From the NCBI GenBank assembly GCA_043228905.1, contig JBHGNT010000003.1:19096001-19160000 (forward strand): a stretch of 64,000 nucleotides of DNA. Direction: 5' to 3'. Below, piece after piece: positions 1-64,000 of the stretch. This stretch comes from Azolla caroliniana. Taxonomy: Eukaryota > Plantae > Polypodiophyta. A model generated the notes under the pieces. The model had not been told where the DNA came from and made no database searches. It saw only the letters and a list, made by a program, of their open reading frames with translations. Each line of letters opens with the position of its first letter. Position 1 is the first letter of the stretch. A program made the translations under genes and the position numbers.

Positions 1-22
1 TATGACGAGTAGCCTTTAAGCC

Positions 23-587
23 TTGGCATGTGGGTCTTGAAGGTAGGGTCCTTGTGTTTGTCTACATGGGCCTAAACCTAGCTATTCGTGGTTTCTAACT
101 ACTAAATTATTTAGCAAGAAAGAGGATTGTGCCAATTGGGTGGGTAAGGGGGAGAGGAAATCAATCCTAGAATTTTGTAGCCATGTACTTCATAATTGCC
201 AAGCTATTGCGAATCAATGTAGTTATTGAGTCGACTTTGGCATGTGGGTCTTGAAGGTAGGGTCCTTGTGTTTGTCTACATGGGCCTAAACCTAGCTATT
301 CGTGGTTTCTAACTGCTAAATTATTTAGCAAGAAAGAGGATTGTGCCAATTGGGTGGGTAAGGGGGAGAGGAAATCAATCCTAGAATTTTGTAGCCATGT
401 ACTTCATAATTGCCAAGCTATTGCGAATCAATGTAATTATTGAGTCGACTTTCAACAAGAATAAACACCACATATTATTCATTAATAATTGAGTTAGTGT
501 ACTTCATAATTGCCAAGCTATTGCGAATCAATGTAGTTATTGAGTCGACTTTCAACAAGAATAAACACCACATATTATTCATTAATT
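23..587. repeat. Local tandem duplications: 214-bp unit x2 (23-236, 237-450), plus a ~90-bp segment recurring with 100-bp period (~398-487, ~498-587)
   Basis: Near-identical direct copies read from the sequence (ttggcatgtgggtcttgaagg... at 23 and 237; tgtacttcataattgcc...attaat at ~398 and ~498). Confidence 0.9.
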
Positions 588-1699
588 AAGGTGTTCATCG
601 TTCTTTGTACTTTTATACTCTAACTCTTTGTAGTTTTTATTGGTCTACCACGGGTACAACCTTTATAAGGTTGTTAGTGCAATCATTTTGTCATGGATGT
701 AGAAGTTCTACTAATGAAGAAGATGTTTTTTTGGTATAAAAAAAAACAAGACAGTCTTATCATAGATGTGCAAAAAACCATGATAAATATGATGGGCCTA
801 TATGCCTAATTTGAGTTTACACATTTTACCTTTGTTCTAGGATTTTAGATATTAGGCTTGAAAAACCTTAAAATGTGTGGGCATTGGAGGCAAAGACCTT
901 GTGATTTTTCTATCAAGGACTCTTTTGTGAACCCACATTGCTTGTTCAAGATGTTGAAGGGAAAGTTGGACTTGACAAACTACACATTGTAGAAGTTCAA
1001 GATGTCCATCACATGAGCTCTTGGATGTTTATCTAGTGGGACTAGGAGATCAAAAGATGTAGACACTATACATATATGGAATTTTCATAAGGACAACTAA
1101 ATCTTTGTTAATGTTGATTCCACACACATTACATTCAAGGTGCAAATGCCTAAAGGACATTTTCAAAGAGGAATGAAACCGTGATCCAGATTCCAAAACC
1201 AAGATAATCGATTAGCCTTTGAGAGGATGGGAAGGTGAATGAAATTACCATAAAGAAAAAACATCATTGAGATAAGATAACAATCATTGAATTAGAGAAA
1301 TGTGTATTTCTTTATCTCTGAAGTATAGTGATGGTCTAAACACAACACTTACCACGCAAGTGATAAATCAAATGTTGAATCCAAAATTTGTATTCTCTAC
1401 TAGATCAAATAGATTTAAGTCAGGATTTCAATCAAAAGTTCTTAGAAGATGCAAAATTATGGTAAACCAAGCCATATGGCTGAAGATTGTAATATTAAAC
1501 ACTAACAACTCGACACCTCTACTTTGGAGTTCACCAAGGGGGATTCTCTACATTTGGTTAAAACCAAAAGTTTGTTTATGTGTGGATGTATGAGGAGGTA
1601 GTTGGATCCTCGATAATAGATCAAGGTGGTACATGGATAGTCAAATGGACTCATTCTAGAACTTTAAAGACGGTAAAGATGCGTTCAAAAGTGCAAAAG

Positions 1700-2260
1700 A
1701 TGAAGGAAAATAGGGCGAAATATACTTTCCCAAACTAGTTTGTGTTTAAGACGTGCAAGGCTTGCATGTTGGGCAAGTTGCACTTAAATTCTTTTTTGCA
1801 AGATCTTAAGAGAGCAAAGCCTACTCCATAATAAGTCCTTGCAAACCTCTATAGAAAGATGGAAACAAAAACATGGGGTGGATCATCATACTATAATTGG
1901 ATGATGTGGGTATATTTCTCAAAAGGAAAGTTTGAGGCGCTTTGAAATTTCATAAAGTGGCAGTGTATTGTGAAGAAACAATTGGACGTGTTGCTTGATT
2001 GTAATGGTTTCCCTAATGTCATTTGAATTTAGCACCTAAAATTTTATAAAGTGGTCATGTTTTGTGAAGAAACAACTCGACTTTTCACATAATTGTAAAG
2101 ATATTTTAGATTGATAAAGGAGGAGAGTTTCTTTCAAGTCAATTTGAAAAGTATGCAGATTCATTGAATGGTATAAAAAATAGTTGATGCTTCACACATT
2201 CCATAATAGAGTGATTAATAGAGCAGTAATATCCAAATATTGTGGAAATGGGACTATCTA
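1700..2260 (+). pseudogene. Highly degraded Ty1/Copia integrase remnant
   Basis: Fragmentary translations CKACMLGKLH (GAG-pre-integrase/Zn-binding), MWVYF and DKGGEFLSSQFEKY (D-x-G-G-E core), with many stops and frameshifts. Confidence 0.55.
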
Positions 2261-2432
2261 GTCTCGAAGAATGAGGCCATACAAGGTTGATGTCATGACT
2301 TTCAATTTGCTATATGTTGAGGTTGTCCCCCAAAGCCAAATTCATGGGCAATATAAGAAAGGATATAATGAAAGTGTTAAGATATCAAACTCAATTGTCC
2401 AATGTGTCTTTGATCCCTCAAGTGGTGAGCAT

Positions 2433-2746
2433 TAGGAATCGACTATGGTTTGGTTTTGGCCTAACCAGTTTGGCCTTATCCTAATCAAACCGGTTAAGCC
2501 TTAACCGGTTTGAGAGTTTTCAAACTTGAACCAAACTGATCCCTAAACCGGTTAAGGCTAACAGTTTTGGCCAAACTGATTAAGCCTTAATTGGTTTAGC
2601 AAGGCCCAAGACGAATTAAACAAGCTCAAAGTGTTTAAGGAGGCTCAAGCCTGAACTAAGCCAAACCAAATCGACAAACTACCAAACTGTTTAAATACAA
2701 TTGAATGGCTTAGTTCAGGCTTGAGTTGAGCCATTGCTGACTCCTA
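2433..2746. mobile_element. hAT-type MITE
   Basis: Imperfect TIRs taggaatcgactatgg / ccattgctgactccta; degenerate 8-bp TSD gtgagcat / gtgggcac; internal aaaccgg/ccggtt subterminal motifs. Confidence 0.65.
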
Positions 2747-3049
2747 GTGGGCACATGTATGTAGCTCAACTATCCAACATGTGTGTGATCACACAAGTAC
2801 TAGGTGCACATTTATGCATTAAAATCTACTCAATCCATTATCATAACCTTTTTACTCCACGTGATGTAATACTCATATCAAATAGTTAATGTAAAAAATT
2901 TATGATGGCAATGGCAAAGAAGGGATAATATACAAAATATTGATACATGAATTATGGGACAAACTTACATGTTTTACTACCATGTTTTTATCATTAATTA
3001 TGGCAATGTAACATTTGACATTGAATCTTTCATCATATATCTAGTTAAA

Positions 3050-3750
3050 ACTTGGGAGCATGATATTGAGACGATTCAAGGTTTGCACAATTAAACGAAA
3101 AGGAAAGGGATGATAACATCTTTGATTAAGAGGGAATTAGAGAAATATTTTTCAATCATAAAAAATGATGACAATGGATGTTATATAGGGCTCAAAATAG
3201 AAACACTAAATGACATGCACACCTTTGTAGTTTGGATGCTACGTTCGTGATCAAGATTCGAAGTTTATGATTGTTTTGGATAAAGATAAACTTTTTACGA
3301 ATCTAGAAGATAATATTGTTTATTTTAAAGTTAAGGGGAAGTTATTATCTTTGGTGAGATGAATGCTTGTAACTTGAGGTACAACAATATTTAATGCCAC
3401 ATATCTCAAGGATGCAAGAGGATATATAACTTTGAGGTTGATATGAGAAGTTAATTCTATAAATGTGCAATAATACTAAAATGTTTAGTATAAATCATGT
3501 ATCTTTATGGTTCAACATGATTGGTTTTACATCTAAAAACATATGAGAATGAAAATTGTGTGATTGGCTATGTGCTACCTTCCAAACACATTTTGGATTG
3601 CATACACAAATTCCAATTAATGAATGGACACTAGAATTCGATTGTATGACCTTTTATGCATTGATCTCAAATGTACGAAAAGGTTAGACTGTGAGAAGGC
3701 CCTTGAAGATATCAAACAACCATATTTTGGCATAGACCTTAAAATGGGCA
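3050..3750 (+). pseudogene. Possible degraded LINE APE-endonuclease remnant
   Basis: VIIFGEMNA (GDFNA-like) at ~3341 and VIGYVL (IDY-like) at ~3560; otherwise unreadable. Confidence 0.35.
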
Positions 3751-3949
3751 CTCATATATCCACGATGGTTACGTTATGTTACAAATGACAAAGCAATAAC
3801 ACTGCACAATACTATTATGCAAACGGGAAGCTTTCAAAAAAGTCATTTTGTAATGTATTAACAAATTGCTTTTTTTTAATAACAAAATATCCTTCCATTA
3901 GTTTTTAAAAAAGGCATATCAGCTACAACCTACAAAATAAGTTGGATTT

Positions 3950-4740
3950 CAAGTAATCATCATCCCCTTTTTCCGAATAGTGCCATATATGTCTTGAACG
4001 AGCCCTTCAAGCTACATCCTTTCCAAACATTTCTAGACCTCTTAACCGTACCCATATTCAACATAACCAAAAATAAGCAAATTCCACGATTATACATTGC
4101 CTCTGGGTGATAATAGTTTGATGACTATAGTAGCATCTTCAAAAATGCCACATTTAGGGTATGCATCAACTAGACTTGCCACAAGACAAGGATCTGAATC
4201 AAACCCCCTTTCAATGATCTCATTATGTATTTGTTGGCCTCTTCTGATAGCTTTTAGGCTTATGCATGCCTTCAAGGTGCAAATATAGGTCACAACATTT
4301 GACAAAGAACCTTGAGATTGCACGTATGAAAAACATTCCAACGCCTTTGTGCCTGGTCCATATTCTGTGTAACTTGTAATAAGAGCATTCCAGGAGATCA
4401 CACCTCGACATGGCATCAGATCAAACGTTTTCTTTGCCACTACAAGAGACCCACATTTGGCAGACATGTCCACAACAGTGCTTCTGACAAAATCATCACT
4501 TTCAAGCCCTTGTTTCACAATCCGCAAGTTTAAAGACATGCATTTGTGGCTGAGCACATGCATTTGTGGCTGCAACAAAGGTGAAATTTCTAGGGCACAC
4601 ACTATTGTCTTCCTTTTCTTTCAATATCAGCATGTATTGACTTGCCCTTACCCATGCCCCAATCCTACCACAATTTTGGGATCCTTTTCAGACAAGTATT
4701 GCACTCTAGCTAGCTTCTCCATCCTTGCATGTAGCTGACC
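3950..4740 (-). pseudogene. PLS-class pentatricopeptide repeat (PPR) gene fragment
   Basis: ORF 4090-4602 has VDMSAKCGSL..AKKTFD..VISWNALI, VTYICTLKAC..GQQIH and LVDAYPKCG motifs; truncated and frameshifted at both ends. Confidence 0.8.
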
Positions 4741-4913
4741 AACATCAATTAACCAAAAACCATTCCCAATGCTCGTACGACCTGCCATGCTTGTCGATAT
4801 GAAAGGTCAACTCTCTATTAAAATCCATAATCCCTTACAACTACTCTTGGACTGCTATAGACATATGTATGTCCCAAAGAATTAGTAATAACAGTTATAC
4901 ATTGACACATGCC

Positions 4914-5185
4914 TCATGTCAGTGGAGGAAATACCCAGAGTGGTGGTTGATACCTCCAACGTATACCACTGCAGAATACCCTCATCCTTTCCCATCCATT
5001 CTTAAAAACCTCTTGCTTTTGAAAGTCTATATTTGAATCACCTTTGATATCATCATATTCTCCTTTTAGTGCATGCACTAAGGTTATCCAAATGTCCTTG
5101 ACTACCTCCACAACATTCCATTGAATTTGCCGAAATATCCTTCGACATCTACTAGTCCACAAAACCTATATGATTATTGAACTAA
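4914..5185 (-). mobile_element. 3' end fragment of an L1-like LINE ORF2
   Basis: C-terminal W-rich tail (IWITLVH..LKGEYDDIKG..WRYQPPLWVFPP); similar to the tail at 37550-37750, which follows a zf-RVT. Confidence 0.55.
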
Positions 5186-5638
5186 TCGTTGTCGAGACTT
5201 GAGAATAGGAGAGAGAGAGATAAGATGACGGTAGAATATATATATATATATATACAAAGAGAGAGAGAGTGAGAGAGAGAGAGAGTTTATATTATAAGAG
5301 AGCAAGGATTACAAATAGTAGGCTAAGGGGCTACAAACTGGTGTTGAACCGAATGAGTTATAATGAATTAATAGACACCTATTTATAGGTCCTTATGGAG
5401 TATTCTAGAATGTTCTAGAATAATTTAGATATTTAATATAATCATGGAATATTCTAGAGTGTTCTAGAATTCTCTAGGATGTTCTAAAATACTCTAAATA
5501 TCTTGTATTAACTATAATATAATTATTATAATTATAAATCATGTATCTTATGCTAATGGTTAAAGGTCTAACATATAGACCAAGACGTCATGGATTCGAA
5601 TCCTTATAAGGCCACAATGTATTTATGTCTTCATGACA

Positions 5639-8600
5639 TTATCCCCCTTTTTGACGACGAGTTCCACGAGTCAAAAGATAAGATTTAGGACTTGGTTTAT
5701 GGGGATATTTGTTGTGAAACGCGGAAATCATGTCCAAGGCATTAACAAGATTCTCAGAAGGCTCCCATGTTCGATCATTAGGTGTATAACCTAACCAATC
5801 TACCAAATAATATGGTTTGTTGCAGACGATCTTGGAGTCGAGAATGGCTGCAACTTCATATTCAGAGCCATTGGAAACTTCGATTGGAGGTGGGGGAGAT
5901 GTAAGACGACCTAGGATAGAGCTAGTTGTGTAGGGTTCCAAAAGGGAAACATGAAAGACATGGAGGAGGTAGATCAAGGCGAAATGCCACATCATTAATC
6001 TTACCAGATATCACATATGGGCCAAAAAGTTGATAATCCAATTTGTAGCAAGATCGGGTGGTTTTAATGCTATCTTGTAAGAGCCATACTTGATCTCCCA
6101 CTTGAAACAGAGTTGATGAATCACGTCGATGTCAGTCGGCAACCTGCTTTTGAGTATTTTGAGCAACACATAAATGGTGCGAAATTTATCCTGAATTTCT
6201 TGGAGTCAGGTAAGCCGATCTTCAATAGCCGGGTTTGTCGGGAGTTCAAGATGTTCAAGCATAGTCCAACGTGGATGGTACCCAATGTTCGCAAAAAATG
6301 GGGAGTATCCAGTAGAAGAATGTTCTGAGTTGTTGTAAGCAAATTCTAGCAAATGTAATAGATCAACCCAATCATCTTGTTGATAGTTGACAAAACAACA
6401 AAGATATTGCTCTATTGTTTGGTTGGTGCATTCACTTTGCCCGTTAGTTTCTAGATGGTGACTGGAAGAGAGTTTGCAAGAAGTATGTAAGAGTTTAAAC
6501 ATGTGTGGCCAAAATTTTGAGATGAATTGGGGACCCTGATCACTGATAATATCATCGGGAAGACCATGATGCTGAAACACCTCTCTCATGAGTAACTCAG
6601 CTGTCTCTTGGCTCGTAATGGCCTTCATGCAGGGAAGAAAATGCGCCATCTTCGTAAAACGGTTTACTAATGTAAGAATAGAATCAAAACCCTTGGAAGG
6701 TGGTAGATCCGTAATGAAGTCCAATGAAATAGATTTCCATGGACTCTCAAGAGTAGGCATTGGTTGTAATAAGCCATATGGATGATGTCAAGATTTTTTG
6801 GATTGGCAACATGTATCACTACGAACATAATTCGTAACAAATTGGCGAAGTCATGGCCACCAATATCTTCGAGAAATTAACGCCAAAGTCTTGTGGATGC
6901 CGAAATGTCCAACCATCGGTGTGTCATGACATTGTTGCAAGAATTGGAGTCGAGAAGGACCGTCAAGCACATACAAGAGATTTTGTCGAAAAAGTAAACC
7001 ATCATGCCAACTGAATTGGTTGTAGTCTTGACGAGGATTTTGAGATTGTGAACAAGAAGCTCGATTTGGGATAATGTGGTTCAAAATGTCTTGGGCGAAT
7101 TCATCAGTCTCAATATGCTCTCGAATGGAATCAAGAAGACTTGAATCTCTGGGTGTGCGTATAGCATGGAATGCCATTAGTCGTAGACGGTTAGAACCCA
7201 AGAGGATTTTCTTCTAACTTTCAAATGCGGCCTCCCCTGGTTGAAGTTCCATATACGAACGTCGAGATAAAGCATCTGATTTTCCTTGTTGTATCCCAAG
7301 GCGATATAGAATTACAAAATCAAAACGAGTTAAGAACTGCGCCCAACCAGGTTGTCGACGACTAAAGATTCGAGCACTTTGGAAGTGCGTTAGGTTTTTG
7401 TGATCATTGTAGACAATGATCTGTTGAGAAGAACCTTCCAAAAAATGATGCCATTGTTGAAAAGAATCCACAATGGCAATAAGCTCTTCGTCGTGAATCC
7501 CATAGTTGATTTCTGTAGCTTCAAATTTCTTTGATGAACTTGCGATAAAAGTTTGGAAGCCCAAAAAACATTGTACATCTCGCAAAGACTGTGGTGTTTG
7601 CCAATCCAAAACTGTTTGAACCTTTGCTGGATCCATAGCTATGTACCCCAAAAATACCACTTGATGCTGGTCGAAACTACACTTCTCCAATTTTTCATAG
7701 AGACCATATTCACGCAATCGTTGTAAAGCTTGTGACTTGATGCTGGTCGAAACTACACTTCTCCAATTTTGCATAGAGACCATATTCACGCAACCGTTGT
7801 AAAGCTTGTCGAATGTGTATATCATGCTCTATTTGAGTTTTTGAGTAGATCAAGATATCATCCAAGTTGTCAAGATTCGAACTCTTGACATGACCATGTT
7901 ATAATCGAGTGTTATGTGTTAACCACACATCTAGCATATAGTCATGTATATACTTCCTCATTGTAGGTTTTAGCTAGCATCATGTGCATAATTTCTCCCT
8001 TGTATTATTAACACTTGGCACATGCATGCGTACCTACTGCCTACATGCTCTATTGTATCACATGTGTGCAACAGGTATGCATGCCACTTAGTATAAATAG
8101 TTGAGTTCACCTTGAAGGAATTCAAGGTGAACAACGCCAGTCATGGACATATCAATCTAGTATTCTCATTTCGCCCAATCTTGTCTCCTTAATCTTCATC
8201 TCTATCTTTATGCTCTTGTGTCATTCCGTCATTGCTCCGTCGTAGCCTCATCATCCGTGCTCCGTCTTAGTCTGCACTTGGTGTGTCCATGACACAGGTA
8301 AACTATGACGAAAATATCGAGGAAAACTCTAAAAATGTCATTCGCCATATGTTGGAAAACTGTTGGTGCATTTGTGAGACCAAATGGCATCACTGTATAC
8401 TCAAAATGGCCATAGCGGGTACGGAAAGCAGTCTTCCATTCATCCCCAGGATGGATTCGAACAAGGTTGTAAGCACCTCGAAGATCTAACTTTGTGAAAT
8501 ATTTAGCTCCAGTGAGGCATTCTAGAAGGCTTGATATCAACGGTAAAGCATATCGATTTCGAATAGTTACTTTATTCAATCCCCGATAATCCATGACCAG

Positions 8601-10561
8601 ACAAAGCGAGCCATCTTTCTTCTTAACGAAACATATGGTTGCGCCAGCAGGAGATCTTGAATGTTGAATAAACCCATTTGCCAAGTTCTCATCAATGTAT
8701 TCCTGAAGAACCTGTAGCTCCGTGTGTGAAAGGTTATAAATTGGCCCCCATGGAGCCTCTTTTCCAGGCTGCAAATCAATCGGACAATCATATGGTCGAT
8801 GCTCTGGTAATCTATTGGCCTTCACCTTATCAAACACATCAAAGAATTCGGTATATTTCTTCGGTAGTTGGACCCCCAATTCTTGTGAGCTCGATGTGGG
8901 AGTTGCTAAAACTGCGAACACAAACATGACTTCTTTCCGTCCTTCCTCACGTAACTGATGTACAAAGATTGTCGAAATCTGTTGACATCTCATATCCCTC
9001 GTTGAAGTGTTAAGAGACTCAGACTGTACTGTGACCTCTTCAATGGTTCTTTTTCTCCAATCAATAGTTGGGTTATGTAGCGCAAACCATGGAAGACCAA
9101 GAACAAGGGAGTGATCTGGACTACTAATAATGTTGAACGAGATGACACTAGCCAAATTGCCCAAGACTAGACGAATTGGTTCAAACTGTTCAATTATATC
9201 ACTTGATACTATGGGGCATCCATCAATGACTCTGATAGACATTGGACTTGGGAGCTTATGGAACTGAATATTATGCATTACAACGAACTCTTGATCCATA
9301 AAACAAGAGTTGGCTCTAGAGTCTAATAGAGCAGAAGTTGGGACTCGATGGCACCTAGATGTGTTAAGCTCAACTTGTGCAGAGAAAACTCGACTAACTT
9401 GACCGGATGAAATGGAACCACGACTAGGGATGAGTGTTATATGCCTACAACTGTCCAACCAAATGGCTCCGATTTGGGCCGGACATACTCGTTTAACACA
9501 TCTGCTAATTACCTGAAGACATCATATGTATTTTTATGACAAGCGCTACTACACGTACTTGGGTTACGAAATTGAAATGGGGTTGTCATGGGCACTTACT
9601 TGGTTAACTTGTTGTCGTGGTTTATGTGGACAGTTCACAACAATATGTCCTGAACCACCACAATAGAGGCATAGACGATTTACTCGAAGTCATTGCTTTT
9701 CAACATCCGATAATGGTCCTCGACGTCATTTTGTGTCGATTTCCATTGGAGTAGGGCCTTCCACCAAACTTGGCTTTGACACTTGGGATGGAGTTGCAAC
9801 CACCGAACCATATGTTTTTGGTGATCAGAAGCATAACATTTGTTGGCATTAAGAAAGCCGCTCAAACAAGCGATTGTCACATCGGATCGCCCGACTTATT
9901 GCTTCAGTAAGAGATTTTGGATCATCATGGAATGTAATAAGTAAATCCTTCACATCGTTGCATAGACCTTGATGAAATTGGTCCATTAACATTGCCTCAT
10001 CCCATGGAATATTGCACCCTAGAAGGAGAAAATCTGCAGCATAAGCGGAAGCAGGACAATCTCCTTGTCGTAATCGACAAATTTTGTTTATTGTTGTCCT
10101 CATACTATCTGTGTCTCCAAAGTTGGCTTGGAGTTCTTTAATAAACCCTTCAAAATCTTCTAACAATGGCTAGTGCTTCTCTAGGAGTGGTGCAAACCAT
10201 GCTAACGCGATACTCGTTAACAAGGTACCAACTAGTCCCACACAAGCAACATCAGTTGGGTAACGGCTAGGATGCAATTTAATCACAAGTCGTACCTGAT
10301 TTAAAATCCACGAAATTGAGACCTTGTACCATCAAACTTGGCTGGCAGACTAATCTTGGGTTCCTTCGGCGAGGTTTGAACTTCTGCCGCTTGTTGTTGC
10401 AATAGAGTAGTCTCCAATTGATGCACCCGTTGAGATAATTCTTCATATTGTTGTACTTTCTCAACACTTACTTCTTGTAGGTCTCCCAACAATCTTTGAT
10501 TTTCATGCTCCAGTGCCACGAATTTGCTTGTTAGCATGTCAAGCTTGGAGAGAACGCCCAT
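5639..10561 (-). pseudogene. Disrupted gag-pol of the Tcn1-like element
   Basis: Gag (LPAKFDGTR, RLRQG; zinc knuckle ~9640-9680), protease LLDSRA, RT (TAFRTRYGHFEYTVMPFGLTNAP, YLDD), RNase H (NDHKNL), integrase (SLDFITDLP, SDQGPQF), chromodomain EYEVAAILDS..YLVDWLGY..TWEP. Stops, frameshifts, a ~78-bp duplication at ~7659-7808 and an RT/RH junction deletion are present. Confidence 0.93.
7868..8294 (+). mobile_element. Solo LTR (Tcn1-like family) inserted in the host RT
   Basis: tgtcaaga...ccatgaca termini; TSD caagt/caggt; TATAAATA at 8093; related to the LTRs at 49811-50312 and 61119-61538. Confidence 0.88.
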
Positions 10562-10733
10562 ATATTCTTGCTTGCTGACAGACTCCTTAGTTATGAGAGA
10601 AAATTGCTAGATTTGGTTGAATAAGATTAAGATAAGAAGAAGAAGTTGGAGAAAAAGAAAAGAGAGAAATTTGGTTCAAACTGTCGAGACTTGAGAATAG
10701 GAGAGAGAAAGATAAGATGACGATAGAAGGTAT

Positions 10734-10765
<32 letters not shown>

Positions 10766-10843
10766 CACTAGAAATGGAAAGAGAGTTTATATTATAAGAG
10801 AGCAAGGATTACAAAGAGTAGGCTAAGGGGCTACAAACTAGTG

Positions 10844-10968
10844 TTGAACCGAATGAGTTATAATGAATGAATAGACACGTATTTAAGGTCCTTATGGAGT
10901 ATTCTAGAATGTTCTAGAATATTTATGATATTTAATATAATCATGGAATATTCTAGAATGTTCTAGAA
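10844..10968 (-). promoter_or_regulatory. 5' LTR promoter: heat-shock-element arrays, TATA box and predicted R start
   Basis: TTCtaGAAtgTTCtaGAA (10902-10919) and GAAtaTTCtaGAAtgTTCtaGAA (10946-10968) lie upstream of the TATA (intact TATAAATA in the 3' LTR at 5380-5387, minus strand). Confidence 0.7.
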
Positions 10969-11913
10969 TTCTCTAGGATGTTCTAGAATACTCTAACTAT
11001 CTTGTATTAACTATAATATAATTATTATAACTATACATCATGTATTTTATGCTAATGGTTAAAGGTCTAACATATAGACCAAGACGCCATGGATTCAAAT
11101 CTTTATAAGGCCAAAATGTATGTTTTCATGACAATCGTCTCCCAAACCACGTCATTTTGGACTGAATTAATAGGCATACATGGAGACACTTCCTCAACAT
11201 ATCGACCTCTTGTATATAATACAAAGTTAACATTTTCTTTTTCATAATCTTGTACCTCACCCTTAATATCAACCCACATCACTGCCCCCATTTATATATT
11301 CTAGAGCCATATTAACAAATGTTTTTCACTAAGCATATACCTTGTAAATCCATCAAGAAATGTGCTAAGTAAAAATGGTTCAATAATGAATACCATGAAG
11401 CTTGAAAATTCCTTATGAGTTTGGACGTAGTCAAGGATAAGGAAGGATATTATTGGGCAAGGCGTGGCATGACTTTAGGGCCTTTTGTGGCAACCTAGAA
11501 CGAACACGAGAGTTGAAATTGGGTGTTACCTTGGAACCAACCTTGAGCTTTCATGGTTCGGCCAAAGATTTTTCATATGGCATAAGATTTGGTCCCATCA
11601 CGTTCATGTTTATGTGTATAGCTCTTAAGTTAAATTGATTTGGTAGTTGTATGTGCCCTTTTAGAGGTTTAATTTCGATGTATTTTGACTTTCGGTGAAT
11701 TTGAGAATGTCTAGGAAGGCAAAACTAGGAGTTAGCACCTTCTTCCCTTTGCACATTTTTGTGATTCTCTCACATGCACCTTCGGCAATGGGATATACGA
11801 GGCTTGGCATGGGTTCCCTTTAGTGCATGCATAGTAATGATTTGTTGGCTCCATGTAATGCCATAAGGTGTTGATTTGTTTAGAATTGAAGCGGTTTTTT
11901 TTTCAAGAGTTCT

Positions 11914-12690
11914 TCATCCGTGAGTTTGAAGAAGTTGATATATATCAATCAATGCCTTTGCAATGAGATTTTCATTCTCTAAGTGACTGTATATGATTTT
12001 GGCATGGTCTTCTTTCCCTATTTCTACAACTCGTTCATCACCACAAGCTTTCAATATGCAAATAAATATGACTACATTTGGCGAATGACTACAATAAGAT
12101 GGTCTCTCCATGGACTTGCATTGTATATATCCTACAATAAGCGAATTCCACACTACTATATATCCCAAATTTGAAGTTGATTTACTATGTCCTTTGCTAC
12201 ACAAAGCATGCCACATTTCACATACATGTCAACCAATGCAGTGTTGAGCATATCATTGCCCGCTAGAAACCCCTCCATCACAACCCTGACATGTATATTT
12301 TGGCCCTTGTAGGCTTCTCCCAAGTTCCCATACGTTGGCATACTATGCTTTTCTTTTCCCTATGACTCTATGCTGCCATATGCTTTCAAGATGTCAGCAA
12401 AAGTGAATGCATTCGGTGAGTATCTACTGGCTTGTATCCAATGGAAACACTTTATTGCTTCTTCATTTCCCCCCTGCTAGATGTATCTTGAAATAAGAGC
12501 ATTCCAAGACATTAGATCCTCAACCAACAATATTTCAAACACTTTCTGTGCTTTTACAAGAAAGCCAAATTTGGCATACATGTCTACCAACACATTTCCA
12601 AAGATTTGTAGTTGTCTATGTGGGTATTTGCAACCTATCATAACTGTTGATTGCACCACTAAAATGAGGTACATGCTTACTTGTATCTAG
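11914..12690 (-). pseudogene. PLS-class PPR gene fragment
   Basis: Frameshifted pieces: NVLVDMYAKFG..AQKVFE..SWNALI, TALVDMYVKCG, VVWNSLIVGY, PNVVIFICILKACG. Confidence 0.8.
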
Positions 12691-14843
12691 ACTCACATTA
12701 TTGTTGTATTTAAGTCAACTTATTGCTATCATTCACATGACCATGACAGGGAGTGGGTGGCCTCTCGCAATTCACTAAGGCCAACAATGTTGGGATAGGC
12801 TTGAGGGTGACAACTAATTCTAGATTAGGTATGTCAATCTTTGGGGCCACGTACTACATGTTTTGAGTGTTTAGTCTGATGTTAGATTCATGTATACATT
12901 CGACTATCCAAGTAAACAACTGTAAAATTGGAAGCAATTGCAAAACATTTGACTCAATTCCAAGCTACTGTCACATGAACAATGGTGCAAGAAAAGTTAT
13001 CTTGAACAACTTGCCAACCAAGTTGAATGAGTGTCTCATGTGGGTATTACTAGCGCCTACACAACTGCTCCACAACTTGTCAACACAGTCGATGAAGACA
13101 CCACCATGGTGTATGTCACCATTGACTTGTCATCTTTGCCGGGCTCAAACAATATTGACACAAGCACATCACACTTTACTAGAAGAAGATGTATCATCCC
13201 TTTAAGTTTTCCAACACTTTGTTGGCAATAAACTAGAAGATCTCAATGATAATGTGGGTGTGAAAAGTAATTACCGAGACGGTTTGTACAAGAAAAAAAC
13301 CGATTACATGTGAATGTGAAGCAGAACAATAAGCATTTTAAACTTGGAGAGGTGTCCCAAATTTTTTTTAAGCTACTTCTTTGTAATTTTTTCTATTCAT
13401 CATTCATTGCTTCTTTATTTACTATCAATTATTTAGTTTTTATGTATTCATTAGCAATTAATCAATTTGTGTCACTTGTGAACTTCAAGTTAATTAACAA
13501 CATATTTTGGCCATTCCTATTGATACTTGTGACCTTCAAGTTAATTAAGAACATACTTTGGCCATTAGAGATAATATGCTCTACAATGTATATGTTATGA
13601 GGATTCATCTGTATAGAAACAATGATTAGTAGCATCTACGCACAATTCGTTTCAGAAATCCATTCGTTTGTGCACTAATCTTACTTAAACGCCATTGGTT
13701 AACCCTTGGATTAGAAAAAGAGATCCCAAAATCCCAAAATCTCCTTTCTAAAAATTTTGAACCCAAACTTCTTAGTTCTAGTTTTAGTTACATCTGAGAT
13801 CATTTCTATTTCTGGGACCTGATTTATGCATGATGGTTCTTTATCCATTATGCACTGATTTATTGACATCACTCCAAATACATTTAGATGCTTACTGCCA
13901 TCATTAGAATTTGCTTAGCAATTTTCTGAACGGTTAGAATGCCAAAATTATATAGGATATATAGAACATCCTCTTATTACATTAAAACATGCAATCTCAA
14001 GCTACATTATTTGAATCAGTAACAATGCCAATTATGATTGTATGAATATGTATTGGAGGCAATCATGAAAACCCAATTGAAAACTCTTAATGAGTGTCCT
14101 GATAGATAGTGAGAAAGGCCAAAAAGGTATTCTCACTATTTATCACTAGGTATATAACCTAATAAGAAACGAGGGGTTATGCCCCCGCTAAAACATTTTT
14201 GTGTCTTCTTCTTTTCTTTATCTATGTTGTCTCTTGTGTGTTGTTCACCATTTTTCTGCAGGAAAAACAACAGCTCGTCCGTTTCCCATTCCTCCTCCAA
14301 CAGTGGTATTAGAGCTCAGGACTACGTGAAGACATTGTCTTTGGTAGAAATCATTCGGTTTCTCTGTCTTTGCTCCTCTATGTATGTTGTTTTACCAGAA
14401 CTCGTCGAACATAGGTAATATCTAGTACTTGCTTGCTACTATTGCAGCTCATTTTCACCCTTTTGTGAGCCATTTTTGCTCTGGAACACACCATTCAAGA
14501 GGTGTTTTCCCCTCTTTTTCGACCTGGAGTTCTCAAAAACAAGGATTGTTTCTAGTATTCAAAAGAGAGGATTTACATGTTAAATGCTTGCTCACCTGGG
14601 GTGAGATTGTGAAACTGGAAGTTGCGTTTTAGTTACATTCCATTTACCTTTTTGGCTAAAATATGAGTGACTCAGCATTGTTCTTAGGTGAACCCACAAA
14701 ACTCTTGTTTTTTTGGGGGGCCTAGTTACACATACATACCTTTTGAACACGATGATAGTTATACTTGAGACCTACAAGTGAGTAGCGTCCCAACTATCAT
14801 TAGGTGCTTAAAGTTGCAATCAACTAGGTTTACTTACCACCCA

Positions 14844-16026
14844 ATGGCTTCTGAAATGTCTGAGGTTTTGAGTACCTCACATGGTGGTTCCTTTAATTCC
14901 CATAGAAATCACTCTATGAATGGAAAAAACCACCTTGAGATCCGCAAATTTGACGGATGCAACTTTGCCTTGTGGAAGAATCAAATGAGAGATGTTCTGA
15001 TTCATAGGAGGCAATTAAGGCCATTAGGTGGCGAAGCCAAGAGACCCGAGGGCATGACCTAGGACGATTGGGAAGAGCTAGATCTCTTGGAAATATCTAC
15101 TATAAGTTTGCACCTAGTTGACAATGTATACTTCACGGTCTTGGACTGTGACTTAGCTGAAATGTTATGAACTAAACTATGTAGTACATACGAAAAAGAG
15201 ACCGCATCAAATAAAGTTTAATATCTAATGAGAAAATTTTATGATCTTCGAATGAAGGACAATGATAGTGTCGCCTCTCATTTGAATGATTTTGATGTAC
15301 TACGGTCACAATTACAGACTCAAAAAATGACTATGGACGATGAGCTAAAATATGTATTTCTATTATGCACTTTGCCTAGCTCATGGGACACATTTTGCAG
15401 CACTATTAGCGCTAGTGCACCAAATGGGAAATTATTCTATAATGACATATGTGGAGCACTATTGGGTGAAGAAATTCGTAGGAAATCTGTGATTGCATCA
15501 CATAATGGAGATGCATATAATGTTTATGACATTGATTCTCGCAAGAACCAACACCGTGGTAGGAGCCAAACGAGAAATAGTAGTGGAAATGATAGAGGTA
15601 GAAGCAAATATAGGAAGAAAAACATGGAGTGTCATTATTGCCATAAAAAGGGACACCTCAAGAAAGATTGTTATGCCCTACAAAATAAGGAGAAAGATAA
15701 TGCTAGATTCAAAGGTGATGGGCATGAAAGACAATCTAGTGGTCCCTCTTCCTCTGTGGAAATAGAGGAAGTAAATGCAAGATGTGATGAGACAGACATG
15801 TTGGTCTTAGATGATATTAGCACACATGCTGGGGTGAATATGGTTTTTTCTCCATCACATACGTGGTTGTTGGACTCCGGTGCATCATTCCATGTGACTC
15901 CACATAGAGAGTGGTTCACATGTTATGAAGCCAAGTCACTTGGGAAAGTTAGACTTGGAGACTCACATCAATGTGATGTGATTGGCATTGGAGATATCTC
16001 AATGCACTTTAGTAATAGTTCTCATT
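14844..16026 (+). pseudogene. Copia A gag-protease (5' part of polyprotein)
   Basis: KFDGCNFALWK, LPSSWDTF, zinc knuckle CHYCHKKGHLKKDC, protease WLLDSGASFH; in-frame stops. Confidence 0.9.
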
Positions 16027-16100
16027 TGTTGGGAGACAGGTCCCTTCGGATGGGAAGGGAGAAGAACAGTGCCGATGAACAAACTCGGCCGAGGCTGAAA

Positions 16101-16424
16101 CCGGATGAGGAGTACCCGGCTACGGAGAGCCGGATGGTGCAGACCCGGTGAAGATCGGATGAGGAGTACCCGGCTACGGAGAGCCGGATGGTACAGACCC
16201 TGTGAGAACCGGATGAGGAGTACCCGGCTACGGAGAGCCGGATGGTACAGACCCGGTGAGAACCGGATGAGGAGTACTCGGCTACGGAGAGCCGGATGGT
16301 GCAGACCCAGTGAAGACCGGATGAGGAGTACCCGGCTACGGAGAGCCGGATGGTACAGACCCGGTGAGATCCGGATGAGGAGTACTCGGCTACGGAGAGC
16401 CGGATGGTGCAGACCCGATGAGAA
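16101..16424 (+). repeat. 54-bp tandem repeat x6 in U3 of the Copia B 5' LTR (x2 at 21054-21161 in the 3' LTR)
   Basis: Unit ccggatgaggagtacccggctacggagagccggatggtRcagacccggtgagaa starts at 16101, 16155, 16209, 16263, 16317 and 16371. Confidence 0.95.
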
Positions 16425-16903
16425 CCGGATGAAGAGACATATTCGTAAATATGTTTCTGAGAGTCCATCATGGCTATATTTGTAAATAGCCGAAAAGTCA
16501 TATTAGTATAAATATGACTTAGGGCAAACTTTTAGTCGTCATTCTTGTCTACGCGAGACCAGAGTGCGTAACAGTGTACAGAGAGTGAGAGAGAGAGGAA
16601 GAGGTCGTTGCCTCTGATTGTAACCGCCGCCTGTGGCGAAGATCGTGAGCACGAGGTCGTTGCCTCCGTGAACTCACTGTTGTACATTCTAACATAGTGA
16701 TAGTTTGCAGCCTGTGGGCTGCCGTGGTTTTTTCCCTAGTTTGGGTTTTTCCACGTAAACATCCTGTGTACTCATCTCTTTTCTGTGTCGAACATCTATT
16801 TCCCGTTTTCTGTGTATGATTCTAAGCTTGGTTGTGGCCGAGCATTGCGTATAGGGAGCGTGCAACTCCTGTCAAGTGGTATCAGAGCAAAACGACACAA
16901 AAA

Positions 16904-19900
16904 ATGGACGATTCGTTGGGAGGCATGTTTAAGCTCATCGGCTCCAATTATTCGGTATGGAAGTCGAATATGAGGGACATGCTCGTGGTTAAAGACTTCT
17001 GGTTGCCGGTTCAGTTCGGGGACAAGAGACCGGACAAAATCGACGCCGCGATATGGGAGGTGATGCACATGAAGACAACGACATACATACGGTGCTTCAT
17101 CGACATGAGCCTATACAACAACTTCAATGAAGAGAGCAAGGCTCATGAGCTCTGGAAGAAGATCGGCATTATGTTTCAGAACAAAAGTGTTGTTAATCAG
17201 GTTTCGGTATTCCGGAAGCTAGTAAGACTCCGGTACCAAGATGGCTCCAGCATGGCGGAGCACATGAATGCCTTCCAGGGGCTGATCCACCAGGCAACTT
17301 CATTGGAAGTACCTCTCGCCGACGAGGTACTAGCACTACTCCTGCTCGGTTCCCTCCCGGATAGCTGGGAGACGTTGGTTGTCAATTTGGGCAACGCCGG
17401 GCCGGAAGGAAAGCGGTTATCCCTAGCAAGAGTAAAGTCGAGCTTGCTAGATGAGGAGGCGCATCGGAAAGATAAAGATACGAGCTCCGGCTCCAAAGCG
17501 CTCCTTACCGAATCGGAACGCGGAAGACATAGAAACCGTAGTCCCCAGAACCGGGAGAAGTCGGGGACACGATCAAAGTCAAGGGGGAGGCCTACTTGCT
17601 TCTATTGCGACAAGCCGGGACACTTCCAAAAGAACTGTTGGCATTTCCGAAAAGATAAGGAGACCGATGGTACCGATTCGAAGCAGACCCCGGATCGGAA
17701 CGACAAAGACCGAAGGGGGCCGGACCGGAAGGGAACGACAGCAAGTGAAGAAGAGTTGATGCTCATCACCAAGGAGAGTGAGATAAACCTTGCCGGCAAC
17801 GAGATGACCTGGGTGGTAGACTCTGGAGCGTCGTTCCACCTTTCCCCGGACCGGAAATGCTTCTCATCCTACTCGGCCGGTGATCACGGCTGTGTTCGGA
17901 TGGAGAATGAAGGTACATGCAGAATTGTCGGCATAGGAGACGTGTGGCTGTCAACACCAACCGGATGCAAGTTGTTGCTGAAGGATGTTCGACACGTTCC
18001 GGAGGTTCGACTGAACCTGATATTAGCCGGTCGGCTAGATGATGAAGGCTACACGGGTAGCATCCAGAACGGTGTCATGAAGTTCAGCAAAGGGAGCCTG
18101 ATTGTGGCTCGGGCCCGGAAGGTAAACACGTTATACCTCATGAATGCCCGGTTATGTCCGGAGGAAGTGAACATGGCATCCGACACTGCCGGTGAGCTGT
18201 GGCACAAAAGGCTGTGTCACATGAGCGAGAAGGGGATGAAGAGGCTTGCAGACGACAACCTCATTCCAGTGAAGAACGTGCACTTGGAGAAGTGCACTGA
18301 TTGTCTGGCCGGTAAGCAAAACCGGACCTCTTTCCGACCAAGACCACCGATGAGACGTAATGCACCACTGGAGTTGGTGCATACGGATGTGTGTCAAGTA
18401 GACACGAAGTCACATGCCAGAGCACAGTACTTCGTGACGTTCATAGATGACCACAGCCGGAAGCTGTGGGCCACACCGTTGAAGACGAAGGATCAGGTGC
18501 TATCCGTCTTCAAAGAGCTCCACGTGAGAGTGGAAAGAGAAACCGGCCGGAAGTTGAAGGCGGTTCGAGCAGATAACGGAGGAGAATACCTGGGGCAGTT
18601 CGAGGAGTACTACCACTCGAAGGGAATCCGGCTCGAATTTACCGTGCCGAAGACGCCGGAACTAAACGGACTGGCCGAGAGGATGAACCGGACCATAATG
18701 GAGAGGGTTCGGAGTATGCTAGCGCATGCAAAACTACCCAAGAAGTTTTGGGTTGAGGCATTGTCGACGGCGACATATGTGATAAATAGATCACCCTCAG
18801 TACCCTTGGAAGGAGACACGCCACAAAGAGTATGGACCGGTAAGGAAGTATCCTACCGACATTTGAAGGTGTTCGGGTGTCCTGCGTACGTGCATGTAGC
18901 TAAGGACCGGAGAGGAAAGTTAGATCCAAAGACCCGGCCATGCATATTCCTCGGTGATGGTGACGATGAGTTCGACTACCGAGTGTGGGACCTGGTCGAC
19001 AAGAAGGTATTCTAGAGCCGAGATATTATCTTCATAGAGGACAAGACACTTGCCGACTGGGAGTCGGAGAAGAAGATAATGAGCTCCGAGTCGACCGGTA
19101 AGGATAGACTCTACAATGAACAGACCCAACTGGCAAGAGACCGGTTAGCACTCGAGGAGCCAGCCGGTTATGGTGAGGATATCGAACTGGCAGAAGAAGA
19201 AGTAGAGGAAGCTGAAACCGGAACCGGCCAAGACCCTGAATCAGATTCGGATGAAGAGCAAATAGAGGAGCCGGATACCGAAGCCTGAAGATGGAGATAT
19301 CCTCTCAGAGAGAGAAGGGCGCCCCGGAGATTTCCGGATGCAGAGCATGTTCTGCTGACCGATGAGGGGGAGCCGGAAAGCTTCGAAGAAGCGAAGGATG
19401 ACACCCACAGCCGCAAATGGTTAAGTGCCATGCAGGATGAGATGGATTCCCTACATGAGAACCATACGTACGAATTGGTGGAGTTGCTGAAAGGAAAGCG
19501 GGCACTCCGAAATAAGTGGGTCTACAAGTTGAAACCGGGAGATGCGGGCAACCCCCCGAGATACAAAGTCAGGATCGTGGTGAAGGGGTTCCAGCAGAAG
19601 AAGGGCGTGGACTTCGACGAGATATTTGCCCCGGTAGTAAAGATGACCTCCATCTGGATGGTGCTGACTATAGCGGCAAGCATGGACCCCGAGGTAGAGC
19701 AGTTGGACATGAAGACAACATTCCTTCACGACGACCTCGAAGAGGAGATCTACATGCAGCAACCAGAAGGATTTGTGGAGAAAGGGAAGGAGCACCTGGT
19801 ATGCCAGCTGAAGAAGAGCCTGTACGGACTAAAGCAGGCTCCCCGACAATGGTACCGGAAGTTCGATTCCTTCATGACCGATCAAGGGTACCACAAGACG

Positions 19901-20969
19901 CAGGCCGATCACTGCGTGTTTGTGAAGAAGTTCGAAGGAGGCGACTTCCTGATACTCCTTCTGTACGTGGACGACATGTTGATCGTCGGACGGGACCAAG
20001 TCAAAATACGGATGCTGAAGAAGGTTGTCAACCGGACCTTCTCAATGAAAGACTTGGGTTCGGCAAGACAGATGTTGGGGATGCATATTATCTGGAACCG
20101 GTCAGTGAAGCAATTATGACTATCACAGGAGAAGTACGTGACAAAAGTGCTTCACCGGTTCAACATGTCAGATGCTGCTTCACCGGTTCAACATGTCAGA
20201 TGCAAAACCGGTCGAATCGACATTTCCGGCAAACTGCAGGTTATCCGGTAAGCAAAGCCCGAAGACGAAAGCAGAGAAGGCGGATATGATAAAGATTCCA
20301 TATGCCTCTACCGTCGGGAGCTTAATGTACACAATGGTGTGTACCCGACCGGATATAGGATACGCAGTTGGAGTGGTGAGCCGGTTCATGAGCAATCCCG
20401 GCAAGAAGCACTGGAACGCGGTCAAATAGATACTCCGATACTTGAGGGGCACTTCGCATATGTGTCTCCGAATCGGCTCCAGAAAACCTCAACTTGACGG
20501 TTTTACCGATTCGGACATGTCGGTTGATGTGGATACCAGCCGGTCCACATCCGGGTATGTAATGACATATGCAGGGGGAGCTGTTTCGTGGCAGTCGAGG
20601 CTGCAGAAGACGGTTGCGTTGTCAACCATAGAGGCGGAGTACATGGCGGCTGTGGAAGCCGACAAGGAAATATTATGGATGAAGGACTTCATCGGAGAGC
20701 TCGGTATCCGGCAAGATGAATACCGGCTCTATTGCGATAATTAAAGTGCCATCCATCTTGCTAAGAATGCGGCCTACCATTCCCGGACAAAGCATATCCA
20801 GCGAAGATATCACTGGATCCGGGAAAGAGTAGATGACCAGGAGTTCGCACTGACGAAGATCCACACGGCCGAGAACGGGTCAGATATGCTGACCAAAGTG
20901 CTGATACCCGACAAGCTGAATGCATGCCGGAAGAGAATTGGACTGGTAAGACACCCCATGCCGGAGTGA
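16904..20969 (+). pseudogene. Copia B gag-pol polyprotein (disrupted)
   Basis: CFYCDKPGHFQKNC, WVVDSGAS, LWHKRLCH, HTDV..FIDD..ADNGGEY, RT YVDDM, RNase H TDSDM..YCDN; stops at 19013, 19286, 20117, 20427 and 20742; 28-bp duplication at 20148-20203. Confidence 0.93.
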
Positions 20970-21613
20970 AGGGGGAGTTTGTTGGGAGACAGGTCCCTCC
21001 GGATGGGAAGGGAGAAGAACAGTGCCGATGAACGAACTCGGCCGAGGCCGAAACCGGATGAGGAGTACCCGGCTACGGAGAGCCGGATGGTACAGACCCG
21101 ATGAGATCCGGATGAGGAGTACTCGGCTACGGAGAGCCGGATGGTGCAGACCCGGTGAGAACCGGATGAAGAGACATATTCGTAAATATGTTTCTGAGAG
21201 TCCATCATGGCTATATTTGTAAATAGCCAAAAAGTCATATTAGTATAAATATGACTTAGGGCAAACTTTTAGTCGTTATTCTTGTCTACGCGAGACCAGA
21301 GTGCGTAACAGTGTACAGAGAGTGAGAGAGAGAGGAAGAGGTCGTTGCCTCTGATTGTAACCGCCGCCTGTGGCGAAGATCGTGAGCACGAGGTCGTTGC
21401 CTCCGTGAACTCACTGTTGTACATTCTAACATAGTGATAGTTTGCAGCATGTGGGCTGCCGTGGTTTTTTCCCTAGTTTGGGTTTTTCCACGTAAACATC
21501 CTGTGTACTCATCTCTTTTTTGTGTCGAACATCTATTTCCCGTTTTCTGTGTATGATTCTAAGCTTGGTTGTGGCCGAGCGTTGCGTATGGGAGCGTGCA
21601 GCTCCTGTAAAGT

Positions 21614-24422
21614 TCATCTTACCATTAAAGAGGTATGCCATGTTTCTCAACTAACTCGTAGTCTAATGTCCGTTGGTCAACGTGATGACAATGGATAGAA
21701 GGTGATATTTTCTTCCCAATCCTTTCGTATAACAAAAGGAAATATGATTACAGTTGCAAAAGGGAACAAAGTTGGTTCCCTCTTCCCTCTATTTGCTCAC
21801 CAAAAAGAGCATTTGTAAGTTCTTACAGACCAGCCAATAATGAGCATTTGGCATGGCGGTTTAGGTCACATGTCATGAAATGGCACAAAAGTTTTCCCTC
21901 GTTATGGCTACTTACCTAAGTTGTCATTCTCTGATTTTGCATTATGTGAACATTGTCAACATGGTAAGCAAACCAGAAGTGCACATAAGACCAGTCTTAA
22001 CTCATCCACTAGACCATTGGATCTTATTCACACGGATGTTTGTGGACCTATTCCCACAAGATCTTTGGGTGATGCGTTGTATTTTGTTACTTTCATTGAT
22101 GATGCCGCTACGAAAGTTTGGGTTTATCCAATTAAGGTAAAGGATGATGTATACCATACTTTCAGAAAATGGCTTAGTTCGGTTGAGTTGGAATGGGACA
22201 TAAAGCTTAAGGCTTTACGTTTGGACAATGGAGGTGAGTATACCTCTCATGAATTTGGTGACTTTTGTAAGTCTAGAAGCATTCGGAGAGAGTTTACAAC
22301 TCCTTACACCCCTGTCCAAAATGGTGTGACTAGAACCATCCAAGACAGATTTGTCTCTATGCTACACCATGCAAACCTCTCGCAAGGTTTTTGGGCAGAC
22401 ATTGTTTTAACAACATACCATGTGATTAATCTATCACCGAATACAACCATAGGTCTAAAAGTGGCACAAGAGTTGTGGACAGGCAAGACACCGCATTATG
22501 CGCATCTTATAGTTTTTGGATGTGAAGCATATGTACATGTTCCAAAAACTTTAAGAAAGAAATTGGTCTATAAATGTAGAAAATGTATATTCCTTGGTTA
22601 CGGAATTGATGGGCAGTTTGGAATTGACACACGTACTATGGTTAGAAGTAGTGATGTTGTTTTTTATGAGAACAAAATGCATAAACAACCTGTAAAGGAT
22701 TTAGAAGTGAGAAAGGTTGTGTTTAAAGATATTATGCCTTATGTTGATGTAAAACAGAAAAATCTTATTGATGTAGATGCCTCTATATGTGGTCAATCAC
22801 AAAAAACTGTTATTGGTTAGTATGATGATGCCCCAAATGATGATGCTCAGCACAATGATGTGCTAAACAATTATTTTCAGCAAGAATATTCTCAGAATGA
22901 TGTTTCTCATGCACAACCTGATGGTATTCAAGTTCAGGAAGCATTGAGGAGATCCACCCGTGTCTCCAAAGCACCTAGTAAATTTATTGATTATGTAATG
23001 CTATCAGATGCCAGTGAGCCTTCATGTTACAATGAAGCCATATTTGTTCACGATCATGCTAAATGGAAACAAGCAATGCAAAATGAGTTGGATAGTATCC
23101 ATAAGAATGGAACTTGGGATTTAGTGCCTTTGCAAAAAGGTAGGAAAGCACTATCGTGTAAATGGGTGTATAAATACAAATACACATCCGATAGTGTTCA
23201 TCCCAAGTATAAAGCTCGTATTGTGGCAAAAGGTTTTAAACAAGAACAAGGAGTCGATTTCGATGAAATCTTCTTTCCGGTAGTCAAGATGACTACGTTA
23301 CGCATGATGCTTGCATTGATTGCCAAGACTCATCTTGATTTATTTCAAATGGATGTAAAAACTATTTTTTTGCATGGAGATCTCAACGAAGAGATCTATA
23401 TGGAGCAACCAAAGGGTTTCGAAGTTTATGGGGAAATGCCTTCGGTGTGTAAACTTAAGAAAAGTTTATATGGTCTTAAGCAATCACCTCAAAAATGGTA
23501 TAAAAAATTTGATGCTTTTATGAGGTCCCAAAGTTATGCTAGGAGTAATGAAGACTCATGCTTATATACGAAGAAATGTATAGATGACTCATATGTGATT
23601 TTAATACTCTATGTAGATGACATGCTCATTGCCTGTAAGAACAAGGATGAGTTATCCAAACTAAAGAAAAATCTGAGTCTAACCTTCGATATGAAAGATT
23701 TTGGAAATGCTAAACACATCCTTGGAATGCATATTACTCAGGATAGGAGTAATGGATGTATTTATTTGTCTCAATCTGAGTATGTATGCAAAATATTTAA
23801 GAGGTTTAATATGGAGAATGCAAAACCTTTGAGCACTCCATTATCCATGCATGTTAAATTGACCAAAGATGAATGCCCCAATTCTGATCATGAAAAAGAG
23901 TTCATGACTAAAATTCCTTACCAGTCTGCTAGGTGTATTTGTTTAGGTGGCGGAAATCTATCCATTATTGGATATACATACTCTGATTATGCTGGTTGTT
24001 CTGACTATAGAAAATCCACCTCAGAGTATATTTTTCAGTTTATGGGAGGTGCCATATCTTGGAGATCTCGTCTCCAAGAATGTACTGCTCTGTCCACTAC
24101 AAAAGCAGAGTATGTTGTAGCTAGCGAAACATGCAAGGAAGCCATATGGCTGTCCAAATTAGCTTGTGACATGGGCATACCTAAACTTGTACCCATACTG
24201 TTTTGTGATAGTCAGAGTGCCATTGCATTGGCTAAAAACCCAGTATACCATGCAAAGACCAAGCACATTGGAGTGCGATATCACTTCATTCGAGAATGCA
24301 TAGTTGTTGGCTACATTAGTCTTGAGAAAGTTGTCTCTCAAGAAAATGTCACAGATGCATTGACCAAAGCTCTACCGCATGATGCGCTAGAGCATTGTTG
24401 CCACTTGGTGGGAATTACTTAG
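21614..24422 (+). pseudogene. Copia A integrase-RT-RNase H (3' part of polyprotein)
   Basis: IHTDVCGP, FIDD, LDNGGEY, KARIVAKGF, LYVDDMLI, YSDYAG, FCDSQSA, DALTK; deletion between RT and RH; stops. Confidence 0.92.
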
Positions 24423-25647
24423 GTGTTCAAGATACACACATGTTTTGTATATTGTGTAACATACTCATAAAGTAGGATGTGTAGGTCTTGTCCAATCTTC
24501 CCATCAACTTTGTTGATCCCTTTTTTGGCCTTTAGTGGGAGATTGATAGATAGTGAGAAAGGACAAAAAGGTAATTCTCACTATTTATCAGTAGGTATAT
24601 AACCTAATAAGAATCGAGGGTTTGTGCCCCCGCCAAAACATTTTTATGTATTTGTCTTTTCTTTTTCTGTGTTGTCTCTTGTGTGCTGTTCATCATTTTT
24701 CTGCAGGAAAAACAACAGCTCGTCCGCGTCCCGTTGCTCCTCCAACATGTCCTTACTTGTGAATGTGGTTGTGCATACTATACATACCCAAGAACTATAT
24801 GCCTAATTGAGGAATTGTTTTATGAAATGGGTTCATGAAATCAAGTAACAACATTTTTTTCCGAGTCTAAGAGATCTTTTTTGTTAGCCGAAGAGAAAGT
24901 ATGTTTAAATGGTTGGGAAAGGAATTGTGAGCACAACTAAGAATCGTGTGTATGATTGAGGATGGAAATGTCAAGAACCACGAGTGACTTAGGGCCCCAT
25001 GTGGACAATAGAAATGTCCCAAGACCTTAAGTTATCGTCCTACTAGAGCTAATGCAAAACATGATCAATATAATGAGTCTGCAGATTTGAGTATAATGTG
25101 GATGTTAGCTAGAAAGCTCATCTTCAAGTCTTTGAGAGCAACTAATCCGCGTAGGCAAGGGATTCTAATTGGCAAAATAAGTACTAGTAATTATGAATAA
25201 TTAGTATTGTATTTATGCATGTGATTGAAGGAAACGATTACCTTATAAGTAGACAAACACAAGGGTCCCATGTGCTAAAGCACAAGCGTTGCCCTACTCC
25301 AAAATGCCTAAGGTCCAATAGGACTCACATGATTCTTGTTGGTCAAAAGCAATATAAATATTGCCTATTTATATTTGGCCATTTATGATGTAGAATATTC
25401 AATGCTCATTCTTGTTTGGAAGAGGCACCAATCACGATCATCATTGCTTGATAGCTTCTTGAATCTTAATTCCTACTTATAAAAACATGGTCCTCTTAAT
25501 AATGTAATGGTGTATATACGCGTCTTCCCAACCTCCACTCTTAACATATTGGACTTGCAATTGAATGTATTCGACAATGACTTAAAATCTAGGCCACAAC
25601 CTTGTCTTACTAACATCAAGTGAAGTAGGCCACTTTATGGATTGTGT

Positions 25648-26110
25648 ATTATCTATCCTTCACATCATTGTCTATCCTCCACATTATTATCTATCCTTCA
25701 CATCATTGTCTATCCTTCACATTATTATCTATCTATATATACCTTTATCTATATGTAGCCATATACAAATCACATACAAGCACTAACTAACTCACTCACT
25801 CACACACACACACACACACACACACATTTCATTTAGGATGGGTGGGAAATTAATATAGGATGCATATTTATATATTCAGCATGTGTTCCTTCCCATATCA
25901 AATTACATTCTAAAAGTCTCACTAAATGAATATAACTCTTCTGAATATTTTGGGGCCCTTGCAATAATTGTTGTAGAGTCGCCTTACGGATCATTATTGA
26001 TTTCATAACTCAAGAGTTGCATTAAGAATCATTATTAGTTTTATAACTCAAGTGTTGCATTAAGAATCATTATTGGTTTCATCACTCAAGAGTTGCATTA
26101 TAAATCATTG
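25648..26110. repeat. Minisatellites and microsatellite: ~19-bp unit x~5, (CA)n at ~25800-25826, ~38-bp unit x3 at ~25990-26110
   Basis: Units attatctatccttcacatc and atcattattgrtttcataactcaagagttgcattaaga read directly. Confidence 0.8.
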
Positions 26111-26634
26111 TGAATCATCAGTCGAGAGTATCACACCTAGTAATTACACAATTCCATTCGATTATTGTCAACATAATAATGTCTTTCTCGTTTGTGGGTG
26201 GCCATGGATGCAACAATGTGACCATGGGCCATATCCACTCTCAAAGAACTTGAATCAACCTATGCACGAGTTGTTATGTGGCCTACACAAATGAATCTCA
26301 CGAACCAAAGAAGGGAGGAAGGAGGATCAAAGAAAAACCGAAAACACAAACACAATTCCTTTTGGCTGCACACATGCCATACCATAATATTTTTTCTCAC
26401 ATTTTTACCCTATAGGCTATACACACAATTGAACTTCTATTATTGCATTTTTAGCCCTTTCTCGCATAATAAAAGTGAAAAATCTCTCATCAAAGGCCAA
26501 AAATGGTGAACATGATGGGAAGATTGTGCTAAGTAACACCAACCAAGTGACGACAACGCTGTGGTAATGTGACGTGCCAAAGGTGGGAAATGTGTGAAAA
26601 TATGAATCATAAGGCATGGAGTGAAAGCATGTGT

Positions 26635-26679
<45 letters not shown>

Positions 26680-26682
<3 letters not shown>

Positions 26683-27720
26683 ACATCTTCTAAGACCAAA
26701 ATTGGCCCATAAGACAATTAGTTTACAATTGGTCTCATGAAACCAAATTTGGCCCGTGAAACCAAAATGTATCCTAAAGGGGATTTTTTGCATAGCATGA
26801 GTCTTGTGTACAATAATAGATACATTACCGTCAATAAAATATAGACACTTATCCCTGATGTTAGTAATGTATCTTAATATCATGTTAACTACTTCCCAAT
26901 TTTTGTTACCACGGTTTGATAAGAATATCTTCACAACTCCCACTCCAAATGCAATGCACGACCTAGTTGCTATAATAAGTAGACATGAGATTGCCAACAA
27001 TAGATTGATAAGGAATTTTGCTCATGAATTCCTTTTCGAGATAGTGATGTTCACTCTTGTTGAGTTTTACATGTATAGATAGCAGTGTTCTCTAAGGTTT
27101 TGTAGTCTCCATACTAAACCTCTTGAGTATTTTGGATATATAATTAGACTATAGATAAATACAACAATTACTCTTGTAGTATCATATTTGGGCATTCACT
27201 CTTGTTAAGTATTTTGTAGTATCATATTTGGGCATTCACTCTTGTTGAGTTTTACATCTATAGATAGTGGTGTGCTCTAAGGTTTTGTAGTCTCCATACT
27301 AAACATCTTGAGTATTATGGATATATAATTAGACTGAGATAGATAAATGCAACATTTACTCTTGTTGTGAGTAATATACATACCAAGAATATGTTTTGCA
27401 TTTACCAAAAAAAGTTATGTCAAATTATAACATGTTATCTACATAGAGTATAAAAACCACATAAGTCCCATTTAGACATTTCTTCGAATAGAGATAAGAA
27501 ACCTCATTGCTTCTATTATAATCTTGTGATTCCATAATGGCATCAAAGTTTTGGTGCCACTTTCTAGGGAATTGATAATTCCATACAAGCTCTTCTTAAG
27601 CATATATTCCAAATGTACTTTTTCACGAACTCGATAAATCTCTAGTTTATTCCATATAGAGGCTCCTAATCAAGATCTCCATGTAAGAAAATAGTTTTAC
27701 ATCCATCTAAACCAACTCTA
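26680..27720 (-). pseudogene. Degraded Copia RT/RNase H remnant with internal duplications, flanked by (AG)n at 26636-26679
   Basis: IATRSCIAFGVGVV..WEVVNMILRY (TRPDIA..WxAVK.ILRY-like); ~180-bp duplicated block at ~27050 and ~27234. Confidence 0.6.
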
Positions 27721-27743
27721 AATAATTCTTAGAAACCAACGGA

Positions 27744-28440
27744 TAGGAATGGGCAATGGTTCGGTTTCGACTGAATGGGCATGAAAGCCTATAACAGTCA
27801 ACAACAGGTCGGTTCGAACTGAACCGAACCGTGAAACCGTGGCTTAACGACTTAACGGTTTAAATGGTTTGGTTCGTTTTGGTTCAGGTTCAAGTTTTTT
27901 TAAACGGCTTGGTTTCAATAGTTAGAAACCACAGTGCAGTTTAAACAGTTTCACGGTTTTTGTTTTTTGTTTTTCTTTTATATTTAAAAAAAATTAAAAT
28001 TTGTTTTTAAATAATCTTTTCATTTTCATGCCCTATTCTCACATTTTAAGAAAATCTTTAAATTTTTGAAATTTAAAAAATTTAAAAATTGAATTTTGAC
28101 CTAAGTTGAAAACCGACTCTGAAACATGAAACCGCGGTTTTAACGGTTTGTAAATTTTTAATGGTTTGGTTAAACGGTTTCGTGGTTTGGTTTGGTTCAA
28201 GTTTCAAATTTTTTAAACAGTTCAGTTTTGACACTCTCAAACCAAACCGTTGACGATTGTTAAAAGCAGATGCATTTTGTATTTGACATACGGTTTGTAA
28301 ATTTTTAATGGTTTGGTTAAACGGTTTCGTGGTTTGGTTTGGTTCAAGTTTCAAAAATTTTAAACAGTTCGGTTTTGACACTCTCAAACCAAACCGTTGA
28401 CGATTGTTAAAAGCAGATGCATTTTGTATTTGACATGCCA
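27744..28440. mobile_element. One-ended hAT-type MITE/non-autonomous fragment with a 147-bp tandem duplication (28143-28436)
   Basis: Starts taggaatgggcaatggttcgg (same terminus family as 2433); dense aaaccg/cggttt motifs; second TIR not seen. Confidence 0.55.
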
Positions 28441-31145
28441 TGACCAAAGAATCATCTTACTTCTTATATGAAGTTAACTTTTAAGGGAAACCGACTCTCG
28501 AGTCTCAAGCCTAACCATGTGATTTGCAAATGGAATTGACTAGTAAATTTGAATGTTCAAGAGTGTTACTATTCAATATTAAATTTGAGTATTCGCATGG
28601 TGTTTATGAGAGAAATGTTTGTTAGGATTTAACTTTTTGTTGAAAAAAGACTCAAATATGAGCCATAAACTGAAAAATGTTTTAATGGCAAGATATGCAA
28701 AGTCAAAGAAACTCCTTGGTTAGTAATATCCAATCACCCCATGTCACGTCAATGATAATGTTACTTAGGTTGTATAGGGCAATGGCCTACATTGGGTCCA
28801 AAGAGATGAGCTCATGTAGCATGTATATATCGAGAAAACAATTCTCTAGGAAAGACAAAATGAGAATTATAATATCATGCCATGCACAAACAATATGATG
28901 TGGGAGGAATTAAATAGAATCGAATGAGAATAAATTATAGGAAATTTATTGTGGATCTAGTTACATAGAAACAAAGTAGAGTAAATTATAGCTTAAGCGA
29001 CATGAATTATGAGGTAGGTGTAATTTGTTGGTGTAAGAACACTAGTAGTATGTGGATATGTATAAATTTAGATGAATAATTAGTATGGGCATTGGTCAAT
29101 ATAGTTTCCACGAAGGTAGCAGCTGCATATGATGTATGAATGGCACATCCAAGATGTCTTGTCTTCTCGCACGCCACTTGAGTGTAGTGGCCACAATGCT
29201 TCCTAACAACACAAGTGTTGGTTTGGTAGTTATAACTGTGGTTCTCAGAGATCCAACCTTGCACTCATTGACTAGGTGTTGCAAGGGCTCCAATGCTAGT
29301 CCAATACCAATATAGATTCTTACCATAAGGACCACTAGAGTGGATGAGTGAGCCTGAACAACCACCTTGGGTTTTATCTTGGCTTTTGGCATATTGGTTA
29401 GCATAGTTTGGTAATGTGTCACCCCACAATAGAAGTGGAATGCCTTAGGATTGCCGCTCCATATTGTGTGCATTTAGAAACTTGTCCTTTATAGATTGGG
29501 CCAGTCCATTGGTGGAACAATTCATCAACACAAATAGAGGAGTGAGTAATGCATAATTAATAAAGCCATGGTGTTTGTTCTTCATCATATTAAGTGGTAG
29601 TTCAATAATGACTTCAAACTATTATGACAAGAGTCCTATGCTGTTTGTATTATTTTTGGATGATATGTAATATTATAGAGAAAGAGGGAGACACATATTG
29701 TTTGATAGATAATAATGGAAAGGAGTTCATTCGTCCATGTGATGCTACAAACAACTTAGCCTAATCATCATTGTCAAATACATAAAAAAATCCACATCTC
29801 ATATATTAATATGCAAGTTGGAAATAACTTAAGTATGAAATTATATTCTCAAACAAGAGAACCATATTATATTGTCAAGGATTTTATAATAACGCTATGA
29901 TTTTATAATAACACAAATAAAGCCATTCATATGTATATAAGAGAGATTGAAAACTCATTTATGATTTTCACTCTTTCTATGATTTGCTTCTTGCATTGCT
30001 AAAACTCATTTATTTGTGACATTAAACATGACATTTAACGAGACATAGAAGCATTGCATATAGCAATAGACGATGTATTGTCCTTCAGCAACATTAAGAC
30101 CTTGTTCTATAGTAGTGTAAAAACACATGATTGGTATAATTTTCTTAAATTTCTATTCATTGCCTTCATGGATATATATATATATATCTATATATCACAT
30201 TTTGACGATAATTCATAAACAATGTGTAACCAAAAAATGTTTTCATGTACAATATAGAGTATGTGTGTCTAATGTAGAAAGCATTCCCTATGCCTTTTTG
30301 ACATCCAAGTGCATATTTTGATTCAGCTCATTAATGAGATTACAGCTAATACCCGACAAATGTTTTGAGTGGAAAGATTCATCTGTGTATAAAACATAAA
30401 ACAAGCTTGTGCTTCAAAGATCATATACAACAACTCACCAAATGCAGGTGATAACACTAGTGGGCACTCACATATGTTGAGAGAGGAACAAGGTCACTAG
30501 TATAATATGCAAACCTCATTGGATTGGGTTGATTTATGGCAAATAACACACCCACATGTTCTTGGCTTTACCTTTCATCACACCACCCACTCCGCATACT
30601 ATGCAAGGCTTGATAGATGGTATTTGTTGCATGCTAGTCAGTATGAAAATTTCACATGTACAATGCATATAGATCATGCTTTGTAGTTGTCAAATCATGC
30701 TCCTGTCTGGCTAGACCTTGATTTTGGGAATCATTCCTATGAAGTGCATCTCCAAAGGAAGAGACTTATGCTCATTAACAACAACTACCTCAAGCATGAA
30801 CTCTTCAAGAGGATGGTCTACGACATAATACCTCCTCTTTATGTAGAAGTCAACATAGATGTTGATATAGCATGGGCACATTTTGTATATAGATTACAAA
30901 CAATAATACAAGAGTATGGGAAATGGTATGTTTCAAGACAGAGAGATTACACTCAACAAGCCAAATTTACTTGTCAAACCCTAACGGAGTTAGCACATAG
31001 AAGATCTTTGACTTTACATGAAGAGGATGCATTGTGTATGGCCAAACACACATTGATGCTACATGACAAAAATAAATTCGAAACATGGCAAGTTAGGTCA
31101 AGACAAATTCCATTTAAAGACAAAGGTTGCACCCAATACGCCAAA

Positions 31146-34100
31146 AACACGTTCGCGTTCACAAGTGGAAGGATAAGGAATATTCTGTTTGATTTTGGGG
31201 TTTTTTTGCCATTTCACAAAACACCTTGATACCAGTATAACATGTTCTCAAAAACTTGATGAAAAAGCTAAAATTTTCACCATTTGGTAAAATTGAAAAA
31301 TGCCAAAATTTGGCCAAATACGAAAAGTAACTTTGTGTATTTTTAAGGAGAAATTACAACTAGTAGTATTTTAGATCCTAACGAAATCATAAGCAAAAGA
31401 TTTCAAAAAAATCAACTTTTTTATTTTAATTCGATAAAATATTGTCTAAATTTCTTACATATCATTGCACAAAAAATACATTTAAGAGTTATTTGCATCA
31501 CTATCATCAATCCTTTCTTGAGAATCACCATTATAGCTAATATACAATTGTGACTCTTCCTCCTCATTTTGCAAATGTACCAATCATATCATTGTTTAAT
31601 CACTAAATGGTGTCTCCAAATTGTGTGCACTAAATCTTGTTCGCCTTCAATTTGAGATATCTTCTAGTTTTGGTAATATCTTTTTTATTATGTCTATCAT
31701 TGTCATCCTTCAACATCCAACTTTTGTCAGTGTAAAGTCATATACAATGATATCCACCTCACTAATGTCAATGATAGATGTATTACAAAAGTTTAATGCA
31801 TCACCACGTCCAAAACTTTACCAATGCCGAATTGGTGCCCTAGGTCATGGCTATCTACATGTGTAGCTATTAATATCCCCACCTTGAGTTCTTGCAAGTT
31901 TCCTTGTCACCTGAGTTATGCTCGTGTTATCATCCTTAGTTCCACATAAATGTTTCTCTTCTGTAGATGAACCAAACTATGAAAATCAACATTAAGTGCT
32001 TGATGTGGTGATTAAGAACCACAAGAATATTTTATACACCACGTAAATGGCATTTGCAAGGTTGAATTACCATCAACACAATTCTTAATGGTTTTTTGTT
32101 AATCAATGAAGCACATGTTTACCATAAGGTGTCTTGTTGTGCAACATACTTGTTTGCAGTATTGATATGCATCTTTTTCTCTTGTAAAAACAGAGATTTT
32201 AGTACAATTTGAGTTCATGTAAACCCCAAACCTCTTTTATTTAAATAAAAAGATGATTTCTAAACATGAACTCCATACATTATATCTAGTTGATGTAAAA
32301 AATAGAGTTTTGATCACAATTACATACAATGTATCATATTCATGTTCAAACTGTTTTTCTCAGATTTAAAAAAATAAAAAAATAAAACAATTGAGCTTGA
32401 GTTGATGAAAAAACCAGTTTTTTCACCACAATTCAATACAATATATAGATTTCATGTTTAAAGTAATTTTTTCAAATTTTTTTGGAAAAAAAACTTTAAA
32501 CATGAATTCGATACATTGTATCGACTTGTGATGAAAACTCTAGTTTTTCCATCACTTTAAAAAAATAAATAAAAAGAATACAAAAATACCCAAAATAGAT
32601 AGAAAATAATAATAAAAACTTTAAACATGAACTCGATACAGTGTATCGAGTTCGCTGTCGAGTTTGTGTTTAAAAACAAAGTTTTCATGTTGAAAAACTT
32701 AGCTTTTTGACAGACATGAAGTCGATACAATGTATCGAGTTTGTGTTTAAAACATTTAAACATGAACTCGATACGCCGTATGAAATTCATGTTGAAAAGT
32801 CAACTTTTTGACACGAACTCGATACAATGTAAAGAGTTTATGTTGAAAAACAAAGTTTTCAAGACCAACTCGATACATTATATCGAGTTCGTGTTGAAAA
32901 GCTAACTTTTTCACATGAATTCGATACAATGTATTGAGTTCATGTTTAAAGTTTTTTGGGGGGGTTTAAAAAAAACAAATTTGATTTTTTTCTATTTATT
33001 TTGGGCCCTTTTAGTTATTTTTTTAAAAAAAAGTTGAAATGATAAAAAAACTAGAGTTTTCATTATAAGTCAATACAATGTATCGAATTCATGTTTAAGT
33101 TTTTTTTCCAAAAAAAAAACCAAAAAATTAAAAAAAATCAAAACAAAATTAAAAATATTTGAAAAAAAATTGAAAAAAATTACTTTAAACATGAACTAGC
33201 TACATTGTACTGAATTGTGGTGAAATATCTGGGTTTTTCATCAAGTCAAGTTCGATTTTTTTATTTTTTTTAATTCGGGGAAAAAAACTTTCAACATAAA
33301 TTTGATACATTGTATGGAATTGTGATGAAAACTCTATTTTTTACATCAACTCAATACAATGTGTGGAGTTCATGTTTAGAAAATCTTTTTTTTTTTCAAA
33401 TAAAAGAGGTTTAGGGTTTTTACATGAACTCGAATTGTACTAAAATATCTGTTTTGACAAGAGTGAAAGATGCATATCAATGTTGTAGAGAATTATGTTG
33501 CACAACAAGATACCTTATGGTGAACATGTGCTTCCTTGATTAACAAAAAACTATTAATAATTGTGTTGACGGTAATTGAACCTTGCAAATGCCATTTACT
33601 TCACAAATTTTGTAGAGGAGCTCTCAAAATGAAGAAGAGGAGAGCATTGTGGATACCTTGATAAGTATGTGATATGTTCAAATTGATATATTAATGTTTA
33701 CATCTAAGTTTGGGAATTTTGACAGTTTATGAATATCATCTACATTTTAGGAGTTATGGATTTATCAAAATTGTTTATGAATATTGTATACATTTCTTGA
33801 GTTGTGAATTTATGGATGTTAATGAGCACTAAATTTATAGATGATGGAATTAAGGATTACAATGTTACCTCTTATACTTAAAACATTTTCAAGTCTAACA
33901 ATAGATGTAACTTCCACTTCTGGAACCTACATCTTCTCAAGATGGTGAAACCATTAATCTTAACTTGTGTGTTAACCATTATGATTTTCTTTAAGTTAAC
34001 TACATTTCATATTTGTAAACCATCAACGTTTAAGCATTTATTGAAAAACTATTCAATTTTAAAAATAATCATTTTGAAACTTGTTAAATCTCAAAAAAGT

Positions 34101-34234
34101 AACAAATTTTACATGTTATTTAAAACATGTGATCCTTGTGCATCAAGTTTTTGAAAATCGCCTAAAATCGTAAGATTATAAAAGGAATGTATAATTGGAA
34201 TGTGTGTCCTTCCACTTGTGAACGCAAATGTGTT
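31146..34234 (-). mobile_element. Internally deleted TIR DNA transposon of unclear superfamily
   Basis: 28-bp TIRs aacacgttcgcgttcacaagtggaagga / tccttccacttgtgaacgcaaatgtgtt (26/28 match); flanked by caaa on both sides; degenerate coding remnant on the minus strand at ~31560-31960. Confidence 0.75.
32043..33599. mobile_element. Foldback element (~1.55-kb near-palindrome) containing ~14 copies of a 31-bp palindrome
   Basis: gtaaatggcatttgcaagg... at 32043 is the reverse complement of ...ccttgcaaatgccatttac at 33599; the symmetry extends inward for hundreds of bp. Confidence 0.85.
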
Positions 34235-37148
34235 CAAAGGGAATCCATTAAATTCATCAAAACTGGTAATGGTTTGTGGACTACAAACCTACTTGAACTA
34301 GCCAAGGAATGTGTAACTCACTTCTCTCACATCTTTGAGAACAATGGCATTGTTATAGATGTAGTTAAACAAGCTAGAGATACATTCTTGTCACTAGTTC
34401 AACCCACTATTTGTGTTGATAAAGCTATTGCTTTGGATGCAGCATTCACAATGGAGGAGCTCTTGGAGGCTCGAAAGAGCCTTGGGAAAGGCAAAGCCCC
34501 TGGTTGGCATGGTATTACGTTAGAGTTCATTACAGAATTTTGGGATGCTCTTAAGGATTTAATCCTATCTATGGCAAATAATGCTTGGCAACAATGGGAT
34601 ATGTCGATCTCATGGAAAGAAGGTTTGGTCAAATTAATACGCAAAAAGAAACTGTGTGAATCTTTTTCAGATTGGCGACCAATCACTCTCATGCCAGTGA
34701 TATACAAATTTATTGCAAAGACAATTGCTAATCGTATTAAGGACACTTTGTTGGGATGCATACACGTAAACTAGTATGGGTTCATTCCTCGAAGGAAAAT
34801 TACAGATAATATTGCTAATGCTTATATTGTAATGGAGTATGCCAACTACACCAAGCAAGATGTATTGCTCATGCAAATTGATATTGAAAAGGTCTTTGAA
34901 ACCATCCAATGGGATTTTGTAGCAGCCACAATGGTCAAACTAGGATTTGGTCCGAAAATGTCTCAAGTAATCTATTGGCTTTATGGGTTTAGCACATCTT
35001 CATGCATTATTGAGGGTGAATTGACAAATTCATGGAGCTTAGGGAAATCAGTATGACAAGGTTGTCCTGTAAGTGCATTGTTGTATGCAATCGCAACTCA
35101 TCCACTACCATTGTACATGGATCATCTAGTATCAATTGCTCAACTTCATGGTTTGCAAATGAAAGATGAACATGATTTCGTGGCCCAAGCATATGCAGAT
35201 GATACATCATTCCTATCACAAAACAATCCAAATGATATGAGGGTGATTATGGATGCCCTCAAATTGTATGGATTGGTTGTTGGATTGCATGTTAACTTCA
35301 ACAAGTCCAAACTTCTACCCTTGACGCTATATAGTTGGCATCAACTTCTGTGGCCAGGTCAGGTTGTTAGCCCAAATGAAATGGTTAGACATCTTGGCTA
35401 TCCATTGGGATAGAATGCAACAGGGAAAAGAAAGGCTGAATGGGTTCTGCAAAAAGTGAGACAAAAGCTAAGCTATTGGAAGATTACAACATGGCCACTC
35501 CATGTCAGATTGAGGATAGTGCAAACAATATTCATGGCTTATATGAAATATTACTTAATTATGATTGATCGGCCCAAACACATGATATAAAAGATTAACT
35601 CAGAAATCATAAGCAACTTTTGGTGCTCTAGGCAGTCGCATAGAGGTATACGACTTTTATCACTAGAGAAGATATGCACTCCACGATTGAGTGGACGGCT
35701 AAATTTTCTTAATTTGCATTTGCATACGTTGGCTAGAAAAGCTACTTTATTGCTGAAATTTGCTGAAAAAACATTGCCTTGGGAAAGAATGCTATCTGAT
35801 ATGTTTGATCATTTGAAAACTAAGTCATTTGGCTCATGGGAAACTAATCATTGGGATGTAGTATTTGGAAAGCTTGATAGGCAAATCAAAGGTTGTCTGT
35901 TTAGCTCAAAGCTTCTAAAGCACTGGAAGGACGTATTGCACCACATAAAATGGAGAGGTAGGAATTCAGAATCAAGGAACTGTTTACGCCTCGAAAGCTT
36001 ACACTGGAGTGCTATATTCCCACCATCATTAGCTGAACAAGAGCTTAGGAAAGCTTATTTTTTAGCAAAGAAGGGGCTGAAATCAATTGCAGATGTGGTA
36101 AATAACTAAGGTCCCTTATTGCACTTCAATGACATGACATGTCGTTATAGTCTTGGGCCACATCATCACGTTATCTAGAATCAAGTCACAGAGTTGGTAC
36201 TTTCCTTTGTACCTATGCCACCTCTAGATGGAGACTGTAGGATTTAGGATTGGATGTTACAAAAAGGGGACATTGTTATTCCAATGCATAACATTACAAC
36301 ACATTTGGTGTATATTATGTTGTTGCAACCTGTCCCATGGTTTCACGAACATGCAAATGCATAATGGAACCTACACAAAACGCAATCGTGGTGGAAAAAT
36401 AGGGTTACAAGCTTATGGAGCTTTGGTCTTCCACTTAAGCAACGGGTATTCCTATGGAGATGCTTATTGGGTGTGCTCCCGATTGGGTCGAATCTTCAAA
36501 AGAGATCGATAGCCTCGCCACATTGTGCAAGATGTGGTGGACGATTGGAAACGGTCCCACAGTTATTATGGACTTCCTCATTCACAACATTTGTACAAAG
36601 ACTAAGTGCATCTCTTTATCACAGATTTCCTGGCCAAAGGTTTGGTAAACACTTTTGGATATTTGGACAAATTCCATGCACCCTATCCGACAATGCCTAT
36701 TTTCTCCAATGGACACAATTTTGGGCACTTTGGACCATTTGGACAGCCCGCAATAATAAGGTCTTCGATCAAAACCAACTGCATGAAGTTAGCTTCTTTA
36801 AGCAATCCCTCAGGCAATCTCTATTTGATTGTCTGCAACTTAGAGATATCACACTCCAAATTTACAACCTTTTTTGTTGAGTGCTTTTAAGCTCTTTAGT
36901 GTCTAATTGACACTTGTATATTTTTCTTTATTCTTTGTGGGTTTTCACCTCACTTTGAGGTTTCGCACTAGTAATAACAGTGTTACTAAAAAAAAAGCAA
37001 AGATCATATACAAAATGATCAATGGTAGACAGATGAACCCATAAAGGTTGCATGCACTACCTCTCCAAGTATTTGCGACATGTATGTGAAGGTTCACCTC
37101 TTAAGTGGACACTCGAAGAAGCAAACACAATGTAAGAGGAAGTTCTTT

Positions 37149-37550
37149 ATGGTAAAGGGACTTTCTTCCAACTTTTTTTTTCTTTTTTCCAAACAAAATG
37201 TTACCCATTATTAGTTAGGGAGAAATACAAGAGGTATCATACGTACAAGAGCTAGGACTCATATAGAGCTTCGTGGCTTCAATTAACTCTAAAAACGTAA
37301 AGCCGAAAGTGATCCTTCTACAATCCAGGGACAGTGGGGGGATGTCACATGGTAAAGGGACTTTCTTCCAACTTTTTTTTTCTTTTTTCCAAACAAAATG
37401 TTACCCATTATTAGTTAGGGAGAAATACAAGAGGTATCATACGTACAAGAGCTAGGACTCATATAGAGCTTCGTGGCTTCAATTAACTCTAAAAACGTAA
37501 AGCCGAAAGTGATCCTTCTACAATCCAGGGACAGTGGGGGGATGTCACAT
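37149..37550. repeat. Apparently perfect 200-bp tandem duplication
   Basis: 37149-37348 and 37349-37548 read identical; short atgg homology at the junctions. Confidence 0.92.
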
Positions 37551-38280
37551 GGGGGAAGTCCTCGGTGGGAAGAGCCATTTCAATGGGAGGTAAAACCATT
37601 GTATGTTGCCGCAGTGCAATCACAACATCAACATTCCACTCCATTTCAGAAAGAAGGTTGCCCATGCCTTGGGTGTTGAGTCTTTTTCGCCTTGAATATC
37701 TTCATATGACCCACCAAGGAAGGTGATGAGGTGATTCCCAAGTTCCATGATTACATTTGTTTGTAGGATGGGCTTCCCTTGGAAGATCTTGCTGCAATAG
37801 TGCTTCCATGTTTGCCATGTTGTTACTAGTTAGTCTTGCAAGTGTGGTTCGCAATGACTTTAGCTCTATTGATATTTTTTGGGACCAAGATGGAGAATCA
37901 GTCATTCTAATAGTTCCTTGCTCTAGTTGCATAAAGGGGCTTCATTCGTTGAATTGGAGAAACCATGAGTCCTAGTCCACCGTGAGCCATTGGGCTGCCA
38001 CCCACGAGACCTCTTCGTAACCTCCATTGTGAGCTACTATCTGTAAACTTCGCTTCCATATTTCTTGTACATGTTTACAAGACCATAAGAAGTGCTAAGA
38101 TGATCCAATCGCGTCAGACTCTCTTCCAACTTTCACACAAAAATTTACTATAAATAACTATGAGTGCTTGGTTGCAAATTTCTTATAGAATTCAAACAAG
38201 AATATTCAAATAACACAAGAAGATGTGCTAAGACTAGAAAAATAACTTCACTCAAAATAAATTAACAATCGTCACTCCTC
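37550..38280 (-). mobile_element. Degraded 3' fragment of an L1-like LINE
   Basis: HFLWSCKHVQEIWKR (zf-RVT tail) and GSYEDIQGE..QWFYLPLKWLFPP, similar to 4914-5162. Confidence 0.6.
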
Positions 38281-38384
38281 AATGTTAGGGTGTTGATGGG
38301 GTGGTGGGGTGATGGCGGAGGTGTTGTGGAGTGGGGGTGGTGCCTAGAATGGCTCCACCCCCCTCCCCTCCCAAGGGGTTCAAC

Positions 38385-38463
<79 letters not shown>
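38385..38463. repeat. Compound (GT)n(GA)n microsatellite
   Basis: Read directly from the sequence. Confidence 0.95.
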
Positions 38464-38466
<3 letters not shown>

Positions 38467-41448
38467 GCTTTTTCTTGTTATTCATAGATGTCCCATGTGG
38501 GGTTAAATAGTACAATGAGGGTTGTCCATCAATAAGATACATAGGGGTGCATACACCTCTAGCCATCCACACACATAATTCGTTCACACCCTTTCATATC
38601 TACCCACATGCACACACATGTGCATGTGTTCATACAAATACACATATACTCACACTCACTCTCTTGCACATTTGCACATACACAACAACAAAACTATAGA
38701 CTTTCACCCTTATCCATCCCCGTACATCTCATACAGGTGACAATCAAAGAGCTCCAAAGATAAATGACAAAGAAATTTCTAGGGAACAATTCTATCTTAG
38801 CATTGGATGCGATAACATGGTGTAATGTGTACTTAACACAAATATGATGTCTTTACTACTTGACATAGTCCCTAAATTAAGATTCTAAATTTTATTTATT
38901 GGAGAGAGCTTATTATAGCATGTGGGCAACAACAATCATGTGAAAGCATTAGGGATAACAACTTAATTGAAGACCAAATCAGATATATAGGGATCATACA
39001 AGCTATCTATGATGTGGCATTCTATGTTATAAGATAAGTAATATTACTACATTAAGGGATGTAAAGTCTTGCCCTTTTTGTAGAAAATGTGCCATTCGCA
39101 AAAATTGTATGACAAAACAACACCCTTTAGAATCACTTGGAAAAGTTAGCATTATTTGTATAATGGAGTGACATTGATTGTCCTAGTAAAAATATTCGAA
39201 ATTTGGTGTCGTTTAAAAGTTTTGAAAAATATGAAAATTAAAAAGGGTATATCAGAAGCCCATTTCTCTTATTTTCAAAGTTTGATGCCACTCCCCACTA
39301 TCAACACTTTATAGTGCAACCCAATCACACACACACTTACAATGTACAATCTGTTGTATGTAAACATGTGCACATGTGTGTCTTGTGTTGAGGACTTGTT
39401 AAATGCAAGTTCAACAACAGTCAATGGCAGGACAAATTTATTGTTCTCACTCACATGCACATTATCTGAGACGCTATGGCAGTTTACAAATGCTTCCGCC
39501 TTCCTTTCCTCATCTCCTTTCAACAAATACTGAAGTACCTCACCATCAAATACACATGAATGCACATATACATCACGTGTATGTGTGAAAACATTTGTAT
39601 TTTGTGTGGATGTGTATGTGGGAGGAAATCCATGAAACCATGATTTTCCTATCATTCAACAAATAGTATAATGACTCAATTTGAACACATGAAATAATAT
39701 TGTTTAATTATTTTGTCAATTATGTGAATAGTATCTAGTTCTTGTTTTTGTTTGAGATAAAATAAAGACCATGACCTGGTTGTTGAATATTATAAGCAAG
39801 TGACAATATTGTGCTCTAAGGATTGATGTTAATCCCTTATTGGAAAGTATGTTTCTCTTGCTTGATAATATATTCATACACACACATGATTTCCAACCTA
39901 CATCTTATAATATTAGGTTTGCATTTTAACATATTTGATAACGACCTTTGTTAAGCAAGAACTTTGTTTTGGCATCACGTGGAAAATGGAGGTTCACTAT
40001 CTTTGTCGTTCACATTGGCATTAGCTTCTAAATATATTATGTGGTCTACCTACTGTCACGGACGTAGACGAGGGCAAGGACAAGTAGGCGAGCTCAATAT
40101 TAACAAAGAGAGAAAGATAGATATATAGATAGAGAGGAGCATAGACAAGAGAACAAGAGAGAGAGAGAGGGTAGACAAAAGAGCGAGAACTAAAGTATGC
40201 TTCCGTAACTGGTGTTGTTCACCTTGATTGTAATCAAGGTGCACCGAAGTATTTATACAAGAATGCATGTAAGCTAGGAAACATCTAGAGAATGCATGGA
40301 AACTTCTAGAAAGTGCATGGCTATGCATTCTCTAGTAGTTTCTTGAAAGGTCTAGTGATTAACTTAAAATGAAATAAGTTCAACCCCCTACATTCTATCG
40401 TGTCTATGACATTATCCTCCCTCTAAGGCTGCCTCCCGGGACTCGTGGCTGGCTTATGTGGGTATCGTTGATGAAAATCATGAATGGCCTCCGGAGCATT
40501 TTGTAAATGTGTAATTGGTTCCCATGTGGCGTCTGAAATGGGGTAACCTTTCCATAAGACCAAATATTGGAGCTGTCGACGACGATATTGAGAGTCGAGG
40601 ATTTGGTCAACCTCATATTCTTCGCCCATTGACAATTCCATAGGTGGCGGTGGAGGAGGGTGCCCTCTTGGAATTCGAGAAGGATGGTAGAGTTTGTGGA
40701 GGGAAACGTGAAAAACATCGTGAATCCTGAATGTTGGAGGAAGTGCTAACCGGAAGGCGACTGGGTTGATCCGCTCGATGATACGAAAGGGGCCTAGTCT
40801 TTTGTAGTCCAATTTTGCACAAGGACGTGTGGTGGCGATGTGACAACATAACATCCAAACCATGTCCCCAATTGCAAACGTCAGTGCAGTTAAGCGATGT
40901 CAGTCCGCTTGATCTTTATAGTGGTCACCAACAACACGGAACTCCAAGGAGAGGTCACGATGGACATCGTGTAAAGTGCGGGCAAGCGTCTCTACTGAAG
41001 GATTGACCGAAGTTGCAGGTATGGAAATGTTGAAACGAGGGTGAAATCCATAGTTTGCAAAGAAGGGGGAAACCTTAGTCGAAGCATGGATACTATTATT
41101 GTAAGCAAATTCTGTCATTGCAAGGAAGTCCACCCAATCCTCCTGTTGGTAGCTCACGGTAAACCGAAGGTATTGTTCGAGGATTTGGTTGACTCGCTCC
41201 GTTTGGCCATCAGTTTGAGGATAGTATGCTAAGGACAAGTTGACAAAAGTCTCGAATGTTTGTAGAAGTCGTCGCCAAAAGTGGGAAATGAACTGAGAAC
41301 CTCGATCAGAGGTGATATCCTCGGGTAAACCGTGTAATCGAACAACATTTTTAAGAAAAAGATTAGTTGTCTCTTCCTTGGAAATGATTTTGGAACATGG
41401 AACAAAGTGATTCATCTTTGAAAACCTATCGACAATGACTAGCACCGT

Positions 41449-44400
41449 TGTCGTGAAGTACGAAAGTTTCACATTAAAAGTCTACAATAAGATAAATACG
41501 TAACTAAAATAACATTTGATAATGTTTTATATATAAAGATAATATTAACAACACATGATAATATTATATATATGTAAAGAAAAATAATATATATATATAT
41601 AGATAAATATATTATATTACACGAACAAGAGAGGACATGAACCAATAACCCCACCCTATGACTTTCAAATCTTACCATTTACTCTATACTAATAATATAT
41701 ATACTCATGATATAAAAACGATGTTACATGTTGTAAATTCAATAATATTTGAGAGACTCAAACCCACAACCTCATATACCAAAGTCAACACACCTGCCAT
41801 TAAGCTAGATCCTTTGTTCTTAAAACTATATTTTCATGTTTATTCTTATGCCATATATTTTTTCATGCATGAAAGCTCAAATGAGCAAGATGCCTATCAT
41901 GCATCACATGTAATGCATGAACGCCAAATGGCGATCATGCATCACATGCGTTTCATGCACTACATGCATGGCTTGTACCCTCCAATACATCATATGCATG
42001 GGGATACCTATTTAAATGGTGAAAGAGAAGATGAAAGGGGGAAGAAGTATGAGATATCAATCAAATATATATTACATAAGAGATACCATAAAATAGAGAA
42101 AGAAAGGAAGAAGTTCAACATAAAGGTGGACCTCTAGCTTGGTGATACGGGGAAGTAGAAGAGACATCTAACGTAAAGATCAAAATCAACATGGAAAGTA
42201 CAAGTACAATGGATCCGGTAATGTTGTTTATTGAAAAGTTGAATCAAGATCGATTATTTCATGCCTTACGAGAAGTTCGAAAGAAGATTGGTATGTTTGA
42301 TGGCACAAATATTTCGAAGTATGTGAATATATATTATGATTCAAAATGGAAATGTCTGGTATAAATGATGTTAATATGATAGCAAACTTTTATAAATTAG
42401 TGGACATGGAATTAAGAGATAGAATTCATGAAATACAAGCATTGCATAGTTTGGATTGGAATGCATTCAAAGAAACACTTGTGTCTGAATATGCTCATGA
42501 GGATTTCTCTCGAGTTACTATGTGTTCATTTCATGAATGGATCTTAAAAGAAGATAAAGGGTTATCTGTGGCTGACACAAAAAAAGAGTTTGATAGGATG
42601 TATGGACACTTAAAGCCAAAAGAAAGAAATTCTTTGTCTTGGCAAAAGGTTGCTTTATTTTTGCAGGCAGTTGACAAGAGATATATAAAAGAATTGGAAT
42701 TCATGTCTGAAGTACCAAATACTGAGGATGGTATAACTGCAGATTGGAATGAGGTAACAAATGCTTGTAATAAATTTATGAAAAGAATGCAAAGGAATGG
42801 TGCAATGCTACAAATACCACATGTGGGAATCACAAATAAGCTTGAGCAAAACATCGAAGTTCAAAGACTTGGTCGAGAACCATCACACGAAATGGTCCAT
42901 CAACCACGAGAAATGATTGAAACTAAGAGTGAGTCTTTGCTTGATGATTTAGTTCAAAGTATGAAAGATCTAACAATTAAAGTGGCAAAGCTTGAGAATG
43001 GTCAGACTTCGACGTCAAGGGAATCATTTCGACCTCGATGCATGTGGTGTGATATTCTCGAACATCGATTACGTGATTGTGCGGAATATAAAGACATGGA
43101 AAATCAAGACTTGGTATATTGGAAAAATGGTAACATTTATTTAACTGAAACTAGAAGTCCACTTACAAAGAACTTTGGTGATGGTGGTGTTAAGGTTAAA
43201 TTTGAAGAAGCTGAAGCAAAGAAGGCTTCCGCAATGTACTACTCGGCAACGGTAGGAATGCGCCTCGATGACATGCCATCCCAATCATCATTCTGGGAGA
43301 GGGTTGTAAGTACCGCACAAAAGCAAAAGATGAGGATGGAAGACCTTCGTGTTGCCGGAGATTCTGTAAGGAAAAACACTGGATGGGATGTTCCAGTAGA
43401 TGTTATGCGGTCTATGCTCAGATGGCAGAACACCAAGAGCATGAGGTGATAGTGGAAGAAAAAAGGAAAAGGACGGATGATGAGATTGGCTCAACAAAAA
43501 AGCATGAGACAAGAGAAAGCAAAAGAAAAGAGATGGACGCAAAGGTCAAAAAAGGTAAATCTGGTCCTTCATTCAAATTAATGTTTGATATTGAAAAAGA
43601 TACAGATTTAAAGAAAGTTTTAGAAACAAGAATACTAGATAGTCAAGTAGAATTTACACTAAGAGAAGTGTTAAGTATTGCAAAAAAGGAATTTCATGAT
43701 GAAATAATTGATATTGTGCGAAGAAAGAAGCAAGTAAATGAGCAGGTTAAAGAGACAAATCCAAAGGTGGCATATGAAGTGGTGAGCAACAAGTCAAACA
43801 ATATCGTTGTTGACTCTCAACATGCATCAACCTCAATGAGAAATTCAACAGATGTAAGAAGCCATTACTCTCGCAAATGTTGGGCAAGAGTCACTACTGA
43901 GCATCATGTGAAGATTGGAAATGTTCTAGACCCCGTGATGGCACTTATTGATCATGGTACTAAAATAAATATAATGAGTGCTGATTTTTACAGGAAAGGT
44001 AGATGGCCAATTGATACTCAACATGGTTGGCGAGTAAAAATTGCCACATCAGTCACAGAAGATTTATTTGGTGCATGCCCAAATGTAAAGGTTACTATTG
44101 GTGATATAGAGGTAGATCAACATTTCTTTGTGCAGGAAGGATCTACCTATCCAATAATCCTGGGGCAACCATACATTACAGCGGTACGGATGGAGACCAA
44201 AGTCCTCGACAAGGGTTCTGCCTATGCGAAAATCCATAGCCAAGATGGACGACGAACTGTATAATTTATGAGAGTTCGCCCAAATCATGAAAGGAACAAG
44301 CAAGAGCTTCTCGATCATTCAATACCAAAAGACTGTGATGATTTTGATAATCAGGTTTTTGACTAGGACTATTGCGAGTGTCCCATTATTAAAAAACCCT

Positions 44401-47400
44401 CATATAGGGCATTACAACATATGAATAAGTCATTTCATGTTTCTGAAAGTGGTGCTATATGTGTGACTAGGATGTATGAATGCAAGAGGAACTTGAAAAA
44501 GAATGCTAATCTGTTTCAGCAGGCATTGAAGGATAATGGAGTACTTGAAATGGAAGAGCAGATTGAAAGTGTTATGGAAGAAATTTCTTTTGCAAATACT
44601 TTAGAAGAGTTAGAAATGTATTTGAAAGAAGATGATGAGAATGTTAGAAAGATATATGTAAACTCAATTGATATGTATTATGAGATTGATAGGTATAATT
44701 GTAAATATGAAGAAGTAGAAAGTTTATGCAATACAAAATACAAAACAATAGATAAAAAGGTCAAACCTGCTGCAGTACCATTACCTATTGGTAGTGAAGA
44801 GAAGATGGAGGCAGCAGCAACCGAGCCTATGCTTCGACCAATAGAGAAGATCGGACATCACTTCACTTCGGAGACAATAAATAACTTGAGAATCGGAGGG
44901 GGTGAATTTCTTCTGCAATTAGAGATCGCGACTTTCAAAGAAATGATCTTTCGGCATGGGAAAGCGTTCGCATTCAAAGCTGAGGAGATTGGTTGTGTAA
45001 ATCCAAAGGTGGTGACGCCAATGGTAATATTTACTATCCCTCATATTCCTTGGAATTTTAAACCTATTGCAATACCGAGAGCTCGATTACCTCAATTGTT
45101 GGAGTTGTTGAAGGATAAAGTCAAGATGAAGATTTTAGAGCCTTCAAATGCACCATACTCCAGTAGATGGTTCACAGTTCCAAAGAAAGATGGTTCTCTA
45201 AGATTCAATCAAGATCTACAACCAGTCAACAAAGTCACAATCCGAAATGCGGGAATCGGACCGATCGTTGATGAATTTGCGGAAGCCTTTGCTGGAAGAG
45301 CGATTTACTCTGTGGGAGACCTATATTCAGGATACGACCAATTTCAACTAGCAATTGATAGTCGCAATATCACAACAATGAAAACACCAATTGGGTTGGT
45401 TCGAATGTGCACTCTACCTCAAGGTGCGACGAATTCAATTGCTCATATGATGAATGCAATGAACAAAGTTCTACATGAATACATCCCAAAGGTAACTATA
45501 CCATTTTTAGATGATATTCCTATTAAGGGATGCTTGGAAAGAGAGAAAGATGAGACTATGGTTGGAAATGGTTGCAGAAAGTTTGTGATGGATCACATTA
45601 ATGATTGTGAAAGTATTTTAAATAAGCTTGAGCAGGTACATTTGACACTATCAGGAACAAAGTCTTGGTTTAGGCAAAACGAAGTTCTAATAGTTGGTCA
45701 TATGTGTGGGTGGTATGGGAGGAAGCCTTCACCAATCAAAATTAACGCAATACAAAATATGAAGGAAGTTTGCGACTCCGTAACAGAGGTGAGAAGATTT
45801 TTGGGTGCATGTGTGTTTTATCATATTTGGTTACCACACTTTGCACATGTCTCAGATCCTCTCTACCAACTTTTAAGAAAAGGGGAAGAAGTTTATTTGG
45901 ACAGATGAACATACACAAGTTGTTCAGCAGCTGAAAGAAGCATTACTGAAAGCACCAGTTCTTCGTCAACCAAACTACAAAGGTGAAAGACCAATTATAG
46001 TAACAGTTGATACTAGCCCAATCGGGATCGGTTGGGTTATCAACCAAGAAGATGAAGACCAACATCGATATGCTATCAGATTTGGAGCAAAGATATTAAA
46101 TGAAAGACAAAGAAACTATGCACAAGTTAAACGAGAATTGTGGGGTTTGCTTACTTCTTTAAAAACAGATAGAGATTACTTGATCGGAGTAGATATAGTG
46201 GTTGAAACAGATTGTTTGCCACTCATCGGAATGATAGCAAGTTGCACCACACCGGATATTGCAATGCTTCGGTGGATTGCATACATTAGAACCATGAACC
46301 CAGAATTACGGCATATAAAGGGAAAAGAGAACCTAGTCGCAGATATGCTGTCAAGAGCAAGGTTCATAAATGCAAGGGTGATGCAAGCTGAAGAGAAGAA
46401 TTGGGTAACTACAAGCCATCAAGTTGCTCGTCAAGTATCTATTAAGTCTCATGATGAGTTTAATGTAAGTATAATGTTCAAAGATGTGCAATATGAAGGT
46501 GAATGGTTAGAAATAGGAAATTTTCTAAAGACTCAAGAAGCCAACCCATCATGGTCGAAGAAACAATTAAATGAATTTTGAAGACGAGCATTCAAGTTTT
46601 TTTTACATGAAGGGCATTTATGGAGGCATCCAAAAAAGTCAACTGAAAATCCTCTTCGAGTCATTTGTAAGGATGACATTAAGAGAAAATTAATTAATGA
46701 ATTCCATGATAGTTTATGGGCAAGACATAGAGGCATATGGTCGACATTTATGAAGTTGAAAGAAAAGTATTGGTGGCCACATATGTATAAAGATGGAACG
46801 AAATTTGTGGAAACCTGTGAGGTTTGCTAGAGGTATTCAACTATCCGGTATCGAAATGAGCTAAAACCAACATATTCATCATCAATGCATTATAAATGGA
46901 TGGTCGATCTAGTGACAATGCCACTTGGGGAAGGTCAAATGCGATAATTAGTACTAGCAAGAGAAGACCTTACAAACCAAGTAGAAGGAAGACGACTACA
47001 ACAAAAAACAACTAGAGCTGTATGTAAATTTTTGTTAGAAGATGTAATATGTCGTTACAGGTGTGTTGGTAAAATAATTGCAGATAGAGGAGAACTCGAC
47101 TTTGATGAAGCTAGAGAATTCTTCAGTCGAATAGGCGTCAAATTATCACTTACAACTGCGTATAATCCAGAAGCCAACGGAAAGATTGAAAGAGGACATA
47201 GCCCAATAGTTAAGGAGATCGTGAAAAGCTGTAAAGGTAAAATAAGAGATTGGCCACACATGCTACCTTATGCACTATGGGCGGATCGAACAACTCATAG
47301 TTCGGTAACAGGATACATGCCAGCTGAATTGATACTTGGCCAAAAGCCCATCATGCCAATAGAAGAATCAATTATGTCATGGATATCTATTCCGTGGAGA

Positions 47401-48632
47401 GAAGAGGTGAGTAGAGAAGAATTACTTGCTTTGCGAATTCAACAATTAGAGCGTCGACCTGAAGATATAGAAATAGCAGCCCAACGATTGAAGGAGGCTC
47501 GACTGAAGAATAAAATTCGTTTTGATAAAACTCATAGAATTCGACCTAAGAAAATAGAAGAAGGAGATTGGGTGCTCATGTATGATAGCAGTTTAGATAA
47601 TCAACATAGCACCGTCCGCAAGTTCGCTGAAAGATGGTTTGGGCCTTATATAGTAAGAAAAATATATGATAACTTTACTTATAAGCTTAGTGAATTGGAT
47701 GGGACACTAATCCTAAACGTGGTAGCTGAAAAGAGGATAAAAGTATTTAAGAAAAGGTTTGAGCTTGAACCTCCTCCAATAGATCAACATGAAGATGAAA
47801 GATAGTGGCACATGCCAGAGGATGTACAGGTCTAGAGGGGGTGGATGTCGTGAAGTACGAAAGTTTCACATTAAAAGTCTACAATAAGATAAATACGTAA
47901 CTAAAATAACATTTGATAATGTTTTATATATAAAGATAATATTAACAACATATACGATAATATTATATATATGTAAAGAAAAATAATATATATATATATA
48001 TAGATAAATATATTATATTACACGAACAAGAGACGACTTGAACCAATAACCCCACCCTATGACTTTCAAATCTTACCATTTACTCTATACTAATAATATA
48101 CATAAAATAAAGGATTTGCTTCATGATATAAAAACGGCGTTACATGTTGTAAATTCAATAATATTTGAGAGACTCAAACCCACAACCTCATATACCAAAG
48201 TCAACACACCTGCCATTAAGCTAGGTCCTTTGTTTTTAAAACTATATTTTCATGTTTATTCTTATGCCATATATTTTTTCATACATGAAATCTCAAATGA
48301 GCGAGATGCCTATCATGCATCAAAATATTGAAGTGAAGATTGTTGTGGCCTACTATCAAGAAAGAGAAGAGCGATTATCTTGTGAGACCAAGTTCGAAGG
48401 ATCAACGACACTTACAACCACTTTTGTAACTCTTTCATCAAAAAAATTATAAATCTCTTTTATTCCTTCAAATATCATTCAATATCCTATCTTGTCATAT
48501 CTTGTTGATCTCTATTTACTTTATCTCTACTCTTTCGTCTCTTCCGTCCATAATCCTAGTGATTCCTTCCTCACTTTCACGATATCTTTTGTCTACGCAA
48601 CGCTACGCTTCTAGGCAAGCCACGCCACGACA
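41449..48632 (+). mobile_element. Nested non-chromovirus Ty3/Gypsy element with a 4-bp TSD
   Basis: tgtcgtgaag..ccacgaca termini; TSD ccgt; 3' LTR 47846-48632 after PPT agagggggtgga; 5' LTR 41449-~42120 lacks its U5/PBS end. Confidence 0.9.
42191..47805 (+). pseudogene. gag-pol of the nested Gypsy (disrupted)
   Basis: Gag with CMWC..HRLRDC, protease LIDHGT..ILGQP, RT DLYSGYDQ..LPQGATNS..FLDD, RNase H ETDCLPL..ADMLSR, integrase ADRGE..YNPEANG..WFGPY; no chromodomain; stops and frameshifts. Confidence 0.9.
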
Positions 48633-48845
48633 CCGTGTCATGTCCACCAACCAGAGGGAGGTCGGTGATAAAGTCCATGGATAGAGAGACCCATGGTTGA
48701 CGTGGAATGAGGAGCAGGTGGAGAAGACCATATGGCCGATGGTGATGCGTTTTGGACCAAGCACATACATCACATGTCTTGATAAATTCCTTGACAAATT
48801 TCCAAGGTTGGGGCCACCAAAACCCTCGAGATAGCAATTCCAGGG

Positions 48846-50312
48846 GCTCACTCCAACTATTGTTCGTGTTCTAGATCCCAGCAAGGACCGACATGGTTAC
48901 TCATGCCCGCTATTGTTCATGTTCCAATTCCCAATGAGGACCGCACATGGTCGCTCACACCCGTTGGTGTTCGTGTTCCAACTCTCGGCATTGACCAATA
49001 TGGTCTCTCATGCCCGTTGGTGTTTGTGTTCCTTGTGAGGACCACACATGGTTGCTCACTCTAGCTATTGTTCGTGTTCCAGATCCCGGCGAGGACCGGC
49101 ATGGTCACTCATGCCTGTTGTTGTTCATGTTCCAGTTCTCGGTGAGGACCACACATGGTCGCTCACGCCCGTTGGTGTTCGTGTTCCAACTTTCGGCGAG
49201 GACCGACATGGTCTCTCACGCCTGTTGGTGTTCGTGTTCCTTGTGACGACCGCACATGGTCACTCACGCTTGTTGGTATTCATATTCTAGTTCCCGACGA
49301 GGACCACATGGTCACTCACGCCTGTTGGTATTCGTATTCCAGTTCCCGATGAGGACCACATGGTCGTTCACGCCTATTTGTGTTTCCGATGAGGACCACA
49401 CATGGTCGCGCATATTTTGATTCCCGGTGAGGGCCACACATGGTTGCTCATGTCCGCTTGTGTTCCAGTTCCCAGTGAGGATTGCACGCGGTCGCTCACG
49501 TTCCGATTCCTAGTGAGGGCCACACATGGTTGCTTGCGCTCGCTCGTGTTCAAGTTCTCGGTGAGGACCGCATGGTTGCTCACTCTCGTTCGTGTTCCAT
49601 TTCCCTCACTCTCGTTCATGCTCTAGTTCCCAGTGAGGACCGCATGGTCACTCACGCTTGTTCATGTTCCCAATGAGAACCACACATTGTCGCTCACGTC
49701 CATTGTTGTTCGAGTTTCCAGTGAGGACAACACATGGTTTCTCACGCCCACCACTTCCCATTCACCCCTACACCGTGCTTTCGAAAAGGCAACCATAAAG
49801 GGGAGGATAATGTCACAGACATCACAACAACTATGTCAAGATTTGAACTCTTGACCTCTTGTATTATAGTCAAGTGTTATATTGTAACCAACACATCCAA
49901 GTACATGGTCGTATTATGTATATCTTCGTAGATTATCTATTTCAAGTTCTAGGAGATTTTTGAAAGTTCTAGAACTAGAAGGTTGTAGAGGGTTCTAGAA
50001 TATTCTCCAGAATATTCTTATGCATGTACTTGGACTCACAGTATAAATACTTGTAACCTCCTTGGTCCCTTTCAAGGTATTCAACACCAGTCGTTGACAC
50101 ATCAATGTAGTATTCTTGTTTAGCTCCATCTTCTCTCCTTGATTTACATCTCTGTCTTTATGCTCTTGTATTGTTCCTAGCGTCTTAGGTTCCTCATCTC
50201 ATCGTTACCGAGTTTCTAGCCTCATTAGGTGGAGTTCCACGTTCGTAACCTTATTGGTCGTAGCCTTGTGATCTGTGCTTTGTCACAGTCTAGCGTTGGT
50301 GTGTCCGTGACA
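48846..50312 (+). mobile_element. 3' half of a non-autonomous LTR element: degenerate ~50-bp tandem array, PPT and 3' LTR (49811-50312)
   Basis: Unit gaggaccRcatggtcgctcac(g/t)cccgtt..cgtgttccagttcccggt; PPT aaaggggaggataa; LTR tgtca..gtgaca with TATAAATA at 50043. Confidence 0.85.
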
Positions 50313-52900
50313 ATTGCCTCCTTAAGAACATCATTTGATTTTTTTCAATGTCATTCCATGCATTAAGAGAGATGGTGCCACCCCATACTTCTACTCCATA
50401 AAGCAATACTCGAGTTACCATTGCATTGAACAACATTAGTTTTACTTCCCATCCATAAGTATCACTTTGGCTACATTGGTTCTCCGAAACATAATACGAT
50501 TTCCAACCATCTTGAAGTCTAGAATCAAAGCATGCATTCCATTTATTTGTGGTGGGTACATCAATACCAAGATATTTAAATCTTTGAACAAATTATATAT
50601 GATGAGGTTGGTTGGTTTGCACTGCCATCATTTTTGTTTTCTCCACATTCACTGCTAGTCCACTACTATGGCAAAATTCCCTCTCCCTACATAAGATAGG
50701 GTAGATGTTATCCGTGGGACGATAAGACCAAGGTGTGAAAAGGATTGTAAAAGTAAAAGGTGAAAGGGGACGAGTAGGTCAAGATAAAGAAGCCGAGAAC
50801 TAGCAGCCAAGGGGAAAAGTAACCGAAATACAAGCAACCGGAAACATAGGCCGAGGATCAAGATAGAGTAGTTGGAACACCCCGATAAAGGAAAGAGTTA
50901 TATAAGGCGTGAAGAAGACAGAAAAAGGGGACAAGGAGATATCTAATTCTAACCAAAGTGACTAAAGCTAGAAAATCTAGATCTGTATATGAGAGAGTGA
51001 GTGATACTGACCTTACTCGGTTTTGTACTACCTTGATCCAATCTATTCAGTAATCAATTACTTATACGTTTTGGGTCAACCTCTGTACCTATCTCATTTT
51101 AAATTGCATTTCCAATTGTGCTATCTGTTCTGTAAATCGTGACTATAGATTGGTTATAGCCGATCCTCGGAGTTTCCAACCCAAAAGGGTGTAACGTTTC
51201 GGCCCTACCTTAGTCTCTTACGCGACCACAATTCCTTGACCCCATTACTCATGAGGAGTAATCAAAGACGTTCCCCAGGAAGGGAGTAACACAATTTGAC
51301 ATGTCCAGTTAATGCCGTGAAGTCACAGCGAACAACGCGTAGGAGAAACCCTTGTCGCCATAACAGTGCCCACCCAAGGCACACGTTTTCAGCTACCATC
51401 CCAACGAGTTGAACCACCCTAAGGCATCTCCGACTCCATGCTCACACAACAATCGGCACCATAACAATCACCATCCCCCCAATCCCCGTTGTCGACACCC
51501 GACTCTCAGTCGACTGTGGGCTCCGATCCCGTTTTGATATGAGCATGCATTTGTATATAATAGTTTAGTATTCTATAGTCTAGGAGATAGTACATTTTAG
51601 AATCAGAATATTCTAGTCAGTAGTATATTCTAGAAATATTGTATGACATATTCTACATGAGTATATTCTAGAGATATTTCTCGAGTATATTCTAGAGATA
51701 TTCAATCTCGGAACATGTATAAATACTTGTAACCTCCTTGGTCCCTTCAAGGGATTCAACACCAGTCATTGACACATCAATCTAGTATTCTCATTTCGCC
51801 CCATCTTGTCTCCTTGATCTTTATCTCTATCTTCATGATCTTGTGTCATTCCTAGCTTCTTAAGTTCCACGTGCTTAGCCCCATCATCCATGCTCCCTCA
51901 TAATCCATGGTTGGTGTGTCCATGACAGATTGATTCCCTTCCAACTGGAATCACCACCCGTCCTGGTCATCGTCTTTGCTTCTAAAGTTACCATCATCAC
52001 CATCCTTGCTTCCGCAGTTACCATCATCATCGTCCTTGCTACCGTTTGTGCTGTGTTTTGGGTCAACCTCAACTATTTACCCTCTCATAATAGAAGAAGT
52101 CGAGTCGACCGCTACACTTGCACTCCTTCACCCATTCGTGTTCCAGTTCCCGGTGAAGGACTGCATGGTCCCTCACTCCCATTCGTGTTCTAGTTTTCGA
52201 TGAGTACCACATGGTTGTTCATTCCCGTTCATGTTCTAGTTCTCGGTGAGACCTCATGGTCGCTCACATCGTTAGTATTCCACTTCCCGGTGAGGGCCGC
52301 ATGGTCGCTCACTCCCGTTCGTGTTCTGCATCTCGATGAGGACCGCAAGGTCGCTCAGATCGTTCGTGTTCCAGTTCCTGGTGAGAAATGCATGATCACT
52401 CACTCCCGTTCTTGTTCCATTTTTCGGTGAGGACAATATGGTCGCTCACTCCCTTTCGTGTTCCAATTCTCAGTGAGGAATGCATGTTCGCTCACGTTAC
52501 GATTCCCAGTGAGGGCCACACATGGTCGTTCATGCCCATTCTTGTTCCAGTTCTTAGAGAGGACCGCACATGGTAACTCATGTTCTGATTCCCAGTGAGG
52601 GCCACACATGGTTGCTCACGCCCGCTAGTGTTCAATTTCTCAGTGAGGACCACATGGTCGATCACTCTCGTTCGTGTTCCAACTCCTGGTGAGGACCGCA
52701 TGGTCGCTCACTCCCGTTTGTGTTCCAGTTCCCGTTGAGGGCTGCATGGTCGCTCACTCCCGTTCGTGTTCCAGTTCTCTCACTCTCGTTCATGTTCCAG
52801 TTCCCGATGAAGACCGCACATGGTCGCTCACGCCCGTTCATGTTCCCGATGAGCACTGCACATGGTCGCTCACGCCCGTTTGTGTTTCCGATGAGGACTG

Positions 52901-53169
52901 TGACAAGAATACACGCTCCCGATGAACAACGCTCGGCCACAACCGAGCCTAGGATCAAACATAGAAAACGGGTAATGAATGCACGACACAGTGAAGAGAA
53001 GAGTACACAGGATGTTAACGTGGAAAACCCAAACAAGGGAAAAACCACGGCACCCGACAGACTACAAACTATCACTATATCACAATGTACAATAGTAAAG
53101 CACTGAGGCAATGACCTCGAGCTTGCTATCTTCGCCACAGGCGGCGGTTACAATAGAGGCAACGACCTC

Positions 53170-53231
<62 letters not shown>

Positions 53232-54270
53232 CACAGTTACGCACTCAAATCTTGCACCAACAAGAATGACAACTACTATTTACCACTAAGTTTGCCCTGA
53301 GTCATATTTATAATAATATGACTTTTCGGCTATTTACAAATGTAGCCCACATGGACTCTCAGAAAACATATTTACGAATATGTCCCTTCATCCGGTGAGC
53401 ACTTCTCACTGGGCCTTCACCATCCGGCTCTTGCCGGGTACTCGTCATCCGGTTCTCACCGGGTCTTCCGTTGCCTAGTACTCCACATCCGGTTCTCACC
53501 GGGTCTTCCTTTGCAGGGTACTCTGTTGGGAGACAGGTCCCTCCGGATGGGAAGGGAGAAGAACAGTACCGACGAACAAACTCGGCCGAGGCCGAAATGG
53601 TATGAGGAGTACCCGGCTACGGAGAGCCGGATGATGCAGGCCCGGTGTGAACCGGATGAGGAGTACCCAGCTACGGAGAACCGGATGGTGCAGGCCGGTA
53701 TGAACCGGAGGAAGAGACATATTCGTAAATATGTTTCTAAGAGCCCACTATGGCTATATTTGTAAATAGCCGAAAAGTCATATTAGTATAAATATGACTT
53801 AGGGCAAACTTTTAGTTGTTGTTGTGGTTATTTTTCTTGTTGGTGCAAGAAGAAGAGAGAGCACGTAACAGTGTATAGAGAGAGAGTGAGAGAAAGAGGT
53901 CGTTGCCTCTGCTGTAACCGCCGCCTGTGGCGAAGAACGTGAGTCCGAGGTCGTTGCCTCTGAGAACTCACTGCTTTGTACATTCATACATAGTGATAGT
54001 TTGCAGCCTGTGGGCTGCCGTGGTTTTTCTCCCTAGTTTGGGGTTTTCCACGTAAACCTCCTATGTACTGTGTGTGTATCTTCCTCTCCTTTGTATCGTG
54101 TTTTATTTCCCGTTTTTCTGTGTAAGTAAAGAATCTCGGTTGTGGCCGAGCGTCGGACATAAGGAACGTTGGGTTCTCGTCATACTCCACATCCAGTTTT
54201 GGCCTCGGCCGAGTTTGCTCATCAACACTGTTCTTCTCACTTCCCATCCGGAGGGACTTGTTTCCTAACA
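52901..54270 (-). mobile_element. Solo LTR of the Copia B family
   Basis: Reverse-complement similarity to 16027-16874; termini tgaca..taaca; TSD gactg/gacta; (CT)n expansion at ~53173-53226. Confidence 0.88.
53524..54182 (+). mobile_element. Second Copia B-family solo LTR nested in the opposite orientation
   Basis: tgttgggagac..ctcgtca; perfect TSD tactc. Confidence 0.92.
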
Positions 54271-55919
54271 GACTACACATGGTCGCTCAGGTCCCGATTC
54301 CTAGTGAGGGCCACACATAGTTGTTCATGCTCGTTCGTGTTCAAGTTCTCAGTGAGGACCACATGGTCGCCCACTCTCGTTCGTGTTCCAACTCCTAGTG
54401 AGGACCGCATGGTCACTCACTCCCATTCGTGTTCCAGTTCCCGTTGAGTGCCACATGGTAACTCACTCCTGTTCGTGTTCCAGTTCCTTCACTCTCGTTC
54501 ATGTTCCAATTCCAGGTGAGGACCGCATTGTCACTCACGCCCGCTCATGTTCCCAATGAGGACCACACAAGGTCACTCACGCCCGTTCGTGTTTCCGATG
54601 AGAATTGCACATGGTTGCTCATATTCTGATTCCCAATGAGGGCCACACATGGTTGCTCACACCCGCTAGTGTTCAAGTTCTCGGTGAGGACCGCATGGTC
54701 GCTCACTCTCGTTCGTGTTCCAACTCCTAGTGAGGACCGCATGGTCACTCACTCCCGTTCGTGTTCCAGTTTTCGGTGAGTACCACATGGTCGCTCATTC
54801 CCGTTCTGTTCCAGTTCCTTCACTCTCGTTCATGTTCCCGTTCCCAGTGAGGACCGCATGGTCACTCATGCCCGCTCATGTTCCCATTGAGGACCGCACA
54901 TGGTCGCTCACATCCGTTGGTGTTCGTGTTTCCAGTGAGGATAACACATGGTTTCTCATGCCCACCACTTCCATCCACCCCTACACCACGCTTTTGAAAA
55001 GGCGACTATAAAGGGGACGATAATGTCAAGACACAACGATGTCAAATACGTAGTTAGTGAGGATTGAACCTACAACCTCACAGCATGGTTGTAATCATAA
55101 AACGTAATATTCATGTTCGTGCAAGCATTCAAACGTTTGGAAACGAACACGTTTGAAATGGGAAAAATACGTGCTCCTTTTTTTATTCTTTTTTTCCCTT
55201 TATCCTCATTACAACTTAGGTTACCTTAGTGGTCAGGAACCATGCTATTGCTATTTATGTTTTGGGTTCGATTCCCAATTTTTTTATCTCTTTCATTCTC
55301 TCTCATTAGTACCATGTCATAGCAAAATTTTATGTTAGTGTTATAATAGTTTTTTCTTTTATTTTTTTATTATTAGAACTAAGCACAACCTCATGATAAG
55401 TTGTTGTGCTACTATTACTTGTGTCTTGGGTTCAATTACCACTTTTCTCATATCCTCTTGTTAGGTGTCATGGCAAATTTTTATGTTAGTGTCATGTTCC
55501 TTTTTCTTCTTTTTCTTTCTTTCTTTGTTATTGGAAATTAGCTCACCCGAGTGGTAAGTTGTTATGCTACTACTGCCTATGTCATGGCAATTTTTTTTGT
55601 TAATGTCATGCTCCTTTTTCATTCATTCATTCTTTGTTTGTTATTAGAAATTAGGTCACCCTAGTGGTAAGTTGTTATGCTACTACTGCCTATGTAATGT
55701 TTTCTTCATATTCTCGAATATACGTTTTATGAGTTTTTGAACGTTTGATTATAATTTATAATGACATATTTTGATTCAATCTCTATAGTTCATACTCATT
55801 TTTTTGTAAAGTTCTAAAGTGTGGATGATAGAGATGTCTTGATTCGCATCCCAAAAATATGCATGTGATACAATGCAAATATTGCAACCAACTATACATA
55901 TCTCCATGCAATTTTCGAT

Positions 55920-58773
55920 TATATTTCTTCTTCGAAATCATCATTAGAAGATTACATTGTTGTATCATCATAGTTGTCCACATAATCAATATCAGAAGAT
56001 GAATCAACTATGGCATTGTTAATGTCTTCATCCTCTTGATCTCCATCATCATTACCAAATTCAGTATTGCAAGCCTTAGTTGTAGTTTGTCGAGAAATTA
56101 TCCTTCTTGTACTTGCAACTCTCACACAAGCATGACTACGAACATATCCACGACCTTTTCTAATAGTGCTAGAATTTCATCCCACCAATCCTTCATCTAG
56201 GCAAACTTAGATCTACTTCGAGTAACCCGACCAATATGCATAGCCTCAACTTCTGCAAAATATGCTTGTGTAACTTGAGTATCAATATTGGTTGTTGATG
56301 GAGGCATTTCAGGAGTCTTGTCAATGTCTATCTCATCTGGATTTACATAAATCAAATAGTATTTTGGTATCATAATAACGATTCATAATATTTAAACCAC
56401 AACCAATTAACAAGGCTCGTTAATTAACACACAAAATTCAAATGGTTTTCTAAACATCAAATGTCAAACATGAATAAGAAAGATGTAAACCTGCATTGGA
56501 AGACCCACATGAGTTTGAAAGCTTCGAACAAGCCTTAAGTTTTCTCTAACATATAATAATCTCTCCACTTGTTTCACCTTCAAACAGTTCCTCCTTTTTG
56601 TATGTGCTAATGCATGTGCATTCCAATTTCTTTTTCAGCAACTCCAGAAGAGCAATCCTATGACACAAAGTATTAAGCAAACAATACATGTCATTGTACT
56701 ATGTAGAAGATTAATAAAATTGAAACATTAATAAAAAATGAAATATAATACCTAAGACAATACTCTACGAGCTAACGATTGTAGTAAGGGCTCATTGTCC
56801 CCTTATCTTTCCCACCATTTTGCAATGTGTGATTTTGATAGTTCATTGCTAAATCGGCCCACACCATTCCTATACATGGAAAATTGATCTTGCAAGATTT
56901 CACATTCATCTATAGAATATACCTTTTGAATATATGCAAGCCATCCATCTGTCATCTCTTCATTCATAATATTGGTTGATCTTTGGGCTTCCATAAAGGA
57001 TGCAAAATATGTGCAACAATATGAATTGGCTTTTTGAACCACGACCAACGACAATCAAAACATTCCAAAACCTCTTTATATCTGCATTAACATTTGAATT
57101 TGAATCAAAACTTGAAATTACTTACCAATATATGCATAACGTAGTTGATATCAATGATTCAAAAAAATGAAAAAGATGCAATTAACAACAAGTGTACATA
57201 CTACATAGTACATAGAAACATATTACATGTCCTTGTTTAATGTGTCCTCTCTCGCTCCTTGTTGCAATCTGTCTCTAGCCCTCCTCATGAACTCATAAAG
57301 TAAGCCCATTGTAGATCCTTCACAATTAGTTAGCCGCAAAACAGAAAACAATGGACGCATAATCAAAATTACAATCATAATTGAAGGCAAAGTGGAGTTA
57401 TCTTGCACAATGGACTTCACCTTGACAACATCCGGCGTTTTGGAGTCATTCCAATCCTCCCAATAGTTACTAACTATAGTTTGTTCAAGGGCTCTGCAAA
57501 CTCTCGCCAGCCTCTCAAGGACAATAAGAATGTAGCCAAATCGAGTGGCACTTGGCCTAAGGAGCACAAGAGATGAATAGTTGCTGAAAATTTTTCGTGC
57601 ATTCCTTTTCTTAGTGAATAGTCTAACCACACAATTTGCTCTCTTGTGCACTTGACGAACCCAACTCAACTTCCCAATATCCTCTAGCAATAAATCTAAA
57701 CAATGTGATGCACAAGGAGTCCATACAAGGCTTGGGAATTCAGTCTCTAGAATGTGACCCATGCTAACACAATTAGATGCATTATCCGTGACAATTTGCA
57801 CCACATTTTCTACTTTTACTTCCTTTATCGCAGTTGATAGCATTTCAACCAACCATGGACCATCAACCCTTGTAGAAACACCACTACAATCAATAGTTTT
57901 AAGGTACATTGTGCCATAACAACGTGAGACCAAAATATTCACAAGTGCTCGCTTGCTAGTGTCAATCCATCCATCTGAAAGTATGGTAACTCCATATTTT
58001 GGCCAAAGGGCTTTCACATTTTCCACTTTGAGTTGCACATTCAAATGCTCTTTCTTTAAATATTTAACTCTTAAATCATTGTAGGTAATACCACTATACT
58101 TTTCCCCAATATCAGAGAAAGCTAACAACATGTTCCTCCAACATGACATTTTCAAAATATTAAAAGATAGATTACCTTCCACAATGCATCTAACCAACAT
58201 TGTGTTTGCATGGTCTTTCTTGATCAACATAGCGGCACTTGATCCTCTCCTTATCGTGCTTTGAGTGAGACTTTTTCTTCTTGAACCTTCTGTATCTTCA
58301 ATATCAATAGGAATTTGGTCTATTGAATCCTTCTTAGATGAGGCACATATGCTATCAATTGAAGTTTGTGATTGGAACATTGAATCAACCATTGAATCCA
58401 CCATGCCTTCTTGAAGCTCAATTTGTTTTTCCATTGATTCTACTTCTTTAATGTGTTTTAGCTTCTTGCGAGTCAATTCACTTTCTTGTGCTACAGTTTC
58501 TATAGCATCTTCATATGCCTCTAGAGTTACTTGCACACACTTGTCTATACCTTCACCTTTAATTCCAGCAAGGTGAGCAACTAAACGTGTTAGTGTCCCA
58601 GACTCATGAAAACCACATAATTTGCAATCCCAATAATAGTTCCCAGATGACTTCCTAGCTTGTTTGTTCAAACAATATTTATCCCATAAGGGGGATTCCT
58701 TGCGTAGCATAGTTGATTGAGGATGACAAGCTCTAGTGACTTGAAGTTGTCTTTTATATTGTCCTAAATTCAT
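55920..58773 (-). pseudogene. Intron-containing hAT transposase (BED finger, DUF659-type DDE core, dimerization domain); probably defective
   Basis: ORF 57223-58773: WDCKLC..RLVAHL, SDGW, QIVTDNASN, WTPCASHCLDL, PSATRF. Further exons at ~56752-57081 (KWW), ~56491-56660 and ~55924-56339 are bounded by GT-AG; downstream exons show lesions. Confidence 0.88.
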
Positions 58774-59299
58774 GAATCCACAATGTTAAATATGTGAATA
58801 AGGAAATAATGTGATGTAACAATGCAAGAAGAAATTGTTTAAATGATAGGCATAAGCAAATGGCAAATCCGAATGGAAGATACTTGCCTAAGAAAATGGT
58901 ATTCCATCCCCATCAAGAGGAAAAAATTATTATTCATTAGTCTAAATGAATTATAAAAGATCACATAATCACGGAACTTTTACTTGTGATGTCGGTGTGC
59001 TCTTGTATGAAGACACTATTCTTTGATAAGTCACCACAAGCTATCAACGTCTCTATCTACCACCAACATTGTTCTATTAAAGAAGGGATAGACACAAATA
59101 AACCCAAACGATACATGTAACATGTTGTATTATACTATAGTCTATTATGCATATAAGTTGATGGAATCTGTGTTTTCATGAATTCAATAGGAAAAATTCC
59201 AAAATACTTGTTCCAAAATCCCAAGAGTGACAGTGACAATTTAGTGAGATATCATGACTAGGAAATAGATGTAAAGAGTGTCACAATTGTATGCATCAC

Positions 59300-59445
59300 A
59301 AATCATACATGCATACAATACAAGACAAACACACAAACACATGTACATACACACACACATACATACATACAATACAATACAATACAATACAATACATACA
59401 TATATGTATATATATGTACGTATATATGCATATATAATGTATGTG
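59300..59445. repeat. Compound microsatellite (CA, CATA, ATACA, TA) in the hAT 5' intron region
   Basis: Read directly from the sequence. Confidence 0.85.
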
Positions 59446-60275
59446 TTGTAAATACTCACTTCTTCTCTTCCTTTCTTTTCTGCGTGGCTAAACGAAAGCA
59501 CAAGTTAAAGAATGAGATAATGGCTGCTTGTTGTCGAGAGTTGAGCTTTAGCTCTTCCCCATCCCTCCCTCTACCCCTCTCCATTTCACATAGAAGACAT
59601 TCTCCAATGATGAGGCATTCCTCATCTCCCTCTTCTTTCTTCTCCAAATCGGGAGGCCTTTTAATGGTTGGTTATGATTGAATTAACCATCCATTAAAAG
59701 GCCAAGATTTAGCTTGATTTGATGTTTATTCCATGTCAATATGAATCATGATCAAGGATTGAAAATATATCTATTGTATATAGTCTATTTATGATCAAAA
59801 TTGCTTTCAAATTTTATGAAATTCTGGTCAAATTAGGCCAAAAATAAAACTTTGTTTTATGCTCTCTATGTGTGTAAGATCAATTAACACTAAAATTGAA
59901 AGTTCTACTTTATTGTGTTTTGTCATTGTGTGATGGTATTAGGCCTAAACAAGAAGAAACACCTCAATAGAATTTGCGCTCACTAAGAGTTAATCATGTA
60001 TAATAATATAATATAATCAAGAAGCAATATTAGTTCATACCTACGTAAAAACCTAGGTTGTTGGAAGCTTTAGAGTTCGGATTTCATGTAGACAACTTCC
60101 ATATCCTGCATAAAAACCTAGTATCTACAAAATGTAGAAAATCGTTACAAAAAACCCTAATTATTTTCTTTTTCTCTAGTAAAAAATACCCTAGAAAATT
60201 AATTTTTAAATTATTTACGAATTTAACCTTAGAAAAAATGACAGTTCCAAAAGGTTGAATACGTTTAGAATACGT

Positions 60276-61051
60276 TGTCGTGAAGAATTTCAGCCAGAGG
60301 CGGAAACCGGGAAATATTGGCTACATCGGCGGGGTGCGCCATGTGCACTCACACTCGTATAATTGTGTGAATAATAGGAGTTAAGTCGGGACGAAGAATA
60401 CCATGTAAATCAGGATTTATCCCACATTGTAACGCATCCCTCTCCTTGTTCTATAAAACGAAGGGATGGCCCCTTGTAGAAGGGTTGCCCATTTTTGCAA
60501 TCGTAGGGTATACCGTTAGAGGAAGAAACGTTCTCTCTTCCTCTTTCTCCCCCCTTGTTTACGGTTTCGTTTCTTTTCTCTTCTTCTTCCTCTTCGTTGT
60601 TCTGAGTATCGAGCCTTGGCATCTCGTGTTCCTGTTTTCCGGCCGTTCTCTGTGCAAGACCCCGCTTGGCACGACAGGCCCGAGAGCTCCCCCCCCGACT
60701 GGCGGCTTGGCAATAGACGACTGTTGTAACCTGAGCTACTTCGGTCGGGCTCGATACCAATATTGTATCTTAGTCTTGTAATATATGCATGGAGGGTTCT
60801 GCGCACCGGTGTTTGTGTGGGTGTTTTGGTGTTCTCTTACCTCTGTTTCTGTACATAAGGTCGTGAGTTGGGTCGGCGTGGTGTCTGTGTGTGGGTGTGA
60901 GTCAGTGTCAAGTGCGCGCTCTCTCTCTTTCTCTCTCCTGTTCGGTTGCTTCCGGAATGCGTCCGGAATCGTCTTCTCGGGTTCCCTTCTTCCCTCGTCC
61001 GAGACCCCCGTGGTCCCACCCTTCTACACGCACGCGTGAAACTTCGCGACA
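60276..61051 (+). mobile_element. Solo LTR with a 4-bp TSD inserted in the hAT subterminal region
   Basis: tgtcgtgaag..tcgcgaca; TSD acgt; TATAAAA at 60452; same terminal 10 bp as the Gypsy at 41449. Confidence 0.88.
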
Positions 61052-61538
61052 ACGTGTGGGTATTCTAAAATGTACTCTATCTATAAAATACGCATTTTTT
61101 AACAACAATGCCTCACAGCTACAAGATGTCATGCTCAACCATTTTGATATGAGCATGTATTTGTATATAATAGTTTAGTATTCTATAGTCTAGCATATAG
61201 TACATTTCAGAATCAGATTATTCTAGTCAATAGTATATTCTAGAAATATTGTATGACATATTATACACGAGTATATTCTAGAGATATTTCTCGAGTATAT
61301 ATTCTAGACATATTCAATCTCGAAACATGTATAAATACTTGTAACCTCTTGGTCCCTTCAAGGGATTCAACACCAGTCATTGACACATCAATCTAGTATT
61401 CTCATTTCGCCCCATCTTGTCTCCTTGATCTTTATCTCTATCTTCATGCTCTTGTGTCGTTCCTAGCTTCTTAAGTTCCACGCGCTTAGCCCCATCATCC
61501 GTGCTCCCTCGTAGTCTGTGGTTGGTGTGTCCATGACA

Positions 61539-63269
61539 CATAAGATCTTGTCGACATGGCAAGTCAACCATTTGACGCAGCGTCTAACCGCTGCCGAGGC
61601 GGACTCATCAAAAATCGCAAAATTCACATTATCTCTCGATGGACCCGCAACACGTTGGTATTCTCGGCACGACCTCGGGGAATTCGCGACGTTTCAAGAT
61701 GTCCGCCTTCATTTCCCTGAACTTTTCCACCAAGAAATACCCAAGCGAGAACTACTCCACCAGTTTTATGCAATTGCACAAGAGCCAAATGAAACGGTTT
61801 CCAGTTCACGATCTCCTTCCAGGATCTATATAGCCAGCTCGCTCAAGACGTGTCCGTGAATCATCTAAATGACACATTCCTCGCAGGGCTACCGGAGCCT
61901 TTTGGCACAACTTTAGCCTTGACCAACTTATCATAGCAAACAATCAAGGAAGTGGTTAGTTGTGTCCTCGCCTTTGACAAAACTCAAAACAATACCTCTT
62001 TTTCTATGGGTACACTCCAAAGCGCCTTACGGACACACAAAGAAGCCCAATTTTTGCAAGTGTTGCAATGCACGACATGCTTCAATTCTGGCCACTCGGC
62101 CGTGGATTACGCTTTCCAACCATACTACCCGATTTGCCACTCTCAAGGGCACACAATGGAGCAATGTGAATATAATATGCTCAACCACACAACTGCCCCG
62201 GTACGACAAATCGAACCTCACCACGATCGTCCTTGACAAGATGATCGTAATCGTTCGCTACCTCGATTTCGGGAAGCCAAGCCACCCCGGTACGAAGATT
62301 GGTATCGGCCCAAGTGGAATCGCTATCGGTTAGACAATCGGTACCGGCCAGAGGAGGATGAGTATTGGCCCATCGAAGATTGCCACCGGCCAAAGGAGGA
62401 CCGCTATCGGCCAACCAATGACTACTATCGATACGATTACGATCGTGATGATGATTATGAGACATGATACCGTTCCGACAAAAGGCAAGATCGGCGCCAC
62501 TTCCAAAATAATCACGGTCATAGACAACCAGGGAATAATCGAAGACCCCCAGACAATCGACACTGGGATGCATCGAATCTTGATCATCGTCGACCACCTC
62601 CCCACACCGAGATTCGGGATGATCACCACCCAACGCAGCGATAGGACGCGCCGCCCCGAGAAGAACCCCCTAGACCGCCGCTGCAATTTGAACATGGGGA
62701 ATCAAGCAACTCTGCTCCGGTCACGTGCTTCAATTGCAATCAACCAGGGCATTATGCGACTCAATGTACGGCCAATGATCGCGGCAAGAGCCCCCCAGTA
62801 AATATCATCACGACCGAAGTCCAACAAGTAGCGACAAGAAGCAAGGCACAAACACACACAATTGGACGTCCAAGATGAAGTCCATCAAGCCACAGAAGAA
62901 TAGATCGAGAAATCTAATAACATGAACGTCGACTGCATGAATACCAAAATGAAGGACATTGCTATCGGCGTCTCCACTTCCTCAGAACCTACTGATTTGC
63001 TGGACGAAGATCTAACATGGCAAGCACTTACCAACTGCCAGATATGAATGCCCCTAAGTAAGCTCCCTCATTTTCTTCCATGGTTCAAGGACACGGTGGT
63101 ATCCTTAACCACCGAAAAAGATCAGATGATTGTGCTCGTCCACCTTGCCGAGTCAAGTACAAGTGCCCCACTAATGGACTCCTAGAACCCCGTCGTGAAA
63201 CTCATTATCAAAGGGCATGATATACATGATTTCATTATCGACGGTGGATCTAGCGTCAATGTCATTAGT
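61539..63269 (+). pseudogene. Gypsy gag and protease fragment
   Basis: SLDGPATRWY, zinc knuckles CTTCFNSGH and CFNCNQPGHYATQC (~62725), R/D-rich linker, protease IIDGGSSVNVI (~63235). Confidence 0.8.
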
Positions 63270-64000
63270 TGTGGCGGGCAACGTGCGGACTGTCTGCGCC
63301 TTCCCTGAGTTCCTGCTTGTTGGTTCTCAATACTCCACAGTCCGGTACGTCTGTGTGTGTGGGTGTTGGCTTCCGCTACTTGTGAAGAGCCCGTGCGCTA
63401 GGTGATTCGTTGGCAGGTTTCCCTCCTTGGCGCGCAAGACCCAATTCGGTTCAGCGAGACCATGCATTCCCCTAAAGGTGGTTGGCGATAGGAGGTGGTC
63501 GTTCTGGAAGAGGCGTGCCCTGCACGAGGGTCCCGTCGCACGAACGAGCCTGGGAGCTCCCCGACCGGCACTAGGATGCAAGCTCCCTCTTCCTCTCCGT
63601 GTGGAACTGGCATCGCAGCGAGCGTCGCATATGTATGTGTGTGTGTGTGTTTCTGTTTAGTGTAGGGTCCGAGAGTGGGTACGTGTGTGATCGCCGATGT
63701 AGAGGTGCCGGTTGTAACCGTGTGTGTATATGTGTGTGTGCGTGTGCGCGGGCGAGGTTAACCAGGCCGTGTCCCGTGCCTCTTTTGGCCCCTTGTACAT
63801 ACGAGCGAAAAGGGGGCAGCAAGGACAAGGACGCGCTCTCTCACTTCCCGTGCGATTACCGGTCGCTTTCAGAGAGTATCCGGGATCGAACCAGCCGGCA
63901 ACGCAGCAAGCTCCAGAGGATTCAGGTTCCCGGCAACTCCTCCCCTCTTGGGCCATGACCCCGGTGATCCCGCCCAGATCCAACATGCAAGCGCGGATTA
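63270..64000. mobile_element. Start of a GC-rich insertion (probably an LTR) running off the window
   Basis: Abrupt TG-starting junction that breaks the protease frame; CpG-rich; no convincing ORF. Confidence 0.55.

What the first reader, a model, noticed from the sequence alone, without database searches (positions are those of the whole stretch)
49834..49900. Antisense tRNA-like (Pol III A/B-box) cassette at the outer U3 end of several Tcn1-like LTR families
Seen: the minus strand of 49834-49900 reads TGGATGTGTTGGTTA..CTTGACTATAATACAAG-AGGTC-AAGAGTTCAAATCTTG, i.e. D-arm/A-box, anticodon-like arm, variable loop and T-arm/B-box. The same layout occurs in the same position and orientation (antisense to the element, within ~100 bp of the U3 end) at 7868-7935 (GTTCGAATC), 5549-5610 and 11049-11105 (GCTAATGGTTAA..GGATTCGAATCC), 40350-40390 (GGTCTAGTG..AGTTCAACCCC, shortened) and 55045-55083+61119-61154 (loop TTGTAGC, GGTTCAATCCT). 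These LTRs are otherwise divergent. Established: Cassandra TRIMs carry 5S Pol III units in their LTRs, and TFIIIC-bound B-boxes can act as chromatin barriers. Inference: this is a tRNA(Tyr?)-derived analogue. It may insulate the LTR promoter or, from the 3' LTR, make a short antisense RNA across the PPT (T5 run at 5648-5652). I do not know of a description of this for these elements.
Basis: partly seen in the sequence, partly recalled or inferred. Interest (0 to 1): 0.85.

Follow-up and report, generated by a model that had tools for sequence, protein, structure and literature searches.

The report
Backward tRNA promoter in retrotransposon ends
Many families of jumping genes in this plant keep, at the outer edge of their end repeats, a backward-facing pair of tRNA-gene promoter boxes that has lost the tRNA shape; it likely binds the host's tRNA-gene factor TFIIIC and would shield the element's own promoter.

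Summary
49829-49897(-) is the only Rfam tRNA match in the window (21.4 bits, below cut-off). It lies in U3 of a self-priming, Tcn1-like LTR. A two-box matrix trained on host tRNA genes finds the cassette antisense in 16 of 18 chromovirus-type LTRs (15 families), 3 of 4 LTRs of an unrelated gypsy lineage, and 0 of 14 copia-type LTRs. Across families the A box, B box and spacing are kept; cloverleaf pairing, anticodon and terminator are not. So it reads as a DNA-level type-2 Pol III promoter, not a tRNA. In two families of the second lineage, cassettes flank the TATA box on both sides. Related chromoviruses from apparently another host lack it (0 of 28). A SINE-like repeat shares one family's cassette. 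Best reading: a TFIIIC-bound boundary (0.45); rivals are antisense Pol III transcription, a relic, or a cDNA-end role. No binding or RNA data were available, and B-box CpGs decay like other LTR CpGs. New here: autonomous elements, antisense, two lineages. The scan's notes showed no earlier report of this cassette.

The parts
49829..49906 (-). tRNA-like cassette of family C: A box about 49899-49886 (degenerate, no A14), B box 49848-49840, G18-G53 spacing 41
49811..50312 (+). 3' LTR of a non-autonomous self-priming element (family C); TATA at 50042; its 5' LTR is missing here
49797..49810 (+). polypurine tract before the family C LTR
5190..5638 (-). 3' LTR of chromovirus A (broken RT, RNase H, integrase, chromodomain on minus strand; 5-bp TSD)
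5541..5613 (+). cassette in 3' LTR of A (T8 5548, G53 5594)
10682..11133 (-). 5' LTR of chromovirus A, followed by a self-priming site
11040..11112 (+). cassette in 5' LTR of A (T8 11047, G53 11093)
7868..8294 (+). solo LTR of family B inserted in A; the LTR begins 6 nt from the B box
7868..7941 (-). cassette of family B (T8 7934, G53 7882, spacing 42)
40054..40411 (-). 3' LTR of chromovirus E, with a deletion that removes the A box
40378..40386 (+). remaining B box of the family E copy
40465..40617 (-). chromodomain (PF00385) of element E, just before its PPT
55024..55083 (+). outer part of family F 3' LTR; B box at 55061-55069 on the minus strand
61119..61538 (+). rest of family F 3' LTR; A box about 61137-61150 on the minus strand
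55084..61110 (.). hAT-type DNA transposon (DUF659 frame 57223-58785, minus) that splits the family F cassette; 8-bp duplication
55214..55286 (+). tRNA-like A/B-box unit inside the hAT left end, pointing inward (T8 55221, G53 55266)
41744..41815 (-). cassette in the 5' LTR (starts 41449) of non-chromovirus gypsy element N (T8 41808, G53 41763)
48160..48231 (-). same cassette in the truncated 3' LTR (47846-48322) of element N

Best explanation
The outer U3 of these LTRs carries an antisense, tRNA-like A-box/B-box pair with kept spacing and lost cloverleaf, which likely binds TFIIIC (and likely TFIIIB on its promoter side) and would act as a boundary that shields the element's Pol II promoter from flanking chromatin and incoming transcription. 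Shown: the cassette, its orientation, its fixation in many families, box conservation without stem conservation, absence from copia LTRs. Inferred: origin by capture of a tRNA-type SINE head or tRNA gene; selection on replicating copies; TFIIIC binding; boundary function. Any antisense RNA would be a by-product with no fixed end.
For: Host-tRNA-trained matrix: antisense hit in 16 of 18 chromovirus-type LTRs, 3 of 4 second-lineage LTRs, 0 of 14 copia-type LTRs; 30, 30, 28, 26, 26 of 30 copies in five families, sense 0 of 150. Across 17 families mean identity is 0.78 in the B box, 0.68 at 44-48, 0.57 in the A box, 0.30-0.36 in acceptor, anticodon and flanks, while integrase ends are 45-89% identical. 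Cloverleaf pairing 53% against 50% shuffled; anticodon stem 39%; RNAalifold finds no structure. Box columns vary less than the rest of U3 in 11 of 11 copy sets. Family-wide changes fall on tolerated letters: G57A in 5 sets, C56T in 1, and that family keeps a second intact B box; family A's C54 variant is used by host tRNA-His genes (64 pattern matches, 2 of 2 checked by ARAGORN). Families N and N2 have cassettes on both sides of the TATA box, pointing away. No conserved terminator. TFIIIC-dependent barrier and insulator activity of tRNA genes and ETC sites, and blocking of Pol II read-through, are established in yeast (PMC12409998 passages; PMC4228148 abstract).
Against: No binding, chromatin or transcript data. 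B-box CpGs in inserted copies decay no less than other LTR CpGs (11 of 76 against 208 of 986, p 0.19; family A 5 of 31 against 5 of 32), so most copies show no protection. The cassette is dispensable: absent or decayed in family L, N4, 7 of 41 kin-host LTRs and all 28 other-host LTRs. The A box of the finding's own family C and of B is degenerate with spacing 41-42. The element's own Pol II transcript must cross the 3'-LTR cassette, where a stable Pol III complex could be a roadblock (inference from PMC4228148). The conservation profile is anchored on the best box match, which inflates box identity, and box columns exclude the CpG. A retained A box and AT-rich flank (14 of 17 families) fit real transcription equally well. 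The sense cassette of family N scored in only 7 of 18 copies.
Confidence: 0.45

Rival explanations
1. The cassette is an active Pol III promoter and its antisense RNA is what matters: from the 3' LTR it runs across the PPT into the element and tunes copy number, silencing or plus-strand priming.
For: Both boxes and tRNA-like spacing (34-36 in 13 of 17 families) are kept; AT-rich flank at the expected TFIIIB site in 14 of 17; a SINE-like repeat carries a head about 90% identical to family E-type cassettes, which suggests the unit can fire in this host. The hAT units also point inward, antisense to the transposase.
Against: First T4 lies 10-126 nt after the B box, or is absent within 400 nt in 3 of 14 families; sequence and structure of the would-be RNA are not conserved. 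It does not explain the sense cassettes of N and N2.
Confidence: 0.25
2. A neutral relic: one or more SINE heads landed in ancestral LTRs and are decaying as passengers.
For: A donor-like SINE repeat exists; several families have lost or degraded the cassette; no CpG protection; other-host relatives replicate without it.
Against: Boxes persist while the spacer between them and the flanks have diverged to background; same orientation and end in two lineages whose RTs are about 26% identical; family B's LTR end is trimmed to 6 nt from the B box yet keeps it.
Confidence: 0.15
3. The box pair works on the free cDNA: TFIIIC bound near the U3 end helps nuclear placement or steers integration.
For: G53 lies 15-72 nt from the LTR end in all 14 scoring chromovirus-type families.
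Against: No enrichment near tRNA genes: 2 of 200 element loci (678 kb) against 4 of 100 random 10-kb stretches. In the second lineage the cassettes lie 75-330 nt inside and also downstream of the TATA box.
Confidence: 0.08
4. It acts as RNA: a tRNA mimic or a tRNA-annealing site in the genomic RNA's 3' end that aids priming or packaging.
For: Family E keeps a perfect 7-bp acceptor stem; pairing in register is slightly above slid controls.
Against: Stems are not kept across families and no common fold exists; no host tRNA among 19 anticodon types matches well; the chromoviruses self-prime.
Confidence: 0.05

Closest known systems
Helenus TRIMs / TRIMp3 (Kojima 2024, PMC10886601; parts 1-4 of 6 and passages read, supplements not seen)
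   Same: tRNA-like sequence fixed in both LTRs, conserved around boxes A and B, not a working tRNA, proposed origin by SINE insertion into an LTR, one plant case (Selaginella).
   Different: Helenus are non-autonomous and 311-1263 bp, with the Pol III promoter proposed to transcribe the element. Here the cassette is in autonomous chromoviruses with long pol frames and in 1.5-3 kb derivatives, is antisense and points out of the element, and sits beside an intact TATA box. The paper expects autonomous partners not to share such LTR sequence, but also says that not a few Repbase LTRs hold tRNA-like pieces.
Cassandra and Ajax TRIMs (PMC10886601; PMC10946416 passages)
   Same: Pol III internal promoter carried in an LTR.
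   Different: 5S-derived type-1 promoter that transcribes the element in sense; non-autonomous.
Tcn1 clade chromoviruses (PMC2864245, PMC6317226; passages)
   Same: Ty3/gypsy with chromodomain, self-priming, PPT, about 440-bp LTRs, non-seed plant host, nearest named RTs in vertebrates and basidiomycetes.
   Different: The passages read mention no tRNA-like LTR sequence; 28 related LTRs from apparently another host lack the cassette.
tDNA barriers and ETC sites (PMC12409998 passages; PMC4228148 abstract); mouse B2 SINE boundaries (PMC8136502 abstract)
   Same: A/B or B boxes acting on neighbouring chromatin and Pol II transcription; B2 is a mobile boundary.
   Different: These are host loci or free SINEs, shown in yeast and mammals; B2 boundaries were tied to CTCF. 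Here the boxes are built into the promoter region of a retrotransposon, and binding is untested.

Membership tests
Helenus / TRIMp3 | tRNA-like sequence with conserved A and B boxes in both LTRs | tested here: met
Helenus / TRIMp3 | short non-autonomous TRIM (screened under 1000 bp; longest 1263 bp) | tested here: not met
   family C LTR pairs are 1.7-2.4 kb apart without RT or integrase; A, B2, E, K are coding chromoviruses
Helenus / TRIMp3 | Pol III promoter placed to transcribe the element itself | tested here: not met
   U3 cassettes are antisense and point outward; only N and N2 add a sense unit after the TATA box
Helenus / TRIMp3 | tRNA-complementary PBS | tested here: not met
   families C, A, B, E, F self-complementary site instead
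Tcn1 chromoviruses | Ty3/gypsy pol ending in a chromodomain | tested here: met
   PF00385 at 40465-40617; chromodomain frames before LTRs of A, A2, B2, E2, H-M; none found for C and G
Tcn1 chromoviruses | self-priming, no tRNA PBS | tested here: met
   7-11 nt complement to the LTR about 32-37 nt after the TATA start in 6 of 7 slices; the seventh (K) was mis-cut and shows it
Tcn1 chromoviruses | RT groups with reference Tcn1 elements in a tree | tested here: inconclusive
   no named Tcn1 reference among the 120 hits listed; nearest named RTs are amphibian, lizard and basidiomycete
functional tRNA gene | cloverleaf with anticodon arm, score above cut-off | tested here: not met
   0 ARAGORN genes; 21-25 bits against 29
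independent SINE insertion | own TSD, body and tail, present in only some copies | tested here: not met
   fixed in 140 of 150 copies and in both LTRs of paired elements, no tail or TSD at its edges
type-2 Pol III promoter / ETC site | B box (G53, T55, R57, A58, C61) with A box at workable spacing | tested here: met
   G53, T55, A58, C61 in 17 of 17 families; spacing 34-42
type-2 Pol III promoter / ETC site | TFIIIC occupancy, with or without TFIIIB and Pol III | not testable with these tools
   no ChIP data available
Phygy-type non-chromovirus (element N) | RT groups with REXdb Phygy references | not tested
   RT about 26% identical to the chromovirus RT; named relatives in Riccia, Adiantum, Calypogeia; tRNA-Trp PBS in relatives L196, L239, L273; the name Phygy is only a guess

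The most novel reading that the evidence does not exclude
In this plant lineage, unrelated transposons (self-priming chromoviruses, a tRNA-primed gypsy lineage and a hAT DNA transposon) have each taken up tRNA-type promoter boxes as built-in TFIIIC bookends that guard their own promoters, and one LTR cassette has fired as a Pol III promoter and given birth to a SINE-like repeat.
Probability: 0.3. Interest if true: 0.85.

Novelty: new variant of a known kind. Interest (0 to 1): 0.66.

Why it matters
Pol III promoters in LTRs are known only as the driver of tiny non-autonomous elements. Here they are kept in autonomous elements that have their own Pol II promoter, facing the wrong way to transcribe the element. 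That points to a different use: a portable chromatin boundary or antisense unit. It offers a direct test of how chromodomain elements stay expressible in silent chromatin, and of whether TFIIIC barriers work in plants. It also puts thousands of candidate TFIIIC sites across the genome (about 34 LTR-borne hits per Mb in the sample).

Tried and rejected
RNA evidence: no RNA holder listed; two contig sets laid on 49700-50330, one probably DNA, one with 2 contigs outside the cassette, neither able to show strand or ends; this says nothing on expression. ARAGORN at relaxed thresholds gave mostly noise. Two motif-based LTR harvests from the random sample were too strict (15 and 13 sites) and were replaced by chromodomain and LTR-pair anchors. 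Source tRNA: best local matches differ by family among 19 anticodon types, no Tyr gene was in the set, so the isotype is undetermined. Captured primer tRNA as origin: the orientation would fit, but the chromoviruses self-prime and there is no CCA complement; not excluded for a distant ancestor. Integration near tRNA genes: not seen. Direction of exchange between the SINE-like repeat and family E: the 87-column tree is unresolved. One or two gains within chromoviruses: the quick tree puts the cassette-less clade between two cassette-bearing clades with weak support and no root; the careful tree did not finish. TSDs of the SINE-like repeat could not be told from the GA repeats. PBS of family N itself was not located. 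Earlier scan notes on a tRNA-Arg end replacing the PPT concern another feature; sequence and word look-ups returned nothing.

Full report
Setting. The window is G000:C3:19096001-19160000 of a 523-Mb plant assembly. It is a nest of retrotransposons: gypsy RT, RNase H and integrase frames, copia frames, a DUF659 (hAT-type) frame and a PPR fragment. Named relatives of one RT come from liverworts and a fern; an earlier scan note calls the host a fern, which I did not test.

The site itself. 49811-50312 is a 3' LTR preceded by a polypurine tract, with a TATA box at 50042. Its family (C) has many copies at 84-94% identity; 40 were scored of 1768 candidates, several as LTR pairs 1.7-2.4 kb apart. Eight internal slices of families C, F and B gave no RT or integrase hit, so C is non-autonomous. 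Rfam's tRNA model matches 49829-49897 on the minus strand at 21.4 bits, below the cut-off of 29. It is the only tRNA row among 25 weak rows in the window, and E is 0.057 on the LTR alone. ARAGORN finds no tRNA gene.

The other sites. They belong to four more LTR families: A (5190-5638 and 10682-11133, a full chromovirus with 5-bp TSD), B (solo LTR 7868-8294), E (40054-40411, chromodomain at 40465-40617) and F (55024-55083 plus 61119-61538, split by the hAT element). The window's E copy lacks about 80-90 bp with the A box; intact E copies hold a 72-nt tRNA-like unit with a perfect acceptor stem and score 24-25 bits in 2 of 6 loci tested. The sequence after the 5' LTR is complementary to the LTR's own R start, not to a tRNA end. 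With the chromodomain and RT neighbours in vertebrates and basidiomycetes, this fits the self-priming Tcn1 clade (PMC6317226, passages). A tree against named Tcn1 elements was not possible.

Is it more than chance? I built a two-box matrix from 25 host tRNA genes only and scored whole LTRs on both strands against 120 dinucleotide shuffles each. Antisense hits (p at most 0.033): 16 of 18 chromovirus-type LTRs from 15 families; the misses are the deleted E copy and family L. One of the 18 also had a sense hit. Copia-type LTRs: 0 of 14 on either strand. Per copy, 30, 30, 28, 26 and 26 of 30 loci of families C, A, B, F and E score antisense and 0 of 150 sense. In 100 unbiased 10-kb stretches the matrix gave 74 hits against 3 per Mb in shuffles; by my count of that output 34 lie in LTRs, 32 are tRNA genes or their decayed copies, and 8 lie elsewhere. 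A profile HMM of host tRNAs picked out the same cassettes.

A second lineage. Element N (41449-48322) has an RT about 26% identical to the chromovirus RT. Relatives in L196, L239 and L273 have a PBS for host tRNA-Trp. Three of four such families carry the antisense cassette. Family N has two antisense cassettes in 18 of 18 copies and a weaker sense one after the TATA box in 7 of 18. Family N2 has two antisense units and one strong sense unit around its TATA box. The fourth family lacks it.

What is conserved. Across 17 families, mean pairwise identity is 0.78 in the B box, 0.68 at tRNA positions 44-48 and 0.57 in the A box, against 0.30-0.36 in acceptor arms, anticodon region and flanks; spacing is 34-36 in 13 of 17 and 39-42 in C, B, B2 and G. 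Rows were anchored on the best box match, which inflates these figures; the shuffle test above is the independent control. Integrase ends of these families are 45-89% identical. On 24 cassettes (the four long-spacer families left out) cloverleaf pairing is 53.1% against 50.4% shuffled (28 of 500 reach it), the anticodon stem 39%, and RNAalifold predicts nothing. Within families, box columns vary less than the rest of U3 in 11 of 11 sets, two of which overlap. At the B-box CpG, family-wide changes are G57A in 5 sets and C56T in 1, while private changes go both ways; the C56T family keeps another intact B box in 13 of 15 matches. Family A has C at position 54, a variant found at 64 host loci with a His anticodon loop, 2 of 2 confirmed as tRNA-His. 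Family B's LTR ends 6 nt from the B box. This is the pattern of a protein-binding promoter, not of a folded RNA.

What is not conserved or speaks against. The first T4 after the B box lies 10-126 nt away, or is absent within 400 nt in 3 of 14 families. B-box CpGs decay in 11 of 76 copy-sites against 208 of 986 at other LTR CpGs (p 0.19), so inserted copies show no clear protection. Element loci are not nearer tRNA genes than random DNA. No RNA data could test expression.

Host range. A metagenome scan with the integrase-chromodomain alignment returned 80 loci; 11 were dropped (no PPT found or too short). Of 41 contigs of one name type, which hold near-identical copies of families K and B and so are close kin of the host, 34 have the antisense cassette and none a sense one. 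Of 28 contigs of the other type, same PPT and LTR start, none has it. The 28 are only about three families, so this is a small effective sample. The cassette looks specific to this host lineage, not general to Tcn1-like elements.

Origin. A roughly 200-bp repeat inserted in GA microsatellites (1138 candidates, 40 scored, 25 viewed) begins with a tRNA-like head about 90% identical to two kin-host E-type cassettes and ends with a second, inverted unit like the one in the hAT end. Its heads are 94% alike among themselves, E-type cassettes 78.5%; this leans towards birth of the repeat from an LTR cassette, but the tree is unresolved. The hAT end carries an inward-pointing unit in 20 of 20 copies viewed. 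Either way, tRNA-type box pairs move between transposon classes here.

Mechanism. Boxes and spacing are selected; product sequence, fold and end are not; the units sit at the edge of, or bracket, a Pol II promoter. The simplest working reading is TFIIIC binding with extra-transcriptional effects, as shown for yeast tRNA genes and ETC sites (PMC12409998 passages; PMC4228148 abstract). I give the boundary 0.45, antisense transcription as the function 0.25, relic 0.15, a cDNA-end role 0.08, an RNA mimic 0.05. That the cassette is a real tRNA-type box pair kept by selection I put near 0.85.

Known or new. Helenus TRIMs are the direct precedent (PMC10886601; parts 1-4 of 6 and passages; supplements not seen, and they or Repbase may list LTRs like these). 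They are short and non-autonomous, and the promoter is proposed to transcribe the element; the text never uses the word antisense. Ten library searches listed no paper on an antisense tRNA-type box pair in autonomous gypsy LTRs; I saw only listings for most hits, passages of PMC2864245, PMC13570524 and PMC10946416 and the abstract of PMC8136502. Verdict: real, a new variant of a known kind, function untested; interest 0.66.

Noticed in passing
window 55214-55700; L436-L455; L190:461 and 642: The left end of the hAT-type transposon carries tandem tRNA-like A/B-box units pointing inward, antisense to the transposase frame, in 20 of 20 copies viewed.
   Followed up: partly
L411-L435; L213:5265 and 5794; L234:3680: A roughly 200-bp SINE-like repeat in GA microsatellites with two convergent tRNA-like units, one matching the family E LTR cassette and one matching the hAT end unit.
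   Followed up: partly
L222:7563-8350; L196:5130-5990; L273:3880-4880: Gypsy family N2 has three cassettes per LTR: two antisense in U3 and one sense about 90 nt after the TATA box.
   Followed up: partly
L239:1343-8967: A tRNA-Trp-primed gypsy element without the cassette sits inside a cluster of tRNA-Trp genes and decayed copies; chance or targeting not tested.
   Followed up: no
window 48900-49760, 52100-52900, 54190-54950: Internal regions of non-autonomous families C and F are arrays of 40-50-bp degenerate tandem repeats shared between the two families.
   Followed up: no
window 10897-10976 and 5400-5480; family E and F LTR middles: Mid-U3 of several chromovirus families is a long imperfect palindrome built of short TCTAGA-containing repeats, which draws spurious microRNA matches.
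   Followed up: no
window 32043-33599: A 1.5-kb element with long nested inverted repeats (arms 181 nt, 90%), foldback or MITE-like.
   Followed up: no
window 52912-53506 and 53516-54153: Two copia-type LTR copies lie head to head in inverted orientation inside element F.
   Followed up: no
L223, L214, L121, L138; G000:C12:9867034-9877505: Host tRNA genes (Ala, Met, Lys, Ile, His, Trp) often lie in tandem arrays of one isotype with decayed copies.
   Followed up: no
window 4090-4620 (-): Frame with PPR repeats next to element A.
   Followed up: no
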